Sequence record: OP172792
DNA length: 64,000 nt
Reading direction: 5' to 3' (one strand)
Source of the DNA: Escherichia phage ECO340P2
Below the pieces are notes generated by a model. The model saw nothing but the letters and a program-made list of their open reading frames with translations. It was not told the origin of the DNA and did no database searches. Shown here one piece after another: positions 1 to 64,000 of this stretch. Made by a program: the position numbers and the translations under genes. Numbering within the stretch: the first letter of the stretch is position 1; each line of letters starts with the position of its first letter.

Positions 1-8339: not shown

Positions 8340-8469
8340 TAAATACTAATATTTAAATTCTTTTTAAAATAGCCAGTGTTCACACCACTAACTATGAGTT
8401 ATCGGTAAAGTGGTTACCGCCACTTGCCGAAGATTTACTCTGCTAAAGTAAGCTATATTAAAAAGAACT

Positions 8470-8555
8470 TGGCGGTAGATGTAGGACTCGAACCTACACG
8501 CCGTTTCCGACTACAGTTTAGCAAACTGTCGTGGCTACCATTTCACCAATCTACC
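8470..8555 (-). tRNA. tRNA-Ser (anticodon GCT), type II
   Basis: acceptor GGTAGAT/ATCTACC, G73, anticodon arm ACAGT-TTGCTAA-ACTGT, long variable arm, T-loop TTCGAGT. Confidence 0.85.
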
Positions 8556-8560
8556 TAATC

Positions 8561-8651
8561 TGGCGGAAGGAGGGAGAGTCGAACTCCCAAGGCTCTTTCA
8601 AGCTCGGCGGTTTTCAAGACCGTTTTCGTCGCCACGTCGATTTGCCCTTCC
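8561..8651 (-). tRNA. tRNA-Ser (anticodon TGA), type II
   Basis: acceptor GGAAGGG/TCCTTCC, G73, anticodon loop CTTGAAA, long variable arm, T-arm GGGAG/TTCGACT/CTCCC. Confidence 0.8.
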
Positions 8652-8660
8652 ATACTTATA

Positions 8661-8689
8661 ATCTAACATAAAATAATGTTAGTTGTCAA
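8661..8689 (-). promoter_or_regulatory. sigma70-like promoter (TTGACA-17-TTAGAT) upstream of the right tRNA sub-cluster
   Basis: reverse complement CTATTGACAA motif about 30 nt upstream of tRNA-Ser 5' end. Confidence 0.3.
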
Positions 8690-8884
8690 TAGTTTTTTAA
8701 AACATTTTACCATGAATGGTGACTCCACCAACCCCGTTCTCCACGAACGGTGCTCTTCGAGCATTTATGTCTTCTAATATAACCGTGGCCTTTGTTTATA
8801 ATGTCTGACATACTTGCCTCATTCTCTGCCACCATGATCAGTAGTGGGTTCAAATCACTTGAGCTAATTCATGTTAAAATGTTC

Positions 8885-8959
8885 TGGTGTCTTTACAAGG
8901 AATCGAACCTTGACTAAGAGTTTAGAAGACTCCTGTGCTATCCATTACACCATAAAGAC
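8885..8959 (-). tRNA. tRNA-Arg (anticodon TCT)
   Basis: acceptor GTCTTTA/TAAAGAC, anticodon arm GGAGT-CTTCTAA-ACTCT, T-arm CAAGG/TTCGATT/CCTTG, CCA. Confidence 0.85.
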
Positions 8960-8961
8960 GT

Positions 8962-9036
8962 TGGTGGCCCTGGCTGGTTTCGATCCAGCTACCTATCGGT
9001 TATGAGCCGACAGCTCTCCCATTGAGCTACAGGGCC
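8962..9036 (-). tRNA. tRNA-Met (anticodon CAT; second copy, possibly a different CAT isoacceptor)
   Basis: acceptor GGCCCTG/CAGGGCC, anticodon loop CTCATAA, T-arm GCTGG/ATCGAAA/CCAGC, CCA. Confidence 0.8.
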
Positions 9037-9282
9037 ATAAATGTGGTAACAGAGACGCTGACGATTGTAGAGAACCGCTACATTCTCTAAGACCAAGCCC
9101 AACTTTCAGCGTAAAAGTTCTTGAGCCGAGACTATTCCTTTTCCTCTTTGGTAGCTAACCTCTGAAGAAGTAGTCTCTAACACTACCGCAGTGCAAGCCC
9201 CTCTTAACAAAAGTCAACGACCCTGTTACCACACTTGATGAACGTATCCTAACATATGAAGGATACGTTTGTCAATAGTTAT

Positions 9283-9531
9283 TTAAGCATATTCTGCTAC
9301 TTCTTCACTATCTTTCTTTTCCAGAAGAGCAACAACCAAAGCTTCTGCGTTAAAAGTATTAATTTCAAGATCCATCTCTCGCATCAGAGCCAAGAAATCA
9401 ATAACTTTAACATCTTTAGTGATTACAATAGAAGTTGTACCATTGTTTTCAGATGTGTATTTTTCTGGATGGAAAAGAAAAACTGCATTGCCGTTACCAT
9501 CTTCAAACACGTGTTTTTCTAATAGAGACAT
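9283..9531 (-). CDS. hypothetical protein
   Basis: ATG preceded by AGGAGG; ORF-track N-terminal extension to 9597 lacks an RBS. Confidence 0.5.
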   Translation of the reverse strand: MSLLEKHVFEDGNGNAVFLFHPEKYTSENNGTTSIVITKDVKVIDFLALMREMDLEINTFNAEALVVALLEKKDSEEVAEYA

Positions 9532-9539
9532 TGTTCCTC

Positions 9540-9791
9540 CTAATCTGTTAGTTGTTCGTCCTCTACCAAGTTTGACACGAGAACGTCTGTTATACATTGA
9601 TGCTGATAAACCCTTTCGGGACTATCATCAAAAGCCAAACCTGTGCAAATAGAACAGAGGTCTGATTCCTTGATGACTCCATTTTTATCACGTCTGGAGT
9701 GGTTTGTCAAATGCCTATTACAAGCACGGCACCTAAAATAAAAGCTATTTTGCATATATCCTTCGAACCCCAAATGGGGAGTGATCGGCAT
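9540..9791 (-). CDS. hypothetical Cys-rich protein (zinc-finger-like CxxC pairs)
   Basis: 83 aa ORF with CRACN and CSIC motifs. Confidence 0.45.
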   Translation of the reverse strand: MPITPHLGFEGYMQNSFYFRCRACNRHLTNHSRRDKNGVIKESDLCSICTGLAFDDSPERVYQHQCITDVLVSNLVEDEQLTD

Positions 9792-9828
9792 CTCCTCACT
9801 TCTAGTTTAGCACGAAGGATATCTTAAG

Positions 9829-10014
9829 TCAACTAGGAATAATTTTATCCTTTTTGGTTTCATAACCAGTCCAATCTAAATCCTCCCAGCCTTCATCATC
9901 GTCTAACACATTGTCATCATCATAAGATGCAATGTTATAAATAGAACGTGGATTACAAGACATACAATCTTTAATAGGCACATGATGCCATTTGCACGGA
10001 TTCTCGCTAATCAT
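9829..10014 (-). CDS. hypothetical acidic small protein
   Basis: 61 aa ORF, last gene before the divergent AT-rich region. Confidence 0.45.
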   Translation of the reverse strand: MISENPCKWHHVPIKDCMSCNPRSIYNIASYDDDNVLDDDEGWEDLDWTGYETKKDKIIPS

Positions 10015-10495
10015 TACACACCTCCATTCTTGTTAAGATGTTCCGTACTGTACTTCATACTGATCTATAGATCAAGTATTATTTATAATAATTTATTATT
10101 TTATTTTTAATTGATAGAAGTTGATCTGTACGTACCAGTTCTGATACACTGTACCTGTTTGTTAGATCTAATAATTATTTATTATTAATATTTAATAATT
10201 ATTAATCTAGTACGGAGTACAGTACTTGAGTACAGAGTACTACATCAACAACCTAAAACCTTAACTCGCTGCGCTCGTTAATAGATTTCTAGGGTAGCAT
10301 ACTTCGAACACAAAAGTCAAGAGTTTTATTAAAAATTATTTTCTGTGTGCAAAAACCTTGCTTAAACAGGTAGCAATAGTATAGCCTATAACATAAGCTT
10401 CATAAGAGGCTCGTAGAGCAAGTTCACTTACTAGGTAAGGTGATTTATCATCTTATATATAAAAAGTGCGTCAGAGACGCGTTTAGGAGGTTAGA

Positions 10496-10819
10496 ATGAG
10501 ATTTACAAGACAAGAGGTAGTTGTGCTGGACGAAGCAATGACAATGATCGTCTTTTACTATGAGGATATCTTCTGTGCAGCATATCATTTAAATGACATT
10601 CAGATTGAATGGCAGCAGATAGCATTCCTGTTGGACAAGAGTAATCATTTGGATGGCTTTGAGTATTTGGAGTGGGATGGTGCAAAGGAAGTTAAAATTG
10701 TAGGGTTAAATCACGATCAGATTGTTGACATGCAATGTAAGTTGTGTCATTATCAGTTCTCAAACAAGGTCAAACTCGAAAGACAATTGGAGGTGGTTAA
10801 AGATGATAGCACTGATTAG
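10496..10819 (+). CDS. hypothetical protein
   Basis: first gene of plus-strand block; GGAGG 8 nt upstream of ATG. Confidence 0.55.
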   Translation: MRFTRQEVVVLDEAMTMIVFYYEDIFCAAYHLNDIQIEWQQIAFLLDKSNHLDGFEYLEWDGAKEVKIVGLNHDQIVDMQCKLCHYQFSNKVKLERQLEVVKDDSTD

Positions 10820-10919
10820 TGAGAATCCAGTCCTGGCAACAATTGTTCTGATTTTTGCCTTATGTGTGGTTCACGATATTCTGGTAAGCTATTTTGACAA
10901 TAAAGGAGGTAAGAAATGA
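10803..10919 (+). CDS. hypothetical small membrane protein
   Basis: GGAGG RBS then ATG; 38 aa with one hydrophobic helix. Confidence 0.4.
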   Translation: MIALISENPVLATIVLIFALCVVHDILVSYFDNKGGKK

Positions 10920-11110
10920 AAGACGTTATTCAAATGGTATTCCGTGTAACTCTAGATGGTATACACGTTGTTAAAGGCACACAGAACTACACAGAAGCGA
11001 AAGAACACTTCTTAGAGTGGATTGATACACTGAAGACACAAGATGTGTCCTACAGCCGTGTTACGCTTACTGGCGACCACACCCCAATCATGGAGTACGT
11101 AAAGAAATGA
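10916..11110 (+). CDS. hypothetical protein
   Basis: 64 aa ORF; start overlaps previous stop (ATGA). Confidence 0.55.
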   Translation: MKDVIQMVFRVTLDGIHVVKGTQNYTEAKEHFLEWIDTLKTQDVSYSRVTLTGDHTPIMEYVKK

Positions 11111-11346
11111 GCAACTATCCAATTACAGGCGTAACCTATTCTTGTGTAGCAAAAGGTGGTTTATATACGGTAGTGGAATTTCCAAAACCTGCCGGAATAT
11201 CTAAAGTGTTTGATCCTGTGGTTATCTATGAAGATCTTAGAACAGGTCAACGTTACTGGAGATTTGTGAATGACTTTTTAGATCGTATGGAGGTAGTAAG
11301 TGGCGAAAACACCGAAGAAGTTATCAAAGCCAAAGAACGTTACTAA
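11107..11346 (+). CDS. hypothetical protein
   Basis: 79 aa ORF; start overlaps previous stop. Confidence 0.55.
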   Translation: MSNYPITGVTYSCVAKGGLYTVVEFPKPAGISKVFDPVVIYEDLRTGQRYWRFVNDFLDRMEVVSGENTEEVIKAKERY

Positions 11347-11653
11347 GAAACCGAAAAACGAGGTTCTCAAAGTAGCTAAATCAGTTCCTAAGAAAGATAA
11401 ATTTGATACGGAGGCATTCGTCTTTGACACACCAATCGAGAAGATTGAAGAAGCGTTGCAACGTCTTGAGGAGCAGGAGGCAGATCCAATGGCTGAACCA
11501 CTCACGGCAGACCAAATTTATTGGTGGGGAATATGGACTTTGCAACTGCCAGAAGCAAAAAGAAGAGGAATGACTTCAGTTCCTACTTGTGCAAAAGAAG
11601 CGGCTGTGTTAGGTTTGTATGAGAAATCTAAAAAGAGGAGCAAAAAGAAATGA
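11300..11653 (+). CDS. hypothetical Lys-rich basic protein (possible nucleic-acid binding), GTG start
   Basis: 117 aa; N-terminus KTPKKLSKPKNVTKKPK; GTG after GGAGG. Confidence 0.45.
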   Translation: MAKTPKKLSKPKNVTKKPKNEVLKVAKSVPKKDKFDTEAFVFDTPIEKIEEALQRLEEQEADPMAEPLTADQIYWWGIWTLQLPEAKRRGMTSVPTCAKEAAVLGLYEKSKKRSKKK

Positions 11654-11931
11654 TCAAGACTTTTCTGAAGTGTGTAAAAGCAACAGATAATGAGTGGTAC
11701 TCTGGATTATTCACTGCTGGCAAGAAATACGAGATCCTCAACGGGACAGGCAAGAAGTTTTCTCTCGTTGTAAACGATGAAGGCACGAAGCAAATGGTAT
11801 TTGCTGAAAGTTCTGTTTATGGTATTTTTGAAGTAGTGCAAGAAGGCTCTCCAATGATTCTGGAGTATCATGGCACTAATAAACCATATACTGCTATGGA
11901 TGTTATCAACAACAAGAGGAATGCAAAATGA
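11650..11931 (+). CDS. hypothetical protein
   Basis: 93 aa ORF, overlapping start/stop. Confidence 0.55.
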   Translation: MIKTFLKCVKATDNEWYSGLFTAGKKYEILNGTGKKFSLVVNDEGTKQMVFAESSVYGIFEVVQEGSPMILEYHGTNKPYTAMDVINNKRNAK

Positions 11932-12110
11932 TTTTACTCTATTCCGGTAAGGCAAAATACATGCAAGGTGTTAAACGTGTAGAGGTTACTAAGACAGTAA
12001 CAATCGGGAAATCTTTTATCGTTTATTATTTCCTTGTTAATGGGAAGGAGTATGCTGTAGCAAAGACCTTGGTTGATAAGGGTAAAACGTGGAAAGTGGA
12101 GGCACTATGA
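11928..12110 (+). CDS. hypothetical protein
   Basis: 60 aa ORF. Confidence 0.5.
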   Translation: MILLYSGKAKYMQGVKRVEVTKTVTIGKSFIVYYFLVNGKEYAVAKTLVDKGKTWKVEAL

Positions 12111-12313
12111 TCCCTGTAGCTGGGTGGGTGGTATTGGCAACACTTAATGGGAATGTTACTGTGGAGACTAAAACCATCTTCAAAGCACCAGAAGATTGCT
12201 ATAACTCCTTGGTAACTTGGCCTCGTGATGAGGATGATAAGGCAGAGTATCAGTGTTTTTACATTGAGGGTAAGCCTGTAGAATTTGAGGTTAAAGTGAA
12301 GGAGGAAAAATGA
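12107..12313 (+). CDS. hypothetical protein
   Basis: ATG after GGAGG; ORF-track start 12089 is probably too far upstream. Confidence 0.45.
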   Translation: MIPVAGWVVLATLNGNVTVETKTIFKAPEDCYNSLVTWPRDEDDKAEYQCFYIEGKPVEFEVKVKEEK

Positions 12314-12780
12314 GAATTAAAGTAAATAAAGCTTACGATGATAACCCGAAGTTTATCTCTTTGAATAAGAGTTATGGTGTCGAAAACGGCGATGAGTTCG
12401 AGGTTATCGATCTTTTTGAGGATCACGGGTATATTGTCAAAGCCCCAATCACAGAGCAGCCTCTTATCATCTTACGCACAGAGGCTGTTGAGGTAGGTTC
12501 TGATGAGCCTCAATATGACAGCCCATACATGACAGAGTGGATTGTGGCTGTAGATGTTGGAGGCAGGGTTTCTGTATTGAAAGCTCCTAATCTCCATCCT
12601 AGTTTTACAGAGAACGGTTTGACAGCTTTGGATTACGGGTTGCCAGAAGATGTTGAGAATACACCGCCAGGTATGTACCGTTGGATTTGCTCTTTCCATG
12701 AAGAGAAGGATTGGGAATCAGGTCTTGTGGAGGATTGGCATTTTGAAGTGGAGAGTTCTTTTTTAATCATGCCAGCTTAG
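12310..12780 (+). CDS. hypothetical protein
   Basis: 156 aa ORF, RBS GGAGG. Confidence 0.55.
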   Translation: MRIKVNKAYDDNPKFISLNKSYGVENGDEFEVIDLFEDHGYIVKAPITEQPLIILRTEAVEVGSDEPQYDSPYMTEWIVAVDVGGRVSVLKAPNLHPSFTENGLTALDYGLPEDVENTPPGMYRWICSFHEEKDWESGLVEDWHFEVESSFLIMPA

Positions 12781-12790
12781 AGGAGGTTAT

Positions 12791-13135
12791 ATGAAAGTTT
12801 GGATAGATGATATGCGTAACCCAGCCGACTATGGACAGGAAGATGCAATTTGGTTTAAAACGTCACAAGAAGCTATGGCTTTTCTCAATGATCCTGCTAA
12901 ACTGTATCGAAGAGTAACCGAGTGGTCTTTTGACAATGATTTAGGTATGGAGTCAGACCAAGATGGGTATGATGTTTTCCTGTACCTGGAAGAACTTCTG
13001 GCGTTTGGTAAACCTTGCTTTGGTTCACCTACCATTTTCGTGCATACTTCTAATCCCGCCGCTGGGGATAAATTCATGCTTGCAAAAGAATCCATGCTGC
13101 GTTATGGTATTAAAATGATTCGTGTGCACTATTAA
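12791..13135 (+). CDS. hypothetical protein
   Basis: 114 aa ORF, RBS GAGGAGG. Confidence 0.55.
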   Translation: MKVWIDDMRNPADYGQEDAIWFKTSQEAMAFLNDPAKLYRRVTEWSFDNDLGMESDQDGYDVFLYLEELLAFGKPCFGSPTIFVHTSNPAAGDKFMLAKESMLRYGIKMIRVHY

Positions 13136-13144
13136 GGAGAGAAC

Positions 13145-13288
13145 ATGCATCATTCGGTTTGGTCGGAACAAGAAGAGGACGAAGGTTACTTTATCTACCG
13201 AGAAGAAGAGGATTGGCCCGACACAAGTAATGATCTTTTACTTCCAGATACTAGTTTTTTCGAGGATAACTTAAGAGAGGAGGGTTAG
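13145..13288 (+). CDS. hypothetical acidic small protein (47 aa)
   Basis: AAGGAGA RBS 5 nt before ATG; fills a gap the ORF track missed (below 60 aa). Confidence 0.4.
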   Translation: MHHSVWSEQEEDEGYFIYREEEDWPDTSNDLLLPDTSFFEDNLREEG

Positions 13289-13294
13289 GAAACA

Positions 13295-13651
13295 ATGAGT
13301 GGTATTGAAAACAATATTTGTTACCAACCTCTTACCTGGATTGGTGAGGGTCATTATGCGCAACGTGTTATCGTCTGTGCTGCAAATAAGTATATTTTGA
13401 ATAATGGTGAAGAGTTAATTATTCCTTGTGTTCGACATGCAAATCCTGTACTATATGCACAGTTAAACGTGTTGAAAGAAGCAGGTGTAATCAACAAAAC
13501 TTTGTGCACACCAGATAATCAAGGCTTTATCGATCAGTATTACAATTGGTGGAGTCGTGCGGATGCTTATATCATCGCGGAAAATGCTGACCAGATCGAC
13601 CATGAGCGTAATGGTCACGACCATGAACTATTTAGCGAGGGATTATACTAA
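13295..13651 (+). CDS. hypothetical protein
   Basis: 118 aa ORF, RBS GAGGAGGG. Confidence 0.55.
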   Translation: MSGIENNICYQPLTWIGEGHYAQRVIVCAANKYILNNGEELIIPCVRHANPVLYAQLNVLKEAGVINKTLCTPDNQGFIDQYYNWWSRADAYIIAENADQIDHERNGHDHELFSEGLY

Positions 13652-14202
13652 TGTTTATTACAAGTGATTTGCATTTTATGCACAAACGTATACGAGAGTT
13701 TGCTCCTGAATATCGACCGTGGGAAGATATGGACCACATGACAGAAGCACTGATCGAAGCATGGAATAAATGCGCTACGAGTCCAGGTGTCAAGATGTGG
13801 CATTTGGGTGACTTCTGTTTCGGGACTGAAGAAGATACCCGTAAGATTGCTTCCCGCCTCCAAGGGGATATCACTTATTGTGTTGGGAACCATGATTACA
13901 GCAAACACCGAGAAGTGCTTGCAGAGTATGGAGAAGTGGTGTATTATGACGAAGTGAAATATCAGAAGCTGTTCTTCGTCTTAAGCCATTACCCTATGGC
14001 CTCCTGGAATAAGCAAGGTCGTGGATCAATCATGCTACACGGGCATTCCCACGGATCTTTCCCTGATGAAGCTTATGGTAAAATGTTAGATGTGGGTTGG
14101 GATGCACACGGAAAAATCTTACATTTTGATGAGATAATTTCTATGATGAGTAAACGAGATATCGTAACTGTAGACCATCACAAAATAATCAAAGGAGAGT
14201 AA
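13651..14202 (+). CDS. calcineurin-like metallophosphoesterase (candidate RNA 2',3'-end phosphatase)
   Basis: motifs DLHFMH, GDFCFG, GNHD, GHSHG; directly upstream of RNA ligase and kinase. Confidence 0.7.
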   Translation: MFITSDLHFMHKRIREFAPEYRPWEDMDHMTEALIEAWNKCATSPGVKMWHLGDFCFGTEEDTRKIASRLQGDITYCVGNHDYSKHREVLAEYGEVVYYDEVKYQKLFFVLSHYPMASWNKQGRGSIMLHGHSHGSFPDEAYGKMLDVGWDAHGKILHFDEIISMMSKRDIVTVDHHKIIKGE

Positions 14203-14203
14203 T

Positions 14204-15136
14204 GTGGCTAAATTTAATTGCGACGATTTAGTTGAAAAAGGTTTAGTTCATAAGAAAACATATAAAGAAGGAGAGTATTCTGGTCTATCTGTTCTTAAGT
14301 ATAAGAACAAAGTTTTCTGGGATAACCTATGGAACATTGATTCTCGTCTTCTAGAATGTCGCGGAATCGTTGTTGACGCTGATGACAATGTTGTTATTTG
14401 GCCTTTCACTAAGATTTTTAATCGTTTTGAGAATGGCACAGATCTACCAGCGGATGAATTTGTAGATGTTGTTCGTAAAGTAAATGGTTTTATGGCCTCT
14501 GTAGGTGTATATAAAGGTCAACTTATCGTATCGACAACAGGAAGCCTTGAATCAGATTTTGCAAGTATTGCAAAGAATCATATTGTTTCAGAGTGTGATG
14601 ACATAGAACACTTCATCAAATGGACAGAAAGTGCAAAAGCAACTTTCCTTTTTGAAATCTGTGATCCTTCTGATCCGCATATTGTCGAAGAAGAACCAGG
14701 TGCATACTTAATTGGTGCCAGAATTCAAAACCCTGATGGGACAAGTTTTATGTTACCTGAAGGTGCTCTTGATGGAATTGCTTCTGTCACCAAATTTAAG
14801 CGTCCTGAAGTTCATCCGATGGTTAAGTTTTCAGATGTTGTTGAAATGTCTAAAGATTGTAAACACGAAGGGTTTGTAGTTCGTGAAACAAACTATCCGT
14901 TTAACTTACTCTTAAAGATTAAGTCACCATACTATCTTACTAAGAAGTTTCTTATGCGCGGTGGAGATAAAAAGTGGGATCTGATTTGGGATAATCCAAA
15001 AAATGCCAAACAAATTGTTGACGAAGAATATTACGCTTTGTTAGAATGGATTCGAAATAATTTTACGAAGACTCAATGGGTTGCTTTAAATCAGCAAGAG
15101 CGACGTGAAAAAATCGAAAACTTCTTTGGAGGATAA
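14204..15136 (+). CDS. rnlA: RNA ligase 1 (T4 RnlA-like)
   Basis: 310 aa; ECRGI, KIFNRFENG, KVNGFMASV (nucleotidyl-lysine motif), TTGSLESDFA match recalled T4 Rnl1 blocks. Confidence 0.75.
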   Translation: MAKFNCDDLVEKGLVHKKTYKEGEYSGLSVLKYKNKVFWDNLWNIDSRLLECRGIVVDADDNVVIWPFTKIFNRFENGTDLPADEFVDVVRKVNGFMASVGVYKGQLIVSTTGSLESDFASIAKNHIVSECDDIEHFIKWTESAKATFLFEICDPSDPHIVEEEPGAYLIGARIQNPDGTSFMLPEGALDGIASVTKFKRPEVHPMVKFSDVVEMSKDCKHEGFVVRETNYPFNLLLKIKSPYYLTKKFLMRGGDKKWDLIWDNPKNAKQIVDEEYYALLEWIRNNFTKTQWVALNQQERREKIENFFGG

Positions 15137-15541
15137 ATGAAACAACTTATCATTTTACGTGGCGTTTCAGGTGCTGGTAAATCTACAGTAGCAGAAATTA
15201 TTTCTGAAGGTTATTGGCCTATCTGTGAGGCAGATCAATATCATTACACAGAAAGTGGTGTTTACGATTGGAAGCCAGAAAATGTAGGTAAAGCACACGC
15301 ATGGTGTCAGAGTATTGTTCGTGATGCTATGGCATCTAATCTTAACAAGATTATTGTTTCTAACACTTCAACCACAGAGAAAGAACTTAAACCTTATCTA
15401 GCTCTTGCTGAAGAGTTTGGTTATCAAGTTATCTCTTTAGTTGTTGAAAATAGGCACGGTAATGATTCAATTCACGAGGTTCCACAATATATCCGTGATC
15501 AGCAAGAGAAACGTCTTCGTGGTTCACTTAAACTTCAATAA
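15137..15541 (+). CDS. P-loop kinase, polynucleotide 5'-kinase-like
   Basis: Walker A GVSGAGKST at N-terminus; 134 aa, size of Pnk kinase domain; adjacent to RNA ligase. Confidence 0.6.
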   Translation: MKQLIILRGVSGAGKSTVAEIISEGYWPICEADQYHYTESGVYDWKPENVGKAHAWCQSIVRDAMASNLNKIIVSNTSTTEKELKPYLALAEEFGYQVISLVVENRHGNDSIHEVPQYIRDQQEKRLRGSLKLQ

Positions 15542-15550
15542 GGAGAAATA

Positions 15551-15877
15551 ATGCAGATTTATACAGATGATCGTAAATATGAGACAATTTTAGATGAAGA
15601 TACTGGACGAATTACCGTTCTCCGTCACGGTGAAGAGTGGCGTGATGAAACGGGAGACAATTATATCTTGTCTCTGATTCATCTTATTGAACAAATGCGT
15701 GATGATTACGCTGAACTGCATTATGAAAATGAGGCTAATAAAGTAAAATTTGAAAATGAATTAGAAGAGAAAGAATCCGAAATGGTATATCTAAAAGAAG
15801 AGATCTCCCGTTTGGAGGAAGAGATTGATGCTCTTCAAGAAGAGATTTACGAACTCAACAACGAACTTAACGCTTAA
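15551..15877 (+). CDS. hypothetical coiled-coil protein
   Basis: 108 aa; Glu-rich heptad repeats at C-terminus. Confidence 0.5.
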   Translation: MQIYTDDRKYETILDEDTGRITVLRHGEEWRDETGDNYILSLIHLIEQMRDDYAELHYENEANKVKFENELEEKESEMVYLKEEISRLEEEIDALQEEIYELNNELNA

Positions 15878-15886
15878 GGAGGGATT

Positions 15887-16078
15887 ATGAAAAAAGATAT
15901 CGTTGTTGTTGGTTGGCTGACTTGCCCTTGTGGTAGTAATGACATAACTGTAAACACAGAGGGTGATAAAAATTATTTATTCTACGGGGATAAAATCACT
16001 TGCAATACCTGCGGACGTGTTGGTATTATAGAAACCGATGATTGTTGTGCTTTTGAATCTTGGGATGAAGAAGAATGA
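15887..16078 (+). CDS. hypothetical zinc-ribbon protein
   Basis: 63 aa; CPCG ... CNTCG cysteine pairs. Confidence 0.5.
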   Translation: MKKDIVVVGWLTCPCGSNDITVNTEGDKNYLFYGDKITCNTCGRVGIIETDDCCAFESWDEEE

Positions 16079-16296
16079 GTACTGCATTTTATGTTCGTAG
16101 CGGAGACGAGGATTTTCTAGCTACTTTTGATGACGGTGATCTTGAAGATATGTATGAAGATATGTTTGACTATGCCAAAGGGCAAGGTTTCACAAGCATT
16201 GATTACATGTTGGCAACATCTACAACGTTACTCGACGCAGATTTGGATGAAGTGTGTAACAGATTGAAAATTTCAGTTTTTAAATGGGAGGACTAA
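16075..16296 (+). CDS. hypothetical acidic protein
   Basis: 73 aa ORF. Confidence 0.5.
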   Translation: MSTAFYVRSGDEDFLATFDDGDLEDMYEDMFDYAKGQGFTSIDYMLATSTTLLDADLDEVCNRLKISVFKWED

Positions 16297-17411
16297 TGCA
16301 ACAAACAAATCAAACGCTGTATGGTAAAGATTCAAAAGGAAAACTTAAACAGTGGACAGTGTATACAGATGGTGCAGTTGTTACTGTAGCTCATGGAAGA
16401 GTAGGTGGAAAAATCACAGAAAAATCTTATACAGCAGAAGCAAAAAACATTGGTCGTTCCAATGAAACAACACCGGAAGAACAAGCTGAACTTGAAGCTT
16501 TTGCCAAATGGACAAAACAGTTAAAGAATGGCTATTATAAAACAAAAGAAGAAGCTGAAAACCATGTTCCTTCCACACCAATGAAATGCCAGGATTATAA
16601 AGATTATCCTGAAAGGGTTGTGTTCCCTGGTTATGCACAATACAAACTGAACGGGTTACGTTCTATGATTAACATGAAAGGAGAGTGTTTATCAAAAGCT
16701 GGGGAAGTGTATAACCTGCCACCTCATTGGAAAGGTATTCCAAACTTTATTAGTGAAGTTGTTGGTCATCCTCTTGATGGTGAAGTGTTTGCTGGGTTAG
16801 GTGTCCTTAGTCTGCAACAAATTAACAGCGCCTGGAAGAAGCATAATGCAAATACACCTTTGCTGAATTATTACGTATACGATATTCCAGTTCCAGATCT
16901 ACCGTTTGAAAAACGTGTTGATGTTCTTGCTGCTCTTAAGGCAGTAGTTGAAGATTATGGTCTTGATGAGCTTATTTGTGTAGTTCATACAGAGTATATT
17001 GAAAACCAAGAACAGTTTGATGCTTTCTATGAAAAAGCTTTACTTGAGAAAGCTGAAGGTGTAGTATATCGTAATGCTCACGGAGTTTACGAATTTGATA
17101 AACGTTCTTATGACGTTATTAAACGTAAGCCTCGCCATACCCTTGAAGTTAAAGTAACAAATTCAAAAAGTGATAAAAATGGCGATGGAGTGTTGACAGG
17201 TGAGATGGAAAATGGTAAAGTAGTCGAATTCTTAATGCGTAAAGATGCTCATGAGACTATCAATTATCGTAAAGCAGAGAATGCTTCTACCTTGATTAAT
17301 CAGTTCGTTGAAATAGAATATGAAGAATTTTCAGATGAAGGTATTCCAACAAAACCTGTTGGTGTTCGTATTCGAGAAATGATCCCAGGCACTTGGGAAC
17401 CAGCAGAGTAA
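16296..17411 (+). CDS. ATP-dependent DNA ligase
   Basis: adenylation motif KLNGLR, motif III PLDGEVF, motif V EGVVYR, motif VI VIKRKP; ATG after GGGAGG (ORF-track start 16284 is 4 codons earlier). Confidence 0.75.
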   Translation: MQQTNQTLYGKDSKGKLKQWTVYTDGAVVTVAHGRVGGKITEKSYTAEAKNIGRSNETTPEEQAELEAFAKWTKQLKNGYYKTKEEAENHVPSTPMKCQDYKDYPERVVFPGYAQYKLNGLRSMINMKGECLSKAGEVYNLPPHWKGIPNFISEVVGHPLDGEVFAGLGVLSLQQINSAWKKHNANTPLLNYYVYDIPVPDLPFEKRVDVLAALKAVVEDYGLDELICVVHTEYIENQEQFDAFYEKALLEKAEGVVYRNAHGVYEFDKRSYDVIKRKPRHTLEVKVTNSKSDKNGDGVLTGEMENGKVVEFLMRKDAHETINYRKAENASTLINQFVEIEYEEFSDEGIPTKPVGVRIREMIPGTWEPAE

Positions 17412-17464
17412 GGAGGAAAAATGTTCTTAGCCTATCATTGTGCAAAATACCTGGAGGCATTTTT

Positions 17465-17647
17465 ATGATAATTTTAGCAACAATTCTTATGATGTTGATA
17501 GCAATTGCTATTGTAATTCTGGCATCTTTTCCGGCTGATAAATGGTATTTCAATATTCCACGTATGCTTGTTTTCGGTTTCGCAGGAATTTACATGGGTG
17601 AGACTGTAGTAAATATTAGCAACTTTCTAGAAAGCTATTTTAAATAA
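17465..17647 (+). CDS. hypothetical small membrane protein
   Basis: 60 aa with two hydrophobic helices; RBS GGAGG. Confidence 0.45.
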   Translation: MIILATILMMLIAIAIVILASFPADKWYFNIPRMLVFGFAGIYMGETVVNISNFLESYFK

Positions 17648-17656
17648 GGAGTTATA

Positions 17657-18382
17657 ATGATCGAGAATTTTTTTAAAGATATTAAATTCGATACTGAATT
17701 TTTCAAAAATGCAGCAAAGCACGTGATTGATTGGAATGCCAAAGCACGAGGTGGTGAACAACCTGAATTCACTCAAGAGCTATTTATGTCTCAAATCGGG
17801 TTCGTTCGTGAAGAGCTTAAAGAGTATGAAACAGCCGCGAAAGTAAACGATCATGTAGAACTCTTGGATGCAGCAGCGGATATTTTTGTAGTATCCAGTT
17901 ATCTGACTTACATGTTCTTTGGTGAAGAACATACGATGAATTTCTTGGACTATGCTGTAGGCGATGTTTTTACTCCAACTGTGTATACCGATTTCGATGC
18001 TTTGGAACAAACATTTACAGAGCCAGTTCAAATGGCGCTAATGGCTGCGGGTATTATGCGTATGTCTCGTGACACTCTAATCCGTTCAAAATATCCAGAA
18101 AAGAAAGTTATTAAAGAGGTATTGAAAAGTAATGATTCCAAGTATCCAACTAAACAACAGTTGCTGAAAACTTGGAAAACTTCAGATATCGATTCAGCCA
18201 TTGCACAAGAATGCGCTGCAATTGAAGAACGAAATGCCAATCGTCCAGAAGGGGCATACACTGGTGTTCATGCCGTTTATAATGAAAAACAGAAAGTGTA
18301 TGTGTTCTTTGATGATAAAGGTAAGATCATGAAACCATCGACCTTTGTCAAACCTAATATTGCAGGTATTATTAACAAGTAA
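17657..18382 (+). CDS. hypothetical protein, possible MazG-like nucleotide pyrophosphohydrolase
   Basis: 241 aa; EELKEYETAAK...ELLDAAADIFVV resembles the MazG EExxE...D pattern; weak. Confidence 0.45.
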   Translation: MIENFFKDIKFDTEFFKNAAKHVIDWNAKARGGEQPEFTQELFMSQIGFVREELKEYETAAKVNDHVELLDAAADIFVVSSYLTYMFFGEEHTMNFLDYAVGDVFTPTVYTDFDALEQTFTEPVQMALMAAGIMRMSRDTLIRSKYPEKKVIKEVLKSNDSKYPTKQQLLKTWKTSDIDSAIAQECAAIEERNANRPEGAYTGVHAVYNEKQKVYVFFDDKGKIMKPSTFVKPNIAGIINK

Positions 18383-18438
18383 TGTTGTAAGCCGCCCTTT
18401 ACGGGCGGTAATGTGAGATGTATTAAATAGGAGGAAAC

Positions 18439-19317
18439 ATGTTTGTAAAATCTTTTAAATCCGCTCTGCCTATGGTTGTTGGTGACGATGCTTCTGTAGC
18501 ATCCCTTAACAGCATTACAGATATTCCTCTGGAATTTGTAACAGCAGAAGGCTCCCAGTCACACACTATCGGTCTTGTTCGTTTCGAAGATGACTCCAAA
18601 TTTGTAAAAGAGTTTTCAGATCTTGAACTGCTTAATGTAGGTCAATCTGTGAAGAAGGTAGATAAAAAGAAAGTTAAACGTATTCTGAATGAACGTCTAG
18701 AAGAAATGCGTCAGGATATGGAGAGCGAGGGTAAAGAGTTTTATGTCGATAAAGAAGTAGTCAAAGCAATGAAGGAAGATATTGAATTTGCACTATTGCC
18801 TGAAACAGAACCTGAAGATTTCTTTAACTATGTTGTCTTGGATAAAACTACGAATCTTCTTTATGTTCTTAATGGAAGTAAAAAGGTCGCAGAAGAGATT
18901 ACTTCTTTCCTCCGTTCCGTTCTGGGGACTTTCCCTTCGGTAGGTTTTAGTGTGCACGAAGAAGCTATTGTAAAAGGTTTTGGTGAATTGCTGGAGAATC
19001 ACGAAGCAGATCGTATTACTCTCGGAAATTATATCAAAATGGAGGATAGCGAGGGCGTTGTTGTTTGGAGTAAAGAATCCCTATACGAGTCTAAAGCTGT
19101 CGAACTAAAAGAAGATGGTAAAGATGTGGTTGCAATCGGTCTTGAATATGACGGTGTTGTAGATTTTGTAGTGGATAAAGAGTTTAAACTTTCTAAACTA
19201 CGTTTTCCGAAATATTTTGCAGACGAAGAAGGCAGTATTGAAGCTTCAGTCCTTCTGTGCTTCAATGAGATTCGAGGTCTGATGGAAGATTTAACCAAAG
19301 CAACAATCCTTAAATAA
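18439..19317 (+). CDS. hypothetical protein
   Basis: 292 aa ORF, strong RBS AGGAGG. Confidence 0.55.
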   Translation: MFVKSFKSALPMVVGDDASVASLNSITDIPLEFVTAEGSQSHTIGLVRFEDDSKFVKEFSDLELLNVGQSVKKVDKKKVKRILNERLEEMRQDMESEGKEFYVDKEVVKAMKEDIEFALLPETEPEDFFNYVVLDKTTNLLYVLNGSKKVAEEITSFLRSVLGTFPSVGFSVHEEAIVKGFGELLENHEADRITLGNYIKMEDSEGVVVWSKESLYESKAVELKEDGKDVVAIGLEYDGVVDFVVDKEFKLSKLRFPKYFADEEGSIEASVLLCFNEIRGLMEDLTKATILK

Positions 19318-19321
19318 GTTC

Positions 19322-19350
19322 TTGACTTGCGGGATTAGTTATGATATTAT
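19322..19350 (+). promoter_or_regulatory. sigma70-like promoter (TTGACT-17-TATTAT)
   Basis: good consensus match; followed by hairpin CCTACCT..AGGTAGG + TTTTTA. Confidence 0.45.
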
Positions 19351-19389
19351 GCCTACCTACTTAATGAGGTAGGCTTTTTAGGAGGCGTT

Positions 19390-19599
19390 ATGAAAAAGAT
19401 TCTGACAGTCGTTCTTTTAGCTTTTAGTTTCACAGTAGCAGCAGGTCAAATTACTTTAATCTTGTCTGATTCTGAAGTTAATGGCAACACAAAATATTGC
19501 TACTATTCTAACGCTAACCAAGATGAAGTTATAGCAATCCCGAAAAGTCGTCAATGTCCGTATACTAAAACATTCTCAACAGAGGATGACGATGAATAA
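19390..19599 (+). CDS. small secreted protein (signal peptide)
   Basis: 69 aa; N-terminal MKKILTVVLLAFSFTVAAG; RBS GGAGG. Confidence 0.55.
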   Translation: MKKILTVVLLAFSFTVAAGQITLILSDSEVNGNTKYCYYSNANQDEVIAIPKSRQCPYTKTFSTEDDDE

Positions 19600-20040
19600 T
19601 TAGGGGGAAATATTAGCGGTTATATTTTAATTAAACCTGAAGATCTTCATTTATATGTCAACGAAGAAACAATAGCTGCAATTGATTATGATCAAATCGC
19701 TTTCCAAGCAGCGTCTGCATTAGAGAAAAGAACAATCATTGCGAAGCACATCCCTTCAGGTGCTCAAAAGGAATTTAAAAATAAGACAGAGTTTTGGGGT
19801 AAAAGCAAGACTAAAATTGGAGGTTGGCTAGGAGATACAAATGCAGAAAGAGCCTCCAAAAACAAACGTCCCTTCACAAAGGAAGAGTTCGAAATCATTG
19901 ATAAGCAATACCCGCCAGAAGATATCGGACACACCTTCCAAGCAGCTAAAACAAAAGTCTTAGGTATTCTAAAACATCTACGTTTAGAAAAATATTGCGG
20001 AGTTATTGGCGTAGGAAAAACTTTCAGACACGCCTTCAAA

Positions 20041-20730
20041 ATGCCTGTAGAATATAAGTCTGAACGATTAGATATCAAACCACTTCAGCTTTCAGAAACC
20101 AAAGATTATCTTGTGGAGTTCCACAATGGTGATGTTGTTACTGTAATAGAGGCTGATGATGAGTTAGAGAAGTATGGTTTCCAAGGTTATAAAGATTATA
20201 AAAGGACGGGTAAATTTTCTTATATCGTAGTGTCTATAGATAAAGATAGTTTACATACTCCTAGTATCCTTTTTAATTTCTACAAAGAGGATGGAGTATT
20301 TAAAAATCCAGATATAATTCTTATTGACGAGTCTATTGGCGATATATGGATCGTAGATAAAGGTAAAAAGAAAGAAGTTAAAGGTTGGGGCAGTTACTGG
20401 TTAGCATATCAGATGCTAATGGGAGATAAAACAGATAGTATCCGACCTTATCAAGATTTTGATATTAAGTTCGGAGATATTACTTGTTTTAATCTTCTTT
20501 CAGCTTGTAAAACTCAAGCAGAACTTTTCCAAACAGTTAAAGATACTTACTACTCATGGTTCCCAGATGGTGTTAATTTTACTTCTTGGGATGGAGAAGA
20601 AGTCCATATGACAACAGATGAATGGATAGAAACAATTTTCCAGTTGGTATACATGAAACGCTGGGATAATGACGATACAACATTTGAGAGTATGCTTCAG
20701 TCATACATCTCGCAACAGGAGGCAGAGTGA
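20041..20730 (+). CDS. hypothetical protein (frame stays open upstream to 19600; true start may be non-canonical)
   Basis: 229 aa from first ATG; 147 in-frame upstream codons have no stop and no ATG/GTG/TTG. Confidence 0.5.
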   Translation: MPVEYKSERLDIKPLQLSETKDYLVEFHNGDVVTVIEADDELEKYGFQGYKDYKRTGKFSYIVVSIDKDSLHTPSILFNFYKEDGVFKNPDIILIDESIGDIWIVDKGKKKEVKGWGSYWLAYQMLMGDKTDSIRPYQDFDIKFGDITCFNLLSACKTQAELFQTVKDTYYSWFPDGVNFTSWDGEEVHMTTDEWIETIFQLVYMKRWDNDDTTFESMLQSYISQQEAE

Positions 20731-21686
20731 GCAGATTAACAGAAGAGCAGAAAGCAGATATCCTTAGTATGAGTGCAGAGGGTATGTCTTCTCGCAATAT
20801 TGCAGCAATTGTTTTAGGTAGTCCAACAAGAAAAAGCACAGTAAATGATTTCCTTGCACGTTTCGGTGCAAGTAAACAAGAGCCAGTTAAAAAGAAACAA
20901 CCAGTTATTAAAATTATTGATGTTGAAACTGCACCAGAGATTGCATATACTTTCCGTCGATTCAAAGCCTTCATTTCTCCAGACCAGGTAATTCGTAGGG
21001 GTTATTTGTTATCTTACTCTTCTGCTGATTTGTATACAGGTGAAGTAGAAGGTAAGAACTTATCTTCTTATCCTCTTTTCGATATCGATCATACAGATGA
21101 TTGGGAACTTTGCCAAGATCTTTGGAATCTTCTGAATGAAGCTGATGTTGTTGTGGCTCACAACGGATATAAGTTTGACCGTGCATACATTAACCAACGA
21201 TTTGCATATCACGATATGGCTCCTCCTTCTAATTATGTAGTTGTTGATACATTGAAGGCAGCTAAGAAGCAATTTGCACTTCCTTCCAACTCCCTTAAAG
21301 AAATGGGAGCATATTTCGAAACAGAAAGTGAAAAACTGGATAACGAGGGGTTCCCTTTATGGAAAGCATGTTGTGAAGGTGATCGTGATGCTTTTGAACG
21401 TATGCAGATTTACAATGATGGTGATGTTGTTTCACTCCGTGATTTGTATATGAAAATCCTTCCGTGGATTCCACAGCATCCTAACTTATCCGCTTATTAC
21501 CCAGATGAGAAGGTCCGTTGTTCTCGTTGTGGCAGTGATCACGTTCACGTTGTTACTGGTAAACAATACCACACTGCGGTAAGTTCTTTCGATATCATTC
21601 GTTGTGAATCTTGCGGAGGTTTGTCACGTAGTAGAGCAAACACCAGATCCAAGGATAAACGAGCAGCAACTATTATTGGAATCTAA
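20727..21686 (+). CDS. DEDD-type 3'-5' exonuclease-like protein with N-terminal HTH and C-terminal zinc ribbon
   Basis: IDVETA (Exo I-like), HNGYKFD (Exo II-like), sigma-like HTH at N-terminus, CSRCGS...CESCGG. Confidence 0.5.
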   Translation: MSRLTEEQKADILSMSAEGMSSRNIAAIVLGSPTRKSTVNDFLARFGASKQEPVKKKQPVIKIIDVETAPEIAYTFRRFKAFISPDQVIRRGYLLSYSSADLYTGEVEGKNLSSYPLFDIDHTDDWELCQDLWNLLNEADVVVAHNGYKFDRAYINQRFAYHDMAPPSNYVVVDTLKAAKKQFALPSNSLKEMGAYFETESEKLDNEGFPLWKACCEGDRDAFERMQIYNDGDVVSLRDLYMKILPWIPQHPNLSAYYPDEKVRCSRCGSDHVHVVTGKQYHTAVSSFDIIRCESCGGLSRSRANTRSKDKRAATIIGI

Positions 21687-21691
21687 TAATC

Positions 21692-21716
21692 AGGGAGCTT
21701 ATTGCTCCCTTTTTTA
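21692..21716 (+). terminator. rho-independent terminator
   Basis: GGGAGC-TTATT-GCTCCC hairpin followed by TTTTTTA. Confidence 0.55.
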
Positions 21717-21745
21717 TTGACAAAAATTTAATATTAGTGTATACT
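21717..21745 (+). promoter_or_regulatory. sigma70-like promoter (TTGACA-17-TATACT)
   Basis: directly abuts the terminator T-tract (TTTTTATTGACA). Confidence 0.45.
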
Positions 21746-21772
21746 CTGCTAACCACAATAAAAGGAGGAAAT

Positions 21773-22000
21773 ATGAGCATTACATTAACAGGTAACGAAA
21801 TTTTCGAACTGTTTGAAATGTTAGGTTTAAACTATACCATCGAGAAAGACCCAGATTTACTTGACGTTGAAATAACAATTCAAGAAGATACAGCAATCTA
21901 CAATGATGATGGTGATGTTATCTATCAAGGTAGGGTAGCTTATTATACAGATTACCCAGAAGAAGGCGCAGTAGGAATTCAGGAGGAAAATTATGTCTAA
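21773..22000 (+). CDS. hypothetical protein
   Basis: ATG after AAGGAGG; ORF-track start 21737 lacks an RBS. Confidence 0.5.
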   Translation: MSITLTGNEIFELFEMLGLNYTIEKDPDLLDVEITIQEDTAIYNDDGDVIYQGRVAYYTDYPEEGAVGIQEENYV

Positions 22001-22394
22001 TGCTTTTGATAATCAGGTTGACGGTGATCACTACACAAAAATGGCAATGCAACCTATTGAACTAGCTTATTTGGTTGGTGGCACACCTTGTTTTTGCAAA
22101 TTGGCAAAATACGCAACACGTATTAAAGGTGAACGTCAGATTAACCTAGATAAAGCTATTCATTGTATTGAACTAGAAAGAACCCTTATGCAAAATAACA
22201 CGTATATGGTTCGTGAAAATTATCCATCTATGACAAATGCAGCTAAACATGATCAAGCTATGCTTCTTATTGATTTCTTCACAAAAGATCCTTTAATCCG
22301 AGTGGCACTGAAACACATGTATAACTCTTCTTATGTAGATGCAATTGAAGCTATTAAACAACTTAAGGAACGTATTAGTGGCGAGCAATACTAA
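21993..22394 (+). CDS. hypothetical protein
   Basis: 133 aa ORF, RBS GGAGG. Confidence 0.5.
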   Translation: MSNAFDNQVDGDHYTKMAMQPIELAYLVGGTPCFCKLAKYATRIKGERQINLDKAIHCIELERTLMQNNTYMVRENYPSMTNAAKHDQAMLLIDFFTKDPLIRVALKHMYNSSYVDAIEAIKQLKERISGEQY

Positions 22395-22484
22395 ACAATA
22401 TGGAGCAGGAGAAGTTTATAAAATATTCAACCGAAAAGGTGATAAACTTTTACTAACTTTGACTATTCCAGAAACAATGTGCAA

Positions 22485-22512
22485 GGCGGGGTTAGACCGC
22501 CTTTTGTTTTTT
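22485..22512 (+). terminator. rho-independent terminator
   Basis: GGCGG-GGTTAGA-CCGCC hairpin followed by TTTTGTTTTTT. Confidence 0.5.
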
Positions 22513-22561
22513 AAACACAATATCCCACCAGGGGAATATACAGCTAAAAAGGTGAGCAATA

Positions 22562-23137
22562 TTGGCAGGTGAACCAAAAATAATGTGGGGTGAAGGAACA
22601 CCCTGGAAAACACAAGCTGAATTTTATACTTATCTTAGGGGATGTTTTAGAAAAGCATGGATGAGACACCCTAATAAAATTAAGGTTATCAATGCAAGGC
22701 GTTTTAAAGTTGATCGAGTAGATAAAGACGGCAATGTGATGATAGACAAGAAAACTGGAAAACCAAAACAAGTTTGGAATTGTGAGTGCGAAATATGTGG
22801 ACATAGAGGAGGAATGAAAGACTTCCAAGTGGATCATATTCACGCAGCAAAACAACTTCAATGTTTTGATGATATTCCTCTTTTTGTTTTCCGTTTAATC
22901 TATGTGAAAGAAGAAGATTTGCGAATGGTTTGTAAATTGTGCAACTCTATTCTTGCTTATGCAGACAAGCAAGGCATATCTTTTGAAGAAGCAAAAGCTG
23001 AAAAAGAAGCAATAGCTTTGTGTAGAGCTAAGAAAGATAAAGCTTGGTTGAAGAAGCGTAAAATAGAACCTGAAAGCACAGTAGCAAAACGCCGTAAACA
23101 AATAGTCAAAATCTTATTGCAGAAAATTGAAAGTTAG
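22562..23137 (+). CDS. HNH endonuclease-like protein
   Basis: CECEICGH ... VDHIHA ... CKLCNS arrangement typical of HNH nucleases; Lys-rich C-terminus. Confidence 0.55.
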   Translation: MAGEPKIMWGEGTPWKTQAEFYTYLRGCFRKAWMRHPNKIKVINARRFKVDRVDKDGNVMIDKKTGKPKQVWNCECEICGHRGGMKDFQVDHIHAAKQLQCFDDIPLFVFRLIYVKEEDLRMVCKLCNSILAYADKQGISFEEAKAEKEAIALCRAKKDKAWLKKRKIEPESTVAKRRKQIVKILLQKIES

Positions 23138-23173
23138 TATAAGATAACTATACTAAAAGAGAGAGGAGGTTTT

Positions 23174-23782
23174 ATGCAGATAGTATGTGATTGGGATTTA
23201 GTTGTGGCTCCATTAGATGTGGCTTGGTTAGAATGGTTGAATAAGATTAGTGGCCTTGGTGTTAAAATCGACACATTCACAAAAAATGCAGATTATGATC
23301 TTACCAACTATTTTCCTGGTTTCAGAGAAGAGTTCAATATAGATCCTTACGGATTTCTGGATAATCCTCATCTCTATGATACAATGGGTTTTGTTCCAGG
23401 TATGCCAGATTTCTTAAAGTATGTTTCAAGGAAAGGTAGCAACCTTTTGATCGCAAGTGTGACAAAAGGTGGTCACTTAAGTTCTAAACATAAGCATGTT
23501 TTAAGAACATTAGATACGATTGATTTTAGCAAAGGATCTGGCAACGGCTTTTTTGCTACGAAAGAAAAATACTTATTGCCTTGTGATATAGCAATAGATG
23601 ACAGGGCTGATAACCTACTATATTTTCCAGATGAAGTGGTTAAAATATATTTTAATACGCCTTATAAAGATAACCATCTAGAAGAACTAAAGAAAAAACC
23701 AAATGTTGTGATCACAGGTTTAGAAGATCAGTGGCTAACATGTTTGGATGTTTTTAACACTTTGAACAATTTTAAAAACTAA
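23174..23782 (+). CDS. 5'(3')-deoxyribonucleotidase (NT5C-like HAD phosphatase)
   Basis: N-terminal VCDWDLV (DxD nucleophile motif) and C-terminal IDDR resemble NT5C family. Confidence 0.55.
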   Translation: MQIVCDWDLVVAPLDVAWLEWLNKISGLGVKIDTFTKNADYDLTNYFPGFREEFNIDPYGFLDNPHLYDTMGFVPGMPDFLKYVSRKGSNLLIASVTKGGHLSSKHKHVLRTLDTIDFSKGSGNGFFATKEKYLLPCDIAIDDRADNLLYFPDEVVKIYFNTPYKDNHLEELKKKPNVVITGLEDQWLTCLDVFNTLNNFKN

Positions 23783-23791
23783 GGAGAAAAA

Positions 23792-24790
23792 ATGACAAAA
23801 CAGATTTCGGCTAGTATTATTGCGCATTCCATCACTGAAGACGGAAAAGAGATTGTAACTTTTGAACTAGAATATCCACGTATTATTCATTCAGAATTGA
23901 TGACTCACCGCCTGTTCAGTCGTAATGCTGCTTCTAGCCGTGCTATACCTGTTAAAACACTGATTGAAATGGTGCGAAATCAACCTGCTCGTCCTTATCG
24001 TTTTGGGGCTAACCAACCTGGTATGCAGGATAAAGGTGTTGATCACGATGCTCTTATTGATGCAGGTTATACTGCTCAAGAGTGGTGGGATCTTGCCGCG
24101 CTTAGTGCAGCACGTTTTGCAGAAGAATTCTCTTTGGCAGGGTACCACAAACAAGTTGCAAACCGTCTTCTGGAACCTTTCCAACGAATTAAAACAGTTC
24201 TGACAGCAACAGAATATGAAAATTTCTGGTGGCTACGTGATGACAAAGAAGCCGATCCTACTATCGAAGCTTTGGCTAAAGAGATGCACAAAGAGTATGA
24301 AGGATCTACACCAGAAGTGCTGAAACCAGGGCAATGGCACACACCTTATGTAGACCATTTCTATGATACTATTGGCACAGAAGGTGACGATCATTTTGTT
24401 TTTGGTGGATACTATGTTCAAGATGAATCTGGAGAAGTTGTTGTGCTTACTTTGGAAGAAGCCAAAGCTATTTCAGCTTCGTGTTGTGCACAGGTTAGTT
24501 ATCGTCGTTTAAATGCAACTAAAGATAAAGCTTTAGATATCTATGGTCGCTTGCTGACTGGGCGCAAGGTTCATGCTTCTCCGTTTGAACATCAAGCCAC
24601 TCCAATGCAAGAAACATACGAACAATATGGAGAGAACTGTTTTGAAGATTTGTTTATCAATGCTCCTTGGGATTTTAACTCTTGGGAACCAGGTATTACC
24701 CATGTAGATCGTAATGGTAAGTTTTGGTCTGGCAATTTCAAAGGTTGGATTCAACATCGTCAACTTTTAACAAATCACACTAAATGGTGA
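23792..24790 (+). CDS. ThyX-like protein (flavin-dependent thymidylate synthase family, atypical)
   Basis: THRLFSRNAASSR closely matches the ThyX signature RHR-x7-S-xR but with Thr for first Arg; PFEH element near C-terminus; 332 aa is long for ThyX. Confidence 0.45.
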   Translation: MTKQISASIIAHSITEDGKEIVTFELEYPRIIHSELMTHRLFSRNAASSRAIPVKTLIEMVRNQPARPYRFGANQPGMQDKGVDHDALIDAGYTAQEWWDLAALSAARFAEEFSLAGYHKQVANRLLEPFQRIKTVLTATEYENFWWLRDDKEADPTIEALAKEMHKEYEGSTPEVLKPGQWHTPYVDHFYDTIGTEGDDHFVFGGYYVQDESGEVVVLTLEEAKAISASCCAQVSYRRLNATKDKALDIYGRLLTGRKVHASPFEHQATPMQETYEQYGENCFEDLFINAPWDFNSWEPGITHVDRNGKFWSGNFKGWIQHRQLLTNHTKW

Positions 24791-24806
24791 TCTGTTTAAA
24801 TAGTTA

Positions 24807-24834
24807 TTGACTTTAGTATTAGTTTTAGTATAAT
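24807..24834 (+). promoter_or_regulatory. sigma70-like promoter (TTGACT-16-TATAAT)
   Basis: near-consensus boxes upstream of the 24889 gene; followed by GGGAGGA..TCCTCCC hairpin. Confidence 0.5.
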
Positions 24835-24888
24835 ATAGCACAATACTGGGAGGAGGTGAGTCCTCCCATTCAAAATGAAGGAGAAAAT

Positions 24889-25299
24889 ATGTCATTAGTA
24901 AATACTACAACTTGGGCTACCGTAAGCATGTCTACTGTAATGTCTACCCCTATCTGGAAACTAGAATCAAATAAACACAATGGTAATATCCCACACGAGA
25001 AACAAAATGCTGTTATTAGAGCGTCGCTTGTAATGCTGGGTATGGCTGAAGATTCACACTATTCTGTTGAGCGTAATGTGAATATCCGAAGCAATAACGA
25101 TAAGCGAGTAGTGTTTGCAAATACAACGCTTTTCACTTTCCCTGTTTCACCTAATTGTGGTTTTAAACGAATCTACCAAGAAAATGATATTTTTCATTTT
25201 GGTGATGAAGAATTTACAGGTTGGGGTGCGTCACATATTAAGATGGATGATTTCGGTAACTCTTATGATCCTGCGAAAGCAGATGATACTAATCAATGA
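24889..25299 (+). CDS. hypothetical protein
   Basis: ATG after AAGGAGA; 136 aa. Confidence 0.5.
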   Translation: MSLVNTTTWATVSMSTVMSTPIWKLESNKHNGNIPHEKQNAVIRASLVMLGMAEDSHYSVERNVNIRSNNDKRVVFANTTLFTFPVSPNCGFKRIYQENDIFHFGDEEFTGWGASHIKMDDFGNSYDPAKADDTNQ

Positions 25300-25550
25300 G
25301 AGGGACAATGACTGATAATAAATATGAAGGCTGTGAAATCGAAGTCTATTTTGATGAAACTGTTGGTTGTAATGTAACTGTAATTCTAGACACTTCAAAA
25401 CGTTTATCTCCTAAAAGACAAGAAGCAGACCGTCGAGCAAAAGCAAAAGGGTTTGATGACATAACTCATTTTGAAGGTTTTCTATATGCTAATGGACTTT
25501 TTAATGAAATGAAGTTCGGTTATGATGTAGATGTTTTGAATATGCATTAA
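25296..25550 (+). CDS. hypothetical protein
   Basis: 84 aa ORF overlapping previous stop. Confidence 0.5.
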   Translation: MRGTMTDNKYEGCEIEVYFDETVGCNVTVILDTSKRLSPKRQEADRRAKAKGFDDITHFEGFLYANGLFNEMKFGYDVDVLNMH

Positions 25551-25566
25551 TAATAGGGAGGAGAAG

Positions 25567-27807
25567 TTGATTCGTTTTGTAACTAAATCTAACGGTAAGA
25601 CAGAGGAGTTTAATCCAGAAAAACTTCGCAAGTGGTCTGAATTTGCAGCAGGTAAACTAAACTGGTCTGAAATTGAATTAGAAGCTGTGAAGCGGTGTTA
25701 TGACGGTGTGTCTACACGTGATCTGCATAAAGCAATGATTGCAGCGTGTATTGACAAGAAAACACAAGCTTACAGTGATATGGCAGGAAGACTTCTTCTG
25801 GGTATGATTTACAAACAGGCTCATGGGGGATACCACAGTATCCCTTCACTGAATACCTTTTATCATGATATGGTAGAACGTGGACATTGGGCTAAAATGG
25901 ATTATACTGATGAAGAGATCAAAGAAATCGGTAAGATTGTAAAGCATAATAAAAATCTAACTTATGGTTATTCTGTTTTACGTCAGATGGTAGATAAATA
26001 TCTTATTCGAGATGCAGTAAACGATGTTGTGCATGAGTCTCCACAGTTTCTTTTCATTGGTATCGCAATGAAGGTTATGGAGATCCAACCAAAAGAACGC
26101 CGTATAGAAGATATTAAAAAACTTTATACTTATGTTAGCGATCTTAAGATTAATCTGCCATCGCCGTATCTGACAACTCTACGAACTCCAATCAAAGGAA
26201 GTGCGTCTTGTTGTTTATTCCGTGCAGACGATACGGCAGAGTCTTTAGCCATTGCTAACTACTTAGCTCATGAGTATACGTTGAATAACGCAGGTATTGG
26301 TGTTAATCTTCAAACCCGTGCCACAGGTCAAGGTGTTAAGAATAATCGTATTATTCATGGTGGTCTTCTTCCGTATCTGAAATGGATGGAAGATAGTGTT
26401 GGAGCTTCGAAGCAAGCAAGCCGTGGAGGTAGTGCTACAGTTACCTTTACCATACTTGAACCAGATTTCGACGATCTGATTCGACTGAAGAATCCAACAA
26501 CACCTATAGATAAACGAGTAGACAAACTGGATTATTCTATTGTTGTTAACCGTTCATTCTTGCGTCGAGCAGCAAAAAACGAAGATTGGATGTTAGTTAG
26601 TTGTGATGATGCTCCTGAACTTTATGAAGCTTTGTATAAAAGTGAAGAAGAGTTTGATGCAGTTTATGACAAAGTAAGCCGTCGTCGCATTAAGAAAAAA
26701 TTTGTTAAGGCTCGTGATCTTCTGACAGAGATTATTGTTCAACGTGCAGAAACAGGACGTATTTACATGTTCTTTGCTGACAACGTTAACAACCATACAC
26801 CTTTCCTGGATACGGTGTATCAATCAAACCTGTGTCAAGAGATTTTCTTACCGACTAAAGCTTTCCACAATATGCCGGATCTCTTTACTGGTGAGAATAC
26901 TGAAGATCAAGAATTGGCTTTATGTTTCTTATCTTCTATTGTTGCTGGTCGTGTATTACCTGAAGAATATGAAGATGTTGCATACTACACTGTATTGACA
27001 ATTGACAACGTTATTGAAACAATGGATTATCCATTTAAACATAACGAAATAACTGCTAAAGCACGTAGATCTATTGGTGTAGGCATTACAAACTTAGCGC
27101 ATTACTTGGCAAGTAATTTTGTAAATTATTCAGATGCTTATGCTAAAAAATTAATGCATGAACTTGCAGAACGTCATTACTTTTGGTTGGCAAAAGCCTC
27201 TCTGCGTCTGGCTAAGGAAAAAGGTAATGCGGAGTGGATCGATAAGACCAAATGGCCTCAAGGTTGGCTACCAATTGACACTTATGTTAAAACAGTAGAT
27301 AGTATCGGTAATTTTGATCTTAAAATGGACTGGGAAGGCTTACGTGCTGAAATCATTGAACAAGGTGGTATCCGTAACAGTGTCTTGGCTGCTATTGCAC
27401 CTAATGAGTCCAGCAGTTTGGTAAGCAATACTACTAACTCTCTGTATCCTGTTCGTGATACCATTATGTATAAACAAAGTCAGAAAGGCAGTGTATTATT
27501 TATTGTTCCAGACTATGAAAAACTGAAAATGTTCTACCAATCTGCCTGGGATACTCCGGCTAAAGATCTTGCAGAAATGTATGGTATCTTTACCAAGTTT
27601 ACGGACCAAGGAATTTCTTGTGATTCTTGGTTAGATTATTCTAAATTGGTAGGGGGACGTTTATCAGTTAAAGAAGAGATGAAATTTATTTTGAACTTTG
27701 CTAGACTGGGTGGTAAGTCATTGTATTACCTTAATAGTAGAACAAAATCAGCAGATTCTTTAGCACAAGAAGATTCTGATGGTGGTTGTGAAGCTTGCAA
27801 GATGTGA
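25567..27807 (+). CDS. nrdA: ribonucleotide reductase large subunit (class Ia NrdA), TTG start
   Basis: 746 aa; N-terminal ATP-cone-like region, active-site NLCQEI, C-terminal tail ending CEACKM; RBS GGGAGGAG. Confidence 0.85.
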   Translation: MIRFVTKSNGKTEEFNPEKLRKWSEFAAGKLNWSEIELEAVKRCYDGVSTRDLHKAMIAACIDKKTQAYSDMAGRLLLGMIYKQAHGGYHSIPSLNTFYHDMVERGHWAKMDYTDEEIKEIGKIVKHNKNLTYGYSVLRQMVDKYLIRDAVNDVVHESPQFLFIGIAMKVMEIQPKERRIEDIKKLYTYVSDLKINLPSPYLTTLRTPIKGSASCCLFRADDTAESLAIANYLAHEYTLNNAGIGVNLQTRATGQGVKNNRIIHGGLLPYLKWMEDSVGASKQASRGGSATVTFTILEPDFDDLIRLKNPTTPIDKRVDKLDYSIVVNRSFLRRAAKNEDWMLVSCDDAPELYEALYKSEEEFDAVYDKVSRRRIKKKFVKARDLLTEIIVQRAETGRIYMFFADNVNNHTPFLDTVYQSNLCQEIFLPTKAFHNMPDLFTGENTEDQELALCFLSSIVAGRVLPEEYEDVAYYTVLTIDNVIETMDYPFKHNEITAKARRSIGVGITNLAHYLASNFVNYSDAYAKKLMHELAERHYFWLAKASLRLAKEKGNAEWIDKTKWPQGWLPIDTYVKTVDSIGNFDLKMDWEGLRAEIIEQGGIRNSVLAAIAPNESSSLVSNTTNSLYPVRDTIMYKQSQKGSVLFIVPDYEKLKMFYQSAWDTPAKDLAEMYGIFTKFTDQGISCDSWLDYSKLVGGRLSVKEEMKFILNFARLGGKSLYYLNSRTKSADSLAQEDSDGGCEACKM

Positions 27808-27814
27808 TAAAACT

Positions 27815-27838
27815 AGGGGCTTCGGCCCCTTTTTATTG
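27815..27838 (+). terminator. rho-independent terminator
   Basis: GGGGC-TTCG-GCCCC hairpin followed by TTTTTATT. Confidence 0.6.
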
Positions 27839-27851
27839 AGGAGAATTTTAA

Positions 27852-28937
27852 ATGGCAGCAATTAATTTACACAATGAAGTTTACAAAACAGGAAAATATC
27901 CAGTATTTTTGGGGGAGCAATTAGGGATCTTTGATTCTGTTAACGTAACTTATCCAGAAATGCACAAACTCTACAAACTTCAAAAAGCACAAGATTGGGA
28001 TGAAAACGAAGTTAATCTGGATCAGACACGTAAAGATTTCGTAGCTTGTTCTAAAAACAACTATGATGTTATGATTAAAAACTTATCGTTCCAATGGGAA
28101 AATGATTCTCTTGCAAAATCAATCATCACTTTGTTCTCTCCATTCTTGAGTAACAATGAAGCCTGTGCTATGATGATGAAGCAGAGTGAAATGGAAGTTC
28201 TCCATGCGTTAACGTATTCTGAAATAATCCGTCAATGTACTCCAGATCCAATTGAAGTCATCAATCAGATTATGATTAATGATAAAATTTTCAATCGTAT
28301 GGGTATCATTGCTGATATCATGGGTCAGTTGGAAGAAGCTGGTCATAAGTATGCTCTAGGATTGATTGAAGCTAACGATGAACTTCGCTTGCTGATTCTT
28401 AAAGGGATGGTAGCCCTGATTGGATTAGAAGGTATTCAGTTTATATCTTCCTTCTCTGCTACTTTTGCTATGGCAGAACAACAACTGTTTGTTGGGGCTT
28501 GTAAACTGATCCAGAAAATTATGCTAGATGAAATCTTGCATGTTAAGATGGACTATGCTGTAATTGATGCATTGATGCATGACCCAATTTGGCGTAAAAT
28601 TTACGAAGATAATATTGAAGAGTTGACTTTGATCCTCGACACTGTTGTTGAACAAGAGGAACAGTGGTGTGACTACCTGTTTAGTGAAGGTCGTTTTATT
28701 GTAGGTCTTAACGCCGAATTGTCTAAACAGTGGGTTTATTTCAATGCTGCTCCTATTTATCGTCGATTGAAAATGAAAGCCAAGTTTAAAGCACCTAAAC
28801 ATAGTCCTTTAGCTTGGATGGAAAAATGGTTGAATCCTGATTTGATTCAGTCAGCAGCCCAAGAGATTCAGTTAACTAATTACAAATTGAATTCAGCTAA
28901 CAAAGATCTCTCTGATGATGAGGAGCTTGACTTCTAA
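27852..28937 (+). CDS. nrdB: ribonucleotide reductase small subunit (class Ia NrdB)
   Basis: 361 aa; ferritin-like helices with conserved E/H positions; acidic C-terminal tail DDEELDF; next to nrdA. Confidence 0.85.
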   Translation: MAAINLHNEVYKTGKYPVFLGEQLGIFDSVNVTYPEMHKLYKLQKAQDWDENEVNLDQTRKDFVACSKNNYDVMIKNLSFQWENDSLAKSIITLFSPFLSNNEACAMMMKQSEMEVLHALTYSEIIRQCTPDPIEVINQIMINDKIFNRMGIIADIMGQLEEAGHKYALGLIEANDELRLLILKGMVALIGLEGIQFISSFSATFAMAEQQLFVGACKLIQKIMLDEILHVKMDYAVIDALMHDPIWRKIYEDNIEELTLILDTVVEQEEQWCDYLFSEGRFIVGLNAELSKQWVYFNAAPIYRRLKMKAKFKAPKHSPLAWMEKWLNPDLIQSAAQEIQLTNYKLNSANKDLSDDEELDF

Positions 28938-29146
28938 TGATTTTGAGATGTGTTGGTATAATCGACACATTCAAAGACGTTTTTGACAAAGGGGCTTCTT
29001 ATGAAGCCTCCGAAATGAAGAATGGTTTTTGTGATGTATTCGGTAAACGCCTGAAGAAAAACGGCGATCCTTGGCTAGGAGTTATGTCTTGTGGTCATAT
29101 TATTGTAAATGGTGTTGCCAAGTTTGAAATAATTAAGGAGGAATAA
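28937..29146 (+). CDS. hypothetical protein
   Basis: 69 aa ORF overlapping nrdB stop. Confidence 0.5.
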   Translation: MILRCVGIIDTFKDVFDKGASYEASEMKNGFCDVFGKRLKKNGDPWLGVMSCGHIIVNGVAKFEIIKEE

Positions 29147-29298
29147 TGGCTGAAAAACTTATTTTTTGTCCTGTGTGTGGTGGGACTGGACAGATGGAAG
29201 TGGAAATTATGGTAACATTTCCTTGCCTGAATTGTCATGGTGAAGGACGAGTAGTAGTCTTTGAAAAAGAAGGGTTGGAGGTAGAAGATGGAGAGTGA
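29146..29298 (+). CDS. hypothetical zinc-finger mini-protein (DnaJ-type CxxCxGxG repeats)
   Basis: 50 aa; CPVCGGTG and CLNCHGEG; AAGGAGG RBS; start overlaps previous stop (TAATG). Confidence 0.4.
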   Translation: MAEKLIFCPVCGGTGQMEVEIMVTFPCLNCHGEGRVVVFEKEGLEVEDGE

Positions 29299-29452
29299 AA
29301 AAGAGTATGTCCGAATTCCACGAGAATTAACAGATCACATTGCAGAAGCAATAGCTTTCGAAGCTAGATGTTGTGGAGGCATTGCTTACGATATTTATGA
29401 AGCAATTATTAAAGCTGCTCAAGAAGAGGAGGAGATGAAAAATGGGTATTGA
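29288..29452 (+). CDS. hypothetical small protein
   Basis: 54 aa; GGAGG upstream; bridges two annotated genes with overlapping stops. Confidence 0.35.
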   Translation: MESEKEYVRIPRELTDHIAEAIAFEARCCGGIAYDIYEAIIKAAQEEEEMKNGY

Positions 29453-29768
29453 TATCGAATGGCGTATGTTACAGGGTGCACCTTTTAATAAGTGGGAAGA
29501 GGTTGTAGGAGAAGATCCTAGAATTGAAGAAGAATTTGATGGAGATTTTAACTGGTTCTTACAAGAAGGTCTTGATTTAAGTCGTATCTCTCCTTTCTAC
29601 GATGCTGATGAGTCTTATTGCATATATGGTATTTATTTAGAAGGCGGAGAAGGAAGCGTAGCTGTAGATCTTGAGCAAGTAAATGAGAATGCAAAAGAAG
29701 CCTATGCAGAGCTACTTGAAAAATATAACATTAAAACGGAAACTATTATTTCTCAACACGTCTGGTAA
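29442..29768 (+). CDS. hypothetical acidic protein
   Basis: 108 aa ORF. Confidence 0.55.
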   Translation: MGIDIEWRMLQGAPFNKWEEVVGEDPRIEEEFDGDFNWFLQEGLDLSRISPFYDADESYCIYGIYLEGGEGSVAVDLEQVNENAKEAYAELLEKYNIKTETIISQHVW

Positions 29769-29777
29769 GGAGAGAAA

Positions 29778-30344
29778 ATGAAAGTAGAAAAAACAAAAAT
29801 TGAAGGTGCGGTAATTATCAAACCAGACGTTTATAAAGATGATCGTGGTTTCTTTTTAGAAACATACAATGAACAAAAATACGAAGATATCATTGGTAAA
29901 CAAACTTTCGTTCAAGATAATATGTCTAAATCAAACTTCGGTGTTTTGCGAGGAATGCACTTTCAAACAAATAACCCGCAAGGTAAGCTTGTTCGTTGTG
30001 TAAGTGGAGAAGTATTGGATTTCGCTGTAGATTTACGTAAAGATAGTCCAACTTACGGTGCTTGGGACGGTGTTGTTCTTCGTGCACGACACCATACGCA
30101 GTTTTGGCTTCCCCCTGGTTTGGCACATGGTTTTATAGTTTTGAGTATGGACGCTATCTTTGAATACAAATGCACAACTCCATACGACCCTTCTAGCGAA
30201 CAAAGTTTACGTTGGGATGATCCTGACATAGGGATCGATTGGGGCTTCGATATGATTTTTGACGAAGGTTTTAAACCTATCTTATCAACAAAAGATGCAA
30301 TGGCTAAATCTTTTCAACAGTTGCGTAGTGAGGGTGTATGCTAA
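29778..30344 (+). CDS. rmlC: dTDP-4-dehydrorhamnose 3,5-epimerase (RmlC-like cupin)
   Basis: 188 aa; FxETY...GVLRGMHFQ block and size match RmlC/RfbC. Confidence 0.75.
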   Translation: MKVEKTKIEGAVIIKPDVYKDDRGFFLETYNEQKYEDIIGKQTFVQDNMSKSNFGVLRGMHFQTNNPQGKLVRCVSGEVLDFAVDLRKDSPTYGAWDGVVLRARHHTQFWLPPGLAHGFIVLSMDAIFEYKCTTPYDPSSEQSLRWDDPDIGIDWGFDMIFDEGFKPILSTKDAMAKSFQQLRSEGVC

Positions 30345-31180
30345 CATATCTGGTATTGGGTGGTAATGGACAACTGGGACAAGCTTTACGTAAAGTGGTT
30401 CCTTCAAATGTATCTTTAATTTATCCTAAAGAACGTGTAGATATTACAAATTTTGAAGCTGTGCGAAACGCTATTGTTGAAGATTATGTAGACGGTGTTA
30501 TTAACTGCGCTGCTTATACGGCTGTAGATAAAGCAGAACATGATTTTGCTACTGCTTTGGCTGTTAATGCGTATGGACCTGCAAATATTGCGGCAGTGTG
30601 CAGCAAACTTAAAATTGATTTTGTGCATATTTCTACAGACTATATTTTTAATTATTCTCACCCTATTTTTGAAGATACTACACCTAACCCAATAAACAAT
30701 TATGGGTATACGAAAGAACTTGGTGAAAAAATGGTGCGAGGAGTTAACCCAAATGCATATATTATTCGAACAGCCTCGGTATATAGCGAATTTGGAAATA
30801 ACTTTCTAAAAACGATGTTGTCTCGCTATAACGATGGACAACGTGATTTTATTATTGTTGCTGATCAGTTCTCTTGTCCAACATATGCTCCAGATTTAGC
30901 AGAAGCTATTTTTGAAGTATTAAAAACAGGTTGGTCAAGGTCTGTTAAGACTTACCATTTTGCAGGAAGCCATTTTATTTCTTGGGCGGAGTTTGCGGAA
31001 AAGATCTTGACACAGATGCCAGAACCTGTTAAGATATCGGCGGTATCAGCTTCAACCTATAATGCTCCAGCAGCACGTCCGGTGAAGTCACAACTAGTAA
31101 CCAGTCACTACCTTACAAAATCAGATTTAAATAAAGGTATTGAACAGTCTTTAGCAGTATTACTTAATAAGGAGAGGTAA
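30338..31180 (+). CDS. rmlD: dTDP-4-dehydrorhamnose reductase (RmlD-like short-chain reductase)
   Basis: 280 aa; N-terminal Rossmann LVLGGNGQLGQAL; YxxxK-type context; adjacent to rmlC. Confidence 0.7.
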   Translation: MLTYLVLGGNGQLGQALRKVVPSNVSLIYPKERVDITNFEAVRNAIVEDYVDGVINCAAYTAVDKAEHDFATALAVNAYGPANIAAVCSKLKIDFVHISTDYIFNYSHPIFEDTTPNPINNYGYTKELGEKMVRGVNPNAYIIRTASVYSEFGNNFLKTMLSRYNDGQRDFIIVADQFSCPTYAPDLAEAIFEVLKTGWSRSVKTYHFAGSHFISWAEFAEKILTQMPEPVKISAVSASTYNAPAARPVKSQLVTSHYLTKSDLNKGIEQSLAVLLNKER

Positions 31181-31440
31181 TGGAATTTGTAATTTTTGGT
31201 AAACCTAACTGTCAATTTTGCGAAATGTCAAAACAACTATTAACCATGCGCAATAAACAGTTTGAATATTTAAGTCTTGATCAAGACTATGATTTAGAAT
31301 CAATGACTAAAACAGTTGTTGATCTTACCGGAGTTCCTCCACGCACATTTCCACAAATTCTGTCTGAAGTGAACGGGGAGGTAACATACGTAGGCGGTTT
31401 TACCGAACTGCGTGATCTCATGGCTCAAATTGCGGAGTAA
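31180..31440 (+). CDS. glutaredoxin/NrdH-like redoxin
   Basis: 86 aa; N-terminal FGKPNCQFC (CxxC active site) in thioredoxin-fold context. Confidence 0.7.
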   Translation: MEFVIFGKPNCQFCEMSKQLLTMRNKQFEYLSLDQDYDLESMTKTVVDLTGVPPRTFPQILSEVNGEVTYVGGFTELRDLMAQIAE

Positions 31441-31445
31441 CAATT

Positions 31446-31595
31446 ATGAAAAGTAAACAGAAACGTAAGATCTTTTCTCGTGCTTTGGCAAATGAGCTGA
31501 AGTCCAACATAAAGAAAACGAAACCAAAACGTGAAACTTCTCCAGAACATCTGTTGTTTAACGAGTTGGATCACGGAGTAGGAGACGACGAATAG
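31446..31595 (+). CDS. hypothetical small basic protein (49 aa)
   Basis: ATG 5 nt after previous stop; fills gap before lysozyme; weak RBS. Confidence 0.35.
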   Translation: MKSKQKRKIFSRALANELKSNIKKTKPKRETSPEHLLFNELDHGVGDDE

Positions 31596-31602
31596 GAAGT
31601 AA

Positions 31603-32103
31603 ATGGCTAAAGTAGTAGATGAGTTTGATATGCTACGAGTCGATGAAGGACTGAAGCTTACTGTTTATCAAGACCATCTTGGTTATTGGACAGTCGGCAT
31701 AGGACACCTTCTGACTAAAATAAAAGATAAAGCAAAGGCTATTCAAATCTTAGATAATCTTCTTGGTCGTAAGACTAATGGAGTTATTACAGAAAAAGAA
31801 GCCCGTCAAATCTTTGCTGACGATGTTGCAAAAGTGAAGAGAGACATAAAAAACAGTACTATCTTATCACCAATCTATGATAAGGTTAGTGATACTCGTA
31901 AATTGGGAATAATCAACATGGTTTTCCAGTTGGGGTTAAAAGGTGCTGAAGGGTTTCAAAATAGCTTGACTTTAATCAGCAATGCATATTATACTCAAGC
32001 AGGTAAAAACATGCGTAAAAGCCGATGGTATAGCCAGACGCCAAACCGTGCTGAACGAGTAATTAAAGTTCTGACTTCTGGAACTTTAGATGCTTACAAC
32101 TAA
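31603..32103 (+). CDS. endolysin, T4-type lysozyme (GH24)
   Basis: 166 aa; EGLKLTVYQDHLGYWTVGIGHLL matches the T4 lysozyme catalytic region. Confidence 0.85.
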   Translation: MAKVVDEFDMLRVDEGLKLTVYQDHLGYWTVGIGHLLTKIKDKAKAIQILDNLLGRKTNGVITEKEARQIFADDVAKVKRDIKNSTILSPIYDKVSDTRKLGIINMVFQLGLKGAEGFQNSLTLISNAYYTQAGKNMRKSRWYSQTPNRAERVIKVLTSGTLDAYN

Positions 32104-32140
32104 TAAAGGGGCTTCGGCCCCTTCTAAAAGGAGTGCTACT

Positions 32141-32899
32141 ATGGGAAATAAAACCGCAGCTAAAACACAACGGCAGAAACTGGCTAATTCAGCAAAGATT
32201 GAAAGCCGTTATGCAGCAAAAGCGGTAGGTAATGACGATTACCGTTTAGATGAATTTATGCCTGAAGGGGACCAAAATAAGATTGTTCAAAGCATGATTT
32301 GGAATGATCTGACTGTTGTAAATGCTCCGGCAGGGACTGGTAAAACCTCTGTTGCTTTATGGAAAGCTTTGCAGATGCTTCGTTCAGGAGACTTCCGTAA
32401 ACTACTTTTTATCAAGAACCCTACTGAAGTCGGAGATGATCAGATTGGTTTCTTGTCGGGGGATAAAACAGATAAACTAGCAGCACACTATGAATCTACA
32501 AAACGTATTTTCCAGCAATTCATGACAGCCAACAAATTGGAAAACGATATTGGATCAGGTAAGATCGAATTGAATATTCCTAACTATTTGTTAGGGGCTA
32601 CCCTGGATAATACAATTGTCATTATTGACGAAGCACAACTTATGTCAACAGAAACACTTAAACTTCTTATTGAACGTGCAGGTATTAATACGCATGTTAT
32701 TGTATTAGGCGATGTTCGCCAGACATATGCAATTAAAAAACGTAGCAATGGTCTGCATCAAATTTTGGAACTTTTATATCCAGAAAATGAAGAAGGTGTT
32801 CGTGAGCCAATTGTAGATTTTATTGGATACGTTGAACTGACAACGGACGATAATAAACGTGGACGTTTGTCTAAACTGATTACTGAAGTGTTTATTTAA
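32141..32899 (+). CDS. phoH: PhoH-like ATPase
   Basis: Walker A PAGTGKTS, Walker B IIDEAQ; ATG after AAGGAG (ORF-track start 32090 overlaps lysozyme). Confidence 0.75.
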   Translation: MGNKTAAKTQRQKLANSAKIESRYAAKAVGNDDYRLDEFMPEGDQNKIVQSMIWNDLTVVNAPAGTGKTSVALWKALQMLRSGDFRKLLFIKNPTEVGDDQIGFLSGDKTDKLAAHYESTKRIFQQFMTANKLENDIGSGKIELNIPNYLLGATLDNTIVIIDEAQLMSTETLKLLIERAGINTHVIVLGDVRQTYAIKKRSNGLHQILELLYPENEEGVREPIVDFIGYVELTTDDNKRGRLSKLITEVFI

Positions 32900-32931
32900 T
32901 AACATGGCAGGGAAGCCATTTATAAGGAGGA

Positions 32932-33435
32932 TTGATGGGTGTAGCAACAATAGCTATCGGAAGAAGCGGTATAGATGAGTGCTATCAAACGGGACTCGTA
33001 AAACCTAACGAATTTCGTCAAATTTGTGTAAACCATATTGAAAAAGAGATTGCTCTTACTTTAGAGAATATGACCCTCCGAGATAAACTGGAAATGTTTA
33101 AATGTTGGTGTCTAGGAGAAGATTGGCTTTTAAACCATTTTCAAGAACTTTCTGATAGTAAAGAAAGCTTGTTTGATTGTATAATAGGAATAGCTGGCTC
33201 CGATCCTACCCTTCTGCACATAACAGAAGAAGAGGCGAAGTTACTGTTCTTAAGTAATTTGTTTAATAAGAAAGCACTGCTTGTTCGTGATTGCAGTGAT
33301 CTTCTTAATAACCCGCTCGCAACGTCTGATCAAATTTTTGTTGACAAAGAGACACTACGTGCGATAGAATACATCTGCAAATATGTGAATGGCGGGAAAG
33401 CGGTTCTTAAAACATTAACAGAGGAGGAAGAATAG
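32932..33435 (+). CDS. hypothetical protein
   Basis: 167 aa ORF, RBS AGGAGG. Confidence 0.5.
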   Translation: MMGVATIAIGRSGIDECYQTGLVKPNEFRQICVNHIEKEIALTLENMTLRDKLEMFKCWCLGEDWLLNHFQELSDSKESLFDCIIGIAGSDPTLLHITEEEAKLLFLSNLFNKKALLVRDCSDLLNNPLATSDQIFVDKETLRAIEYICKYVNGGKAVLKTLTEEEE

Positions 33436-34127
33436 TGACGACAATTATTGCAACCAAAAATAAGATTTTGAGTGACGGTAAGGTAACTTTTGGTGGACGT
33501 GTAGATTCTATTAATTTCAAAAAGGTCCGAAAAATTGGAGATTACCTTGTAGGTGGTGCTGGTCGTCTGACCTCCGTGCTTTCTTTCTTTCAATGGTTTG
33601 AACAAAATCTACAGTGCGAAGCAGCACGTGATGCTGTCCCTGGTTTGATGATTCACTCTGATCCAGATAAAGAAGATGAAGAGTTTATTGCACTTGTTGT
33701 TCATCCAGACGGACGTATTTTCCTGCACGAAGGTAACAACCCAACACGTGCATATCCGATTGATGAAGAATATTATGCAGTAGGGAGTGGGTCAGATTTT
33801 GCTTTAGCTGCTCTTGATGCAGGGGCAACACCAGAACAGGCTATGGAAGTAGCTAAAAAGCGAGATGCTTTTTCTGGTGGTGAAACATTTATTGAAGAAC
33901 AAGACGAGATTATTGAATTAACAGATGATGATTTAGAAAACTTCTCCAAAGAAGAATTGATCAATCTTTTGAAATTCGGTAATCCCTACGGTGAAGAAGA
34001 ACCTCGTAACGTGGCAGGTAACGAGGCGGATACTGAAGAAAAATCTGTTGCAGAAAACAACTTGACTTCTAAATCTGAAAATATTAATCTCGTAAATGTG
34101 GCGGATTTCGAAGGAACCGCTATTTAA
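33435..34127 (+). CDS. HslV-like N-terminal nucleophile peptidase (proteasome beta-type fold) with acidic C-terminal tail, GTG start
   Basis: mature N-terminus TTIIA, KVRK, VGGAG and AVGSGSDFALAA align with recalled E. coli HslV blocks. Confidence 0.65.
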   Translation: MTTIIATKNKILSDGKVTFGGRVDSINFKKVRKIGDYLVGGAGRLTSVLSFFQWFEQNLQCEAARDAVPGLMIHSDPDKEDEEFIALVVHPDGRIFLHEGNNPTRAYPIDEEYYAVGSGSDFALAALDAGATPEQAMEVAKKRDAFSGGETFIEEQDEIIELTDDDLENFSKEELINLLKFGNPYGEEEPRNVAGNEADTEEKSVAENNLTSKSENINLVNVADFEGTAI

Positions 34128-34172
34128 CAAACTGCCCCTTCGGGGGCATTTCTTAAACATAGGAGATTAATA

Positions 34173-34607
34173 ATGTTACAAGTTCCTGCTAAGTTTGTTG
34201 AAGGCGCTATCCACTCTTACCGTCAAACATGTAAGAGGGCAAGAAACTGTTTAGATGGTCTGGTGGCAAAAACCTATACTGTTGAAAAGAAGAAACGTTG
34301 GTTTGGCAAAGATGTTTATGAAGTTAATATTTTTGGTGAACATAAACTAAACCATGACACTCCTGAAAACATGTTAGAAATATTTCTAAGAGATGACAAA
34401 ATATCTCCTATGGATTACCAACTTTTAAAATTTTATGATTCTTCTTTGGCTATTGATAAGTTTGTTGAAGATATTCTGTCTAGAAAAACAGATAAAAACA
34501 CTTATCCTCTAGAAGCTGATCAAATAGGATTATTAAACGAGATTTCATCCTTTAAAGAGTTGGATAATATTACAAAAGAGGAGATTTTAGATGGCATTAG
34601 ATTATGA
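34173..34607 (+). CDS. hypothetical protein
   Basis: 144 aa ORF. Confidence 0.5.
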   Translation: MLQVPAKFVEGAIHSYRQTCKRARNCLDGLVAKTYTVEKKKRWFGKDVYEVNIFGEHKLNHDTPENMLEIFLRDDKISPMDYQLLKFYDSSLAIDKFVEDILSRKTDKNTYPLEADQIGLLNEISSFKELDNITKEEILDGIRL

Positions 34608-35100
34608 TCGCCCAACGAGCGATTATTATCCGACACCGCAAAAAGCAATCAATAGTTTGTTTAGTGTTATAGATTTCAAAAATCTAAAGGAAGAAGGTTG
34701 GGTTTTTGCAGAACCTTGCAGAGGTGAAGCTGAAGCGATTTATCGCCATTTTCCTGAAGGTTCAGAATATTGCGAACTTGAAGAAGGCAAAGATTATTTT
34801 AGTCATGAATGGGAAAATCGTCCCGACATTATAATCACAAATCCTCCATTTAAGTTAGCAATGGAGTTCTTGGAAAAGAGCTTAAAAGAGGCGGATGTTT
34901 GTGTTTATCTTCTTCGGTTGGGCTTCTTGGAGTCAAAGAAACGACGAGAGTTCCATCAAAAGAATCCACCAACAAACCTTATAGTCCTTTCAGAACGGCC
35001 TTCGTTTGTTGCAGGTGGAACAGATAAGACAGCATACGCTTGGTATGTATACGACCCAAAGAATCGTTTGGGCCTCTCTCAACCATTTTATTTTGTTTAA
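34591..35100 (+). CDS. DNA N6-adenine methyltransferase (small phage Dam-like)
   Basis: 169 aa; YYPTPQ near N-terminus and catalytic NPPF motif. Confidence 0.65.
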   Translation: MALDYDRPTSDYYPTPQKAINSLFSVIDFKNLKEEGWVFAEPCRGEAEAIYRHFPEGSEYCELEEGKDYFSHEWENRPDIIITNPPFKLAMEFLEKSLKEADVCVYLLRLGFLESKKRREFHQKNPPTNLIVLSERPSFVAGGTDKTAYAWYVYDPKNRLGLSQPFYFV

Positions 35101-35112
35101 GGAGTGTGAACT

Positions 35113-35349
35113 ATGGGTAAACTAATTATGACAGTGGCTATTGATTTTGATGAAGTAGATGAGAGCCTCAACCTTTCACTTTCTACTGACGTAGATGGCG
35201 AAATGGATAATATTGAAGCAGCTACTGCTCTTTTCTTCAAAAAAGCCATTGAAGTTTATGCCGAACATGCTGCAAATCAGGCAGTAGATTACGGTGGTAT
35301 CGTGCGAGCTTTAGTTCACTCTACCGAGGGCAATGACTGGGAAGATTAA
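35113..35349 (+). CDS. hypothetical acidic protein
   Basis: 78 aa ORF. Confidence 0.5.
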   Translation: MGKLIMTVAIDFDEVDESLNLSLSTDVDGEMDNIEAATALFFKKAIEVYAEHAANQAVDYGGIVRALVHSTEGNDWED

Positions 35350-35552
35350 TGGCTTACAATTATTACTGCATTTATGCACATGAAAAGAAAAAAGGTGACA
35401 CTGGGACTAACGTTTATGCGGAGTCCGAATCTCATGCAAAAGAGATTGGTGCTATCCTTTTATCACGCTGGACTGGAAATAATTACAGTGCAGAAGATAT
35501 GTTTGCAGAAGTGGATTCTAGTATACAAGAAGACAACATAACAACTACGTGA
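35349..35552 (+). CDS. hypothetical protein
   Basis: 67 aa ORF overlapping previous stop. Confidence 0.5.
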   Translation: MAYNYYCIYAHEKKKGDTGTNVYAESESHAKEIGAILLSRWTGNNYSAEDMFAEVDSSIQEDNITTT

Positions 35553-35561
35553 TATACTTAT

Positions 35562-35586
35562 ACTCCCTTTTCGGAGGGAGTATTTT
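35562..35586 (+). terminator. rho-independent terminator
   Basis: ACTCCC-TTTTCGGA-GGGAGT hairpin followed by ATTTT. Confidence 0.5.
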
Positions 35587-35597
35587 AAGGAGGGATT

Positions 35598-35792
35598 ATG
35601 CAGAGCGGAGAAGAACTTTTAGAGAAACAATTCTCAACGCGTCAACAAGCTTTAAGTTATATGGTTTTTCTAAGCAATCTTGATGTGAATGAGATACTTT
35701 TACGGCGCGAAGGTAATTTCTGGAGCGTTAAATATCATGCAACAAGGTCTGTAATCTACCTAGAAGAGGCGGAATTCTCTTTGGTAGAATGA
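35598..35792 (+). CDS. hypothetical protein
   Basis: 64 aa ORF, RBS AAGGAGGG. Confidence 0.5.
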   Translation: MQSGEELLEKQFSTRQQALSYMVFLSNLDVNEILLRREGNFWSVKYHATRSVIYLEEAEFSLVE

Positions 35793-35806
35793 TCCGAGGA
35801 GTAGTT

Positions 35807-36379
35807 ATGCGTTCAACTTTCACTGGCAAAATAAATGCTGGTTTGATTTTTACAGCAGTAAGCATTCTTAGCAAAAAGTTTAAAGTTGTTAACTTACCTG
35901 TGTGTGTCGATTTCGATCATGTTTTTGATCCTTCGAACCCCACTCGTTGCATAGTAAGGAGTAATGTTGAAAACCCAACAGAAAATCTTTTTTATGTAAC
36001 AAAACCATCTCAAAGCATACTTAACCAGGTTGAGGCGAAATTGATACCTAACGGTAAATATTACTCCTTTTTACCTTGTAAGTCGGTTGAAGTAGAGAAT
36101 AGCAATACTTTCGCTAATAACTTGTCTGTATTCGTTTTCTTTGTTTCACAGGAAGACGAAACAGATGAAATGGTAGCAACAGTGAGATCACTTTATGACT
36201 CTTTAGGGGTTGTTTATAGTCAACAAGTGTGCGAAAATAATAAAGCCTGTGTAGATTTCATTATCAACGGTATTTGTGTTTGTAGAGTAGAATCTTTTTG
36301 GCTGCACGATACATATGTGACTGTAGCAGAGGTTATATCTGAACCAAGATTTAGTCATGCGGTTTCGTTAATAATTTGA
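35807..36379 (+). CDS. hypothetical protein
   Basis: ATG after GAGGAG; ORF-track start 35789 overlaps upstream gene. Confidence 0.5.
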   Translation: MRSTFTGKINAGLIFTAVSILSKKFKVVNLPVCVDFDHVFDPSNPTRCIVRSNVENPTENLFYVTKPSQSILNQVEAKLIPNGKYYSFLPCKSVEVENSNTFANNLSVFVFFVSQEDETDEMVATVRSLYDSLGVVYSQQVCENNKACVDFIINGICVCRVESFWLHDTYVTVAEVISEPRFSHAVSLII

Positions 36380-36389
36380 GGAGGAAGGA

Positions 36390-36719
36390 ATGGAAATTAC
36401 TACAGAACAAGCCCTTATCGACGAGGGTCGTAAAATCTTAGAAAAGTATTTAGGGGAGATTCATAAAACCCCTGGCTATTTGGGTTGGAGAATTGTTGAA
36501 GCTGTAGATTTCCTTCCTCGTAACAGTAAAAACGTCGAAATGCGATCTCTTTTCTTATTAGTAAAGGTGGATGGGGATACGCCTTTTAAAGATGCCGCAG
36601 AACATATTGAAAAAGTTGAAGAGAAAGCTTATGCAGAATTTGCCGATCTTGTTTTAGAACAAGAGATTGAAGGAAAGGTGAATATTTTTATTTTCTTAGA
36701 TTTTGAGGAGGATAAGTGA
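36390..36719 (+). CDS. hypothetical protein
   Basis: 109 aa ORF, RBS GAGGAGG. Confidence 0.5.
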   Translation: MEITTEQALIDEGRKILEKYLGEIHKTPGYLGWRIVEAVDFLPRNSKNVEMRSLFLLVKVDGDTPFKDAAEHIEKVEEKAYAEFADLVLEQEIEGKVNIFIFLDFEEDK

Positions 36720-37459
36720 TCATACACAGAGAAATTACTGTTAAAAGCGATCAAGATCTTTTTATAATTGGAGATCTACACGGTTGTTATAATTTGTATG
36801 AAAAAGGAAAGGCAAAGTTAGGTATCCGAGATACAGATGTGGTTGTATCTCTAGGAGATCTTACTGACCGTGGAAAGCAAAACTTTCGTTGTGTTTTAGA
36901 ATTTACTCGTAAACACAATCGCTACGCTATTCGTGGCAATCATGAAGACATGATGATTAAAGGTATGCTGGAAGGAGATCGTAGCTACTACGAGTGTTGG
37001 TATCAAAATGGAGGATATACGGTCTTTGAAGAATGTGGTGAAGAAGGAGCTACAGCCTTAGCAATGATGACAGAAGATTTACCTGTTGTTCTCATTGTTA
37101 ACTACAGAGGCATGAAACTTGCGTTTATTCATGGTGGGTATCCATCTTCTTTGGAATATCTCCCTGTAACAGATATTCCAGAATACATTTCGAAGATGAC
37201 AAAAACACAGGAAAACCGTTTTGCTGAAGCACTTATGTGGGACAGAGATATGGTAGACTGTGCTAAAGAGGGAATGAAACTTCCTGTTGTGATGGGTGTG
37301 GATTATGTGTTTCATGGACACTCTTATGTAAAAACACCTATTATCAATGCGAATCGTGTTTATATGGATACTGGATCTGTGTTCAATAATAACTTAACAT
37401 TTGCTTATTTCGATATGGACGGTGGTCTTCAATTTTATTCAACTCTTGAGGAGGATTAA
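36716..37459 (+). CDS. Ser/Thr protein phosphatase (PPP-family metallophosphatase, lambda PPase-like)
   Basis: GDLHGC, GDLTDRG, RGNHE motifs in canonical order. Confidence 0.75.
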   Translation: MIIHREITVKSDQDLFIIGDLHGCYNLYEKGKAKLGIRDTDVVVSLGDLTDRGKQNFRCVLEFTRKHNRYAIRGNHEDMMIKGMLEGDRSYYECWYQNGGYTVFEECGEEGATALAMMTEDLPVVLIVNYRGMKLAFIHGGYPSSLEYLPVTDIPEYISKMTKTQENRFAEALMWDRDMVDCAKEGMKLPVVMGVDYVFHGHSYVKTPIINANRVYMDTGSVFNNNLTFAYFDMDGGLQFYSTLEED

Positions 37460-37767
37460 TGTATAAGATTACAATTATTCAAAGTGTAGGTAATATCCGT
37501 AAAGAAGTTATCTTAGAAACAGAAGATGTTAATCTTGTTCGTGAGATTGTTCTTAAGGAAGATAACCTGCAAGCTGTAGAATCAGATGCACCGAATCTTA
37601 TGGTGGATCAAGAATATTCTGAACTTCGTCGTATTTTTGAAGAGATTCAGAAGAAAGAAACACAACCTACCATAAAACCTTTTGGCCCTTATGATCCGAG
37701 CAATCCTAGCAGTCCTTGGATCATGAGAAATACGGAACCCTATACACCTTTTGAAATTACTTGTTGA
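37459..37767 (+). CDS. hypothetical protein
   Basis: 102 aa ORF. Confidence 0.5.
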   Translation: MYKITIIQSVGNIRKEVILETEDVNLVREIVLKEDNLQAVESDAPNLMVDQEYSELRRIFEEIQKKETQPTIKPFGPYDPSNPSSPWIMRNTEPYTPFEITC

Positions 37768-37774
37768 GGTGATT

Positions 37775-38356
37775 ATGGCAGAACTGTTCTATACGGGAGT
37801 TGGAAGTAGAGACATATCCGAAGAAGAGTGGGCTTTGATGGTAGGTATAGGGAAATGGCTTTCAAACCTTGGGTTTAAATTAAGGTCTGGGAAGGCAGAG
37901 GGTAGTGATTCTGCTTTTGAAACAGGTGTCCAAGAGTCTGAAAATCCTACTAACAAGGAGATTTATGTTCCTTGGGAAAATTTCAAAGGTAATCAGATTC
38001 CAGGGGATGTTATTGTTCTTGCAAAACCAGATACAATGAACTATGCTATCTCTGTGCAGTGGATCAAAGATGTTCACCCAGCCTATGAAAAGCTTAAGCA
38101 GGGTGCCAGAAAATTGCACCAACGTAATGTGCATCAAGTGTTAGGTAGAGATTTGGAGAATCCTGCTCCATCATGTTTCTTGTTGGCTTGTGCTAATACT
38201 GATAAACATGGAGATGCAAAAGGTGGAACAGCTACGGCTTGGAAGATAGCTAAAGCCAATAATGTTCCTTGTTTAAACATTCGTGGGAAAACAAAACAAG
38301 AGATTTACGATTTTCTACGACCTTTGGTAATGAGGGCAATAACAAGTGATTCCTAA
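37775..38356 (+). CDS. Rossmann-fold protein, DprA/SLOG-like
   Basis: YTGVGSRD ... LRSGKAEGSDSAFETG resembles DprA/LOG-type nucleotide-binding loops; ATG after GAGGTGA. Confidence 0.4.
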   Translation: MAELFYTGVGSRDISEEEWALMVGIGKWLSNLGFKLRSGKAEGSDSAFETGVQESENPTNKEIYVPWENFKGNQIPGDVIVLAKPDTMNYAISVQWIKDVHPAYEKLKQGARKLHQRNVHQVLGRDLENPAPSCFLLACANTDKHGDAKGGTATAWKIAKANNVPCLNIRGKTKQEIYDFLRPLVMRAITSDS

Positions 38357-38858
38357 ACGTAAACGTGGTGAACAAAGAACAAACTTGGCAGAAATCTTAG
38401 ATTACAACATGGTTAATGATGTGACAAAAGAAATTCTGCCTGTTGTAGAAGATATTCTTCAAAGAGGATTACGATTCTGCTCGGATCGGGTGCATTTCAT
38501 GTGGACACATAAAAGTGACTCCGCTTTGAATTTCTATCCTTTGGATTATACTCTGAACAATACAGAGATGAAAGATATCAACAAATACTTAATGGGATAT
38601 AAAGATATAACCGAAACCGTTCTTGGAGAATTGGCAGAAATCTTGGCTAACGATATCCTTAGAAATATTAATAAGGCTCTTGACAGAAGCCCAGCAGGAG
38701 TAGTAGTATCTTTTGCTGTGCCAGATATGGTTAAATATGAGTCTACAATACCTAATAAAGCTTATGCCTTTCTTCGGAGAGACGTTCGTGGAAATGTGTT
38801 GGAGATGGAGTCAAACTACAAGATTGAGGAGGTTTTATGGCAGAGTTCGGATCAGTAA
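38346..38858 (+). CDS. hypothetical protein
   Basis: 170 aa ORF. Confidence 0.5.
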   Translation: MIPKRKRGEQRTNLAEILDYNMVNDVTKEILPVVEDILQRGLRFCSDRVHFMWTHKSDSALNFYPLDYTLNNTEMKDINKYLMGYKDITETVLGELAEILANDILRNINKALDRSPAGVVVSFAVPDMVKYESTIPNKAYAFLRRDVRGNVLEMESNYKIEEVLWQSSDQ

Positions 38859-39127
38859 CAAGTTTTGAAAGTAACTTCGTTACCGCTTGGGAAGCTTGGG
38901 ATGAAATGGGTGTTGGTGAACTTTATTTTTACAATGTAACACTACGTCCAGAGTATGCTTATCTGGTACCAGAAGGAACAGTTCAAATTGGCATGTATCT
39001 GTCTTCTCAAGACGGTGTTGTTCAATTTGAGTTTTATTCAAACACAACGGACAACGAATTTACATATCGTGCATTTCATGTCAACATGTCTTTAGGAGAG
39101 GAGAAATTTTATGACGACCAAGTTTAA
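38837..39127 (+). CDS. hypothetical protein
   Basis: 96 aa ORF. Confidence 0.5.
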   Translation: MAEFGSVTSFESNFVTAWEAWDEMGVGELYFYNVTLRPEYAYLVPEGTVQIGMYLSSQDGVVQFEFYSNTTDNEFTYRAFHVNMSLGEEKFYDDQV

Positions 39128-39308
39128 AACAGTAGAAGAAGCCGTAAAAGCAGCTTATGAGGCTTTAGCGGAAGCAGAGCAGTTAGCAGATGAGACTGGT
39201 AAAGGTTTCCGTTTCTCCCCTGAATATGGGATGGGTGGCTATTATGATCCAGAAGATGAAAATGAGAATACTGGAACAAATTGGCATCCATCTTCTTTAA
39301 GTTGTTAA
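39111..39308 (+). CDS. small protein, WxSS..C C-terminal family member 1
   Basis: 65 aa; ends GTNWHPSSLSC. Confidence 0.5.
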   Translation: MTTKFKTVEEAVKAAYEALAEAEQLADETGKGFRFSPEYGMGGYYDPEDENENTGTNWHPSSLSC

Positions 39309-39319
39309 TAGGAGGTAAA

Positions 39320-39595
39320 GTGGGAATCGAAGATATCAAAGGTTATAAGGCGCATACTGACGATAAGATTGGCAAGGTTAACGCTATTAAAGATGCAGAA
39401 GAGCGTTTAGGTTTAATCTTCAAAGCTTTAGAGGAAGAGTATTGTGAAGCATATCATGGGTCTTTTGACGGCACAGAAAAAGAATTAGATTTTGCATACG
39501 AACGTATTGATCAAATCCGTTGTGCTATTAAACATTTAAAAGAAGCTAGTATGTGGGCTTGTCGTTCAGTTTTCCAACCAGAGGAGAAATATTAA
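39320..39595 (+). CDS. hypothetical protein, GTG start
   Basis: GTG 4 nt after AGGAGG; ORF-track TTG start at 39281 has no RBS. Confidence 0.4.
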   Translation: MGIEDIKGYKAHTDDKIGKVNAIKDAEERLGLIFKALEEEYCEAYHGSFDGTEKELDFAYERIDQIRCAIKHLKEASMWACRSVFQPEEKY

Positions 39596-39813
39596 TGAGT
39601 GATCGTAATGTTGAAGAATTAACTGAAAAAGCCCAAGCTATTATGGCTTTAGTTGACGAACTTACAAAAGAAGCTGAAGATGCTGGTTTTGGTCTTAGTT
39701 TAGAAGATAATGCAATCTGTTTTGAAGATTGGCAATCCTCTTCTTGTTATGGTGAAGGTGACGATGGTTTCGTTGTTAATTCTCAAGGCGTTTGGCACAG
39801 TAGTAGCTGTTAA
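39595..39813 (+). CDS. small protein, WxSS..C C-terminal family member 2
   Basis: ATG after GAGGAGA; ends GVWHSSSC. Confidence 0.5.
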   Translation: MSDRNVEELTEKAQAIMALVDELTKEAEDAGFGLSLEDNAICFEDWQSSSCYGEGDDGFVVNSQGVWHSSSC

Positions 39814-39822
39814 GGAGAGATT

Positions 39823-40095
39823 GTGGAGTCTGAAGGCGAACTGCTGATAAAAAAGAAAGTTAAAGAGATGGAACAAGCACAAAGAAAGTTTCGTAAAGAG
39901 ATTGAAGAACTTTGTGAACAATTTCAGGAACAAGCTTGGATTGGTGACTATGATAATGGAGAAACTTATTACCCTACCGGAACACCAGCCGCAGACCACT
40001 ATATTGACTTTATTTGTGAAGATTATGGTGTAGAGTTAGATGAAAATGGTTTAACCACAAGAGGTGTTTGGGTCTCTTCTTCATCAATGTGTTAG
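39823..40095 (+). CDS. small protein, WxSS..C C-terminal family member 3, GTG start
   Basis: ends GVWVSSSSMC; RBS AAGGAGAG. Confidence 0.5.
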   Translation: MESEGELLIKKKVKEMEQAQRKFRKEIEELCEQFQEQAWIGDYDNGETYYPTGTPAADHYIDFICEDYGVELDENGLTTRGVWVSSSSMC

Positions 40096-40104
40096 TAAAT
40101 AATA

Positions 40105-40126
40105 ACCCGCTTCGGCGGGTTTTTTA
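40105..40126 (+). terminator. rho-independent terminator
   Basis: ACCCGC-TTCG-GCGGGT hairpin followed by TTTTTTA. Confidence 0.6.
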
Positions 40127-40155
40127 TTGACAGAGATAGGGAAGCTTGATAAACT
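40127..40155 (+). promoter_or_regulatory. sigma70-like promoter (TTGACA-17-TAAACT)
   Basis: abuts terminator T-tract (TTTTTATTGACA), same arrangement as at 21717. Confidence 0.4.
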
Positions 40156-40185
40156 TGATCTATCAACCAATAGAGGAGAAATATT

Positions 40186-41127
40186 ATGGTGTTAATTGGT
40201 AGCCGTGCATTACAAATTCATGCTATGGATATGGGAAAAGACTTGTATCGCCCTTGTGTAGATTTAGATTACCTGTGTACAGAACAAGAGTGGGAAGAAT
40301 TATCAAAAATGTTCTCTCAAGAGGAGTTTGTTGAACTTGTAGAACGTAAAGGGAACAAGGGCCATGTCAAAATGATAGCTGGTGCACATTTGGAATACGA
40401 TATTGCTTCTCAAGGAGATAGCACAGAAGCTTTGATTAGTTATTGTGAAGAGTCTGATGATATTCGTCGAACTTACGCTGGACATGTTGTTGCTCCTTTA
40501 GATGTGCTCTACCTTCTTAAAATGAGTCATCGTTTTAAAAAGGATAGTCCTCACTTCTTTAAAACTATGAAAGATATTCATTTCATGCGATCACTGGGCG
40601 CAAAGATCCCAGAAAATCTTAAGAGTATTTATGAGTTGCGTGAGAAAGAAACATACACTTACTCTCATCCAAACTTAAACGTAAAAAGTAAAGACTTCTT
40701 TAAAGGTGATGAGGTTCCGTATGTTTATGATCATGATTCTATCCACGAAGCCATTGCGGTAATGGATGCTCCAGCATATAAATCTTATATGAAAGATGGA
40801 AGTGAAGTTATGACCAGCAAAGAAAAGTTTTTTGCTCAACCAAAACATGTGCGCCTGTTAGGTGTTTATGAAGAAGCGTGTGTTTTGGCTTTGGAACGTT
40901 CACAAATTCCTTTCGGTGAAGAGATCGGAGGTCCAACACCTAAGCAAAGTTTTATGATGGCTTTATCTAAAGTTTGCACATCCATTACTAGTGGTTGGTT
41001 TAGGGAATATGCCTGGGAGAACTTTTACGTTGTTACTAAACTATATGAAAACATGGGTGAAAACGACTATGTTGAACGTTTTAAAGCTAATCGCCATGTA
41101 GTAAAGCCTTTTGAAGGAGGTTATTAA
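40186..41127 (+). CDS. hypothetical protein
   Basis: 313 aa ORF, RBS AGAGGAG. Confidence 0.55.
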   Translation: MVLIGSRALQIHAMDMGKDLYRPCVDLDYLCTEQEWEELSKMFSQEEFVELVERKGNKGHVKMIAGAHLEYDIASQGDSTEALISYCEESDDIRRTYAGHVVAPLDVLYLLKMSHRFKKDSPHFFKTMKDIHFMRSLGAKIPENLKSIYELREKETYTYSHPNLNVKSKDFFKGDEVPYVYDHDSIHEAIAVMDAPAYKSYMKDGSEVMTSKEKFFAQPKHVRLLGVYEEACVLALERSQIPFGEEIGGPTPKQSFMMALSKVCTSITSGWFREYAWENFYVVTKLYENMGENDYVERFKANRHVVKPFEGGY

Positions 41128-41128
41128 T

Positions 41129-41524
41129 ATGTGTGGATATCTTTCAGAAAGTTATTTCAAAGTGACCCATGAGGATTTAGAAAAAGCACGATTGAAATTG
41201 ACAGCTATTATTGAATACTCTAATACTGTTGATCACAGATTAAAGACTACTAAAGTATCTGTTCCTTGTTGGTTAGGTTTACGGCATAAAACAATGTCTC
41301 AACATGATCATGTTGTTCGAGAGATGCATGGTTGGTGTTGGTTTCACGATGTGGCTCTGCATTTTGGTTATATTACAGAAGAAGAACATAGATTCTGTGA
41401 GCTAACATATCGTATTCCAACCCTTCACGATTTAGATTTGTGGAGGAAAGCAAGTGAGATCTTTCTGACAGAAAGTGATTGGCGTAAAGTTATGGCTTGT
41501 CTTGAATGGAGGGGCAATGAGTAA
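41129..41524 (+). CDS. hypothetical protein
   Basis: ATG after GGAGG; ORF-track start 41111 is inside previous gene. Confidence 0.5.
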   Translation: MCGYLSESYFKVTHEDLEKARLKLTAIIEYSNTVDHRLKTTKVSVPCWLGLRHKTMSQHDHVVREMHGWCWFHDVALHFGYITEEEHRFCELTYRIPTLHDLDLWRKASEIFLTESDWRKVMACLEWRGNE

Positions 41525-42200
41525 AACAGTTTTGTCTATGTTTGACGGATCTGGTATCATGGTGTTACGTTATGCCGAAGCAGGTCACAAGTGTTTTTGT
41601 GTAAACGCTGATGAAGGGGACCACGGTAAATACGAGGTCAGGATGGAGCACCCAAACATAACCTATGTGAATGCTTGGATAGATTCTACATTCAACCCTG
41701 AAGATCACGGAATACCTAAACCCGATATTATTTTTGGATTTCCACCTTGCACTATGTTAGCAGGTAGTGGTAGCAAACACGAACGTAGCACAGAGGAATT
41801 AGATGAAGCTTTAGCTAATATTCGTGTAGTGGAAGCTTTGGGTAACAAATACAATGTTCCTTGGATGATTGAGAACCCAGTAGGTAAACTTTCAACCTTA
41901 TGGCGTAAACCTGATTTTTACTTTGATCCTTATGAGTATGGTGGGTATTTGTTTGAAGAGGAAGGAAGCTTTCATCCTAAAATGCCTACCCGCGATGGAT
42001 ATACAAAGAAAACTTGTATCTGGTACGGAAATGGTTTTGTTCAACCAGTGAAGAAACCAGTAGATCATATAGGCTGTTTCTGGGGTTGGAAAAGCTTGGG
42101 TGGAGCTAGTGCAAAAACAAAACAACTTAGATCGCTAACAGCACGTGGTTTTGCTCGTGCAGTGTTTTTGTCTAACAATCTTCTAGATAAGGAGAAATGA
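41517..42200 (+). CDS. compact DNA (cytosine-5) methyltransferase-like protein
   Basis: motif I-like MFDGSG, motif IV-like FGFPPC, motif VI-like WMIENPVGKL; only ~227 aa, no obvious target-recognition domain. Confidence 0.45.
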   Translation: MSKTVLSMFDGSGIMVLRYAEAGHKCFCVNADEGDHGKYEVRMEHPNITYVNAWIDSTFNPEDHGIPKPDIIFGFPPCTMLAGSGSKHERSTEELDEALANIRVVEALGNKYNVPWMIENPVGKLSTLWRKPDFYFDPYEYGGYLFEEEGSFHPKMPTRDGYTKKTCIWYGNGFVQPVKKPVDHIGCFWGWKSLGGASAKTKQLRSLTARGFARAVFLSNNLLDKEK

Positions 42201-42853
42201 TGTCAAATTCAAAACAATTAGTTGCTTATCAAGTAGATCGTAATGATGGGGAAGGAAGTGTTGTTATTTTCAGTACACACGGTCTTGAGGCTCGTCGAAA
42301 AGGTGCATATCGTTTAGAATGTGAGTTTGAAGACTGCACAAGCCACCGTGTCAAACAATTCGATCAATATGCTGATAAAGGCTTCGTCCCTATCAAAGCC
42401 TTACTGGAAGATGGTTGGTGGGTATATTCTGCTTTTGATTACTCAAAACTGGAGGAGTCAGCTTCGTGCGCCTCCGAGATCGAATATGATGATTACTATG
42501 ACACTCTCTACCTTCCAGAATGGCTTGTCTTTTCTCCTGATGAGAGAAGTGTCTGGAAAACTTGGGAAGAAATGGAGAGACATGCATATAGCATCAATGA
42601 AGCCTTAGATCGTAAAGCTTGGTTTATTGAGGCAGTAAAGGCGGCATACCCTCAATTCTCATTTTGTGATTTCACTGGTGGCCCAGGATACATTACACAT
42701 ACAGCCTCTTTTGAGTTCCCTGGCTCACGTTATAAAGGTAATGTTTATTGGGATTGGGATGAAAATAAACAACCTTCGGCTCAAGACTTCCGTTGCTATG
42801 TTTGCCAAGGTGATCAAGAAGCCCTTGACAAATACCTTCAAAGTCTGATATAG
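42197..42853 (+). CDS. hypothetical protein
   Basis: 218 aa ORF overlapping previous stop. Confidence 0.5.
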   Translation: MMSNSKQLVAYQVDRNDGEGSVVIFSTHGLEARRKGAYRLECEFEDCTSHRVKQFDQYADKGFVPIKALLEDGWWVYSAFDYSKLEESASCASEIEYDDYYDTLYLPEWLVFSPDERSVWKTWEEMERHAYSINEALDRKAWFIEAVKAAYPQFSFCDFTGGPGYITHTASFEFPGSRYKGNVYWDWDENKQPSAQDFRCYVCQGDQEALDKYLQSLI

Positions 42854-42870
42854 TGTCAACATCTGAACAA

Positions 42871-42897
42871 AGCCCCCTGTTTCAGGGGGTTTTTCTT
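42871..42897 (+). terminator. rho-independent terminator
   Basis: CCCCCTG-TTTC-AGGGGG hairpin followed by TTTTTCTTT. Confidence 0.55.
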
Positions 42898-42910
42898 TAT
42901 AGGAGGAAAT

Positions 42911-43396
42911 ATGTTTCAAGTAAATGTCAATGTGCATAATAGTTACTCTGATTGTGAAACGTGTGGCTATAGTTCATCTAATGTTGTTCGTATCAGTGGT
43001 GATTTGGGAGAAGCTTCTTTTGGAGAAGAAGCAAGTTGCTTTAGCGGTATGGATGCAGAATGGAATGATATTGCACATTGGTTGGTGAGCAAACTAAAAG
43101 AAAAAGAGAAACCATTTCCTACTCTGCTTGATCGTTCTCTTGTAGAAGACGCAGGTAAAGCCTATGCAGATTACGCTTATGCAGATGGGAAGTACTTGGA
43201 AGATGACAAGGCTAACCATTTGCTTTATGTTTACTATGAAGCTGAAGCTGCCTATGATAATTATTATAGTATGTCCAATATCTTACGGCTATTTGCAGAG
43301 TTTGATATCTATTTTGAAGTAGAGTTTTCAGAAGATGATACTTACGAGTATGATTCTTATGATCCATTTGAGGAGGAAGAATGCCAAGACGAGTGA
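42911..43396 (+). CDS. hypothetical highly acidic protein
   Basis: 161 aa; Asp/Glu/Tyr-rich C-terminal half; 3' end overlaps the Sir2 gene start. Confidence 0.5.
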   Translation: MFQVNVNVHNSYSDCETCGYSSSNVVRISGDLGEASFGEEASCFSGMDAEWNDIAHWLVSKLKEKEKPFPTLLDRSLVEDAGKAYADYAYADGKYLEDDKANHLLYVYYEAEAAYDNYYSMSNILRLFAEFDIYFEVEFSEDDTYEYDSYDPFEEEECQDE

Positions 43397-44196
43397 TTTT
43401 TGTAAGTGGTGCAGGTTTAAGTGCAGACAGTGGGATTCGAACATTCAGAACAGACACAGATAGCGGTCGTGCTTTATGGGAAGAATACGATTTAGAAGAG
43501 GTCTGCAATATTGGAGCTTTCCAAGCAGGTTATCGTGTGAGAACATCTCCAGATCTTCCGGTGGTTGGAGGTGTAGACGAGAACGGTATAGATTTATATG
43601 CCAAAACACACGAATTTTATAACAAAAGACGTGTTGAGCTTAAAAACGTACAACCTAATGCTGCGCATCTTCAAATAGCCAAATGGTTTAAGGAATATCC
43701 TAACCAGGTAGTAAACTTGACAACAAATGTCGATGATCTACTAGAGCGAGCAGGGGTAGACAGGGACTCGGTTGTTCACGTGCACGGTTATCTTCCTGAA
43801 GTAGTCTGCCGTATGCACCCTGGAGATTACAAAACACTGGTGGATATTGGTTACAATAGTATAAACATAGATGATTATAACTGGGTGAAGCCTAATGTAG
43901 TCTTCTTTGGGGAAGCTGCTCCACTTTACACGGATATGTATCATATTTTTGATACATTGACGTCTCAAGATATGGTGATTGTAGTAGGCTGCTCTAATCA
44001 AGTTATCAATTTTAACTGGGAGCTTTTTCCTGCTCTTAACATCGGGACAAAAATGGTCGTAGTTAATCCAGGAGTTAATTACGAAGAAACACTTCTCTAT
44101 GAAGATCGTGGAGTTTTTGTTTACCGAGAAAAAGCTGTAACAGCCTTCAGTAATGAAGGTTTCATTAAAATGGTCGAAGACCACTTAAACAAATAA
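43381..44196 (+). CDS. Sir2-family (sirtuin-like) NAD-dependent protein
   Basis: N-terminal VIFVSGAGLSADSGIRTFR matches the sirtuin NAD-binding signature GAGxSxxSGIPxFR. Confidence 0.7.
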   Translation: MPRRVIFVSGAGLSADSGIRTFRTDTDSGRALWEEYDLEEVCNIGAFQAGYRVRTSPDLPVVGGVDENGIDLYAKTHEFYNKRRVELKNVQPNAAHLQIAKWFKEYPNQVVNLTTNVDDLLERAGVDRDSVVHVHGYLPEVVCRMHPGDYKTLVDIGYNSINIDDYNWVKPNVVFFGEAAPLYTDMYHIFDTLTSQDMVIVVGCSNQVINFNWELFPALNIGTKMVVVNPGVNYEETLLYEDRGVFVYREKAVTAFSNEGFIKMVEDHLNK

Positions 44197-44207
44197 ACCA
44201 CTCAAGG

Positions 44208-44228
44208 GGCTTCGGCCCCTTTTCTTAT
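44208..44228 (+). terminator. rho-independent terminator
   Basis: GGGGC-TTCG-GCCCC hairpin followed by TTTTCTT. Confidence 0.55.
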
Positions 44229-44240
44229 TAGGAGAACAAA

Positions 44241-44513
44241 ATGACTGAAGAAATCCGTGATTACTACCTTGCACATTACGTTTACTACTTTGCCAATGCT
44301 ACACAAAAAGGGGAAGGTAATCTTTACTTGGCAACAGGACATGGAACAGGTGTTAGGAAATCAAATATTGATAACGCTTTGGCTCAAGTAGCGGCTGGGC
44401 TAGAAGATAAACTTCAAACCCCTGTAGTTGTAGTGATGCAAAATATAAGTTACCTAGCAAGTTGTACTGAAACCGAATTTAACGCGTCTGAAACGCAATC
44501 TAACGAAGAATAA
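44241..44513 (+). CDS. hypothetical protein
   Basis: 90 aa ORF, last gene of the plus-strand block. Confidence 0.5.
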   Translation: MTEEIRDYYLAHYVYYFANATQKGEGNLYLATGHGTGVRKSNIDNALAQVAAGLEDKLQTPVVVVMQNISYLASCTETEFNASETQSNEE

Positions 44514-44548
44514 AACAAAGGCACCCAAGTGGGTGCCTTTTCTGTTTT
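44513..44548. terminator. bidirectional rho-independent terminator between convergent gene blocks
   Basis: 7 bp stem GGCACCC/GGGTGCC, loop AAGT, flanked by AAAACAAA on the left and TTTTCTGTTTT on the right. Confidence 0.6.
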
Positions 44549-44582
44549 AGAGCGTCTCTGTTCGATTTAGGCGGGTTCTAGC

Positions 44583-44813
44583 TTATTTGTGTAGTGCTCT
44601 CTCGTATAACTCAATAATCAATTCATCTTCTACTGTAATACGCGCCATTTGATCCGTCTTAAGGATTGTTGGTTGGTAGTGATGCATTTCACTATTGATA
44701 CTACAATCCCATTCATCATTACCTAAATACTCTCCTACGTGGACCTTAACCATAAACGGAAACGGGTTATCTACCAAAAATGCCATACAACCTTCTTCGA
44801 TTTTATTTAACAC
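44583..44813 (-). CDS. hypothetical protein
   Basis: 76 aa ORF; start codon at 44813 reads GTG (reverse complement); first gene of minus-strand block. Confidence 0.45.
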   Translation of the reverse strand: MLNKIEEGCMAFLVDNPFPFMVKVHVGEYLGNDEWDCSINSEMHHYQPTILKTDQMARITVEDELIIELYERALHK

Positions 44814-44837
44814 ACGACCTCCTATTGCTACAGATAT

Positions 44838-44861
44838 GAAAAAACCCGCCGAAGCGGGTTC
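44838..44861 (-). terminator. rho-independent terminator (leftward)
   Basis: reverse complement AACCCGC-TTCG-GCGGGTT followed by TTTTTT. Confidence 0.5.
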
Positions 44862-44904
44862 TATTGCTACGATAGGATTACTATCCTACAGTATTGTTTC
44901 TGTG

Positions 44905-45186
44905 TCAAGCCTTAGCGTAGAAAAACTTCTCATATTCAGCTTTTGTTACGATTGTGGGGCAATCTTTTGTTCCATATTCAATAACAGGGGCTTCTACCAT
45001 TCTGGTGTTGAATAAGCAATAAGTCCCACGCATGTAAATACCAAATTTTGTTTCTACGATGTATTCTTTACTTAAACTAGAGAACTTAATCTCACCATCG
45101 GAGTCTCTTATAGCAATAAGAGCATGTTCGGGCCAATCTTTTCCTTTTGCGCCTAAAGCATTATACAATTCTTGAACGAGTTCCAT
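44905..45186 (-). CDS. hypothetical protein
   Basis: 93 aa ORF. Confidence 0.5.
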   Translation of the reverse strand: MELVQELYNALGAKGKDWPEHALIAIRDSDGEIKFSSLSKEYIVETKFGIYMRGTYCLFNTRMVEAPVIEYGTKDCPTIVTKAEYEKFFYAKA

Positions 45187-45198
45187 GTGACCTCCTTA

Positions 45199-45399
45199 TT
45201 AAATAACAAATTTTTCTTCTTCTGGCTTATCGTAATCTGGAGAATAAACATGTGCGGGATTAAAACCTTTAAAACTTCCTCGACCTTTACGTGGACAATT
45301 GAATGTGCGAGCTTGATGATCCCCAAAAGATTTCCCACAATGCATACATTTAAAATCAGTGCGTTTAGTCATGCTATATCTCCTTTTAAAAGGCTGCAC
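45199..45399 (-). CDS. hypothetical zinc-ribbon protein
   Basis: 66 aa; CMHCG ... NCPRKG; RBS AAGGAGA. Confidence 0.5.
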   Translation of the reverse strand: MQPFKRRYSMTKRTDFKCMHCGKSFGDHQARTFNCPRKGRGSFKGFNPAHVYSPDYDKPEEEKFVI

Positions 45400-45424
45400 C
45401 TATTGAAGATGCAGCTTTGATAGA

Positions 45425-45526
45425 TTATTTAGATGAGTCTAAAATGTCTTTTACTTTTGCCGTGATAACGTCTTGGTATTTGTTAATGAGATAGCCTACA
45501 ACTACACCTGCGATAAATGAAACCAT
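45425..45526 (-). CDS. hypothetical small membrane protein (33 aa)
   Basis: GGAGAAATA then ATG directly after upstream stop; single hydrophobic helix. Confidence 0.3.
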   Translation of the reverse strand: MVSFIAGVVVGYLINKYQDVITAKVKDILDSSK

Positions 45527-45535
45527 TATTTCTCC

Positions 45536-46144
45536 TTACTTAAGTGGTGAGAGAACAATCTCTCGGTTTTTTAAGAACCAAAGCATGTCATCTTGATCAT
45601 AGTCTGATCCCTCTGTAGTCGAATTTTTGATAGAATCAAAAAACCAACGAGGTATACCAAAACAACTCCCAGATGACTGCACGTCTTTCTGCGACATTTT
45701 AAATGTGATTGGAAAATCACAATTCTCAATCTCTCGGATATCCGCTGAAGATAAGATTGTAACTTCAACCAGTTCGTCGTTAGATGTAGTATCGTTGTCT
45801 TCCTGAATAATGTCAAATGCTTTTTGCACATCTTTTGCATCCAATGTTAAGCCTGTGGCTTTCTGAAAAGCAGAAACAAAAATGAGAGCTTCTTCAGAAC
45901 AAGGGGCTTCCAGCAAATGCGCCATAATAGGTGACAAGCAGATGTTAAGATCTTCGTCATACCAACGAACAATCCACACAGGCGTTGATCCGTTTTGTTT
46001 GTCACGAGCCAAAATTGTAACGTGCTGACCTTCTTCTGGTATATGATACAAACCAGAAAAACCAGGACCTGTAATGGATTTTTTGACACGCACTACATGT
46101 CCCACTTCTAAAGGATCTTTACCATCCCAAATCTTCTCTTCCAT
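45536..46144 (-). CDS. hypothetical protein
   Basis: 202 aa ORF. Confidence 0.55.
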   Translation of the reverse strand: MEEKIWDGKDPLEVGHVVRVKKSITGPGFSGLYHIPEEGQHVTILARDKQNGSTPVWIVRWYDEDLNICLSPIMAHLLEAPCSEEALIFVSAFQKATGLTLDAKDVQKAFDIIQEDNDTTSNDELVEVTILSSADIREIENCDFPITFKMSQKDVQSSGSCFGIPRWFFDSIKNSTTEGSDYDQDDMLWFLKNREIVLSPLK

Positions 46145-46152
46145 ATAACCTC

Positions 46153-46416
46153 CTAAATAACATCTTTGAAATAGTGAATCACTTCAATGTTATGATACAA
46201 AGTGCTTCGCTCTTTTGTGTACTCTGTTTTAGTAACAAACACTTTTGCAATACCATACTTATGTGCAGGTAGGTTTGGATTGGTTTGCATAATCTCTTTC
46301 ACAACACTTATAGTTTCGTGCTCGGATTCCCAATAAGTGAAGTAACCCTCACTATCAACGATTAAAGACTCGTTTTCAAGATCTACAAAACAGAAAAATA
46401 TTGACGGATGGCTCAT
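46153..46416 (-). CDS. hypothetical protein
   Basis: 87 aa ORF. Confidence 0.5.
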   Translation of the reverse strand: MSHPSIFFCFVDLENESLIVDSEGYFTYWESEHETISVVKEIMQTNPNLPAHKYGIAKVFVTKTEYTKERSTLYHNIEVIHYFKDVI

Positions 46417-46580
46417 TCTTTTTCTTCAACCTTCCTCAAAGCTTTTTGATCGAATATGGCGTGTTGTAACTCCCCGTTTTCATCGAACCAAGTTACTTTA
46501 CAAGATTCACCATAACTTTCTATTACTGTCATTTGTTTGTTTGCACCTTTAAGACAAACCACATCACCTACTTGCATCAT
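46413..46580 (-). CDS. hypothetical small protein (55 aa)
   Basis: ATGA overlaps at both ends with neighbouring genes; missed by ORF track (below 60 aa). Confidence 0.4.
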   Translation of the reverse strand: MMQVGDVVCLKGANKQMTVIESYGESCKVTWFDENGELQHAIFDQKALRKVEEKE

Positions 46581-47026
46581 GATTGAGTTCCTTTTTGTTT
46601 TTCAATAGCTGCACGAATTTCTGCTAAAGGCTCTGCTACCAAATCTTCAACTTCTTGGATTTGTTCATTCATTACGTCACGAACCATTTGAATCCGCTCT
46701 TCAAGGGAAACAGCAAGTTCATCTGCATAAGCCATATTAAGAACGTGGTAGAAATTTTCTTGTGCACTTAGAGCACCAGATAACAAGTAATCCTGATCTT
46801 CCTCTGGTAAAAGCATGTGTTGCTCATATTCAGCAAAAGTGTTTTTGTTAATCTCAAGCAAAGCACCCATCATAACATCATACTGATAATCTTTATGATC
46901 GGGATTGTTTAAAACAACATCTTCAAAGATATTAAGAAGAATCTTAGTAACAAAAGCATTGTTTTCAGCACCTTCCATCTGACGGATTACCGTAATTACT
47001 TCTCTTTCTTTAGCGTTTTGGCTCAT
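46577..47026 (-). CDS. hypothetical protein
   Basis: 149 aa ORF. Confidence 0.55.
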   Translation of the reverse strand: MSQNAKEREVITVIRQMEGAENNAFVTKILLNIFEDVVLNNPDHKDYQYDVMMGALLEINKNTFAEYEQHMLLPEEDQDYLLSGALSAQENFYHVLNMAYADELAVSLEERIQMVRDVMNEQIQEVEDLVAEPLAEIRAAIEKQKGTQS

Positions 47027-47216
47027 AGTGTTTCTCCTCTGGCTCTATTTGGATGTAACCCGTGGTTTTGCACGGATTACACTCGTAAATTTGACCTACA
47101 TCCGCCATAACATAGCCTGCACCACCGCAGTAGGGGCAAGGCATAGGAGGACAAGGTATGGACGTAGTAATTGTTACAACATTGTCAATTGCCAACATTT
47201 TCGCCATTATTACCAC
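47010..47216 (-). CDS. hypothetical zinc-finger mini-protein (DnaJ-type CxxCxGxG repeats)
   Basis: 68 aa; CPYCGGAG and CNPCKTTG. Confidence 0.5.
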   Translation of the reverse strand: MVIMAKMLAIDNVVTITTSIPCPPMPCPYCGGAGYVMADVGQIYECNPCKTTGYIQIEPEEKHYEPKR

Positions 47217-47458
47217 TCCGCTATTAATGTTAGACCAAGTGCATCGTTAAAACGTTCAACATTCGAGTATAGGTATGGAGGGGTTATTTGCTCTAAAATT
47301 TGTGCTGCTTCCACTTGGTGTTCTATGTTTTGAGAAGTTCGGGCATAAACTAAGACACCCATTTTATTCAAAATAAAAACAGAATCAGACCCATCCAGCT
47401 TATCAACGGCTGCATACATTTTAGTCATGTTTTCTCCTAGATTACCATTCAGCAACAA
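47210..47458 (-). CDS. hypothetical protein
   Basis: 82 aa ORF. Confidence 0.5.
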   Translation of the reverse strand: MLLNGNLGENMTKMYAAVDKLDGSDSVFILNKMGVLVYARTSQNIEHQVEAAQILEQITPPYLYSNVERFNDALGLTLIAEW

Positions 47459-47657
47459 GATTAGGATTTATAGCAAAAGCTTTGAAAGTTGTTATGTCAT
47501 GACTAACATTAAAACTAACGCCTTTTACTTTCTCTAATATTTGAACTTTCGTCTCTCCGTCCCACGGTAGGATGATAACACCATCTCCTGTGATCAACCA
47601 CCAATGGTTCTCTCCATCTCGTGAATCTTTTGCTTTGTATAGAAAATTGGAACTCAT
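47442..47657 (-). CDS. hypothetical protein
   Basis: 71 aa ORF; RBS GGAGGA. Confidence 0.5.
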   Translation of the reverse strand: MSSNFLYKAKDSRDGENHWWLITGDGVIILPWDGETKVQILEKVKGVSFNVSHDITTFKAFAINPNLVAEW

Positions 47658-48017
47658 TTTTCCTCCTGTTCGGTATTATTCGCCTGTGAGACACAATGTA
47701 ACACAAGCCTTGTGAGTTTGTCAAGGATCTAATTACATTCTACAGAAGAAGGTGATTAATAACCATAGGAATAGTCTCACTATAGGTGTAAGATAAGGTA
47801 AGAGTTAGATTGATAGGTAAGACTTATCTTAAACAGATAATTGATAGGTAAACCAGCATTGACTTTTTCAAAAAAATATGGTACCCTAAACATATGTTTA
47901 CGAGCGATAGCGAGTAGTAGATTTCTATATAATAATGTTTCATGTTACTCACGATAGTGAGGTATGAAACGTAAGTGAAGGTAGATAAACTATGATCATC
48001 TATCTACCATCTATTAA

Positions 48018-48227
48018 TCAATATAGATCTAATGTTAGACTAACAGTTATCCAACAAACAATAGCAGTCCATATAACAAGTAATGATCTACAAACTACAT
48101 CCCATTCAAATACATTGTATGTTAACCATTCTCCCATCACAACAGAAGAACCCAACCAACATCCAACAACAACTATAATCCAATAAAAGAATCCTACAGT
48201 AGAGTATACAGCAAAAGCTTTTAACAT
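48018..48227 (-). CDS. hypothetical small membrane protein (two predicted TM helices)
   Basis: 69 aa, strongly hydrophobic; GGAGG upstream of ATG. Confidence 0.4.
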   Translation of the reverse strand: MLKAFAVYSTVGFFYWIIVVVGCWLGSSVVMGEWLTYNVFEWDVVCRSLLVIWTAIVCWITVSLTLDLY

Positions 48228-48640
48228 CTTTCCTCCAGAAGTTGTTCAACAGTTTGACGAGTATGATTGTCCCAGTAAACCTTAGTGAAGTCAAGAGTTC
48301 CTTGTTCGTTTCTCTTAGTTTCGAAGAAGTATCCGCCTTCTCTTTCTACTCTGTCTCTAATGTGCTCTATGAGGTGCTTTTTAGAAGATGCTGATAAACA
48401 GTAGTCATACTCCCCACGAAGTAACGCTATAGCTGCAAGCCTGTTATCACCAACTTGAGATATTGTCCAAGAAAGCATACTACCTTTTATACCTAAAGGT
48501 GTTTGTCGAATGGAATATCCACCATGCCGACTGATAGAAATTATGGCAAGTGGTTCTCCTGTTAGGGTTCTTCCTAATGCACCTTCTGTTGGACTTCCTT
48601 CGATAATACGTTTGAAAAAGGCTTTGATCTTACCTAACAT
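48221..48640 (-). CDS. hypothetical protein
   Basis: 139 aa ORF; RBS AAGGGGGA. Confidence 0.55.
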   Translation of the reverse strand: MLGKIKAFFKRIIEGSPTEGALGRTLTGEPLAIISISRHGGYSIRQTPLGIKGSMLSWTISQVGDNRLAAIALLRGEYDYCLSASSKKHLIEHIRDRVEREGGYFFETKRNEQGTLDFTKVYWDNHTRQTVEQLLEERC

Positions 48641-48657
48641 AAGTCCCCCTTAAAAAT

Positions 48658-48792
48658 TTACTTGTTTAAAGTATCTCTTACTTGTTCTGCTTGACGTTTA
48701 GTAATAAAAGTCCCAACCGAAACGTTAAACTCATTGACTACAGAGAACGATCCATCACGGTTCTCACGAATATTAAACAATTTCTTACTCAT
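48658..48792 (-). CDS. hypothetical small protein (44 aa)
   Basis: AAGGAGG RBS then ATG overlapping upstream stop; missed by ORF track. Confidence 0.4.
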   Translation of the reverse strand: MSKKLFNIRENRDGSFSVVNEFNVSVGTFITKRQAEQVRDTLNK

Positions 48793-48988
48793 TTCTACCT
48801 CCTTCAATGCTTTGTGCCGTACCATCCCAAGCCATTAGAATGTTTTCCAATAGTTCACGAGGCTCTTTAAACCAAACTTCCATTTCATCAAGGATCTCGT
48901 CCGTGTCGTAAGTATAACCTGGAACACCAAGTTCACATTTCTTAAGATAGCTTTCTAACCAGCGGTGATAATTCTTAACCCCATTCAT
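48785..48988 (-). CDS. hypothetical protein
   Basis: 67 aa ORF. Confidence 0.5.
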   Translation of the reverse strand: MNGVKNYHRWLESYLKKCELGVPGYTYDTDEILDEMEVWFKEPRELLENILMAWDGTAQSIEGGRNE

Positions 48989-49361
48989 ACTGTGCTACCT
49001 TTTCTTTTACCCAATCTACACGATCTTTATCATAATGTTGAGTGCCAAGGAAAAGACCATTGTGGAAACTTTCCTCACCGAAAGGATAAATTGGATCTAA
49101 ACCATCTTCTTCAAACAACATTTTTAATCGATTTGATGTAGATTTCTTAGTTTCTGAATTGTAGTTTGTGGTTATAAGCCAATCTTCCAAACAACGACAC
49201 AAACCTTGACGAGAATCCCAAGGAAAAACACAATCTCCGACAGGAGCTTGTTCAGCCCATTTCAACCAGCCTTTAAAAAAGTTATACAGTATGTAGTCTT
49301 CAGTGTAATACATTAGCGCCTCCTTTACATATACAATAACACCCCGCAGAACGGGGTGCAA
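48975..49361 (-). CDS. paralog family A member (FY..W..GLC..FPF..WV small protein)
   Basis: shares FFKGWL, GLCRCL, YPF and RVDWVKEKV blocks with six other ORFs in this block. Confidence 0.55.
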   Translation of the reverse strand: MHPVLRGVIVYVKEALMYYTEDYILYNFFKGWLKWAEQAPVGDCVFPWDSRQGLCRCLEDWLITTNYNSETKKSTSNRLKMLFEEDGLDPIYPFGEESFHNGLFLGTQHYDKDRVDWVKEKVAQYEWG

Positions 49362-49364
49362 CTA

Positions 49365-49976
49365 TTATTTAATCTGTTTAAAAATTTCGTTTGGAACGGT
49401 ACCGTTTAAAATACCTTCTACGATCTCTTGTGCAGATGTGTAAGAGAGTCCAAAAGAAGCTACGCCTAAAATTGCCTCCTTCAAAGGATCTGGCAGGGGT
49501 TCAAAATTACCTGCAACAAAGCCACCTGCACAAGCAGCGCCTTCATCATCCCAGAAAACAACTGCTACATCGTTACCATGCGAAGTTGTGCGATGTGCAA
49601 TAACTTCAACTTCTGTTCCTTCTTTAGGAACAGAATAAGAACTGTCCCAAGAATATCTTTCCAAATCAGGAACAAAGATAACCTTTTCACCTACTGGCGG
49701 CAGTTCACAACGATAATACCAAGAATTTTTTTCGTTCATTGTTTTATTTTCCTCCACGTCTTCAAAAGTAACGATCCAATCGTAGCCGTAAGAAAACGGA
49801 TATTTTAGATCTAAAGAATAAGTTTGACCTAGATCGTCCTCAACAAGAACCATCCTGTCAAAGTTTGCGATGTTAGGATTATGTTTAATGATAGGGTATG
49901 TTTCCCCTACAGTAAATTGCCCCAAATGGTAAAGGTCATCTCTCCAAGTAATTTGGATATGAGTGCATTGAATCAT
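49365..49976 (-). CDS. hypothetical protein
   Basis: 203 aa ORF. Confidence 0.55.
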   Translation of the reverse strand: MIQCTHIQITWRDDLYHLGQFTVGETYPIIKHNPNIANFDRMVLVEDDLGQTYSLDLKYPFSYGYDWIVTFEDVEENKTMNEKNSWYYRCELPPVGEKVIFVPDLERYSWDSSYSVPKEGTEVEVIAHRTTSHGNDVAVVFWDDEGAACAGGFVAGNFEPLPDPLKEAILGVASFGLSYTSAQEIVEGILNGTVPNEIFKQIK

Positions 49977-49980
49977 AAAA

Positions 49981-50253
49981 TCACCCCCAAGAAATATTTA
50001 TATATCTTACAATGTTTGCACTGTCTAAAGCCATGTTTGCACCACACCCACGCTCGCGCCAGTAACTAACAATACCTTCACAGATACTCTCTTGTATCTT
50101 CTTATCACTTGGCATTTCTAGTATAAGACTTGGGTTGTGGATGTTTATGTTATAATATCCTTCCTCTGCGGCTTGAGCTACCAATTTACTTACTTTTTCA
50201 AAGTACGGGGAATTAGTGGCATCTGCCATTGTTTTTAAGGTTTGTCTATCCAT
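49981..50253 (-). CDS. hypothetical protein
   Basis: 90 aa ORF. Confidence 0.5.
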   Translation of the reverse strand: MDRQTLKTMADATNSPYFEKVSKLVAQAAEEGYYNINIHNPSLILEMPSDKKIQESICEGIVSYWRERGCGANMALDSANIVRYINISWG

Positions 50254-50618
50254 TATTCTGCCTCATCATAGAAGAAATCCAACTCTTGTTCCAGTTGTTT
50301 AACTTGATCCTTAACCCACTGTACACGTTTTTCATTAAACATGCAACGTTTTTCCTTACACTCTTGCTCAAAAGATTTTGCTGTGTTAAATGGGAAAGTT
50401 GTATCTAAGCCAGCGTTTTCAAAACTGGCTAATTGCATACCATAAACAGAATATGCTAAAGAATGCTCTGCCCGAAATTCATCACTTATATACATACGCA
50501 GACCTCGGCATAAGCCAACATCAGCGTAACCACTTTCTCTTGGAAAGAGACGGAGGTGTTCTAACCAATTATTATAGAAATCTAAAAGAATCCTCTTACA
50601 CTTCAAATCGATTGTCAT
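50253..50618 (-). CDS. paralog family A member
   Basis: LDFYNNWL, GLCRGL, FPF, RVQWVKDQV; ATG after GAAGGAG (ORF-track start 50708 overlaps upstream gene). Confidence 0.5.
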   Translation of the reverse strand: MTIDLKCKRILLDFYNNWLEHLRLFPRESGYADVGLCRGLRMYISDEFRAEHSLAYSVYGMQLASFENAGLDTTFPFNTAKSFEQECKEKRCMFNEKRVQWVKDQVKQLEQELDFFYDEAE

Positions 50619-51018
50619 AAAAAGTTTCTCCTTCATCAAACAAGTTGGCAAGATTGTTAACGGCAATCTGGGTGGAAAGAAGACAACTGTTTGCAGACAC
50701 ATAAGCACGAGCTATTTTGTAAACATAAACTTTCGTATTACAATTGTCTAGGATCGGAAGACTTTCGTCGATAGCATCTATAACACTAAACATCACATCT
50801 AAAACTTTAATGGTGAGTGTTGTATTTGTATCTTCGTAACCTTTTTCAATCAGACCTGAATAGAAGGTATAGTCCTCAACAGTTCGTCGTTTAAATTGGC
50901 GCATAAAATCGGAACCATCTGTAGCAGAATTGAACAAATTTTCAAAAAATACGTCCCATCCTGCAAAAAGGGCTGACAGCATGATTAAGTGATCTACAGA
51001 TTCATTTTCTTGTTTCAT
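50596..51018 (-). CDS. hypothetical protein
   Basis: 140 aa ORF. Confidence 0.5.
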   Translation of the reverse strand: MKQENESVDHLIMLSALFAGWDVFFENLFNSATDGSDFMRQFKRRTVEDYTFYSGLIEKGYEDTNTTLTIKVLDVMFSVIDAIDESLPILDNCNTKVYVYKIARAYVSANSCLLSTQIAVNNLANLFDEGETFYDNRFEV

Positions 51019-51026
51019 ATCCTCTC

Positions 51027-51704
51027 CTATTTAATGTTAAGTCTGGCACACAAACGAGAAACAGTTTTAGCATCCCATTTACCACCACGTGCTGTTGCTA
51101 TTTTCTTACTATTGAATTTTTCAGCAATAGTTTTGTAAGGTGTATTTAAATCTCTAAGGATCTCCAAACGTTCACGGAATGTCTCTGCAAAAGCGTCTGC
51201 TTTAACAGAGTTGTATTCCATTTTTCCTTTTCTACGTGCAGCGGCAGTTTTAGGATTAGCACTACCTAATAAAACACCTTTGCTTTTTGCTACAGCAAGA
51301 CCCTTTTTAATACGATCAGCAATACCTCTAACTTCTTGTTCAGCCAGAACAGACAGAAGCTGTATAACCATTTTATCTGCGTCTGGCATAATGGCTATCT
51401 TAACATCGATCATTTCTAGAAGAGTTGCTACGGAGGCGTTGTTACGACCCAAGCGGTCAACTTTAGCTACCAATAAAGTTGCTCCGGTAGCTTTACACAT
51501 TTCAACCGCTTTGACCAGTTCCTTACGTTGCTTCCAATCGCCCTTACCCGAATAGTATTCAGAAAATTGACCAATAACTTCAGCATCAGGCACAGAGTCT
51601 AAGAAGTAACGGATATCGTTCTCTTGGCTCTCCATACCATATTGTGCCTCACCTTTTTTCTGTTTAGAAAGACGACTGTAAACAACAAACTTTTTCATAA
51701 CCAC
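51027..51704 (-). CDS. serine recombinase (resolvase/invertase family)
   Basis: 225 aa; N-terminal YSRLSK catalytic-serine region, VDRLGRN block, C-terminal HTH-like region. Confidence 0.7.
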   Translation of the reverse strand: MVMKKFVVYSRLSKQKKGEAQYGMESQENDIRYFLDSVPDAEVIGQFSEYYSGKGDWKQRKELVKAVEMCKATGATLLVAKVDRLGRNNASVATLLEMIDVKIAIMPDADKMVIQLLSVLAEQEVRGIADRIKKGLAVAKSKGVLLGSANPKTAAARRKGKMEYNSVKADAFAETFRERLEILRDLNTPYKTIAEKFNSKKIATARGGKWDAKTVSRLCARLNIK

Positions 51705-51727
51705 TCCTAAACTATTGCTGTATTCTC

Positions 51728-51756
51728 ACTTTACAAAACGAATAAACACTTGTCAA
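51728..51756 (-). promoter_or_regulatory. sigma70-like promoter (TTGACA-17-TAAAGT) upstream of the recombinase gene
   Basis: reverse complement of the intergenic region gives both boxes with 17 nt spacing. Confidence 0.4.
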
Positions 51757-51768
51757 GGTATTTATTAT

Positions 51769-51981
51769 TTACAGCCATTCTACTCTTAAGCAGTATTCCT
51801 CGACATGTTGTTTACGCTTGTTTTTGTCTATGTAAGTGTATTCAACAAATGTCCCAAGATAGTCCTTGTCTACATTGTGTGGGCTATTGATTGGACATTT
51901 AGTACGACAAACCCGTTGCCACTGACGAAGAATTACGGCTTTGTTTTTAGGATCAAAGGGATGAGGGTAATGTGCCTTCAT
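51769..51981 (-). CDS. hypothetical protein
   Basis: 70 aa ORF. Confidence 0.5.
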   Translation of the reverse strand: MKAHYPHPFDPKNKAVILRQWQRVCRTKCPINSPHNVDKDYLGTFVEYTYIDKNKRKQHVEEYCLRVEWL

Positions 51982-52305
51982 TCACGACTCCTGTTTTAGT
52001 CGAAAAATATTTTGAATAACGAGAGATGTATAATTATCACTTAGTTCCATAAGTTCTACTTCCAAGTTTCGAATATCTTCCACTGTAGGAGGATATGTTG
52101 GTAAAAATGCTTGAGCGTTACCAGACCCCACCTCATTGCTGTAAGCAGTTGTAAAATTGTAAGATACAAAACATGAAACACCTTTTTGTCGGTACCCGAT
52201 TAATCGACGAATACACCAGATAAGAGCCAAACCTATGAGGACACCTCCTAAACCAGCTAACAAGAAGGATAAGTTCATAATAGCTTCGTTAACAACTGCT
52301 TGCAT
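51982..52305 (-). CDS. hypothetical membrane protein
   Basis: 107 aa; N-terminal hydrophobic helix LSFLLAGLGGVLIGLALIW. Confidence 0.5.
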   Translation of the reverse strand: MQAVVNEAIMNLSFLLAGLGGVLIGLALIWCIRRLIGYRQKGVSCFVSYNFTTAYSNEVGSGNAQAFLPTYPPTVEDIRNLEVELMELSDNYTSLVIQNIFRLKQES

Positions 52306-52315
52306 TCTTTTCTCC

Positions 52316-52615
52316 TTAGTTATGTAAACCCAAATGTGCTACAACTTCTCTACGATAAGATAACTGCATAGCGATTTTATAGCCAGGATGAAAACCATTT
52401 ACATCAATGTCATCAAACCAAACCTCAAATGAACCGTGTTTAAGAGTCATTAAGTTAATATACCATTCAATAGTATAATGATCGTCAGCAATACCTTCGA
52501 TGTAAAACTCTCGGCAACAGTGAGATAAATCTTCACTTGTTTCACGTTTCCAATCCTTAATAGCCCCTTTCTCTTTGGCTTGATTCAAAATTTTGATCAG
52601 GTCTTCAACTTGCAT
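52316..52615 (-). CDS. hypothetical protein
   Basis: 99 aa ORF; RBS AAGGAGA. Confidence 0.5.
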   Translation of the reverse strand: MQVEDLIKILNQAKEKGAIKDWKRETSEDLSHCCREFYIEGIADDHYTIEWYINLMTLKHGSFEVWFDDIDVNGFHPGYKIAMQLSYRREVVAHLGLHN

Positions 52616-52643
52616 ATCTATCTCCTTTGTGGTTAATCTTTAT

Positions 52644-52672
52644 ATTTTAAATATTGTACCGTCTTCTGTCAA
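52644..52672 (-). promoter_or_regulatory. sigma70-like promoter (TTGACA-17-TAAAAT)
   Basis: -35 overlaps the stop codon of the upstream gene; drives the 52316-52615 gene. Confidence 0.4.
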
Positions 52673-53082
52673 ATAGCCTCTTTCTCTAAAACAACCCTTT
52701 GGATCACAACATCTTCAATGTTTGCCAAACAATGACCCAAAGTCAATCCTGCCTTGAAAGGTGCTTGTAGTTTGGATTCAGCTTCTACGCGAACAGAATG
52801 TTCCGCTCCGCACATGGTGTAATCTACACGGTAAACGTTTAAACCTAAGAACATAGATTCTTCTTCCTCACAACAAGGATTGAGTTCAGCCCAGTCCCAA
52901 GCATCTCCTTCTAAAGCAAATGGAGTATTGTAATTGAAGAAAGTGCAGCGCGGATATTCCCCGTTGAAAGAATCTTTCAGCAGAATATATTTCTTACCGT
53001 TTGCATGGAAGAGTTCTCCTTTGATAACTTTACCTACAAGGATATCACTGTTAGTGGAACGGGTGCAAATAAACTTTTTCAT
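52669..53082 (-). CDS. hypothetical protein
   Basis: 137 aa ORF; RBS GAGAGGAGAA. Confidence 0.55.
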   Translation of the reverse strand: MKKFICTRSTNSDILVGKVIKGELFHANGKKYILLKDSFNGEYPRCTFFNYNTPFALEGDAWDWAELNPCCEEEESMFLGLNVYRVDYTMCGAEHSVRVEAESKLQAPFKAGLTLGHCLANIEDVVIQRVVLEKEAI

Positions 53083-53111
53083 GATTTTCTCCTCTCTGTT
53101 TCGATGAGATG

Positions 53112-53140
53112 ATTATGACAAAGACAGATCCTTCTGTCAA
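53112..53140 (-). promoter_or_regulatory. sigma70-like promoter (TTGACA-17-CATAAT)
   Basis: -35 overlaps stop codon of upstream gene, same arrangement as at 52644. Confidence 0.4.
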
Positions 53141-53463
53141 CCAATTATTTCTTCTGCTACACGTTCTTTTACCCAGTTCACACGATCCACATTCAAATGA
53201 CAACGGCTTTTTTCCGCTTCTAAGGTGTACTTTCCAAAATTACTGTTGAAAGGCAACACCATAACCAAATCTTTGAGGTAGAACTGCTCATGCATTTCAT
53301 CCAGTACATGTTGGTATCGTTCGCTTTCTCCCATGTCGTAAAAATCATAGAGGTTCGTGCACAAACCTGTGCAACGGGTGAACGGTTCACCTTCAGGAGC
53401 ACCAGCTTCCAACCATGCCAAATACGTGCGGTAAAATGTTAATAGTTCTTCGCTCATTTCCAT
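53137..53463 (-). CDS. paralog family A member
   Basis: FYRTYLAWL, GAPEGEPF, GLCTNL, LPFN, CHLNVDRVNWVKERV. Confidence 0.55.
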   Translation of the reverse strand: MEMSEELLTFYRTYLAWLEAGAPEGEPFTRCTGLCTNLYDFYDMGESERYQHVLDEMHEQFYLKDLVMVLPFNSNFGKYTLEAEKSRCHLNVDRVNWVKERVAEEIIG

Positions 53464-53666
53464 TCTCCTTCGTGATAGTAAACCTCAAAAGAATAGTAAG
53501 TGAACATGCTCATTGTAACACCTGCCATTTCTGGATCAAAGGGGGTGTTGTTATACATGTCAACTACTGCCTGACCCGCTGCTTTGGCATGTGCTGCTGA
53601 ATCACAGGCACAAACATCTTTCTCCCACGGAAACTTACCATCATACTTAAGACGGACAATCCACAT
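53454..53666 (-). CDS. hypothetical protein
   Basis: 70 aa ORF. Confidence 0.5.
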   Translation of the reverse strand: MWIVRLKYDGKFPWEKDVCACDSAAHAKAAGQAVVDMYNNTPFDPEMAGVTMSMFTYYSFEVYYHEGEWK

Positions 53667-53668
53667 GC

Positions 53669-53896
53669 TTATTCCTCCATCTCAAACCATTCAGGGAACA
53701 CTTTATGGAAGACACGGGTTGTTTCCAAAAGGAATTCCAATTCTTTTTCCAGGTCTGCGTTCCAATCGTGCACTTTAACATTGATTGCCAATGCACTTGC
53801 ACGGCGACTTAATTCTTGACAGATTGGATCACACAGAACTATTGAGTCGTAAAACTGACAAACGGCCTCAAGTTCATACCAGTTATAATCCGACAT
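53669..53896 (-). CDS. hypothetical protein
   Basis: 75 aa ORF. Confidence 0.5.
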   Translation of the reverse strand: MSDYNWYELEAVCQFYDSIVLCDPICQELSRRASALAINVKVHDWNADLEKELEFLLETTRVFHKVFPEWFEMEE

Positions 53897-54222
53897 TATT
53901 CATCCTCCTCTGCAATACGATCTCTTACCCAATTAATCCTGTCCACGTTCAGGTGACATACCTCTGCATCTGATTCTAAGACATATGCATCGTAGTTCTC
54001 ATTGAAAGGGAGTTCTTGACTCAACCCTTTGTAGTAAAACTGTGAGTGCATTTCGTCTGACAAGGTTGTTATAAGGAGATTGTAGCCATCTGCGTGCACA
54101 TAATCGAACAAGTTGGCACACAAACCGCAATCTCGCCGAAAAGGTTTACCATCAGGAGCACCAACATCAATCCATGCTAGATAAATTTTATAAAACTCCA
54201 TCAACCCTGCGCTTGTTTTCAT
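53896..54222 (-). CDS. paralog family A member
   Basis: FYKIYLAWI, GAPDGKPF, GLCANL, LPFN, CHLNVDRINWVRDRI; closest to the 53137 member. Confidence 0.55.
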   Translation of the reverse strand: MKTSAGLMEFYKIYLAWIDVGAPDGKPFRRDCGLCANLFDYVHADGYNLLITTLSDEMHSQFYYKGLSQELPFNENYDAYVLESDAEVCHLNVDRINWVRDRIAEEDE

Positions 54223-54460
54223 TTAGCCACCTCGTTAGTTTTTCTTGCTCTTTGTTTGCGCGTTCTAAGCTTCTAAACTTTAAACAAAGGGAACGAGAAT
54301 CCCTACCCATGCACAAGCTTTCATCTAAGCTGTGCTCCCCAACCAACCAAAGAGAATATGTTTGAACATCTAACCCATAGTTTCTGTCTTTCCATAATCT
54401 CACCCCAAGAACATCAAAAGGCGCTTCCGCGACTAAAGAAAGAAACCGATCTTTATTCAT
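54188..54460 (-). CDS. hypothetical protein
   Basis: 90 aa ORF; RBS AAGGTGG. Confidence 0.45.
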   Translation of the reverse strand: MNKDRFLSLVAEAPFDVLGVRLWKDRNYGLDVQTYSLWLVGEHSLDESLCMGRDSRSLCLKFRSLERANKEQEKLTRWLNENKRRVDGVL

Positions 54461-54522
54461 ATTACACCACCTTGCTCACGTTGATAATGTATGTATACCA
54501 TACATAAAATAAATGTCAAGGC

Positions 54523-54723
54523 TTATCGACACAGATAGTTGTAACGATCTGCTTTATCCTCTGCTTCAGCAAAGTCAGCAATCAAGGAAGTTTTGAGTTC
54601 TTCCAACTCTTTCACCCAAGAGTCGTAATCGTCCTGTGTTTCTCCAATAGTTTGGAGAAAACAATCGTCGTAGCCAATAGACATGGCTAACTCGATAATA
54701 CGTTCCAGTTTTTCTTCCATCAT
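54523..54723 (-). CDS. hypothetical acidic protein
   Basis: 66 aa ORF. Confidence 0.5.
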   Translation of the reverse strand: MMEEKLERIIELAMSIGYDDCFLQTIGETQDDYDSWVKELEELKTSLIADFAEAEDKADRYNYLCR

Positions 54724-55082
54724 TTCTCTCCTTCTACAGGCTTCTGTTTAACATAAAAGTAAGCACCACGAGCAAGATACAAATCATGTTCAATATCGCT
54801 CACAGGAAAACCATCTGGATTTTTAAAACCATCTTCTACAGCCAAAATGAGAGATCGTAAACTGATAGCTAACAACTCCATTTGATCTTGTAGTTTTCTA
54901 TTTTCTGCGTAAAGGTTTTTGCATTTTTGTTCTGCATTTTTCCATTGTTCTAATGCATGATCATAGCGGTGCATAAGAATAGCTTTTTCTTGTTCACGCT
55001 TAAAAGTTTCTTCGCAAATGAAACCTGTGCCTAAACCAGTTTCTTCGTCTTTGACAAACACTTCAACAAAATCTTTAGACAT
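54720..55082 (-). CDS. hypothetical coiled-coil protein
   Basis: ATG after AGGAGA; ORF-track start 55202 overlaps upstream gene. Confidence 0.5.
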   Translation of the reverse strand: MSKDFVEVFVKDEETGLGTGFICEETFKREQEKAILMHRYDHALEQWKNAEQKCKNLYAENRKLQDQMELLAISLRSLILAVEDGFKNPDGFPVSDIEHDLYLARGAYFYVKQKPVEGEK

Positions 55083-55083
55083 A

Positions 55084-55347
55084 TTATCTCCTATTTGCTT
55101 TCGGATACTCCCAACCCTCTGGGAGATCTTCTTTACACATCCACTCAAAAGGCCAGCGACAATAACTGTGCCACTTTCCATTGAGATACAAACAATCTTC
55201 ATCTACTGGTCCACAAGGGTTGATAACTACAACACACCCTTTTGCTCGCCAATATTGAACTATTTCAGGGTAAAAACAAGAAACGTCGGTCCACTCCCAA
55301 ATACGTTCATCATTCAAACGGTATGCTGCTGGCAATGTCTCTTTCAT
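55084..55347 (-). CDS. hypothetical Trp/Cys-rich protein
   Basis: 87 aa ORF. Confidence 0.5.
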   Translation of the reverse strand: MKETLPAAYRLNDERIWEWTDVSCFYPEIVQYWRAKGCVVVINPCGPVDEDCLYLNGKWHSYCRWPFEWMCKEDLPEGWEYPKANRR

Positions 55348-55351
55348 ATTA

Positions 55352-55798
55352 TTAAACCTCTGTCAAAGAGAAACGCCAATCCTTACTACTACCTACGCCA
55401 AGGAAGATATAGTCTCCGGTACTAACGGAAATACGCCAAGCGGGAATCCAATCAGGAATCTCTGGCTTATGGCTGTAACCATAACGATCACCATCCGAGT
55501 CTGTTGCAATATAATTAACAAATTCAGGAACATCTAAAGTTTCACCTTGATACTCTACACGCTTGAAGCCATCTTTCACTTCTTTCTCACCTTCTACCAG
55601 ACAAGCAAGAAGTTTGATGTGAGGGCAAGTGAAATCTTGTCCTGGATAACGTGAACGGATATCAGTTAACAATGCGATCACAGCATCCGATAACTCTTTA
55701 TAATCCTCATATCTTACAAATGTGCCTTCTGTCGGATCATCAGGACACAAACGCCAAGCATCGTTGCAGTTTACAGCATAATGTCGCACTTTAGTCAT
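55352..55798 (-). CDS. hypothetical protein
   Basis: 148 aa ORF. Confidence 0.55.
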   Translation of the reverse strand: MTKVRHYAVNCNDAWRLCPDDPTEGTFVRYEDYKELSDAVIALLTDIRSRYPGQDFTCPHIKLLACLVEGEKEVKDGFKRVEYQGETLDVPEFVNYIATDSDGDRYGYSHKPEIPDWIPAWRISVSTGDYIFLGVGSSKDWRFSLTEV

Positions 55799-55808
55799 AA
55801 ATACCCCC

Positions 55809-56207
55809 TTATCGTTGCGTACAATCGGCTTCTAGAGTAAGAACATTCGTTATTGTTTTATCATTTTTTAGAAATGCAAACCAAGCTAAAGTGTCTCGAT
55901 ACTCTGTGCGCATCATCACAACTTCAGTAGTGCCAATAAATTGTTGTGAACCGTACATAGCACTACCATCTTTACTTTTTTCTCCTGTGTGTTGCAGAAT
56001 GCCACTCATCAAAGCACCACCTGAATTTTTAAGGATAAAGGAGTTATCTTTATTAATGACAACAGAAGCCATTTTCTTAGGACCAGAAATCACTTCACCT
56101 TTCAGATTTTTAACAACCACATCTGACACACACTCATAAACTTGAGACGCATTTGCTGTTCCAAGTGATGCAATGAGTAACAAGAAACCTACAATGATCT
56201 TTTTCAT
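55809..56207 (-). CDS. secreted protein (signal peptide)
   Basis: 132 aa; N-terminal MKKIIVGFLLLIASLGTANA. Confidence 0.55.
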   Translation of the reverse strand: MKKIIVGFLLLIASLGTANASQVYECVSDVVVKNLKGEVISGPKKMASVVINKDNSFILKNSGGALMSGILQHTGEKSKDGSAMYGSQQFIGTTEVVMMRTEYRDTLAWFAFLKNDKTITNVLTLEADCTQR

Positions 56208-56303
56208 ATAAACTCTCCTCTTTATTTACCCGACGCGCCCCCTGTTGGGCGGAAAGGGTTGTACGCAAAATTTTTAGCTCCAATCGTCGGGTGTCCCGAC
56301 TCC

Positions 56304-56510
56304 TTACGCTTTTAATGTTTTAACAGAATGACAAGCTTTGCAAACCATAACCGGAACAAGTTCGTCTCCATTATCCGCATAAATCACTGTTTTCTTCATT
56401 CTGCCACCACATGAACAATACTCTGTATGATCCACTGGAATATTAAATATTCCGTAATCACTTTCATATTGTTTCTTACATATGGACACTGCTTTTGTAA
56501 AACAAGACAT
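56304..56510 (-). CDS. hypothetical zinc-ribbon protein
   Basis: 68 aa; CSCGG ... CKAC. Confidence 0.5.
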   Translation of the reverse strand: MSCFTKAVSICKKQYESDYGIFNIPVDHTEYCSCGGRMKKTVIYADNGDELVPVMVCKACHSVKTLKA

Positions 56511-56512
56511 AC

Positions 56513-56734
56513 CTACTCCGAAAGAACATTCACTTCATCAGAGAAAAATACGTAATCACAACCTTCCCAAACATCTTCTTCAAACCACTCCCATCCCTCA
56601 ACTTTGGACATTTCTTCTATCGTAACAAAGAATGTTGTCATATCATCGCTAACAAGATGTGCTTCAACAACAAAAGGAATCTGAACATTCTCAAAACCAA
56701 CATAACCCAATACATCGCAAACTCTAATTTTCAT
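56513..56734 (-). CDS. small acidic protein, EWF..DYVFF pair member
   Basis: VEGWEWFEEDVWEGCDYVFFSDE resembles the 62019-62249 product. Confidence 0.5.
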   Translation of the reverse strand: MKIRVCDVLGYVGFENVQIPFVVEAHLVSDDMTTFFVTIEEMSKVEGWEWFEEDVWEGCDYVFFSDEVNVLSE

Positions 56735-56735
56735 A

Positions 56736-56936
56736 TTATGCTCCTTTGTAGATTATGTTGGTGCGTTCACACTCTGCCACCAGCAAGCGATTAGCAATGT
56801 TGTCCATAGGAACATCAATCTCTACGCTCCAGGCATTGATATACACTTCTTCAATCTTTGCTCCAAGCGTTTGTGCGATCAGAGCAACAGCCCCAGCATA
56901 TTCAAGTTTAATCTCAATTACCATTTTGCACCTCAA
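56736..56936 (-). CDS. hypothetical protein
   Basis: 66 aa ORF. Confidence 0.5.
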   Translation of the reverse strand: MRCKMVIEIKLEYAGAVALIAQTLGAKIEEVYINAWSVEIDVPMDNIANRLLVAECERTNIIYKGA

Positions 56937-56938
56937 GG

Positions 56939-57139
56939 TTATTTATCTTGCTTGTATCTTACAAGGCGATCACACTCTAGGTCAAGAAATTTCTCCGCAT
57001 TTCGTTCATGTTTGAGCACAATACATTGTTCTTTCCAGTCTGTAGCTCTTTGCTGCGCTGCTCCTGGGTCAAAATCCCAAAGCCATGCCGCGAAAAGAAC
57101 AACCATAACAATTATCAAGAAACTAAACACTATTGGCAT
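56939..57139 (-). CDS. hypothetical small membrane protein
   Basis: ATG after AGGAGGA; hydrophobic helix IVFSFLIIVMVVLFAAWLW. Confidence 0.45.
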   Translation of the reverse strand: MPIVFSFLIIVMVVLFAAWLWDFDPGAAQQRATDWKEQCIVLKHERNAEKFLDLECDRLVRYKQDK

Positions 57140-57444
57140 TGCACATCCTCCTGTGTAGCATGATCTTTTACCCATTTTATACGGGCAGCATTCAAATGCA
57201 ATAGCCCGTTTCTTTGTGCAAAATCATATTTAAACCAGTCTCCGTCATCAAACGGGTATTCTTCAGACAACCCTGCTTCTCGAAATTGCATTTGCATTTC
57301 ATAATTTAGATCATCGTAACCACCAGTCCAAAGGTAGAGGCAACTACATAATCCTTTATCATGCCAGAAAGGATTATTATCTGGAGCACCAGTTAATAGC
57401 CAGTTATGATATGCCTGATAAAATTCTTTAAGTTCTTCTGACAT
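57130..57444 (-). CDS. paralog family A member
   Basis: FYQAYHNWL, GAPDNNPF, GLCSCL, YPF, RIKWVKDH. Confidence 0.55.
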   Translation of the reverse strand: MSEELKEFYQAYHNWLLTGAPDNNPFWHDKGLCSCLYLWTGGYDDLNYEMQMQFREAGLSEEYPFDDGDWFKYDFAQRNGLLHLNAARIKWVKDHATQEDVQCQ

Positions 57445-57621
57445 TTAACCTCCTGTATACAGTGTTGAAAGATACACAGCAAAAGCATTCTCGGCTGTTT
57501 TCACCTCCTCTTCAAGATCTTCACGCTCTGCTGGCGTTAATGCATTCCGCACAGCAGCGTCTGCTTCTCGGATTTTTCTTACTAAACGTGAAACATCTTT
57601 CAATTGTTGAAAAGTAGCCAT
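57445..57621 (-). CDS. hypothetical small protein (58 aa)
   Basis: AGGAGA RBS; stop TAA immediately abuts the next ATG; missed by ORF track. Confidence 0.4.
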   Translation of the reverse strand: MATFQQLKDVSRLVRKIREADAAVRNALTPAEREDLEEEVKTAENAFAVYLSTLYTGG

Positions 57622-57636
57622 AATCTTTCTCCTGTT

Positions 57637-57921
57637 TTAGTTAGTGTCACGCCATTCGGCAATCTCTTCGGCTAAACGATCACAAGAATCGAAAGCCACT
57701 TTACCTTTAGTCTGATTTTCATATCGCACTTCCTTCAATGCGAGTAATGCATTCACCAGATTATCAACACCTTGATCATCCAGTGCAATAACATCAAAGT
57801 TAAACCCTGTATCAGTTGGGACTTTACGTTTTATAGTGTAATAGTCTCCTTCATGACGTTCAACATCCGCGTATGGGTAACTGCTGTTTGGATCATGTTT
57901 TACGCGAATAGATGTTTTCAT
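57637..57921 (-). CDS. hypothetical protein
   Basis: 94 aa ORF. Confidence 0.5.
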   Translation of the reverse strand: MKTSIRVKHDPNSSYPYADVERHEGDYYTIKRKVPTDTGFNFDVIALDDQGVDNLVNALLALKEVRYENQTKGKVAFDSCDRLAEEIAEWRDTN

Positions 57922-58391
57922 GTTTTGTTCTCCTCTTTAATTGCAACACGGAACTTATTAGCTTCTCTCACCTGGTGCATGAAGTCTTTCTTCTTCATAA
58001 TCCCGATGGACATTTCATCCAGTTCTTCTGGGTGAATCTGAAGATTACGGCGATCAGACAGGAACCAAGTTTTCTCCCACCAGAAGCGTTGATCCTCCTC
58101 TTCGTGATATTTATATGTCTCTTTTTCTTCTTCTGTGAGAAGTTTGAATCGGTTTTTCGCTTCGTACCTCATTGGGGTATGAAAAGGAATGCCATTATCA
58201 CCATTATACACCGCAGACGTACCCAGACAATAACCAGTTTCTGCGTCGATCATTTGGTAGTGAAACTCACACTCCAGTTCAACATACTCTAAATCCCCAT
58301 AAAAATCACTAATCAAGAAAGCAATGTAAGTTTCACCGTGTTCGGGAACAAATTCTTGCTTTGTCAACATCTCCAGTTTCAAACCTGCCAT
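57918..58391 (-). CDS. hypothetical protein
   Basis: 157 aa ORF. Confidence 0.55.
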   Translation of the reverse strand: MAGLKLEMLTKQEFVPEHGETYIAFLISDFYGDLEYVELECEFHYQMIDAETGYCLGTSAVYNGDNGIPFHTPMRYEAKNRFKLLTEEEKETYKYHEEEDQRFWWEKTWFLSDRRNLQIHPEELDEMSIGIMKKKDFMHQVREANKFRVAIKEENKT

Positions 58392-58403
58392 TGCTTTCTC
58401 CTT

Positions 58404-58655
58404 TTAGTCAAACCAGTTGTATTCAGAAGGGTAACGAGCGTAGTTTGGCTTGTACCCCAGCCTTTTCATCTTGACAGACATACGAGTGAAGCCAAAGGTT
58501 GTTTTGCCCTTAGACATAAACTTCTTCCCACTCTTCATTGGCTTCTTAGGGTCTTTGATCGTCTGGTGTAACGCTCGCGCAAGCCATAAAGTGTATGCGC
58601 TCGGCACTTGATTAACTTTCATCTTGTTACCTTTCATCATTTCACCTCGGACCAA
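58404..58655 (-). CDS. hypothetical basic protein
   Basis: 83 aa; Lys-rich. Confidence 0.5.
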   Translation of the reverse strand: MVRGEMMKGNKMKVNQVPSAYTLWLARALHQTIKDPKKPMKSGKKFMSKGKTTFGFTRMSVKMKRLGYKPNYARYPSEYNWFD

Positions 58656-58936
58656 TCAATAGTGATCCACTCGTATGCCCCGTTCAGATCCATTTCTTTA
58701 TAAACAACAAGCCCACGCTCACGAAGAATTGCTACTGCTTCATCCATCCATTTCACCTGATTGTAGATTTCCCCTGGGTGAGTAGGAGAATTATCCAAAC
58801 CAAAATCAGATGGTGTGAAATTTCTTGAAGAGTTCCCCGCTCGTGCTTCAGCAAAACATGTCTCGATCACTTCTTCAACAGGGAAGTTGAAGGAAGCTTC
58901 TTTTGCAATACGGCGTAACTGTTCAGTCAGATTCAT
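58637..58936 (-). CDS. hypothetical protein
   Basis: 99 aa ORF. Confidence 0.5.
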   Translation of the reverse strand: MNLTEQLRRIAKEASFNFPVEEVIETCFAEARAGNSSRNFTPSDFGLDNSPTHPGEIYNQVKWMDEAVAILRERGLVVYKEMDLNGAYEWITIDWSEVK

Positions 58937-58963
58937 CTTATTCTCCTTTCGTTGTGTGAAACA

Positions 58964-59401
58964 TTACAGCAGATCTAATGCTTTCAACTCTTCTTTCAAT
59001 GATTCAGGCAGGTCACATTCAATGTCAATCAGAGATAACAAGTGACCAACAATGCCTTCCAGATGTTGATACTCACTATAACTTATAAATTCAGAATTGT
59101 AAACAGAAACATCCTTAGTTTCTTTCACAACTTCCCCCGCAGACACGCACATAAAAAAGTTACGCTCTCCGCGAGCTAACAATATCTCCCAACTCCTGAA
59201 CGGATACTGTCCAGCTTCAATAATATCCCCGCTGTCCAATAAAGTCAATGAGCAAACAGACCCTGATTCACTAACATCTTCGACGCGGAAACAAGACCCT
59301 TCAATCAAAGCTGCCATTTTGAAATTTTCATCAGAGATCATAGAGTAAGCTTCACATGCAGCTTTGCTTTTGAAACAGTAAACAGCATTAGCTTTGAACA
59401 T
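58964..59401 (-). CDS. paralog family B member (MFKxG..Y.FKS N-terminus)
   Basis: MFKANAVYCFKS; tandem with three related ORFs. Confidence 0.55.
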   Translation of the reverse strand: MFKANAVYCFKSKAACEAYSMISDENFKMAALIEGSCFRVEDVSESGSVCSLTLLDSGDIIEAGQYPFRSWEILLARGERNFFMCVSAGEVVKETKDVSVYNSEFISYSEYQHLEGIVGHLLSLIDIECDLPESLKEELKALDLL

Positions 59402-59410
59402 AATAACTCC

Positions 59411-60196
59411 TTATTTTATTACCGCAGTAGGCTCAATACTAACAACACCAATACGCTCATAGATCTCAACAGTAGAAACTGGGTATTCTTCCTTCATCTT
59501 TTTTGCTTCTGTGGCGATCTCTTCGTAAGAATGTGACACCAGTTGGACATTCATACCTTTAACAATAGCATAGTGTTTAAAATTCGCTGCGGGTTCCTCT
59601 TGTTTAGGCTCAACAACATCTTTAATATTTTTAAAATAAGGGTTATCACTTTTGATTAGCAGCGCACAAGCTTCCTTGAACCAACCTTCACCTGCTACAT
59701 GATTTGTATTACATACAAGCCTACGGATTGCTGTTACATCTTGTCCAACCATCTTTGTGATCACGAAAGGATCATCACCAATAAGATCGGAAATTTTTCG
59801 GTTTACATTGTTTGTCGTTTGTCCGCCGTCAATATAATTGGCGAAAAGCTTACGATCTTGTTCACTTGCAAACTTATAGACACCACCTTCTACAAAGACA
59901 CAGCCCCCTGTAGGAGAATCTTCATAATCTTCAGGGGTATGTTCTTCAAAACGAGCATAATCCATGCAACTTACAAGCTTATAACCTTCAGGGAAAAGCC
60001 CAGAACCACCTTCGATGATTTTATTTGTGTCTAATACCTTCACCTTGGACACAGAACCAAGAAAATCAACATCCAAAACTTTAAATTTACTGTCTTGAAT
60101 GCAACCTACAAAGAAAGCGTTACGAATACTAGCTTTACCAAAATTGTTTTTGGTATCCTTTGATTTGAAATTGTAAACAAAACCTACTTTAAACAT
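59411..60196 (-). CDS. paralog family B member
   Basis: MFKVGFVYNFKS ... VSTVEIYERIGVVSIE. Confidence 0.55.
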   Translation of the reverse strand: MFKVGFVYNFKSKDTKNNFGKASIRNAFFVGCIQDSKFKVLDVDFLGSVSKVKVLDTNKIIEGGSGLFPEGYKLVSCMDYARFEEHTPEDYEDSPTGGCVFVEGGVYKFASEQDRKLFANYIDGGQTTNNVNRKISDLIGDDPFVITKMVGQDVTAIRRLVCNTNHVAGEGWFKEACALLIKSDNPYFKNIKDVVEPKQEEPAANFKHYAIVKGMNVQLVSHSYEEIATEAKKMKEEYPVSTVEIYERIGVVSIEPTAVIK

Positions 60197-60208
60197 AACA
60201 TTCCCCTT

Positions 60209-60667
60209 TTAAACAAAAGATACGCCGATGGTAGCAACAACCAAACGTTTATAAACTTCAACCTCTTCTGTAGGATTAGCCATTTTATGCTCTGCTGCTT
60301 CTTTCAAAGCTTCTTCATAACTTTCAAATCCAGAGATACAGGTGTCATCAGTCATTACAACATACCACTCTTCTTTTGTTGTATCAACAGGTTCTTCTTG
60401 AGGTTTTCCACGACCACCACGAACACCACCGTCAACAAAATAATCTATATGAGCAGAATTGATTATGTAACGATCCCCATCGCCAGCAGTGATAATACCG
60501 TCTCTCATACCTATCACAACCATTGACAAGATATTACCATTTGCATCAGTGCTCAACACCTCGAAAAAATTCTCTCCAATGATAGCAGCAATACTGTTAT
60601 CAAAGGTAGAATATAGTCGCATATAATCTTCATCCTGGAAACGGTAAACATGACCTTCTTTGAACAT
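60209..60667 (-). CDS. paralog family B member
   Basis: MFKEGHVYRFQD ... EVEVYKRLVVATIG. Confidence 0.55.
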   Translation of the reverse strand: MFKEGHVYRFQDEDYMRLYSTFDNSIAAIIGENFFEVLSTDANGNILSMVVIGMRDGIITAGDGDRYIINSAHIDYFVDGGVRGGRGKPQEEPVDTTKEEWYVVMTDDTCISGFESYEEALKEAAEHKMANPTEEVEVYKRLVVATIGVSFV

Positions 60668-60673
60668 TTGGCT

Positions 60674-61129
60674 TTACTCCTTATCAATAGTGATTGTGGC
60701 GTTTGCTACTGCAACACGAGCGTAAATCTCAACCGTCTTCGACGGATAATCCTTCTTAGCTTTTGTAGCGACTTCAGAAGCTTTTTCAAAACTAGAACAA
60801 ACATCTACACACTCTGATCCTACGATCACAACATGCCATTGTGGTTCTGCTTTACCCATTGTTTCCTCCTTTACTTCTTCAAAATATTTAAATTCTTCGT
60901 TATCAATCAAATAAGTATACGAATTAAATCCTGGGGTAACACCTGCTGTATAGAGGGTACCATTGACATAAAACTCAAGAACATGACCATACTTATCATC
61001 TGTATTCATAACTTTGAAAACTTCGTTTCCAATCGCTTGGCAAACAGCAATATTTGCTTTGTCATGTGTTGCCATATCTCCTTGGTCAGCAACGCTTTTG
61101 AATTTATAAGTAAGCCCTACTTTAAACAT
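60674..61129 (-). CDS. paralog family B member
   Basis: MFKVGLTYKFKS ... KTVEIYARVAVAN; ATG after AGGAG (ORF-track start 61210 overlaps upstream gene). Confidence 0.55.
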   Translation of the reverse strand: MFKVGLTYKFKSVADQGDMATHDKANIAVCQAIGNEVFKVMNTDDKYGHVLEFYVNGTLYTAGVTPGFNSYTYLIDNEEFKYFEEVKEETMGKAEPQWHVVIVGSECVDVCSSFEKASEVATKAKKDYPSKTVEIYARVAVANATITIDKE

Positions 61130-61316
61130 GATGTGCTCCTTCTTGTTCAAGAGTAAAAGGAATGATCTCACCATAGCTGTATTGCATGGCATCCACTTCT
61201 GCTTCTGCACGTTGTGCTAGTTCTAATGTTGCACAGATCTTGTAAGGGACAGTGCTGCATTGGCTCCAGCCTGGGGTATTCTTTGTTACTAAATATACAG
61301 TAGTTCCTTTATTCAT
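61122..61316 (-). CDS. hypothetical protein
   Basis: 64 aa ORF. Confidence 0.5.
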   Translation of the reverse strand: MNKGTTVYLVTKNTPGWSQCSTVPYKICATLELAQRAEAEVDAMQYSYGEIIPFTLEQEGAHHV

Positions 61317-61770
61317 AACTTTCTCCTCCTAGTTCATCATACCATTTCAAAGCGTCTTTTGGAAGCATACCAAAATCTTCTTTCAGTTCTTTTTCAATCT
61401 CTTCTTGCATTTCCATCAGTGTTTTCAGTTGACGGACTTTTTTATGCATAGCCACATTCCTTTCATTAAGGTTTGTCACTACATTATTTGCACGACTCGG
61501 TGGAAATGACAAAGGTTTCACGGGAAGATAATCTTCGATATTATCTAGTGCGTTACGAAAATTATGATCCAAGAAACGCACATCTACACGATTGTAATCG
61601 GCAGCTACAACAGTGAACACTTTAAACGGCACATTGGATAAAGTATGTTGCACATAGACAGTACCCATATTACCTTCAATTTTACTATTAACTTCCAGCA
61701 AACCTGTATGAGCACTAACATAATCGTGAACACATTGCACATAAGCTGCCAGTATAGTGAATTGTCTCAT
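61309..61770 (-). CDS. hypothetical protein
   Basis: 153 aa ORF. Confidence 0.55.
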   Translation of the reverse strand: MRQFTILAAYVQCVHDYVSAHTGLLEVNSKIEGNMGTVYVQHTLSNVPFKVFTVVAADYNRVDVRFLDHNFRNALDNIEDYLPVKPLSFPPSRANNVVTNLNERNVAMHKKVRQLKTLMEMQEEIEKELKEDFGMLPKDALKWYDELGGESYE

Positions 61771-62015
61771 TTTCTACCTCCCCATAATGCTAACATTTTA
61801 TTGAAAATGGAAACGCGTCGTGCGCGAGATGCCATATCATAATTCATTCTTTCCGTCTCTGCAAGAAATTGATCTACTGTAATCAACGCTTTTGTCTTCT
61901 CTTTCAGAGTTTGCATATTCATCCATTCACATTCAGAATACCAATTATCGAAATACAAACTATCAAGAAGATCCATTGCTGCTTCGTTCTGTTGTGGTGT
62001 GATCATTGCACACAA
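61767..62015 (-). CDS. hypothetical protein
   Basis: 82 aa ORF. Confidence 0.5.
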   Translation of the reverse strand: MCAMITPQQNEAAMDLLDSLYFDNWYSECEWMNMQTLKEKTKALITVDQFLAETERMNYDMASRARRVSIFNKMLALWGGRK

Positions 62016-62018
62016 CCT

Positions 62019-62249
62019 TTAATAGACAATTTCATATTCGTGAGGAAAGAAAACATAATCTTCCCCTTCTCGTGCATCTATCTCGTCCCAAAACCATTCC
62101 TGCACTTCCATCATCTTCGAGAATCGCACATGAGCAAGCCCACTGTATTCCACCGTAGCTTCCAGCACAAGTGGAAATTTTGCATGTGCCAATCCTTTAT
62201 AACCACCATCATTCTCAATACGAATTTTCATGCGTTTCATATTATGCAT
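62019..62249 (-). CDS. small acidic protein, EWF..DYVFF pair member
   Basis: EVQEWFWDEIDAREGEDYVFFPHE. Confidence 0.5.
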   Translation of the reverse strand: MHNMKRMKIRIENDGGYKGLAHAKFPLVLEATVEYSGLAHVRFSKMMEVQEWFWDEIDAREGEDYVFFPHEYEIVY

Positions 62250-62451
62250 CCTTCAGACTCTTAATGAAGTGACGAGCAACAGGGTTCCCGTAGAAATATT
62301 CATTAATGAAATCGATAACACACGTTTCACTGCCTGTCACAACGGATGGTGCAAAGTTTTGGAACTGCACAGTTACACGACTTGCTTTAGCAAGGGTGTG
62401 CACACGATCAGTGTTAGCTAAATACAAAGATACAGTTTTCATATTTGACAT
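62242..62451 (-). CDS. hypothetical protein
   Basis: 69 aa ORF. Confidence 0.5.
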   Translation of the reverse strand: MSNMKTVSLYLANTDRVHTLAKASRVTVQFQNFAPSVVTGSETCVIDFINEYFYGNPVARHFIKSLKDA

Positions 62452-62510
62452 TTCAATCTCCTCATTGGCTATCTGTTATGCGCGGTATGCAAACCACTAT
62501 ACAGACATTT

Positions 62511-62879
62511 TTATTCAATGCAAGCATTATTTGCATCTTCAATGCGATCTTTCACCCATTGAAGACGTAACGTGTTGGTATGACACGCCAAGTTTATACA
62601 CTCTGAAAGGTAATCCATGCAATCTGCATTGAACGGAAGATTGTAGTCCAGCCCTGCACATGTAAATTGTTTCCTCATTTCATATTTCAAACGGTCCAAC
62701 AAACTATCCCGCCATCTTCTATCTTCTTCTCTAGTTGTCTCACCAACAAAATCATCTACATAATCCACCAGACAACCACATAAGCCACTCGTTGTGCGAT
62801 TCATTGCAGGATAGTTGGCAATCCATGCTTTATAGAAGCGAAGCAATGTTGCACTGCTCAACGGAATACTATTTGTCAT
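62511..62879 (-). CDS. paralog family A member
   Basis: FYKAWIANY, SGLCGCL, LPFN, RLQWVKDRI; ATG after AAGGAGA (ORF-track start 62894). Confidence 0.5.
   Translation of the reverse strand: MTNSIPLSSATLLRFYKAWIANYPAMNRTTSGLCGCLVDYVDDFVGETTREEDRRWRDSLLDRLKYEMRKQFTCAGLDYNLPFNADCMDYLSECINLACHTNTLRLQWVKDRIEDANNACIE

Positions 62880-64000: not shown

Follow-up and report, generated by a model that had tools for sequence, protein, structure and literature searches.

The locus considered here raises the question of whether a lambda-type phosphatase gene and, two genes downstream, a gene for a DprA-like Rossmann protein act together or merely adjoin one another, and what role the second protein would then fulfill. 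The window, i.e., the whole 64,000-nt stretch of DNA that was analyzed (Escherichia phage ECO340P2, record OP172792), belongs to a Phapecoctavirus (phAPEC8-like E. coli myovirus), and phage ECO340P1 in GenBank is 100% identical to it. Three ORFs are concerned, all on the plus strand, at positions 36716-37459, 37459-37767 and 37775-38356. Numerous GenBank and RefSeq entries for this phage genus already carry both gene labels, phosphatase and DprA-like. The genes, the family assignments and the ADP-ribose (ADPr) hypothesis are already published, and the window itself yields nothing new.

Locus architecture and the phosphatase gene

The phosphatase and SLOG genes are predicted to lie inside a single early/middle transcription unit, long and densely packed, at approximately 34.2-40.1 kb. 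Its probable upstream limit is a terminator-like GC hairpin with a T-run on the plus strand (34133-34148), and its probable downstream limit is a second terminator-like hairpin of the same strand (7 bp, 5 GC, T-run; 40104-40121), just after which a promoter-like site, TTGACA...TAAACT, is found at 40127-40155.

The first gene (36716-37459, plus strand) encodes a 247-aa metallophosphatase of the PPP family, lambda-PP-like (NinI-like) according to Pfam, PHROG and the alignment to 1G5B. Its GTG start and the stop of the preceding ORF (36390-36719) overlap. A Shine-Dalgarno sequence, GAGGAGG, is located 4 nt upstream of this GTG (36705-36711, plus strand), so that the long ORF is preferable to the RefSeq annotation, which is truncated at its 5' end. 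The Pfam Metallophos profile matches the product at 2.7e-13 (51.2 bits, with a cut-off of 21.5 bits), and phrog_246 ("NinI-like") does so at 1.8e-75. The alignment with the lambda phosphatase 1G5B (E 5.5e-27) spans residues 10-230 and brings the metal-ligand motifs into register. The PPP motifs appear in the expected order, GDLHG (19-23), GDLTDRG (47-53), GNHE (74-77), FIHGG and FHGHS, and all of them align to 1G5B. These matches, well beyond chance, identify the product as a lambda-PP-type PPP phosphatase, and this part of the original prediction is borne out.

Comparison with the lambda Ser/Thr phosphatase (NinI/ORF221, 1G5B) reveals full-length alignment, the same metal-binding motifs (GDxHG, GDxxDRG and GNHE, followed by the later His and GH), a common size class and a phage-borne origin in both cases. 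The present product differs from it by an insertion of about 25 aa around residues 140-165, and from E. coli PrpA/PrpB in that it falls under the NCBIfam equivalog cut-offs (94 vs 326 bits). The predicted activity is that of a Mn-dependent Ser/Thr(/Tyr) phosphatase of the lambda-PP type. The second gene (37459-37767, plus strand) is a 102-aa ORF, assigned to phrog_15301, its first nucleotide being also the last of the phosphatase stop codon (1-nt overlap); searches in Pfam, NCBIfam and PADLOC gave no match for it.

Fold and family of the downstream SLOG protein

The third gene (37775-38356, plus strand) encodes a SLOG-superfamily Rossmann protein of 193 aa, which stands alone and falls into the DprA clade (PHROG 768), as indicated by PHROG, AF2 and Foldseek. 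The ATG at 37775 is favored over a TTG at 37751 because a Shine-Dalgarno-like GAGGTGA is located just 5' of it (37766-37772, plus strand); in the family alignment, the homologues start at this same position. Single-sequence searches of Pfam, NCBIfam and the PDB returned nothing useful, so that profile- and structure-based methods were needed. The phrog_768 profile, labeled "DprA-like DNA recombination-mediator", matches the protein over its full length with E 2e-62 (residues 2-182, profile positions 2-180 of 191). The AF2 model, with a pLDDT of 95.1, adopts a Rossmann fold with the strand/helix order b1-a1-b2-a2-b3...a-b-a-b-a. In Foldseek searches of the PDB, the Rossmann domain of H. pylori DprA is the first match (E 1e-4, TM 0.52), followed by a MoCo carrier, ShosA (8zva), LOG and YpsA; the top matches (DprA, MoCo carrier, LOG, YpsA and ThsA-SLOG) are all SLOG members. 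Model and alignment together display the features of the SLOG superfamily, namely a three-layer alpha/beta Rossmannoid with Gly-rich, GxD/E and GG(T/S) loops.

The glycine-rich loops are invariant across the family (G10/R12, R37-G39-A41-G43-D45 and G150-G151-T152), and these residues form the invariant pocket together with W67, H115, R117, N118, Q121, S133 and T154. The DprA/LOG-like loop had originally been proposed on weak motif-level evidence, which the profile-level and structure-level matches now upgrade; no unrelated family was assigned to the protein by the profile search.

The relationship to DprA can be followed residue by residue. PF02481 (DprA) is matched by 35 out of 40 SLOG homologues, mostly below threshold and with a best E of 2.6e-7, and the protein encoded here scores 12.7 bits against a gathering threshold of 29.6 (E 0.07, residues 9-52 only). 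In a joint MAFFT alignment with five DprA Rossmann folds the phage family is collinear, and it shares with the DprA Rossmann domain (4LJK/5MLL, 3UQZ) the strand/helix order and the motifs GSR, SGxAxGxD, xRN and G(G/S)(T/S)xxTA. In this alignment R12 corresponds to R52 of H. pylori (Hp) DprA and R115 of SpDprA, and R117/N118 to the DprA "RN" motif, with R117 at the position of Hp R143. The ssDNA-contacting arginines of Hp DprA are R52, R143 and R170 (PMC12961424). Since R12 and R117 are invariant, two of the three are kept; the R170 position is not conserved, being K157 in the phage protein and N in the family consensus. The conserved arginines are as compatible with plain ssDNA binding as with the ADPr-related role proposed below. 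Two further comparisons with DprA were made: hhalign of the family against a thin five-sequence DprA profile aligned the first 47 N-terminal columns only (probability 64%), and the isoelectric point is not discriminating, with a family median of 7.75 and values of 6.6 to 9.3 for DprA Rossmann domains.

In SpDprA, E235, D243 and E265 form the RecA-binding acidic triad and I263-D275 the dimerization zone (Lisboa 2014, PMC4066776). On the sequence alignment alone, this triad is not kept in the phage protein, where K157 replaces E235 and P165 replaces D243, and the segment comprising E265 and the dimerization zone is missing from the phage family. Neither the family alignment nor the AF2 model contains an N-terminal SAM domain, and strand 1 begins at residue 4, which leaves no space for a further N-terminal domain. 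The phage protein therefore differs from DprA in being without the SAM domain and the C-terminal Rossmann segment that bears the dimerization zone, and also in its own invariant residues (W67, H115 and Q121), in two loop insertions and in a TM of only ~0.5. Because the SAM domain, the dimerization zone and the acidic triad are missing, the product is, judging from its sequence, no orthologue of DprA, and its designation as a "recombination mediator" lacks support.

As for the other SLOG families, none of 40 family members matches LOG (PF03641), YpsA (PF06908) or YspA (PF10686). The LOG signature is PGGxGTxxE and includes a catalytic Glu. The phage sequence reads KGGTATAWK, with Lys157 at the Glu position (Asn in the consensus); a LOG-type hydrolase was rejected on account of the missing Glu and of the lack of a PF03641 match. 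The YpsA structure 2NX2 was matched by Foldseek with E 1.3e-2, vs 1e-4 for DprA, and viral YspA models give a TM of ~0.44, vs ~0.8 inside the protein's own family. Membership of the YpsA/YspA-YAcAr group was likewise rejected, given the absence of profile matches and the greater structural closeness of DprA. PADLOC returned weak matches to the antitoxins ShosA and PsyrA (for ShosA, E 0.02 over residues 9-47 only), which have in common with the phage protein the DprA-type Rossmann fold and the conserved GSR/RN arginines. ShosA is a DprA-like antitoxin that requires its SAM domain, dimerization and RecA binding (PMC12961424), whereas the phage protein is without those parts.

Fusions and neighborhoods of the SLOG family

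PHROG 768 is present in 1468 of 50,697 phage records, i.e., in approximately 3% of sequenced phages, and the SLOG family comprises 5936 clusters at 50% identity. Among the top 150, fusions were found to NADAR (n = 4; P0121, P0123, P0138 and P0226), to DUF4326 (n = 1; P0210) and to MazG (n = 1). Such fusions are rare, these roughly six being the ones that could be named within that set. NADAR strips ADP-ribose off guanine in ssDNA and acts as a phage anti-DarTG1 factor (PMC11543638; PMC11825919).

Gene neighborhoods were sampled from 80 IMG/VR loci, representing 35 lineages that are not mutually independent. In 6 of the 35 lineages the SLOG gene is preceded, at a distance of about 1 kb, by a Macro-domain gene, an association that may trace back to only about three phage groups. 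NAMPT is found nearby in five lineages and Prs in four, in varying gene order (Prs-NAMPT-Macro-SLOG in L062, SLOG-Prs-NAMPT in L055), with Pfam as confirmation of these neighbors. Genes of generic nucleotide and DNA metabolism account for a large part of these neighborhoods, including PhoH (10 lineages), RNR, ThyX, dCMP deaminase, ligases and helicases; a shared "auxiliary metabolism" module may therefore explain part of the co-location with NAD genes.

These links are the same as those described by Iyer, Burroughs, Anantharaman and Aravind (2022, PMC9503650), who predicted that viral SLOGs process ADP-ribose derivatives: stand-alone phage SLOG proteins enriched in larger phages, as here, with NADAR/DUF4326 fusions and Macro neighbors, a correspondence that holds at the family level. 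Most viral SLOGs were placed by these authors in a "YpsA-like clade", while in the present analysis DprA outscores YpsA/YspA. It is most likely that PHROG 768 and their viral SLOGs are the same family. The literature search found no experimental paper on any phage DprA-like/SLOG protein; the NARP3 paper proved to be unrelated, as the PHROG 768 family is not mentioned there.

In the phage studied here, a SIR2 gene is present in the window, and phmmer searches of the genome detect Macro and DUF4326 homologues and none of NADAR, NAMPT or Prs. Macro and DUF4326 are encoded at a long distance from the SLOG gene, and of these genes SIR2 alone is nearby in the window.

Proposed role of the SLOG protein and its relation to the phosphatase

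The reading that best accommodates these data, held with roughly even confidence, is that the locus contains two independent accessory genes, the SLOG protein serving NAD+/ADP-ribose counter-defense. The protein keeps the nucleotide/ssDNA-binding pocket of DprA (GSR arginine, SGxAxGxD, RN helix and GGT loop) and appears to have shed the RecA-loader parts (SAM domain, dimerization zone and acidic RecA-binding triad). Most likely it would bind, and possibly cleave, a ligand bearing ADP-ribose; candidates are soluble signals or by-products of the ADPr type and, on single-stranded nucleic acid, bases modified with ADP-ribose. Catalysis is uncertain, because the LOG-type catalytic Glu is missing. 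In this role the protein would belong to a counter-defense toolkit together with Macro, DUF4326 and SIR2 proteins whose genes lie at other sites of the genome, and it probably takes part in resisting NAD/ADP-ribose-based bacterial immunity. The original prediction of a link to signaling nucleotides and defense is plausible for the SLOG protein alone, being indirectly supported by the NADAR/DUF4326/MazG fusions, the Macro/NAMPT/Prs neighbors and the published proposal (PMC9503650), and does not extend to the pair. If this function were established, the protein would represent a possible added component of phage counter-defense against NAD-based immunity.

It is rather unlikely that the existing annotation is correct and that the protein acts as a DprA-like ssDNA-binding recombination mediator or auxiliary SSB, loading recombinase on phage ssDNA. 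Among Pfam families and solved structures DprA is indeed the closest, two of its three ssDNA-binding arginines are invariant, DNA ligases, helicases and PolA occur in some contexts, and this role was suggested for a jumbo-phage copy by Iyer et al. (2021, PMC7824862). However, the score against PF02481 remains below the cut-off, the SAM domain is lacking, the acidic triad and the dimerization zone are absent or replaced, no recombinase or SSB is found among the recurrent neighbor families that could be named, and the fusion partners are nucleotide/ADPr enzymes rather than recombination proteins. The absence of the RecA-loading parts, taken together with a family context that indicates ADP-ribose/NAD+ conflict, suggests that the "DprA-like DNA recombination-mediator" label, applied everywhere by annotation pipelines, is over-transferred. 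Pinning down the function of PHROG 768 would correct thousands of annotations.

A more specific form of the counter-defense reading, which we consider distinctly unlikely as it stands, is that PHROG 768 proteins are readers, possibly erasers, of ADP-ribosylated single-stranded nucleic acid, countering DarT-type DNA ADP-ribosylation with NADAR, Macro or DUF4326 partners, either fused or separate. In this case the DprA-derived ssDNA pocket may have been re-tooled for an ADP-ribosylated base, and a family carried by ~3% of sequenced phages would constitute a widespread, unrecognized counter-defense component.

A nucleotide-pool enzyme unrelated to immunity, LOG-like or a deoxyribosyltransferase-like N-glycosidase on free (d)NMPs that would serve the nucleotide-metabolism module of the phage, is quite improbable. 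RNR, ThyX, dCMP deaminase, glutaredoxin and PhoH genes often adjoin, a MazG fusion exists, and LOG is a SLOG member found among the structural matches; against this, the LOG Glu position is occupied by K157 (consensus N), no LOG Pfam match is obtained, and the NADAR, DUF4326 and Macro links indicate ADP-ribose rather than dNMP pools.

That the phosphatase and the SLOG protein constitute one module, for example with the phosphatase acting on the SLOG product or target, appears very improbable. The two genes are transcribed in the same direction, probably as part of one operon, with one small gene between them, and 4 of the 35 lineages have a PPP phosphatase gene in the 6 kb upstream of the SLOG gene, in the same orientation. 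This frequency is approximately the chance rate for a single-copy gene in a genome of ~150 kb and a 12 kb window, the distance ranges from 0.3 to 5.7 kb, and no phosphatase-SLOG fusion was seen across the 35 lineages. The remaining 31 lineages, as well as all seven annotated GenBank contexts outside this subfamily, are without a nearby phosphatase. Since the association occurs at about chance frequency, the functional pair originally proposed is not supported. In the distant locus L066, the 102-aa ORF is also directly upstream of the SLOG gene; L066 has a wider gene order in common with the window, so the phosphatase adjacency there is likely inherited synteny. Consistent with two independent accessory genes, the phosphatase adjacency would represent a lineage-specific gene order rather than a two-component system.

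Finally, a phage copy of ShosA/PsyrA that neutralizes ShosTA/PsyrTA defense is extremely unlikely: orphan antitoxin-like enzymes, AdfN being one, are known from phages (PMC11825919), and the DprA-like antitoxin ShosA (8zva; PMC12961424) is among both the structural and the weak PADLOC matches, but the latter span only ~40 N-terminal residues, all three properties that ShosA needs are lacking in the phage protein, and ShosTA would not account for the much wider distribution of the family.

Family and fold of the SLOG protein

As a single query, the product of the ORF at 37775-38356 (+, 193 aa) gives a sub-threshold match to Pfam DprA (12.7 bits) and none in NCBIfam or the PDB, and it matches PHROG 768 ('DprA-like') over its full length (2e-62). 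Of 276 relatives found by homologue search, nearly all are about 180-210 aa long and come from large phage contigs; at 50% identity, an exhaustive profile search yielded 5936 clusters. In a 40-sequence alignment, the blocks YTGVGSR, LRSGxAxGxDxAF, LHxRNxxQVxG and GGTATA are invariant, and its members match PF02481 in 35 cases (best E 2.6e-7), SLOG cluster 4 in six, and LOG, YpsA or YspA in none. The top PDB matches of the family profile are the DprA structures 3MAJ and 3UQZ, both weak. With the AF2 model (pLDDT 95.1, pTM 0.91), Foldseek ranks H. pylori DprA (HpDprA) first (E 1e-4, TM ~0.52), followed by the MoCo carrier protein, ShosA, TT1887/LOG, YpsA and the ThsA SLOG domain; against viral models, TM is ~0.8 within the family and only ~0.44 for the YspA/DUF2493 phage SLOGs. 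These profile, Foldseek and viral-model comparisons place the protein in the SLOG superfamily, closest among characterised proteins to the DprA Rossmann folds, and the PHROG 768, PF02481 and HpDprA matches bear out the DprA/SLOG-like identity originally predicted.

Fusions, neighbourhoods and the likely ligand

Fusions were counted among the best 150 of the 5936 relatives, so that their frequencies are rough. The longer proteins in this set are fusions, joining NADAR to SLOG (P0138, P0226), DUF4326 to SLOG (P0210) and SLOG to MazG (P0261); in giant polyvalent proteins (P0121, P0123), the PHROG 768 SLOG is accompanied by YAcAr and LDcluster4 SLOGs and NADAR. Other fused members carry uncharacterised extensions, phrog_2072 and phrog_9995. 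For neighbourhoods, ORFs were called crudely (longest ORFs, greedy, non-overlapping) and clustered in 80 IMG/VR loci, representing 35 lineages at ≥60% SLOG identity that are not independent of each other; genes within 6 kb were counted by lineage, and names were confirmed with Pfam. The commonest neighbour is PhoH (10/35 lineages), followed by an HslV-like peptidase and a Macro domain (six each, the latter at a median of ~1 kb upstream), and by a small methyltransferase and NAMPT (five each). The order RNA ligase, AAA_33, Prs, NAMPT, Macro, small ORF, SLOG is found in the Pakpunavirus-like contigs L060 and L062, SLOG-Prs-NAMPT in L055, and NAMPT, one ORF, SLOG in L019; Prs is a neighbour in 4/35 lineages. 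The Macro/NAMPT association may reflect only three or four phage groups.

The phage itself encodes a Macro protein (7e-43 to SLOG-adjacent Macro proteins of other phages) and a DUF4326 protein (3.5e-13 to the DUF4326 part of the DUF4326-SLOG fusion). Their genes lie outside the window, at 3689-4162 and 145539-145907 (Macro listed first) of NC_052654.1, from the same phage species, and their respective labels, 'phosphatase' and 'ribonucleotide reductase NrdA-like', look misleading. A SIR2 gene (43381-44196, +; Pfam SIR2 1.6e-24), located 5 kb downstream of the SLOG gene and within its + strand block, may be an NAD-linked partner; in the other lineages, SIR2 was not among the recurrent neighbours, and no NADAR, NAMPT or Prs homologues were found in the genome of this phage.

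Fold, conserved pocket, absent DprA parts, fusions and neighbourhoods are established for PHROG 768. Since the invariant residues all lie at the C-terminal strand ends and the RN helix, which form the canonical SLOG ligand site, a single conserved pocket would be expected to hold one nucleotide unit. As the partner enzymes process ADP-ribose (ADPr) or salvage NAD, the likeliest ligand would be an ADPr-bearing molecule, either soluble or on single-stranded nucleic acid; the nucleic-acid-borne form would reconcile DprA ancestry with the NADAR fusions. NADAR is known to remove ADP-ribose from guanine in ssDNA (PMC11543638), and the NADAR gp30.3/AdfN of T4 defeats DarTG1 (PMC11825919). The protein might only bind its ligand, serving as a sensor, a sponge or a targeting module, or might cleave it as well: the LOG catalytic Glu is absent, but H115, Q121, W67 and D45, which are invariant and particular to the family, could contribute to catalysis. 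Overall, the chance that the protein has an ADPr-bearing ligand is put at about even.

The ADPr hypothesis for viral SLOGs has already been published. In their survey of viral NAD+/ADPr systems, Iyer et al. 2022 (PMC9503650) describe stand-alone SLOG domains, with enrichment in the larger phages and with links to Macro, NADAR and DUF4326 through co-occurrence or fusion; the role predicted for them is the sensing or cleavage of ADPr derivatives produced by host immunity. No experimental study of PHROG 768 was found in the literature search, and the interest lies mainly in what this phage family, very common and probably wrongly labelled, may do.

Comparison with DprA and ShosA

When the phage family is aligned jointly with the Rossmann domains from E. 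coli Smf, 3MAJ, 3UQZ (S. pneumoniae DprA, SpDprA), ShosA 8ZVA and HpDprA 4LJK, the motif blocks follow in the same linear order. R12, the arginine of GSR, aligns with HpDprA R52 and SpDprA R115, the LHxRN block with the DprA signature FPxRN (R117 with HpDprA R143), and GGTATA with SGSLxTA. The ssDNA-binding residues of DprA include R52, R143 and a third, R170 (PMC12961424, PMC4066776), which, unlike the other two, occupies a position not conserved in the phage protein. Moreover, the SAM domain is missing, as strand 1 starts at residue 4. Sequence alignment, rather than structural superposition, indicates that, of the RecA-binding acidic triad of SpDprA, E235, D243 and E265 (PMC4066776), the first two are replaced by K157 and P165, while E265 and the dimerisation zone I263-D275 belong to a C-terminal Rossmann segment absent from the phage family. 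With hhalign, the family aligns to a thin DprA profile over the first 47 columns only (E 6.4e-5, probability 64%). On this evidence, PHROG 768 is homologous to the nucleotide/ssDNA-binding core of DprA and is not a DprA orthologue; a 'RecA mediator' function is unsupported.

A plain ssDNA-binding or recombination role would agree with the two shared arginines and with the earlier description of the jumbo-phage copy as DprA/Smf, a possible extra ssDNA-binding protein (Iyer et al. 2021, PMC7824862). In annotated GenBank records, the SLOG gene separates the two halves of an NAD-dependent DNA ligase in pVp-1, follows RNA ligase 2 in Merlin and nrdD/nrdG in Vequintavirinae, has an ATP-dependent DNA ligase and helicase nearby in Nankokuvirus, and encodes gp207 in phiKZ. 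The recurrent neighbours that could be named include neither a recombinase nor an SSB, and this role is considered unlikely. A nucleotide-pool enzyme is somewhat less probable still. ThyX (5/35 lineages) is a further recurrent neighbour, as are RNR, dCMP deaminase, glutaredoxin, CCA-adding enzyme, RNA ligase, PolA and PIF1 helicase. ShosA, a DprA-like antitoxin, depends on a SAM domain, on dimerisation and on binding to both ssDNA and RecA (PMC12961424), and the proposal that the phage protein is an antitoxin mimic is very improbable.

The phosphatase and the surrounding gene block

The ORF at 36716-37459 (+, 247 aa) matches Pfam Metallophos (51 bits) and phrog_246 'NinI-like' (1.8e-75); its best NCBIfam matches, E. 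coli PrpA and PrpB, fall far under their equivalog cut-offs. Lambda phosphatase 1G5B aligns to residues 10-230 (5.5e-27), with the GDxHG, GDxxDRG, GNHE and later His motifs in register. As the motifs indicate, the product is an ordinary lambda-type PPP phosphatase, in agreement with its predicted identity. The RefSeq CDS (NC_052654.1, L009 27706-28215) is 5'-truncated to 169 aa and would drop the GDxHG and GDxxDRG metal-binding motifs; other records use the full ORF, whose GTG start is preceded by a strong GAGGAGG ribosome-binding site.

The region 35700-39200 is 100% identical in Escherichia phage ECO340P1 and at least 99% identical in 48 other records of Phapecoctavirus (Stephanstirmvirinae; E. 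coli myoviruses of ~150 kb). The labels 'NinI-like serine-threonine phosphatase' and 'DprA-like DNA recombination-mediator protein' are present in many records of the genus, and the finding is therefore a re-discovery. The phosphatase ORF, a 102-aa phrog_15301 ORF (37459-37767, +) and the SLOG ORF, whose ATG is preceded by GAGGTGA, overlap or nearly abut. A block of ~16 small, tightly packed genes is flanked by two strong terminator-like hairpins (34133-34148 and 40104-40121, the latter followed by a promoter-like site), so the phosphatase and SLOG genes are probably co-transcribed.

The original prediction had further suggested that the two might modulate host phosphosignalling or break down signalling nucleotides. 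A PPP phosphatase lies near the SLOG gene in 4/35 lineages, approximately the chance expectation for a single-copy gene with a 12 kb window in a 150 kb genome: lineage 0 (2/9 loci, 3.3-5.7 kb away), lineage 1 (Phapecoctavirus), lineage 7 (1/2 loci) and lineage 25 (locus L066). In L066 the adjacency is probably inherited, since the wider order PhoH-HslV-...-SLOG-methyltransferase is shared with the window. No phosphatase-SLOG fusion was seen. We conclude that the adjacency is incidental, a functional pair being highly improbable; the protein identities stand and a nucleotide role is plausible, while the pairing is not sustained. The phrog_15301 ORF also lies directly upstream of the SLOG gene in L066 (5623-5982), whose SLOG is <60% identical to that of the window, and may be a lineage-specific partner.

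Upstream of the block lie a PhoH-like ATPase gene (32090-32899, +), PhoH being usually just upstream of the PHROG 768 gene where the two are neighbours, and an HslV-like peptidase gene whose product has an acidic C-terminal tail (33435-34127, +). The label 'histidyl tRNA synthetase' on a 196-aa ORF (35789-36379, +; phrog_4806, 3e-64) finds no Pfam or NCBIfam support, is also carried by a second gene elsewhere in the genome, and is doubtful. Three tandem acidic ORFs (39111-39308, 39553-39813 and 39823-40095, +; 65, 86 and 90 aa), with ~32% mutual identity and the motif G(T/V)W(H/V)xSS..C at the C-terminus of each, are a small paralogous family at the end of the SLOG/phosphatase operon. Directly after the terminator/promoter pair (40104-40155), a 313-aa DUF7277 + DUF7275 protein (2.8e-76) is encoded at 40186-41127 (+). 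The + strand block that holds the phosphatase and SLOG genes also contains a dTDP-rhamnose pathway (~27000-31500, +; locus L001, 1-1481) comprising an RmlA-like thymidylyltransferase, 3,5-epimerase, reductase and epimerase/dehydratase, which, together with four glycosyltransferases elsewhere in the genome, could serve surface or DNA sugar modification.

Follow-up and report, generated by a model that had tools for sequence, protein, structure and literature searches.

What might be the role of a C-terminal tail, built from a tryptophan, a run of serines and a cysteine, that recurs at the ends of three small phage proteins encoded within 1 kb of one another? The tails occur in a 64,000-nucleotide stretch of the genome of Escherichia phage ECO340P2 (sequence record OP172792), the whole of which is termed here the window. 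The phage is a Phapecoctavirus, i.e. an rV5-like E. coli phage, and the region of interest has ~98% identity to many genomes of this group (rV5/phAPEC8-like E. coli myoviruses, ~150 kb).

Three paralogous tail proteins and an embedded Acb2 gene

An earlier note on this DNA, made from the sequence alone, reported three ORFs with Trp/Ser-run/Cys endings; their coordinates, + strand location and endings were all borne out on reanalysis. Paralogue 1 (39111–39308, + strand), as defined by its ORF, its sequence and its match to the phrog_899 profile, is a small acidic protein of 65 aa (pI 4.3) with a canonical YGMGG loop; its product end, ...GTNWHPSSLSC, contains the tail W58-HPSSLS-C65 (nt 39282–39305). 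Paralogue 2 (39595–39813, + strand; 72 aa, pI 4.05), the ATG of which overlaps the preceding stop codon (39595), belongs to a “double-motif” subfamily. It ends in ...GVWHSSSC (W67-HSSS-C72, nt 39793–39810) and carries an internal copy of the motif, W46-QSSS-C51 (WQSSSC, nt 39730–39747), which was not in the earlier note. Paralogue 3 (39823–40095, + strand; 90 aa, GTG start, pI 4.3) ends in ...GVWVSSSSMC, with the tail W83-VSSSSM-C90 at nt 40069–40092. The Trp-to-Cys offsets in the three proteins are thus 7, 5 and 7, with Ser-Ser between the two residues in each case, and a strong Shine-Dalgarno sequence lies ahead of each of the three ORFs.

When all stop-to-stop ORFs of at least 30 aa in the six frames of the window (n = 1072) were scanned for a C-terminal W.{0,2}SS.{0,3}C, only these three were positive. 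Shuffling every ORF product 2000 times gave a chance expectation of 0.05 tail matches per window versus the three adjacent ones observed, ruling out a chance origin of the tails. Comparison of the three proteins with each other by BLASTP was barely significant (E 0.013 to 2). Despite these marginal pairwise scores, the proteins are genuine, old paralogues, because all three match the same profile, phrog_899 (E 1.2e-12, 9.5e-6 and 1e-13 for paralogues 1, 2 and 3, respectively), over their full length and reaching its last column. Proteins of the paralogue 2 type form a separate BLAST cluster and occur once per locus in 24 of 80 related loci. Scans of the three sequences against Pfam, NCBIfam and PADLOC gave nothing meaningful; the PHROG 899 entry itself is without annotation and makes no mention of the tail motif or of the enzyme linkage described below, and our literature search found no paper mentioning it.

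The earlier note had set the gene lying between paralogues 1 and 2 (39320–39595, + strand) apart from the tail proteins, and this separation is supported. Its product matches PF24729, the Acb2/Tad1 hairpin family (E 1.5e-16, 60.8 bits versus a cut-off of 27), and is 65% identical to T4 Vs.4 (E 9e-36), which identifies it on sequence grounds as an Acb2 orthologue inserted within the array, i.e. as a member of the anti-CBASS cyclic-oligonucleotide sponge family and not of the tail family. Like its neighbors, Acb2/Vs.4 is a small acidic early phage protein encoded within the same array, but its fold is another one, the PF24729 helical hairpin, and it has no tail motif. Acb2 is not linked to the transferase in the other phages examined. 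In T4, Vs.4 is present, whereas no enzyme homologue and no tail-bearing ORF were found, the only family match there being a weak one to the tail-less Tk.1. The position of Acb2 within the array suggests a shared counter-defence neighborhood.

The C-terminal signature of the PHROG 899 family

The three proteins belong to a large, unnamed family of small acidic alpha/beta proteins of big virulent phages. Seed alignments used in word-indexed searches yielded 126 relatives, and a profile built from 108 sequences and run exhaustively with HMMER over 1.84 billion representatives returned 962 clusters at E ≤ 1e-3, of which 390 were at E ≤ 1e-10, nearly all matches being aligned through their own final residue. 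By tblastn, relatives of paralogue 3 were found in 444 of 50,697 phage records, with many T4-like (Straboviridae) genera included. Family members are 60–120 aa in length, the long ones having merely coiled-coil or mis-called N-terminal extensions, and are strongly acidic (median pI 4.5, net charge −8). Their consensus comprises an N-terminal amphipathic helix (..AExIADExG..), a short sheet with a YG(M)GG loop (F-x-F...YGMGGTY(Y)P), a variable acidic linker and the C-terminal ending G-W-x-[S/A/P]-S-S-x-x-C-COOH.

Alignment answers the question, raised in the earlier note, of whether homologs lack the motif: it is kept, and across the family as a whole no other feature is as strongly conserved in the alignments. 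The protein ends with the Cys in 118/126 and 128/132 members (about 95%). Trp and Cys are 7 residues apart in 109/126 and 131/132 members, and 5 apart in the double-motif subfamily; Ser is present at −4 in 110/125 members and Ser/Thr at −3 in 117/125. The conserved C-terminal tag that had been proposed thus holds up insofar as the tail is a selected C-terminal signature (the roles suggested for it are considered below). The tail-end Cys is the sole Cys in half of the members. In ~4% of members one residue follows it, which implies that the family can do without a free carboxylate on the Cys. In many members, the acidic linker contains further W-x-SS(-C) pseudo-repeats, as would be expected of a linear recognition motif. 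The tail is also retained in paralogues the bodies of which have diverged past HMM detection, as judged from Otagovirus PHB09, where four ORFs of 104–152 aa precede the enzyme gene and end in DWDSSSMYC, DWDSSRC, VWNASSQSC and KWAASNHNC, with a canonical body in just one of them.

An AlphaFold2 model of the 65-aa protein, generated with the family alignment (pLDDT 91), has a helix (residues 8–29) packed on a three-stranded sheet (strands 33–35, 43–45 and 58–60), with Trp58 opening the last strand and lower confidence in the last five residues. The placement of Trp58 suggests that the Trp belongs to the fold, with the Ser/Cys end as an exposed terminus; the Trp is therefore predicted to be a structural element of the folded domain, and part of the tail would not be a free appendage. 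A PDB sequence search with the family profile gave no match, and a Foldseek search of BFVD returned only uncharacterised family members.

Linkage to a predicted nucleotidyltransferase gene

The gene downstream of the array starts at 40186, the last small gene ending at 40095, and encodes a protein of 313 aa (40186–41127, + strand), the only Pfam matches of which at E ≤ 1 are to DUF7275 and DUF7277. The solved structures closest to its AlphaFold model (pLDDT 89) are MenT1 (9.1), MenT3/TglT (8.4), MenT4 (7.3), ANT(2'') (7.0) and LnuA (6.9), followed by further Pol-beta nucleotidyltransferases. The enzyme is thus predicted to be a Pol-beta-fold nucleotidyltransferase with a helical second lobe and a MenT/AbiEii-like architecture. 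Among 37 homologues, residues G5, S6, D26, D28, E70 and K112 show no variation, and D130 is nearly invariant (at least 90% conserved). Compared by sequence rather than by superposition, D26-x-D28, K112 and D130 have the same order and spacing as the MenT catalytic residues, [S/T]xDxD, K and D (PMC10435456), position 24 being variable in the phage enzyme. The enzyme did not match the Pfam AbiEii/DUF1814 or PADLOC AbiE models, PDB sequence searches with its sequence and profile gave no match, and no fusion (“Rosetta stone”) proteins were present among 120 enzyme homologues. A survey of jumbo phages lists RlaP, CCA-adding and Thg1 nucleotidyltransferases, but not this enzyme (PMC7824862), and neither the small family nor DUF7275/DUF7277 nor the module is described in the literature that we searched.

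Genes of the tail family nearly always lie a short way upstream of the gene for this one conserved DUF7277-DUF7275 enzyme. Among 80 viral contigs retrieved with the enzyme profile, 74–78 have an upstream co-directional tail gene. The family HMM detected 166 ORFs in 68 of the 80 loci, all 166 co-directional with the enzyme gene and 162 upstream of it, at a median gap of 409 nt; individual gaps range up to 1.6 kb and are 8–20 nt in nine loci. With the tail regular expression, 217 of 1655 same-strand ORFs in the 4 kb upstream were positive versus 6 of 9395 elsewhere, giving 1–6 copies in each of 74 of the 80 loci; divergent tail-bearing ORFs are present in most loci that the HMM missed. Detection by the HMM is partly biased to tail-bearing ORFs, a bias of which the synteny result is independent. 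In the opposite direction, a degenerate DNA pattern for YGMGGTYYP retrieved 13 loci, 10 of them with enough flank, and in all 10 the enzyme gene lies directly downstream; it is likewise present in 7/7 other small-gene loci, i.e. in 17/17 informative loci in total.

The linked loci span Phapecoctavirus, T4-like phages, Otagovirus and jumbo phages. An array of small genes precedes the enzyme homologue in a Mosigvirus (three paralogues) and a Kanagawavirus (five paralogues), and the same arrangement is seen in a jumbo Xanthomonas phage (two paralogues) and in three unrelated metagenomic phage contigs. Record counts for the small gene and the enzyme run in parallel across host genera (Escherichia, 252 versus 259; Klebsiella, 34 versus 35; Enterobacter, 34 versus 36; Shigella, 18 versus 18). 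Distant homologues with DUF7275 only, from actinophages and KVP40-like phages, have no tail-bearing neighbor.

Between the array and the enzyme gene, the window contains an intrinsic-terminator-like hairpin (40104–40121, + strand; a 7 bp stem with five GC pairs, then a T-run), which probably closes the small-gene transcription unit, and a putative sigma-70-like promoter for the nucleotidyltransferase gene, assigned by consensus match only (40127–40155, + strand; TTGACA, a 17 nt spacer and TAAACT, with an extended −10 TG). The presence of a putative terminator and promoter at this position implies that the coupling is genomic and not strictly operonic; together with the unrelated genes that intervene in other phages (gaps of up to 1.6 kb), it points to a looser coupling than in classical toxin-antitoxin or RiPP operons. 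Elsewhere the module is found close to Gad2, Tad3, Rnl1/Pnk, RlaP and RNA-ligase genes. Judging from these neighbors (Acb2 here; Gad2, Tad3, Rnl1/Pnk and RNA-ligase genes in other phages) and from the sigma-70-type promoter, the module may act early, in host takeover or counter-defence.

Possible roles of the tail and comparison with known systems

What rests on data is that the small proteins are paralogues with a tail conserved throughout the family, together with their predicted fold, the enzyme fold with its catalytic-type residues, and the genetic linkage. On the basis of the linkage, we consider the module to consist of a Pol-beta transferase, MenT-like according to its model, and a small cognate partner. 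We propose a two-part arrangement in which one highly conserved enzyme gene follows one to six fast-diverging tail-bearing genes. The Trp would anchor the last strand to the helix, so that the Ser-Ser...Cys-COOH end protrudes and can be recognized by the transferase; a Ser hydroxyl or the Cys thiol might then accept a nucleotide, or the end might act as a pseudo-substrate that fills the acceptor site. The acidic body may mimic nucleic acid, such as the 3' end of a tRNA, and differing bodies could give the paralogues differing partners or fates. The proposal that the transferase reads the tail, either as a Ser/Cys acceptor or as a pseudo-substrate, comes from the linkage of a constant Ser-Ser...Cys end, borne on diverging proteins, to a single conserved enzyme; we favor it tentatively and would place its chances a little short of even. 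The known substrates of the MenT enzymes, the closest structural relatives, are tRNAs and not proteins, an observation that counts against a protein-tail acceptor.

The occurrence of a small gene upstream of a MenT-like enzyme also mirrors the menA1-menT1 gene order and, with the very short gaps in nine loci and the position of the Trp within the predicted sheet, could be taken to indicate an antitoxin-like regulator, the main rival to tail recognition. The small proteins would then neutralize or time the transferase via their N-terminal helix, on the model of MenA1-MenT1, and the tail would be mainly structural, acting as a Trp anchor and C-terminal cap. We regard this as rather unlikely: a single conserved enzyme needs no set of one to six diverged inhibitors, the putative terminator and promoter part the genes in this window, and searches by sequence and by fold turned up no solved antitoxin resembling the small proteins. 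Moreover, the tail is stricter than the helix and outlasts changes of the body, which is unexpected for a purely structural cap; its retention when the body changes, and its duplication as a linear motif in some members, are better explained by a recognition motif than by a structural tail or a one-to-one inhibitor. The embedded Acb2, the proximity of Gad2, Tad3 and RNA-repair genes in other phages, the strong acidity of the small proteins, and their rapid divergence and copy-number variation, which are typical of arms-race genes, would all suit independent anti-defence effectors (decoys, sponges or nucleic-acid mimics) that share no more than an accessory region with the transferase, their tails serving as an inter-subunit metal or thiol site or binding a host protein. 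The linkage to one enzyme across unrelated phage families, observed in both search directions, far exceeds what a shared variable region would be expected to produce, a metal site would need oligomers given the single Cys in half of the members, and structure searches revealed no known sponge or DNA mimic resembling the small proteins; such a role is, in our assessment, improbable.

The earlier note had offered processing, lipidation or metal binding as functions of the tail, and these parts of its proposal are unsupported. CaaX lipidation requires Cys at −4, whereas here Cys is last in about 95% of members, and the hosts are bacterial; half of the members have a single Cys, which makes an intramolecular metal site unlikely. 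A signal for proteolytic processing or RiPP-type maturation (lanthionine/AviCys) has a certain appeal in that several paralogous “precursors” before one enzyme resemble a RiPP cluster, and the Ser(−3/−4)...Cys(0) spacing resembles that of lanthionine or AviCys ring precursors in epidermin-type peptides. However, AlphaFold2 predicts that the 65-aa protein folds into a compact domain over its full length, unlike a leader with its core peptide, and some members carry a residue after the Cys. LanB/M/KC, LanD, YcaO, radical-SAM, protease and prenyl/acyl-transferase genes were all absent from the neighborhoods examined, and the best NCBIfam match, which is also the only one to a lanthipeptide model (SflA, E 0.11, 12.4 bits versus a cut-off of 25), is noise. 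We reject a classical RiPP precursor in view of the predicted folded domain and the absent maturation enzymes, and we consider this group of functions as a whole highly improbable. If the tail is a tag, the downstream nucleotidyltransferase is its most likely reader.

Recognition of the tail by the transferase can be carried further, to a phage protein-modification system with the W-x-SS-x-x-C tail as acceptor and the one to six paralogues as alternative carriers, a version to which we assign a slim chance. Such a system might attach a nucleotide or oligonucleotide to Ser or Cys, yielding, e.g., a primer or a decoy aimed at nucleotide-sensing host immunity. In another variant, the O-nucleotidyl group on Ser would act as a leaving group, and elimination to dehydroalanine followed by capture by the terminal Cys would produce a lanthionine-like C-terminal ring on a folded protein.

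The family comprises close to a thousand sequence clusters without an assigned function, Pfam entry or literature, and is present in therapeutic-candidate phages of E. coli, Klebsiella, Acinetobacter and Pseudomonas. The linkage converts an anonymous motif into a testable two-protein hypothesis, i.e. that the enzyme binds or nucleotidylylates the tail. Were this true, protein-tail nucleotidylylation or a phage-borne MenT-like toxin/regulator pair would join the repertoire of host takeover and counter-defence, and DUF7275 and DUF7277 would gain a function.

Of the known systems, MenAT of Mycobacterium tuberculosis (the tRNA nucleotidyltransferases MenT1/3/4 with MenA; DUF1814/AbiEii superfamily) has no sequence-level relationship to the phage enzyme, the C-terminal domain of which (DUF7275) is highly conserved and much larger. 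The phage module also has one to six upstream paralogues, the shared C-terminal motif of which is absent from MenA proteins. In MntA-HepT (MNT-HEPN, type VII toxin-antitoxin) and GlnD/GlnE, which offer a precedent, Pol-beta nucleotidyltransferases nucleotidylylate a hydroxyl side chain of a small partner protein that is encoded alongside or acts with them, the acceptor being a Tyr on HEPN toxins or on PII/GS. The phage module has no HEPN or PII-like partner and no sequence similarity to these systems was found; in contrast to their Tyr, the candidate acceptor here is a Ser or Cys in a C-terminal tail.

Composition of the small-gene array

The array of small genes encoding proteins with the C-terminal Trp/Ser-Ser/Cys tail contains within it an orthologue of Acb2, the anti-CBASS sponge (39320–39595, + strand; PF24729, 60.8 bits), which shares 65% identity with T4 Vs.4. 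The 72-aa tail-bearing protein has an internal second motif, W-QSSS-C (39730–39747, + strand); this internal motif defines a "double-motif" subfamily, which has a Trp-to-Cys offset of 5 and one member of which is present per locus in 24 of the 80 related loci. The array is located ~750 nt downstream of a gene for a DprA-like DNA recombination-mediator protein (37751–38356, + strand; phrog_768, E 2e-62).

The nucleotidyltransferase gene and its homologues

A strong terminator hairpin, followed directly by a TTGACA-17-TAAACT promoter, is present at 40104–40155 (+ strand), ahead of the DUF7277-DUF7275 nucleotidyltransferase gene; because of these signals, that gene appears to form a separate early transcription unit. 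Shorter DUF7275-domain homologues (250–284 aa) are found in actinophages and KVP40-like phages, as represented by Streptomyces phage Circinus (L101), Gordonia phage Culver (L102), and Vibrio phage V09 (L103). None of these three homologues has a tail-bearing neighbour, which confines the link with the small proteins to the full-length DUF7277+DUF7275 clade. Within the Pseudomonas phage PHB09 locus (L104, 1327–3317), the region upstream of the enzyme gene encodes four or five longer paralogues (104–170 aa), one of which (2134–2646) has lost the terminal Cys; two neighbouring PHB09 paralogues probably correspond to the 276-aa fused protein of phage KIL5 (BFVD A0A142IFN2).

Related loci in T4, T4-like phages, and phapecoctaviruses

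T4 lacks the DUF7275 gene. The small-family HMM gives a weak match (17.5 bits) to T4 tk.1 (L004, 2347–2550, − strand), the product of which has no W-SS-C tail; this hit could be noise, or Tk.1 could be a remnant that lacks the tail. In T4-like phages, the small-gene array is separated from the enzyme gene by the gene for a conserved protein of 83–90 aa (..RFEDAHC..; 4777–5028 in L001 and 5448–5720 in L002). This protein has no Pfam match and is not present in the window.

The host label of MG065650.1 ("Campylobacter phage B15") looks doubtful, because over this region the record shares 98% identity with E. coli phapecoctaviruses.

The window carries a cluster of ten tRNA genes (two Met, and one each of Ile, Pro, Gln, Gly, Thr, Asn, Ser, and Arg) at 7114–9036 (− strand). 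In T4-like phages the module of small-gene array and enzyme gene adjoins the tRNA cluster, whereas in the window the two are separated by 30 kb.

Follow-up and report, generated by a model that had tools for sequence, protein, structure and literature searches.

Which function a phage may derive from a sirtuin gene, and whether this gene acts together with its neighbours, is the question raised by a locus in the window considered here, i.e. the entire 64,000-nucleotide stretch of DNA that was analysed, which comes from a Phapecoctavirus-like (phAPEC8/ESCO13-type) E. coli myophage. An initial annotation had placed a Sir2-family gene in one operon with two acidic genes of unknown function upstream of it. 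The three open reading frames are real and are all encoded on the plus strand (Table 1), with the Sir2 gene located at the end of the early/middle gene block. In comparison to phage ESCO13 they are under purifying selection, with dN/dS values between 0.03 and 0.09 (0.08–0.09 for the Sir2 gene).

Table 1 Coordinates of the features in the window
Feature	Position	Strand	Remark
cREC	12791-13135		RNA-repair module
Phosphoesterase	13651-14202		RNA-repair module
Rnl	14204-15136		RNA-repair module
Kinase	15137-15541		RNA-repair module
DNA ligase	16284-17411		RNA-repair module
MazG-like	17657-18382		RNA-repair module
DNA (cytosine) methyltransferase gene	41517..42200	+	context; stop overlaps start of 218-aa gene
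217/218-aa acidic protein (phrog_8514)	42200..42853 (alternative start 42197)	+	predicted coupling to methyltransferase gene, not to Sir2
Sigma70-like promoter match, TTGACA-N18-TATAGT with TG extension	42825..42854	+	overlaps last codons and stop of 218-aa gene
Intrinsic-terminator-like hairpin with T-run	42869..42893	+	11 pairs, 6 GC; between 218-aa and 161-aa genes
161-aa very acidic protein (phrog_9509)	42911..43396	+	upstream partner in predicted two-gene cassette
Dual-coding junction	43371..43396	+	Sir2 Shine-Dalgarno (SD) GAGGAGG, ATG and first codons (MPRRV) coincide with 161-aa C-terminus EEEECQDE-stop
Sir2-family gene, 271 aa	43381..44196	+	phage-specific zinc-less CobB/SIRT5-like clade
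Terminator-like hairpin	44204..44221	+	immediately 3' of Sir2; annotated terminator in Schickermooser
90-aa ORF (phrog_15991)	44241..44513	+	own SD; last gene of the plus-strand block
Bidirectional terminator	44517-44540		after 90-aa ORF

The 271-aa product matches the Pfam family SIR2 (PF02146; 1.6e-24, 87.2 bits vs a cut-off of 24) far beyond chance and is, judged by its sequence, a genuine sirtuin. It also matches PHROG 2162 over the full length (5.9e-109, residues 2–271 on profile positions 10–271 of 277), and the NAD-binding signature on which the initial annotation had based its assignment, GAGLSADSGIRTFR, occupies residues 10–23. Among proteins with a solved structure, the deacylases CobB, Sir2Af2, Sir2Tm and SIRT5 come nearest, headed by E. 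coli CobB (1s5p, 2.6e-19). The top NCBIfam models all carry the name 'NAD-dependent protein deacylase', with scores under the cut-off; the equivalog/subfamily thresholds are not reached (111.2 bits vs 243 for NF001753 and 92.3 vs 320 for NF040867).

Alignment of the catalytic and NAD-binding residues, named in the initial annotation as the check on this assignment, finds both. The Rossmann NAD motif GAGxS (G10-A11-G12, S14/S17) and the cofactor loop F22-R23 are present together with the catalytic histidine (H135-G136) and the nicotinamide-pocket residues N116 and D118 in the motif T114-T-N116-V-D118. Furthermore, F176-G-E178, G203-C-S205, N229 and the class-III Tyr-x-x-Arg pair Y80/R83 are found, the latter in a FYNKRR context which aligns with FYNARR of CobB. 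Invariant in nine phage Sir2 proteins and CobB are G10-A-G12, F22, R23, Y80, N116, H135, G136, E178, G203 and N229; R83 is replaced by Leu in the Serratia BF and G17 proteins. The Gln of the TQNID motif corresponds to Thr115, and Thr, Ala or Ser is found at this position throughout the phage clade. Taken together, the product appears catalytically intact.

The small domain is altered. The four zinc-binding cysteines of cellular sirtuins are absent: the product has cysteines at positions 42, 143 and 204 only. Of these, C143 alone aligns with a zinc cysteine of CobB, and phi92 and the rV5-like protein have Tyr at this position, SP15 has Val. A DIGY motif specific to the clade stands in place of the zinc module; after GCS, the loop on the substrate side carries NFNWELFP, likewise specific to the clade, where CobB has VYPAA, and a 21-residue insertion (52–72) is specific to the Stephanstirmvirinae. 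With DIGY in place of the zinc module and the NFNWELFP loop, the phage enzyme may act on another macromolecular substrate than the cellular sirtuins do.

Homologues of this Sir2 exist in 981 phage records (tblastn), and the PHROG 2162 sirtuin is carried by T5-like, rV5-like (Vequintavirinae), phi92/phAPEC8-like, KVP40-like and jumbo phages. A GenBank protein (P0025) is 100% identical to the 271-aa product. In dozens of near-identical genomes, and in phAPEC8/phi92-type E. coli phages generally, a Sir2-like gene had been annotated before. The clade has been discussed in the literature (PMC9503650; PMC5107563), where a zinc-less Sir2 was reported for KVP40-like phages and the gene was listed for T5 and GAP32 (PMC5107563). 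A literature search revealed no experimental or biochemical study of any phage sirtuin.

Both upstream proteins are acidic as had been noted, with a pI of 4.61 for the 218-aa protein and a pI of 4.05 and a net charge of −28 for the 161-aa protein. Structurally both are orphans. The proposed operon, however, stands for the 161-aa and Sir2 genes alone, and that all three products form one three-component system is very improbable. At ATGATG/TGA, the 218-aa start and the stop codon of the preceding methyltransferase gene overlap; the 218-aa gene is predicted to be translationally coupled to this gene and belongs with that upstream unit. The methyltransferase gene itself matches phrog_757 (1.5e-84) as well as, weakly, the PADLOC models for type II methyltransferase and DruM, and in relatives it is annotated as Dcm/DNA methyltransferase. 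A general linkage of the 218-aa family to methyltransferases was rejected, since in distant phages its members do not lie beside such a gene. Phages of Vibrio, Pseudomonas and Xanthomonas which lack Sir2 also carry this family (158 records), and there it is located among replication genes next to an exonuclease, primase, ligase or RusA gene.

The 218-aa and 161-aa genes are separated by a terminator-like hairpin, which is kept with a different stem sequence in phi92, muut and three further relatives (L018, L020 and L022), in phi92 and muut also with a different loop. The authors of the Schickermooser genome annotated its equivalent as a terminator, and terminator-like sites as a class are in excess (16 found vs 5.0±2.1 expected). 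A promoter-like site lies here as well. With 11 of 12 positions it is the strongest sigma70-like match of the region, and phi92 and muut conserve it in the form TATAAT. The site falls within coding sequence that is itself conserved, and promoter-like matches overall show no enrichment (25 found vs 20.9 expected). Scans with Rfam and for tRNAs found no RNA elements between 40 and 46 kb.

In favour of a three-gene system, about 13 Stephanstirmvirinae-like loci keep the succession of methyltransferase gene, 218-aa family, a variable slot and Sir2, and in two of the relatives (L059 and L069) the gene for the 218-aa homologue, a small ORF and the Sir2 gene adjoin one another with no hairpin in between. 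Phage hairpin terminators frequently leak, so that read-through past the hairpin is possible. The common gene order is, however, confined to one collinear lineage, the three families are distributed independently (158, 131 and 981 records for the 218-aa, 161-aa and Sir2 family, respectively), about 850 records possess a Sir2 with neither partner, and the synonymous divergence of the 218-aa gene differs from that of the 161-aa/Sir2 pair. Because of the coupling to the methyltransferase gene, the conserved hairpin and the occurrence of the 218-aa family in Sir2-less phages, the three-gene unit is unsupported.

The 161-aa and Sir2 genes, on the other hand, are predicted to form a translationally coupled two-gene cassette, because they overlap by 16 nt, are bracketed by terminator-like hairpins and have a divergence level of their own. 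The SD sequence of Sir2 is located inside the 161-aa gene, and the synonymous divergence from ESCO13 is 0.37–0.42 for the pair vs 0.13–0.17 for the flanking genes. A further ORF of 90 aa downstream of the cassette carries the label 'Sir2-like protein' in ESCO13 and Ro121lw. This label was rejected as an annotation error, since the ORF has no similarity to Sir2.

In the 161-aa protein, an N-terminal beta domain with the invariant residues H9, C15-x2-C18 and C43 precedes a bundle of helices, and the protein ends in an acidic tail which is disordered. A functional motif 'EEEECQD' in this tail was considered and rejected: the ECQD ending is explained by dual coding because the same DNA encodes the SD sequence and the start codon of Sir2. 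In muut_81 this ending is lost and the gene no longer overlaps Sir2. The acidic tail as such is a trait of the entire family, which comprises 131 records. Remote homology for this family was tried and rejected: a profile search among 1.84 billion representatives yielded 17 proteins, of which P0154 (900 aa, 8 repeats) looks like a compositional false positive.

The 161-aa partner is considered lineage-restricted and dispensable, since relatives have lost its gene, exchanged it for another or separated it from Sir2. It is deleted in the KP2025-like L020, an unrelated ORF of about 85 aa takes its place in L059 and L069, an HNH endonuclease gene lies between it and Sir2 in muut, and in GAP32 it lies 36 kb away from Sir2. 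It is also absent at the T5-like and rV5-like Sir2 loci. A common Sir2 partner across the phage clades was rejected, because the gene directly upstream of Sir2, which encodes a cREC protein in rV5-like phages and a 67-aa product in T5-like ones, bears no relation to the 161-aa gene. With its putative His/Cys3 zinc knuckle, the 161-aa protein might conceivably be a dedicated sirtuin modulator, i.e. an inhibitor or timer, a substrate-targeting subunit or an in-trans supplier of the lost zinc module, or else an unrelated DNA-mimic anti-restriction protein merely sharing the cassette; such roles are regarded as a long shot. If a modulator role were true, the pair would represent a new two-component sirtuin system.

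The sequence does not separate the functions listed in the initial annotation, among which deacylation or ADP-ribosyl transfer agrees best with the conserved residues. The locus as a whole is explained best, if tentatively, by a phage-clade sirtuin in a two-gene cassette whose likeliest function is that of a CobB-like NAD-dependent protein deacylase. The sirtuin would bind NAD+, and an oxygen of the bound macromolecular substrate would attack C1' of the nicotinamide ribose with release of nicotinamide. His135 would then activate the ribose 2'-OH, by which the adduct could be resolved to an ADP-ribose derivative. The likeliest substrate would be acyl-lysine on host or phage proteins, and Tyr80/Arg83 may read negatively charged acyl groups. 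Such a deacylase would reset protein acylation during infection, with the 161-aa protein as an optional lineage-specific accessory rather than an obligate subunit. Against the deacylase, the score lies far under the NCBIfam CobB equivalog cut-off (92 vs 320 bits), and the clade-wide loss of the TQNID Gln, the missing zinc module and the NFNWELFP loop have to be counted as well. In addition, the Sir2 genes of rV5/Mydo-like and jumbo phages are located inside RNA-end-healing clusters, which favours another reading.

In this main rival, predicted by Iyer, Burroughs, Anantharaman and Aravind (2022; PMC9503650, section 3.7.3), the phage sirtuin would move ADP-ribose from NAD+ onto an RNA 2'-phosphate in the manner of Tpt1/KptA. 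His135 would subsequently activate the ribose 2''-OH, so that ADP-ribose 1''-2'' cyclic phosphate is released and the RNA is left with a clean 2'-OH; this would be the closing step in the repair of tRNAs cleaved by anticodon nucleases of the host. At about 13 of 80 IMG/VR loci, the rV5/Mydo-like ones, Sir2 is found between PNK and DNA ligase genes and adjoins genes for an Rnl1-type RNA ligase, cREC, a phosphoesterase and a MazG-like protein. In five jumbo phage loci it lies between 2H/NadV and Nudix, and in T5-like phages a HAD phosphatase gene follows downstream. The entire module exists also in the present genome beside a cluster of 10 to 11 tRNA genes, Tyr80/Arg83, a pair which in SIRT5 and CobB binds a carboxylate, could bind phosphate, and the altered small domain suits a non-peptide substrate. 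However, the Sir2 gene of the window is located 25–30 kb away from the module (12.8–18.4 kb), whose kinase-DNA ligase slot is filled by three small ORFs, so that the neighbourhood feature is missing here. The T5-like phages, the biggest group of carriers in this sample (about 36 of 80 loci), have no RNA ligase or PNK gene within 6 kb of Sir2, and the case is built solely on gene neighbourhood. RNA repair is thus rated as unlikely, though as the strongest of the alternatives.

The third possibility is an NAD-consuming factor, either a free NADase or an ADP-ribosyltransferase, by which the phage would take over the host, exclude superinfecting phages or counter NAD-based immunity. SIR2 domains act as NADases in ThsA, DSR and SIR2-HerA, and the loss of the zinc module is common to the phage Sir2 and the defence SIR2 domains, which lack it. 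NadV (NAMPT) adjoins Sir2 in the jumbo phage loci, which suggests that nicotinamide is made and recycled. The relation to NAD-depleting defence SIR2 proteins raised in the initial annotation nevertheless comes down to a single PADLOC match (PDC-S65, E 0.005, 38 residues), which is not significant. Domain searches of the neighbours revealed no HerA, TIR, pAgo/APAZ, SLOG or macro partner at the locus; an adjacent macro-domain gene of the SirTM type is absent, and the 161-aa, 218-aa and 90-aa neighbours contain no Pfam domain. The product is a bare sirtuin core of 271 aa without sensor or partner domain, and a free NADase would have no need of the FGE strand or of the Tyr/Arg residues in the acyl pocket, which are conserved. 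Moreover, depletion of NAD would presumably hurt a lytic phage which itself encodes NAD-requiring functions. An NAD consumer is therefore judged improbable, and the CobB-like deacylase is still preferred.

For the locus itself these results carry little weight, as the gene was already annotated and the idea of a three-gene operon fails. The wider point is that the sirtuin clade spans about a thousand phage genomes, the model phage T5 among them, and that two mutually testable hypotheses exist for it, protein deacylation and ADP-ribosyl transfer to RNA 2'-phosphates. The former, if true, would mean phage control over host protein acylation; the latter would add a new sirtuin chemistry and a new step of phage tRNA repair.

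In comparison to known systems, the defence SIR2 NADases (ThsA, DSR1/2, SIR2-HerA, SIR2-pAgo) share the SIR2 superfamily fold and the use of NAD+ with the phage Sir2, whereas the latter keeps residues of the acyl-lysine type, has no fused or adjacent sensor and resides on a lytic phage. The two-step chemistry of Tpt1/KptA is established: an anionic oxygen attacks C1' of the ribose of NAD+, followed by transesterification through the 2'-OH. This is a formal parallel to the steps of a sirtuin, from which a link may be drawn, but the fold is unrelated and the Sir2 gene is located here outside of the RNA-repair cluster. The other phage Sir2 proteins of PHROG 2162 are full-length family matches with 38–94% identity, and they have the motifs and the zinc-less small domain in common with the present one. 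They differ in their neighbours, which are RNA ligase/PNK/cREC, HAD, Nudix or NadV genes at other loci and the acidic 161-aa gene upstream in the present one. With CobB (PDB 1S5P, 6RXJ) and class III sirtuins such as SIRT5 the phage protein shares GAGxS, the F-R loop, the pocket Asn and Asp, the His of the HG motif, the FGE strand, GxS and Tyr-x-x-Arg. In contrast to CobB, to which it is about 33% identical, it is devoid of the zinc cysteines, has Thr for the TQNID Gln and possesses DIGY, NFNWELFP and the insertion 52–72.

The Sir2 gene of Escherichia phage ECO340P2 is an ordinary, previously annotated member of a published clade of phage sirtuins. Its product carries GAGLSADSGIRTFR at residues 10-23, the signature already recognised in the initial annotation, and the assignment has firm statistical support (Pfam SIR2 87.2 bits, cut-off 24; phage Sir2 family PHROG 2162 5.9e-109, full length). 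The GenBank protein P0025 of this phage is 100% identical, and records of relatives label the gene 'NAD-dependent protein deacetylase of SIR2 family' or 'Sir2-like'. Both the zinc-less state and the spread, which takes in T5 and GAP32 among others (Skliros et al. 2016, PMC5107563), and the clade with its RNA-repair neighbourhoods (Iyer et al. 2022, PMC9503650) have been described. The 3.2-kb region is ~94.7% identical to Phapecoctavirus genomes (phAPEC8, ESCO13, Schickermooser and others; Stephanstirmvirinae, a family-level group), and at least 80% of it is covered by 58 records.

Features in the window and their coordinates
Feature	Position	Strand	Remarks
10 tRNA genes (ARAGORN)	7114-9036	-	Met x2, Ile, Pro, Gln, Gly, Thr, Asn, Ser, Arg
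11th tRNA-like match	8255-8339		Rfam
rV5-type RNA end-healing/sealing module	12791-18382		cREC (PF20274), calcineurin-like phosphoesterase, T4 Rnl1-type RNA ligase, P-loop kinase, ATP-dependent DNA ligase, MazG/PRA-PH-like pyrophosphatase
Three small ORFs	15551-16296		slot between kinase and DNA ligase genes, occupied by Sir2 in Mydovirus relatives
dTDP-rhamnose biosynthesis genes	28000-31180 (approx.)		RmlC, RmlD by Pfam; rmlA, rmlB annotated in relatives; adjoin NrdAB, ThyX, glutaredoxin genes
HslV/proteasome-like peptidase homologue and 'DprA-like' protein	33435-34127 and 37751-38356		peptidase: weak Pfam match, HslV family label in relatives
Terminator	40104-40121		upstream of 313-aa gene
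Promoter-like site	40127-40155		follows the terminator, usual order
313-aa gene	40186-41127		DUF7277 + DUF7275 (2.8e-76)
218/217-aa gene	42197/42200-42853	+	pI 4.61
Sigma70-like site and hairpin	42825-42893		TTGACA-N18-TATAGT/TATAAT, TG extension
Hairpin between 218-aa and 161-aa genes	42869-42893		11-bp stem, T-run
161-aa gene	42911-43396	+	pI 4.05, net charge -28
Sir2 gene	43381-44196	+	271 aa
Antisense ORF	43741-44184	-	147 aa, wholly within Sir2
Hairpin after Sir2	44204-44221		
90-aa ORF	44241-44513		phrog_15991
Hairpin after 90-aa ORF	44517-44540		bidirectional

The 'DprA-like' protein, named so in relatives, is without Pfam match in the window and might hold a nucleotide-binding Rossmannoid domain. 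The antisense ORF, which no relative annotates, is most likely spurious.

The initial annotation had placed Sir2 in a three-gene unit with two acidic proteins. All three ORFs are present as that annotation gives them. Both upstream proteins are indeed acidic, and the overlap with the 161-aa gene is real: Sir2 begins 16 nt before the 161-aa gene ends, and its Shine-Dalgarno sequence, GAGGAGG, is located within the 161-aa coding sequence. The unit holds as a two-gene cassette of these genes, but not for the 218-aa gene, whose start overlaps the stop of the DNA methyltransferase gene upstream of it (ATGATG/TGA) and which is separated from the cassette by a conserved hairpin. Terminator-like sites are enriched in the region (16 found, 5.0±2.1 in shuffles). 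In phi92, muut and several IMG/VR relatives a hairpin stands at this same position although its stem and loop differ in sequence, which argues that the structure itself is conserved; the authors of the Schickermooser record annotated it as a terminator. Measured against ESCO13, the methyltransferase and 218-aa genes have a dS of 0.13-0.14 and the 90-aa ORF one of 0.17, whereas the 161-aa and Sir2 genes reach 0.37-0.42; this pair therefore forms a separate mosaic block with edges coinciding with the hairpins. The best reading is a division into 313 aa, 137 aa, methyltransferase and 218 aa, then 161 aa and Sir2, then 90 aa, the first unit being headed by the DUF7277/DUF7275 protein; RNA polymerase may read through the hairpins.

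A conserved, near-consensus match to a sigma70-type promoter lies upstream, not downstream, of the terminator hairpin, and both are retained in phi92, muut and KP2025-like phages. Transcripts from it would start with the hairpin and T-run. The site overlaps conserved codons (LDKYL..stop), and coding constraint may explain its conservation. The 90-aa ORF is called 'Sir2-like protein' in the ESCO13 and Ro121lw records; with a blastp E of 1.9 and no Pfam SIR2 match, this label looks like a propagated annotation error.

By tblastn, the Sir2 family was found in 981 phage records (T5-like 54-62% identity, rV5-like ~49%, Klebsiella Mydovirus ~58%, KVP40-like ~38%, jumbo phages 30-39%), the 161-aa family in 131, almost all Stephanstirmvirinae with distant members in the jumbo phages GAP32, RaK2 and pEa_SNUABM, and the 218-aa family in 158. 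The latter include Vibrio (VHML-like), Pseudomonas and Xanthomonas phages that lack Sir2; there the gene has exonuclease, primase, ligase and RusA genes around it. The upstream families are tiny in large protein collections: 10 (161-aa) and 14 (218-aa) clusters among 5.8 billion proteins, and 17 representatives of the 161-aa family among 1.84 billion; Sir2 has 1,796.

Neighbours were scanned at 80 IMG/VR Sir2 loci. T5-like loci (~36) have PhoH and NrdD upstream and a HAD phosphatase downstream; rV5/Mydo-like loci (~13) phosphoesterase, Rnl, cREC and PNK before Sir2 and DNA ligase and MazG-like after it; jumbo phages (~5) NadV and 2H before, Nudix and PhoH after. In the Stephanstirmvirinae-like loci (~13) the methyltransferase and 218-aa family are followed by a variable slot and Sir2, a common order limited to one collinear lineage. 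Phapecoctavirus and Justusliebigvirus have the 161-aa gene in this slot. In ~140-kb phages of a more distant lineage (L059, L069; 5700-6010) its place is taken by an unrelated ~85-aa basic ORF, which overlaps the 218-aa-family gene as well as Sir2, and the hairpin is absent. In the KP2025-like locus (5881-6010) the slot is empty and the 161-aa-type gene missing; the ~21 codons that are left, which are similar to the N-terminal leader of phi92 gp039 (MNFQDMINYQTQCV..) and in frame with the Sir2 ATG, suggest a deletion, possibly yielding an N-terminally extended Sir2. In muut the 161-aa-like gene and Sir2 are separated by an inserted 246-aa ORF (3468-4208); its HNH-type motif IDHDDGNKLNNAESNL, recognised by eye, makes it probably a homing endonuclease. 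In GAP32, 36 kb lie between the 161-aa-like gene and Sir2. Sir2 thus needs neither upstream protein. Furthermore, Sir2 is 91% identical to that of phi92 (dS 0.74) with flanking genes of 38-72% identity (dS ~1.7-1.8 or saturated), which suggests exchange of the gene between Stephanstirmvirinae genera.

The AF2 model of the 161-aa protein is confident (pLDDT 82.5): a beta-hairpin domain at the N-terminus (1-47) is followed by four helices and a single last strand, and the acidic tail is disordered. H9, C15, C18 and C43 are invariant, and a zinc knuckle is plausible because the CxxC sits at a hairpin turn. The near-invariant ending 'EEEECQD' is encoded over the Sir2 Shine-Dalgarno sequence, ATG and MPRRV codons and is for the most part a consequence of dual coding; in muut the overlap is lost and the ending gone. 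Acidic tails are nevertheless present across the family.

Purifying selection acts on all genes (dN/dS 0.01-0.09 versus ESCO13). In an alignment of nine phage Sir2 representatives and E. coli CobB, G10-A-G12, S17-G18, F22-R23, F79-Y80-N81, R84, P92-N93, H96, T114, N116, H135-G136, P171, E178, G203 and N229 are invariant. The protein is shown to be a sirtuin whose catalytic core is intact and conserved under selection. It would bind NAD+, a substrate oxygen would attack the ribose C1' with departure of nicotinamide, and His135 would then activate the 2'-OH. The substrate is tentatively taken to be protein acyl-lysine, at somewhat less than even probability: every close characterised relative is a deacylase, the acyl-lysine residues are kept, and the T5-like phages, the largest carrier group among the 80 loci, have no RNA ligase nearby. 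An RNA 2'-phosphate is a rather unlikely substrate. The RNA-repair neighbourhoods of relatives, independently confirmed here, the altered small domain and a phosphate that the Tyr/Arg pair could read speak for it, as does the same module at 12.8-18.4 kb beside 10 to 11 tRNA genes, but 25-30 kb separate this module from Sir2. Least supported, and improbable, is a free NADase or counter-defence function; a search of the PADLOC defence models with Sir2 gave no significant match.

With CobB/SIRT5-type sirtuins the phage Sir2 shares the catalytic His, the FGE strand lining the acyl-lysine tunnel and the class-III Tyr-x-x-Arg pair Y80/R83 (FYNKRR, in CobB FYNARR). It scores far below the cut-off of the NCBIfam CobB models. 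The four cysteines that bind zinc in cellular sirtuins are all unconserved in the phage clade (relatives have Tyr or Val in place of C143), and in TQNID the Gln gives way to Thr, Ala or Ser. Motifs of the clade's own are DIGY, situated in the former zinc module, and NFNWELFP, which follows GCS; the Stephanstirmvirinae Sir2 carries a 21-residue insertion (52-72).

Follow-up and report, generated by a model that had tools for sequence, protein, structure and literature searches.

An early gene for a short serine recombinase, conserved in Escherichia phage ECO340P2 and related virulent phages

The window analysed here, a stretch of 64,000 nucleotides from Escherichia phage ECO340P2 (sequence record OP172792), contains an intact early gene whose predicted product is a catalytically competent, short (~220 aa) serine recombinase. 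As judged by its distribution, the gene is a conserved resident of Stephanstirmvirinae phages and not a recent insertion. The encoded protein is very probably an active site-specific recombinase, and control of an inversion switch, for tail fibres or anything else, is unlikely to be its role. Public records already annotate the gene as a recombinase; its only unexpected features are a short, integrase-like architecture and the modular swap of a DNA-binding domain, and it is otherwise an ordinary, annotated gene. The question raised is why a whole virulent subfamily keeps an intact site-specific recombinase under strong purifying selection.

Gene boundaries, promoter and early-block setting

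The coding sequence occupies window positions 51027..51698 on the minus strand, with an ATG at 51698 and a TAG stop at 51029-51027, and specifies 223 aa; it is supported by the list of open reading frames and by Pfam and PHROG matches. The initial annotation had described a serine recombinase of 225 aa. The gene is real and of that class, but its length is to be corrected. The programmatically called open reading frame (51027..51704, minus strand) begins with a GTG at 51704, which overlaps the Shine-Dalgarno sequence AGGAG (51704..51708, minus strand). This AGGAG, read from the sequence, lies 5 nt upstream of the ATG and is kept in relatives. Because of the overlap, the real start is almost certainly the ATG at 51698. 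The 672-nt coding sequence annotated in phages UP17, SF1-1 and phAPEC8 corresponds to the ATG-started frame. The location on the minus strand is a further correction.

Escherichia phage ECO340P1 (OP172791.1) matches the 3 kb around the gene at 100% identity and the window as a whole at ~99%. ECO340P1 is a virulent Phapecoctavirus (Stephanstirmvirinae), a group of ~150-kb virulent myoviruses; its 151-kb genome served for comparisons beyond the window.

A sigma-70-type promoter precedes the gene (51728..51756, minus strand). It consists of a −35 hexamer TTGACA (51756-51751), a 17-nt spacer and a −10 hexamer TAAAGT (51733-51728). Both hexamers and the spacer, as proposed initially, were confirmed on the strand of the gene by direct reading of the sequence, and a promoter scanner also returned the site (10/12 matches). 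As a class, promoter-like sites between 47 and 56 kb are not above chance (28 versus 23.8 +/- 5 expected). The recombinase promoter is intergenic, lies on the coding strand and is identical in UP17 and Schickermooser; it falls inside an island of homology common to phage phiWec181 (window 51766-51265). In the same place, a separate promoter of the form TTGAC(A/T)-16/17-hexamer precedes each of the orthologs of phiWec181, phi92, a Klebsiella phage and ICP1. Equally good TTGACA-17 promoters are found at two neighbouring genes (53140 and 52672), and a private promoter is therefore normal for this block.

In the combined ECO340P1 genome and window, the gene is part of a ~39-kb run of small genes on the same (minus) strand. 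This run starts at the physical left end of the genome, with the gene ~12 kb inside. In phage Schickermooser the direct terminal repeat is 329 bp long; it corresponds to window 63643-63971, and terminal repeats on virion DNA have been reported (PMC6563267, PMC12695924). Since the run begins at the physical left end, it fits an early block; the placement of the gene in the early block of a lytic phage thus stands, the group being virulent.

Catalytic domain, C-terminal module and class membership

The protein has three parts: an N-terminal catalytic module, a variable linker and a C-terminal module predicted to bind DNA. The catalytic module (residues 1-140; 51279..51698, minus strand) is an α/β domain that contains Ser11, R9, D81, R82 and R85, and ends in helix E (residues 109-139). 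It matches the Pfam Resolvase domain PF00239 over residues 5-142 (E=5e-18; 66 bits against a cutoff of 23.3), as well as PHROG 125, 'DNA invertase' (E=2.6e-32). A homolog search in 5.8 billion proteins gave 93 homologs, nearly all of 213-258 aa, of which 45 were aligned; PF00239 is matched by 45/45. Across these homologs, down to ~30% identity, Y7, R9, S11, Q25, R58, D81, R82 and R85 are invariant. With all eight catalytic columns invariant, the catalytic set is intact; R9, S11, D81, R82 and R85 are the counterparts of gamma-delta R8, S10, D67, R68 and R71. The initial assignment had been made to depend on a catalytic serine in the alignment, and Ser11 is both present and invariant in the 45 homologs.

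The AlphaFold model is confident (pLDDT 88) and consists of the α/β catalytic domain, a long helix E, a linker and a small helical domain. The best matches by sequence in the PDB are the catalytic domains of Gin (top, E=1.6e-17), Tn3 and gamma-delta resolvases, and Sin; TP901-1 is also among the matches to the catalytic module. Foldseek adds the integrases Bxb1, phiC31 and SPbeta, over ~250 columns. The linker (residues 141-165; 51204..51278, minus strand) follows a conserved GxLG that closes helix E. Its model confidence is the lowest in the protein (pLDDT 62-76), and its identity ranges from 18 to 76% among the 19 relatives tabulated (for example 20% in P0004).

The C-terminal module (residues 166-223; 51030..51203, minus strand) is predicted to form four helices and carries the motif IAxxLNxxGxxTxRGxxW. 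None of the 45 family members has an HTH_7 domain, the Hin/resolvase type, in this part. The C-terminal matches found among the 45 are to PF07508 (22), HTH_38 (4), HTH_62 (2) and HTH_58 (1). In these 22 members, it is the N-terminal part of PF07508 that is matched, the 'Recombinase' domain of large serine integrases; in the ECO340P2 protein only positions 19-48 of 102 are matched, below the cutoff. On this evidence the module is similar to the beginning of that 'Recombinase' domain. The zinc ribbon, the coiled coil and the remainder of the recombinase domain are absent from the 223-aa protein. In our own reading of the alignment, the Ser-to-Gln spacing of 14 residues is like that of large integrases and unlike that of small resolvases.

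The ECO340P2 protein has in common with Gin/Hin/Cin, gamma-delta/Tn3 and Sin the fold of the catalytic domain, the serine nucleophile, helix E, the DRLGR motif and a size of ~200 aa. Gin, Hin and gamma-delta possess HTH_7 and a short STxQQ motif, whereas the ECO340P2 protein lacks HTH_7 and has the longer, 14-residue spacing; furthermore, no adjacent invertible segment or recognisable res site was found here. The large serine integrases Bxb1, phiC31, TP901-1 and SPbeta SprA form a class of 450-700 aa, and the ECO340P2 protein is less than half their size; no attP/attB pair was found, and no integrated form in 5,426 complete E. coli genomes. By its defining sequence features, then, the protein is a serine recombinase, yet neither a Hin/Gin-type invertase nor a serine integrase. 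The earlier label 'resolvase/invertase-type' is apt for the catalytic domain, which is closest to small resolvases and invertases, but not for the C-terminal part, given the HTH_7 and PF07508 counts above.

Curated families do not accommodate the protein either. No NCBIfam family (YneB, XisF, Mpi, CcrB) was reached; the best match is to the YneB family (NF049883), which likewise comprises stand-alone resolvase-like proteins of ~210 aa, and at 32.5 bits against a cutoff of 175 the protein is not a member. A serine transposase of the IS607 type requires an N-terminal MerR-like helix-turn-helix, and here the catalytic domain is N-terminal. As regards a resolvase in the usual sense, no association with a transposon or plasmid was found: the gene occurs once, as a resident of a linear, terminally repeated phage genome.

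Distribution, relocation and mosaic alleles

By tblastn, the protein is present in 162 phage records, 62 of them at >=99% identity, and an identical (100%) protein occurs in >20 phage records among the matches listed. Identity is mostly >=99% within Phapecoctavirus, 57% in phi92/Justusliebigvirus and 55% in Klebsiella relatives; remoter homologs are found in ~130-kb Vibrio phages (35-39%) and in ICP1 (30%). The GenBank orthologs represent the same gene, with 100% identity to the phAPEC8 group and 57% to phi92 gp053, equal length and an early promoter of their own; only the locus differs, in phi92-type phages. Their labels vary between serine recombinase, resolvase, DNA invertase and recombinase family protein, others, more numerous, are 'hypothetical', and some carry a wrong label. 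phAPEC8_0049 has been noted as a 'putative site-specific recombinase' since 2012; phi92 gene_053 is a 'DNA invertase', the ESCO13 ortholog a 'resolvase', and those of UP17 and Ro121c4YLVW are each a 'serine recombinase'. In the literature on Phapecoctavirus, phi92, ICP1, virulent phages and truncated small serine recombinases, no experimental work on the protein was found. One paper guesses, without data, at a resolvase role that keeps concatemers as a single genome (PMC10282059).

Within the gene, pairs of isolates (n=4) differ by 8-13 nt, all synonymous, with 0 amino-acid changes. The same isolates show 1-4 amino-acid changes in six neighbouring genes and 0-1 in one. These counts indicate strong purifying selection on a gene that is conserved throughout Stephanstirmvirinae, no weaker than the selection on its neighbours.

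The locus has nevertheless changed within the subfamily. The gene occupies a fixed slot in phi92, in the Klebsiella phage and in two metagenomic relatives at 50-54% identity, where the order is lysozyme-PhoH-...-methyltransferase-two small genes-recombinase. Downstream of the recombinase, three of these four (phi92, the Klebsiella phage and one metagenomic relative) have a phosphatase and a DprA-like gene. This slot is a DNA-metabolism neighbourhood (methyltransferase, DprA-like) with no tail-fibre module. ECO340P1 holds the same block gene for gene, with the slot empty except for a 45-bp gap containing a hairpin. In phi92-type phages the slot lies between gp054 and gp052; the Phapecoctavirus recombinase is 15.5 kb from the corresponding empty slot, on the opposite strand. 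The empty slot and the distance together indicate a single move of the promoter-plus-gene cassette, in the line of Phapecoctavirus.

A second type of change affects the protein itself. The phiWec181-type allele is 95% identical in residues 1-140 and only 40% in residues 166-223; DNA homology between phiWec181 and ECO340P2 covers the promoter and the catalytic half only (51766-51265), and the flanks are unrelated. The alignments thus indicate that the DNA-binding module has been exchanged between close relatives, which implies different target sequences in those relatives. In the Schickermooser allele, seven small deletions (1-7 nt) all fall in the first ~330 nt, that is, in the catalytic half. 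The 3' half, which encodes helix E and the DNA-binding domain, has remained intact; an annotated open reading frame of 128 aa corresponds to it. These deletions represent either a real inactivation or a local assembly fault. phAPEC8_0049 is full length, and only Schickermooser is disrupted.

Target site and role

According to the initial annotation, small serine recombinases in virulent phages usually drive inversion switches or resolve replication multimers, and it had suggested such a switch, with a target that may lie elsewhere in the genome. It had also stated that no inverted repeats bracket a segment around the gene; this is true, and extends to the whole ECO340P1 genome, in which self-comparison gave no inverted repeat >28 bp except local palindromes (very short or degenerate sites may escape such a search). 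The genome-wide inverted pairs of 21-28 bp were rejected as crossover sites. A recurring family of 22-27 bp is the intrinsic terminator aacccgcTTCGgcgggttttt, oriented with local transcription; among the other short pairs, one is a GC hairpin and one a ribosome-binding region.

Three of the six 25-kb blocks of the genome were compared in depth with the best 60 related genome records, namely the tail-fibre/baseplate block (genome 50001-75000), the recombinase block (window 39001-64000) and genome 100001-125000. In nearly all records they are collinear, on the same strand and in a single place, and the variation in these blocks takes the form of cassette replacement, not inversion. Records with extra matching places are those in which the match is split by the record end, plus WPEC1/2/4/6 (9-11 places). 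In WPEC4 (100 kb examined), blocks are shuffled and inverted, with breakpoints at ECO340P1 34568, 90477, 113635, 120485 and 146981. This rearrangement was rejected as recombinase action, as the breaks fall at start codons or gene boundaries and share no motif. The WPEC4 junctions place ATG codons head to head without ribosome-binding sites, and the WPEC scrambling is judged, from the sequences, to be an artefact of assembly or concatenation. An active Gin-like switch would be expected to leave both orientations among ~60 records. The suggested switch has accordingly found no sign in its favour, either in the genome-wide search for inverted repeats or in the collinear records.

It is therefore very unlikely that the enzyme is a DNA invertase that flips a segment elsewhere, such as tail-fibre ends in the manner of Mu Gin or P1 Cin. 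The idea has some backing in nomenclature and homology, since PHROG 125 and several GenBank records say 'DNA invertase' and Gin is the closest solved catalytic domain by sequence. Set against it are the lack of inverted repeats >28 bp in ECO340P1 beyond local palindromes, the identity of the recurring short pairs as terminator hairpins and the collinearity of the three blocks on one strand in ~60 related records, together with the missing Hin-type HTH_7 domain and the position of the phi92-type gene among DNA-metabolism genes.

Candidate sites were sought next to the gene and in the genome at large. The upstream gap is only 64 bp and is occupied by the promoter; between genera, upstream regions share the −35 hexamer only. 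The sole dyad next to the gene, of 26 bp, covers this −35 hexamer (AATAAATAC-N8-GTGTTTATT, window 51741-51766). It was rejected as evidence for a crossover or operator site: such dyads are found at 2.1 per kb, with one in 9% of random windows of 64 bp, and phiWec181 does not share the right arm. Within the terminal repeat, 29 bp form a palindrome (window 63695-63723) whose centre is a single base, a symmetry at odds with a crossover staggered by 2 bp; this palindrome and the recombinase upstream region have no common word of >=11 nt. An AT-rich palindrome of 36 bp (window ~10169-10204) has the look of an origin of replication or a regulatory region and shows no connection with the recombinase. 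Among long direct repeats in ECO340P1, only the 329-bp terminal repeat was found besides an assembly overlap and an internal 145-bp repeat (74%). As the terminal repeat is directly repeated, a site inside it would exist twice, in direct orientation. Bacterial and prophage homologs offer no guide to function, their contexts being mixed (a prophage edge, a satellite-like element, and a position beside a baseplate gene with a separate large integrase); near those examined, no invertible segment was found.

The mechanism we propose follows that of the superfamily. Shortly after infection, host RNA polymerase would transcribe the gene, using the gene's own sigma-70 promoter. The protein, as dimers, would occupy two copies of a short site with dyad symmetry, and the dimers would come together in a synaptic tetramer; Ser11 would cut all four strands with a 2-bp stagger, half of the complex would rotate by 180 degrees, and the strands would be rejoined. 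Our best guess at the substrate is the phage's own DNA, with either a single-copy site or a site within the terminal repeat. The reaction would then be of the deletion or resolution type, and would either circularise the incoming, terminally repeated genome or resolve replication products. Taken as a whole, this explanation (an active recombinase that acts on phage DNA by deletion or resolution, and not by tail-fibre inversion) has somewhat less than an even chance of being correct.

The role itself, resolution or circularisation of phage DNA, is a more tentative proposal and, taken separately, rather unlikely. It fits early expression, the DNA-metabolism neighbourhood in phi92-type phages and the direct terminal repeat. 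Against it, no site was found: the −35 dyad is non-significant, and the terminal-repeat palindrome has the wrong symmetry. Judging from T7-like replication in general, a need for circularisation or for the resolution of multimers is not known in phages whose terminal repeats are short. The sharp divergence of the DNA-binding module (95% versus 40%) would also be easier to explain with a variable or external target than with a fixed core phage sequence. If the Schickermooser deletions are real, the enzyme would be dispensable for growth in culture. Some precedent is provided by Cre/loxP of phage P1, a tyrosine recombinase system that is dispensable for lytic growth, cyclises terminally redundant incoming DNA and resolves dimers. 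This is a functional analogy only: Cre belongs to another superfamily, P1 is temperate and maintained as a plasmid, and no lox-like site was found here.

An external target is the premise of a further explanation, in which the enzyme acts on foreign DNA, such as the host chromosome or a competing mobile element (for example PLE-like satellites), and rearranges, excises or traps it in the course of takeover or counter-defence. In its favour are early expression from a host-type promoter and a DNA-binding module that is swapped between near relatives while the catalytic module remains 95% identical, as would happen if the target varies; the possible inactivation in one cultured isolate (Schickermooser) and the occurrence of homologs in both ICP1 and Stephanstirmvirinae point the same way. 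Integrative satellites have been reported to parasitise both of these phage groups (PMC10055350). The link is circumstantial, however: no candidate target was found, no homolog of the recombinase is reported in those satellites, and the protein is 100% identical across phages from many E. coli, Shigella and Klebsiella hosts. We consider the explanation unlikely, with a small but appreciable chance of being right. A selfish mobile cassette, in which the recombinase would be its own transposase or homing enzyme without benefit to the phage, is quite improbable. The presence of the ~730-750-bp promoter-plus-gene unit at different loci in phi92-type phages and Phapecoctavirus, with the ancestral slot cleanly empty, is suggestive of mobility, as is the homology to phiWec181, limited to the promoter and catalytic half amid non-homologous flanks. 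Only two locations were seen across the subfamily, though, and the phi92-type slot is kept to 50% identity, so that movement must be rare. Each genome has a single copy, the ends of the cassette show neither terminal repeats nor footprints, purifying selection is at least as strong as on neighbouring genes, and the domain order is unlike that of IS607-type serine transposases.

Loss of recombination, leaving a DNA-binding regulator or a gene that is being lost, would account for the Schickermooser allele, with its catalytic half disrupted by seven deletions and its 3' half intact as a 128-aa open reading frame, and for the weak dyad over the gene's own −35 hexamer. This is highly improbable in view of the catalytic residues invariant in 45 homologs to ~30% identity and of the 0 amino-acid changes among isolates against 8-13 synonymous differences; the dyad, moreover, is non-significant. 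Finally, the enzyme might be an integrase that permits occasional integration or persistence of a supposedly virulent phage. Distant members do occur in temperate elements (at a P. aeruginosa prophage edge, and in a small element with primase and small-terminase-like genes). One prophage relative has a separate large serine integrase ~1 kb away, however, and the small enzyme is therefore not the integrase of that prophage. The ECO340P2 protein lacks the zinc ribbon and coiled coil, the source of attP/attB discrimination in serine integrases. Moreover, a search of 5,426 complete E. coli genomes gave no match to the 3-kb region, and a published account calls the phage group strictly lytic (PMC10282059); an integrase function is thus extremely unlikely.

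This last point has practical relevance. Therapy and biocontrol are uses for which Phapecoctavirus phages are being developed, and a gene labelled 'recombinase/integrase' counts as a lysogeny risk in automated screens. The present evidence argues that the gene is not an integration module, because the zinc ribbon and coiled coil are missing from its predicted product, 0/5,426 E. coli genomes contain the region, and the gene is resident in a strictly lytic lineage.

The preferred explanation, recombination of phage DNA by deletion or resolution, and that of action on foreign DNA can both be extended to the family. The ~220-aa proteins may form a minimal class of serine recombinases, derived from large integrases, with only the initial helices of the recombinase domain retained. 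They would be deployed early by large virulent phages that have terminal repeats (Stephanstirmvirinae, the ~130-kb Vibrio phages and ICP1), to circularise the genome at the terminal repeat or to recombine competitor DNA such as that of a satellite, with re-targeting by the exchangeable DNA-binding module. We offer this as a speculation that is improbable in its full form; neither circularisation nor action on competitor DNA is a task for which lytic phages are known to employ such an enzyme. If a target is found, a compact enzyme with an apparently exchangeable DNA-binding module could interest genome engineers.

Genes and labels around the recombinase

Four small paralogous genes, all on the minus strand (window 48975-49361, 50253-50618, 53137-53463 and 53896-54222), surround the serine recombinase gene. 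Their products of ~108-128 aa have a common C-terminal motif, R(V/I)(D/N/Q)WV(K/R)(D/E), and none of the four has a Pfam match. They are an early gene family that is expanded locally and has no assigned function. Directly upstream of the recombinase, also on the minus strand, lies a gene for a 70-aa protein (window 51769-51981) that matches DUF7202 over its full length (E=3e-37). In many GenBank records this gene is labelled 'methionine ABC transporter ATP-binding protein', surely an annotation error copied from record to record; the same label is attached to the recombinase itself in at least two records.

Recombinase loci in related phages

The slot that holds the recombinase in phi92-type phages lies between the gp054 and gp052 orthologs. 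In the closely related genome of ECO340P1, the two orthologs are separated at this slot (119648-119692, about window 35553-35597) by just a 45-bp spacer, which includes a hairpin (atactccct-tttcgg-agggagtat). Seven small deletions, of 1, 1, 7, 1, 2, 3 and 4 nt, lie in the first ~330 nt of the Schickermooser copy of the gene (L011, its recombinase locus, 4001-4650; NC_048196.1 11303-11952). Its 3' half is intact, and the sole ORF annotated there is C-terminal, with 128 aa. The deletions reflect either genuine inactivation of the gene or a local problem of sequencing or assembly. A prophage-like relative whose homolog has 43% identity carries a separate large serine recombinase as well as a small recombinase (6835-8181 and 5001-5777 of L018, a stretch of its genome). 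The small recombinase adjoins a baseplate gene, and the large one, of 448 aa, lies ~1 kb off; the two coexist, presumably with different jobs.

Terminators, genome end and a gene-free region

An intrinsic terminator, aacccgcTTCGgcgggttttt, is present in near-identical copies at window 40106-40119 and at ECO340P1 12449-12475, 75352-75377 and 128930-128956. It occupies at least four intergenic positions, with every copy oriented with local transcription. The Schickermooser genome is bounded by a direct terminal repeat of 329 bp, and window 63643-63971 is its counterpart, so that virion DNA has its physical left end at about window 63971. Within this stretch lie promoter-like elements and an imperfect palindrome of 29 bp (window 63695-63723), ATGCGAATGAGAATAATTATCATTCGTAT.

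A region of ~480 bp (window ~10014-10496) is free of genes, with a minus-strand structural/tRNA block on one side and a plus-strand block on the other. This region, a candidate replication origin or divergent control region, includes a 36-bp AT-rich imperfect palindrome (window 10169-10204), followed by several GTACAG(A) repeats.

Doubtful database records

Compared with every other Phapecoctavirus genome, the records of WPEC4 (PV682947.1), WPEC1, WPEC2 and WPEC6, of 155-161 kb, have their blocks shuffled. Each breakpoint coincides exactly with a start codon or a gene boundary. Tiny ORFs crowd one stretch at about 39-45.6 kb, and these four records look like mis-assembled or concatenated contigs. 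Several host labels also look doubtful: among the matches listed, Campylobacter phages B15, A145 and A150, Acinetobacter phage ABPW7 and 'Dompiswa phage' share 96% identity or more with this E. coli phage, yet all of them bear the names of other hosts.

Follow-up and report, generated by a model that had tools for sequence, protein, structure and literature searches.

A conserved two-hairpin element, very probably functional, in an intergenic spacer of the Phapecoctavirus early region

The classical layout of an RNase E cleavage site is a stem-loop, an A/U-rich single-stranded stretch of the RAUUW or RN-WUU type and a second stem-loop. Hairpins in the spacers of polycistronic messages are also known from the RNase III sites of phage T7 and from the REP and malE-malF stabilisers, where they provide protective 3' ends and set the ratio between cistrons. 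In phage T4, the RNase E sites of gene 32 (at -71 and -1340) are conserved in five T4-type phages despite the reorganisation of their surroundings (PMC3014915).

The window analysed here, a 64,000-nt stretch of Escherichia phage ECO340P2 (OP172792), holds a spacer between two minus-strand genes with features that invite comparison with these systems (Table 1). Positions 55300–57200 are 100% identical to Escherichia phage ECO340P1 (OP172791.1, Phapecoctavirus, Stephanstirmvirinae), for which the window position equals the record position minus 84096, and match other Phapecoctavirus genomes, around 60 of them, at 97–99% identity. The spacer is enclosed by a run of around 57 small minus-strand genes of unknown function (44.6–63.2 kb), and forms part of the long early transcript from the minus strand of this Phapecoctavirus. 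Spacers of more than 40 nt are rare within this run, and those that occur usually contain either the consensus promoter CCTTGACA-N17-TAnAnT, which is the form of the phage's own early promoters, or a terminator-like hairpin with a GC stem followed by T's. The 68-aa protein encoded upstream matches phrog_24734 and, weakly, the Pfam family RNHCP, and homologs of its gene were present in every lineage looked at. The 132-aa protein encoded downstream represents an ORFan family confined to these phages, with only five 90%-identity clusters among 5.8 billion proteins. Read as minus-strand mRNA, the 5' part of the spacer is UAA-GGA-[GUCGGG ACA CCCGAC]-GAUUGGAGCUAAAAAUUUUGCGUACA, and the 3' part is [ACCC UUUC CGCCC AACAGG GGGCG CGUC GGGU]-AAAUAAAGAGGAGAGUUUAU-AUG, the brackets enclosing the two hairpins.

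Table 1. Features of the spacer and its neighbouring genes, in window positions.
Feature	Position	Strand	Description
Upstream gene	56304-56510	-	68 aa; CxC...CxxC, zinc-ribbon-like; from ORF and annotation
Spacer	56208-56303	minus-strand neighbours on both sides	96 nt; entire intergenic gap
Whole modelled element	56225-56310	-	86 nt, AGCG...GGGUAAA; covariance model R1
Possible extended P1	56276-56310	-	AGC (56308-56310) pairs with GCU (56276-56278); UAAG/UUGG partial; predicted
Ultra-conserved block	56254-56302	-	49 nt, GAGUCGGGACACCCGACGAUUGGAGCUAAAAAUUUUGCGUACAACCCUU; 48/49 identical to type B
Hairpin 1 (P1)	56286-56300	-	GUCGGG-ACA-CCCGAC; 6-bp stem, 3-nt loop, perfect inverted repeat
A/U-rich core	56264-56275	-	AAAAAUUUUGCG; predicted single-stranded
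Hairpin 2 (P2)	56228-56259	-	Outer stem ACCC/GGGU, 4x4 internal loop, inner stem CGCCC/GGGCG, loop AACAGG
Shine-Dalgarno of 132-aa gene	56213-56220	-	GAGGAGAG; read from sequence; kept in type B
Downstream gene	55809-56207	-	132 aa; N-terminal signal peptide; start codon 56205-56207

An initial annotation made from the sequence alone had described this site as a GC-rich structured segment between two minus-strand genes, which is borne out here. The GC content of the spacer is 52% in comparison to 38% for the 64-kb window, and GTCGGGTGTCCCGAC at 56286–56300 forms a perfect hairpin with a 6-bp stem and a 3-nt loop. The GC content peaks at P2, whose inner stem lies at 56236–56251; 56227–56261 reaches 77% GC and holds the sole 30-mer of the 64 kb with at least 70% GC, the 99.9th percentile being 63%. 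GC-rich perfect 6-bp hairpins are a non-random class in the window, with around 15 sites as opposed to 1.1 in shuffled sequences, and the remaining sites are mostly terminator-like, several having a TTCG loop.

RNA folding, which had been proposed as a check, returned a minimum-energy fold with exactly the two hairpins; folded alone, P1 has an energy of -9.6 kcal/mol and P2 one of -15.4 kcal/mol. The spacer as a whole is not extra stable when compared with composition-matched shuffles (z = -1.3 for the minus strand and -1.1 for the plus strand), yet among all 96-nt windows of the genome its raw fold energy is in the top 1.3%, and its stability therefore comes mostly from GC content and the two local hairpins. 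P1 starts 3 nt past the UAA stop codon of the 68-aa gene and is joined to P2 by a linker of around 27 nt, invariant in sequence, with P2 followed by 4 nt and then the ribosome-binding site. The element as modelled (56225–56310) overlaps the upstream stop codon and ends 4 nt before the downstream Shine-Dalgarno sequence, which is unsequestered in the predicted folds.

The element occurs once per genome, at 96–100% identity, in exactly those 63 GenBank phages that possess the 132-aa gene; these copies are referred to as type A. Within the genus, nine Phapecoctavirus copies were compared, and P1 was unchanged in all nine. Only one of 51 sites was variable in the stretch that holds the block (56253–56303), as against six of 45 in the rest of the spacer and 21 of 300 and 32 of 317 in the coding flanks, which corresponds to 7–10%. 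Six of the seven variable spacer sites lie in or just past P2, where a C-to-U variant retains a G-U pair and the G-run of the loop consists of four or five G's (four in most relatives).

An exhaustive profile search with the 132-aa protein recovered two divergent groups of homologs in metagenomes, designated types B and C. Type B consists of 12 contigs (L023 and L029–L039), with 64% identity to the 132-aa protein and a homologous spacer of 100 nt, and its flanking genes share 69 and 65% DNA identity with those of the window. The proposed check of conservation in related phages gave a clear answer in this clade, as the block GAGUCGGGACACCCGACGAUUGGAGCUAAAAAUUU[U/C]GCGUACAACCCUU is shared at 48 of 49 positions between the window and type B, and the pairing of P2 is kept. 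The conserved segment is made up of hairpin 1, GAUUGGAGCU and AAAAAUUUYGCGUACAACCCUU. The block contains an exact run of 35 nt, and no longer one is shared by the 6.4-kb type-B locus and the 64-kb window; elsewhere in the type-B locus no segment exceeds 86% identity. At a background identity of around 67%, the probability of at least 48 of 49 matches arising by chance is approximately 1e-7 by our own binomial estimate. P1 is invariant in every type-B contig that reaches it, nine of these being complete and three cut within hairpin 1.

The interior of P2, on the other hand, has been rebuilt from CGCCC-AACAGG-GGGCG in the window to GACCA-UAG-UGGUC in type B with the pairing kept; the inner stem shows one double change, from C-G to A-U, and the loop has 3 nt in place of 6. 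Type B keeps the closing ACCC/GGGU stem of P2, the UAAA that follows it and the Shine-Dalgarno sequence. As only types A and B are securely homologous, the evidence of covariation consists of this one double change together with indels. With a covariance model of the element, R1, the modelled copy itself scores 119 bits and type B 86.5 bits. An extension of P1 beyond hairpin 1 is possible according to the folding predictions; it is part of both minimum-energy folds, that of type A and that of type B, and in type B its 5' strand would be CCAG, giving full pairing with the invariant UUGG. The nested repeats that had first drawn attention to the site, CCCGACG (56229–56235) and CGTCGGG (56285–56291), are both present, but do not form a conserved structure. 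The two-hairpin fold is favoured by around 5 kcal/mol over the long-range helix CCCGACG/CGUCGGG. This helix is broken by a G-to-A change in four of nine relatives, at a site within an internal loop of P2, and is lost in type B, which has CTGCGGG (CUGCGGG) there. P1 and the linker are under purifying selection at the level of sequence and P2 is retained at the level of structure, and it is very probable that the spacer is a functional, selected non-coding element.

In type C (L024–L028, with 44–45% identity to the 132-aa protein), the same two genes lie 12–15 nt apart, for example as UAA-CAGAGGAGAAAUAAU-AUG. The gene pair is therefore ancestral, since type C joins the same genes with so short a gap, and from the sequences compared the element of around 85 nt appears either to have been inserted in the common ancestor of types A and B or to have been lost in type C. 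The import of the element and the 132-aa gene as one cassette was considered and rejected, because type C has the gene pair without the element. In the more distant phages phiWec179, phiWec186, phiWec188, phiWec190 and PsgM04F, the 68-aa and 148-aa genes are retained and a 20-aa hydrophobic mini-ORF replaces the element and the 132-aa gene.

No second copy was found in the complete 151-kb genome using the covariance model (56225–56310). The sequence AAAATTTYGCG has two occurrences in that genome, the other being located in an AT-rich repeat region near record position 9778, without hairpins. One copy per 151 kb, and one place per record across the 63 phages, is not what is seen of multi-copy mobile elements such as MITE, REP or PeSL, and the single copy per genome excludes both an element of this kind and a repeated promoter motif. 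The whole spacer had no match in 5,426 E. coli genomes, and a host origin was accordingly rejected. Exact 20–24-nt pieces of the spacer are absent from GTDB genomes and from IMG/VR. Pattern scans of IMG/VR gave either nothing or chance matches in high-GC contigs, a 20-mer scan of JGI metagenomes gave one further Phapecoctavirus and one chance match, and scans of GTDB gave no genome with a 20-mer and around 120 chance matches with a looser pattern; none of the three yielded an additional lineage. TTGCGTACAA forms an inverted repeat of 10 nt with the 3' terminus of the 132-aa gene, which was put down to chance because type B does not keep it, and a partial match, TCGGGACACCC, at 63550 is likewise consistent with chance.

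The best matches to the model other than the element itself, at 14–17.5 bits (E 0.2–1.2), are GC-rich 61-nt segments in type-C phages, located around 1 kb downstream of the homolog of the 132-aa gene. The first part of the segment reads GGGC-CA-GUGGGG-GCUAA-CCCCAC-GCCC followed by G-AAAAUUU[C/U]GCG, and the second part (G)AA, ACCCC-loop-GGGGU and (A/G)AGC-AUG. The layout in common with the window is a hairpin, an identical core with the same T/C polymorphism, a hairpin formed by a C-run and a G-run, and a start codon. There are two type-C variants, which are 84% identical, with a longest exact run of 45 nt that comprises P1' and AAAAUUU and a second hairpin that is variable. The type-C module is in frame within a called ORF of 153–155 aa. 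Another phage has a separate 76-aa gene to which the C-terminal part of this ORF, past an internal AUG, is weakly homologous (25% identity, E = 3e-5), and the ORF may therefore represent two genes fused across the element. No homologs of the 155-aa type-C protein showing an empty site were found. When the type-C segment was compared by BLAST with 50,697 phage records, there was one match, to Citrobacter phage Tr1 of the same subfamily, which shares 20 nt exactly, GAAAATTTTGCGAAACCCCC, inside a 106-nt spacer. The layout in Tr1 (type E) is a long hairpin, the core, CCCC-CUAG-GGGG, a ribosome-binding site and AUG.

The genes that flank these modules differ between all lineages, and every copy or candidate relative is in sense orientation, 5–27 nt upstream of a start codon. 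P1 is wholly different between the A/B, C and E lineages, yet fixed within each of them. The core is predicted to be accessible in types A and B (unpaired probability 0.76–0.80) and in type E (0.72), in the top 1.5–5% of flank shuffles. In type C, the prediction pairs the core with an upstream GCGARAUU, its unpaired probability being 0.21. This pairing is kept by both differences between the type-C variants (G-U to A-U and G-C to G-U), so the models may not transfer across lineages. A reciprocal covariance model built from types C and E only ranked type B first (13.2 bits, E = 0.27), while the window copy scored 8.8 bits, which is at background level and is attributable to its long P2 insert. 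The wider family is not proven, as the reciprocal model places type A at background; the homology is graded as suggestive, and we lean towards the A/B and C/E modules being truly related.

It is unlikely, although worth stating, that the element founds a family, so far undescribed, of RNA modules with a new function that are single-copy, fixed in orientation and located in Stephanstirmvirinae early operons. Each module would then combine a hairpin particular to its lineage with an unchanging AAAAUUUYGCG core and a C-run/G-run hairpin, would be under purifying selection above that on the surrounding genes, and would relocate from one gene context to another, in one lineage to a place within an ORF, where it reads as an in-phase -1 frameshift cassette. 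A docking site for a phage factor, a self-processing RNA and a portable recoding or expression switch are the possible functions of such a family.

The Rfam scan that had been proposed with the initial annotation matched no family at the spacer. In a search of Rfam 15 at the gathering score, the only matches were tRNAs elsewhere in the window, and within 56100–56400 four matches with E of 1.4–7.6 (12–15 bits) were to eukaryotic or unrelated families, none of them plausible. A riboswitch, a small ribozyme and a CRISPR repeat (the idea of an RNA anti-CRISPR) were each rejected, since there was no plausible Rfam match at E of 10 or less. Neither ARAGORN nor RF00005 placed a tRNA or tmRNA at the spacer, the tRNA genes being found only at 7114–9036. 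No sigma-70 promoter (-35 and -10 boxes with a 16–18-nt spacer and at least 9 of 12 matches) was present in 56208–56303, and no sigma-54 or MotA-box geometry was seen when the spacer sequence was read by eye. The T7 R sites of RNase III have a helix of at least around 20 bp, in comparison to 6 bp for P1, or at most around 11 with weak extensions. A full-text literature search found no transcript maps of Phapecoctavirus, and no description of the element was found in the full-text literature or in Rfam.

The explanation that we tentatively favour is that the element is a cis-acting intercistronic module for mRNA processing or stability, and a leader for the downstream gene. The layout of an RNase E site is present, as the A/U-rich AAAAAUUUUGCG contains AAUUU, a motif of the RNase E RAUUW type, has hairpins on both sides, and has an unpaired probability of 0.76 in the window, which is above 95.5% of flank shuffles (4.5% reach 0.76). 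The action would be post-transcriptional, the element serving as intercistronic punctuation as well as a leader module. An RNase E-type endonuclease of the host, or a sequence-specific factor, may act on the exposed core, whereupon P1 would become the 3' protective hairpin of the upstream message and P2 the 5' hairpin of the downstream message. In relatives without the element the two genes abut translationally; cleavage would uncouple them, and expression of the 132-aa gene would be both uncoupled and tuned. An RNA processing site or regulatory RNA structure was among the functions suggested when the segment was first noticed, and this remains the best reading, strengthened by a 49-nt block that is 98% identical across clades and by a second hairpin that persists despite a changed sequence.

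A sequence-specific partner, either protein or RNA, is a serious rival or complement to the RNase E model. RNase E sites are degenerate and cannot explain 49 near-invariant nucleotides, among them the loop of P1 and the GAUUGGAGCU flank, and in this respect a sequence-specific binding partner fits better. The element may thus be an RNA recognition site for a phage or host protein or a small RNA, acting as a translational operator of the 132-aa gene or as a nut/put-like site that modifies the polymerase during elongation, with P1 and the linker being what is recognised and P2 a generic structural partner. P1 with its loop and the 27-nt linker stay invariant at the nucleotide level while the flanks have diverged by around 33%, which is typical of such sites. 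The element is present once per genome, and a P1 that differs between A/B, C and E but is frozen within each is what would be expected if a cognate phage factor co-varies with it. Against this, there is no boxA-like sequence, the Shine-Dalgarno sequence is left free in the predicted folds, and the homology of A/B to C/E is only suggestive. We consider this explanation possible but rather doubtful.

A role at the level of DNA is distinctly less probable; the element would then be an operator, a signal for replication or packaging, or a linker for recombination where two modules meet. P1 is a 15-bp perfect palindrome next to a AAAAATTTT bend (an A-tract/T-tract junction), it is single-copy, and the junction is plastic, with the phiWec-type phages and PsgM04F holding their 20-aa mini-ORF there and the flanks differing by lineage. 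The orientation relative to transcription is, however, constant in all four lineages, there are no iterons, repeated copies, or sigma-70 or sigma-54 promoter geometry, and the retention of pairing in P2 points to a single-stranded nucleic acid.

Equally improbable is a selfish or neutral GC-rich palindromic insertion, or the relic of a coding linker with a -1 frameshift cassette (A AAU UUY). In outgroup lineages the genes on either side abut, and related-looking modules are found at other loci, in one case within an ORF and in its frame. The core also reads as the heptamer A AAU UUU and, with a 7-nt spacer (GCGUACA) and P2 behind it, has the form of a -1 frameshift signal (X XXY YYZ, a spacer of 5–9 nt and a downstream structure), as does A AAU UUY in general with a spacer of 5–7 nt and a hairpin. 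The type-C heptamer is in phase with the 153–155-aa ORF there. One frame of the window also reads ...NFAYNP..GG.S, which resembles the type-C linker ...NFAETPEGGVS. In the window, however, the heptamer is +1 to the 68-aa gene, lies past its UAA and has no start codon, and its frame differs between types A and B, so frameshifting is not the function of the window element, the heptamer being in no translated frame. An insertion of this type is also at odds with a single copy, with absence from E. coli genomes and of exact 20–24-nt pieces from GTDB and IMG/VR, and with a block that is conserved far above what is expected of neutral or relic sequence in two independent lineage pairs.

The initial annotation had also raised the possibility of a strong terminator, and this does not hold up. 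Two stable GC-rich hairpins (-9.6 and -15.4 kcal/mol) in an intergenic spacer would be accounted for if transcription of the upstream unit ended here at an intrinsic (Rho-independent) terminator or attenuator, but neither of them is followed 3' by a U-rich tract on either strand (P1 is followed by GAUUGGAGCU and P2 by AAAUAAAG), and a terminator scan of 54000–59000 gave no match at the spacer. The terminator-like hairpins of this genome are different, being UUCG-loop stems followed by T's. Termination here would furthermore silence the 132-aa gene, because the spacer has no promoter for it, and we regard this explanation as very improbable.

Hidden coding, either as an antisense micro-ORF on the plus strand (TTG-YAKFLAPIVGCPDS...) or as a small sense ORF, is scarcely credible: neither clade has a stop in the plus-strand frame, in which the two substitutions of the block are synonymous, but these are transitions 3 nt apart, and hence near-automatically synonymous in one frame per strand, the start context is poor, and no plus-strand ORF of at least 30 aa covers the spacer. 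A change at one of around 16 third positions, in comparison to 31–35% divergence in the flanks, indicates constraint at the nucleotide level, third positions being as conserved as the others. A 49-aa minus-strand ORF starting at TTG is broken in most relatives by the 1-nt indel in the G-run of type A, which shifts the frames, and the frame relation of the spacer to its neighbouring genes differs between types A and B. Coding is therefore excluded by an indel among close relatives and inconsistent frames between clades.

Among coliphages that are candidates for therapy, phapecoctaviruses are common, and almost all of their early region is made up of small ORFs that lack annotation. That the best-conserved stretch of the early region is non-coding would mark a point of post-transcriptional control. 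If the look-alike modules are true relatives, they would make up an RNA motif family of phages that is new and has no Rfam entry; should the element be only RNase E and stabiliser punctuation, it would be an ordinary device in a new place.

When set against the systems described previously, the element shares with phage RNase E sites an RAUUW-like, A/U-rich single strand between stem-loops in an early or middle polycistronic message. It differs from the T4 sites in being conserved over 49 contiguous nucleotides, which is beyond what RNase E needs, and shares no sequence similarity with them. In comparison to the RNase III sites of T7, P1 is too short, at 6 bp (around 11 if extended), and there is no similarity to the T7 R sites, while REP elements differ from it in that the element is single-copy. 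The terminators of the same genome (GGGGCUUCGGCCCC followed by U's) are alike in having a GC-rich perfect stem in an intergenic spacer, whereas the element has no U-tract, has an ACA loop rather than UUCG, and is continued by a 27-nt conserved linker and a second hairpin.

Signals for -1 frameshifting of the dnaX type consist of X XXY YYZ, a spacer and a stem-loop. The element has counterparts of these in A AAU UUU, its 7-nt spacer and the stable hairpin, preceded by an SD-like GGAG, but the heptamer of the window is untranslated, and it is in phase only in the candidate type-C relatives. The PeSL of T4-type phages, the GC clusters of yeast mitochondria and the RPE of Rickettsia are also GC-rich stem-loops at the boundaries of small early ORFs, with a plastic AT-rich region, an apparent insertion and look-alikes at other loci as further points in common. 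The element differs from these in being single-copy, in having no internal early promoter and in being under strong purifying selection, and terminal or target-site repeats were not upheld across clades. Taken together, the element is most like the intercistronic processing and stabiliser elements of phages and bacteria, while being a member of no family against which it was compared.

In three more distant relatives of the phage, phiWec179, phiWec188 and PsgM04F, the slot that holds the GC-rich hairpin-core-hairpin element and the 132-aa gene in the window is occupied by a mini-ORF encoding MIEIIIFAALIIILGFLMYE, which is preceded by a Shine-Dalgarno sequence of its own; in PsgM04F, the slot holds an 82-aa gene as well. 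PsgM04F is also among the oddly labelled records. The GenBank records MG065650.1, OP562383.1 and OR584014.1 are Phapecoctavirus or Phapecoctavirus-like, yet are labelled as Campylobacter, Acinetobacter and Pseudomonas phages, and the first two share 97–99% identity with coliphages across the region of the element. The host labels of these three records are probably unreliable.

Three independent Logan contigs carrying the element (L033, L034 and L035) have their position 1 exactly within hairpin 1 (GGGACACCC...), which indicates that this palindrome breaks short-read assemblies. The element may consequently be under-sampled in metagenomes.

The 132-aa ORFan encoded directly downstream of the element (window 55809-56207) shows, outside its own small family, weak and repeated similarity to giant proteins of 2,000–5,000 aa, with 28–35% identity and E values of 1e-5 to 5e-7 in up to seven stretches. 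These alignments hint that the secreted protein could be one module of a repeat domain.

Other features of the phage genome and its relatives are collected in the table. The tRNA cluster contains an additional RF00005 match (8255-8339) without an ARAGORN call. The two gene-free regions, of 1.3–1.6 kb, are both repetitive, with ATCATGGCAA/ATGAGAATGA-type motifs repeated in one and many AAAATTTAAAGTTT-like repeats in the other, and possibly represent an origin or a region of early control. The two copies of AACCCGCTTCGGCGGGTTTTTT have opposite orientations, which is suggestive of terminators at strand switches. The direct-repeat families D1 and D9 are explained by the multi-copy paralogs of a small early protein, of which the version in the Citrobacter phage Tr1 is tandem-duplicated, at 231 aa, and matches at least six loci in phage ECO340P1.

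Features of the phage genome and of related loci (L-numbers are loci or contigs)
Feature	Position	Strand	Details
tRNA cluster, 10-11 genes	window 7114-9036	minus	Met x2, Ile, Pro, Gln, Gly, Thr, Asn, Ser, Arg
Long gene-free region	window 63214-64000 and onward (record 147310-148934)		
Long gene-free region	record 8775-10119 (L042)		
Terminator-like hairpin AAGGGGCTTCGGCCCCTT, x3	window 27806-27831, 32098-32123, 44196-44221		near-identical copies
Terminator-like hairpin AACCCGCTTCGGCGGGTTTTTT, x2 (near-identical)	window 40104-40125, 44839-44860		opposite orientations
Small early protein paralogs	window 53896-54222, 57130-57444, about 48998 and 53160; L044 3879-4574		...WL..GAPD..PF...GLC...RI.WV.D
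Mini-ORF MIEIIIFAALIIILGFLMYE, 20 aa	L001 2724-2786 (phiWec179), L002 2724-2786 (phiWec188), L003 2976-3038 (PsgM04F)		hydrophobic, unannotated
ORF across module, 153-155 aa	L024 4180-4647, L025 3922-4389, L027 2029-2490		type-C metagenomic phages

The string AAAATTTTGCGAAA(A)CCCC was found among IMG/VR and GTDB matches in contigs L045, L047 and L099 and their relatives, which are unrelated low-GC phage and Oscillospiraceae sequences. There it is followed directly by TTGACA-N17-TATAAT, placing it where an UP-like element would lie, just 5' of a consensus promoter.

In the type-C metagenomic phages, the GC-rich hairpin-core-hairpin module is read through, uninterrupted, by an ORF of 153–155 aa. 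The reading frame of this ORF is in phase with a heptamer, A AAU UUY, that is followed by a 5–6 nt spacer and a CCCC/GGGG hairpin; the -1 frame reaches a stop 15 codons downstream. The type-C module is a candidate -1 frameshift site like that of dnaX or, alternatively, an intergenic element across which two genes may have become fused.
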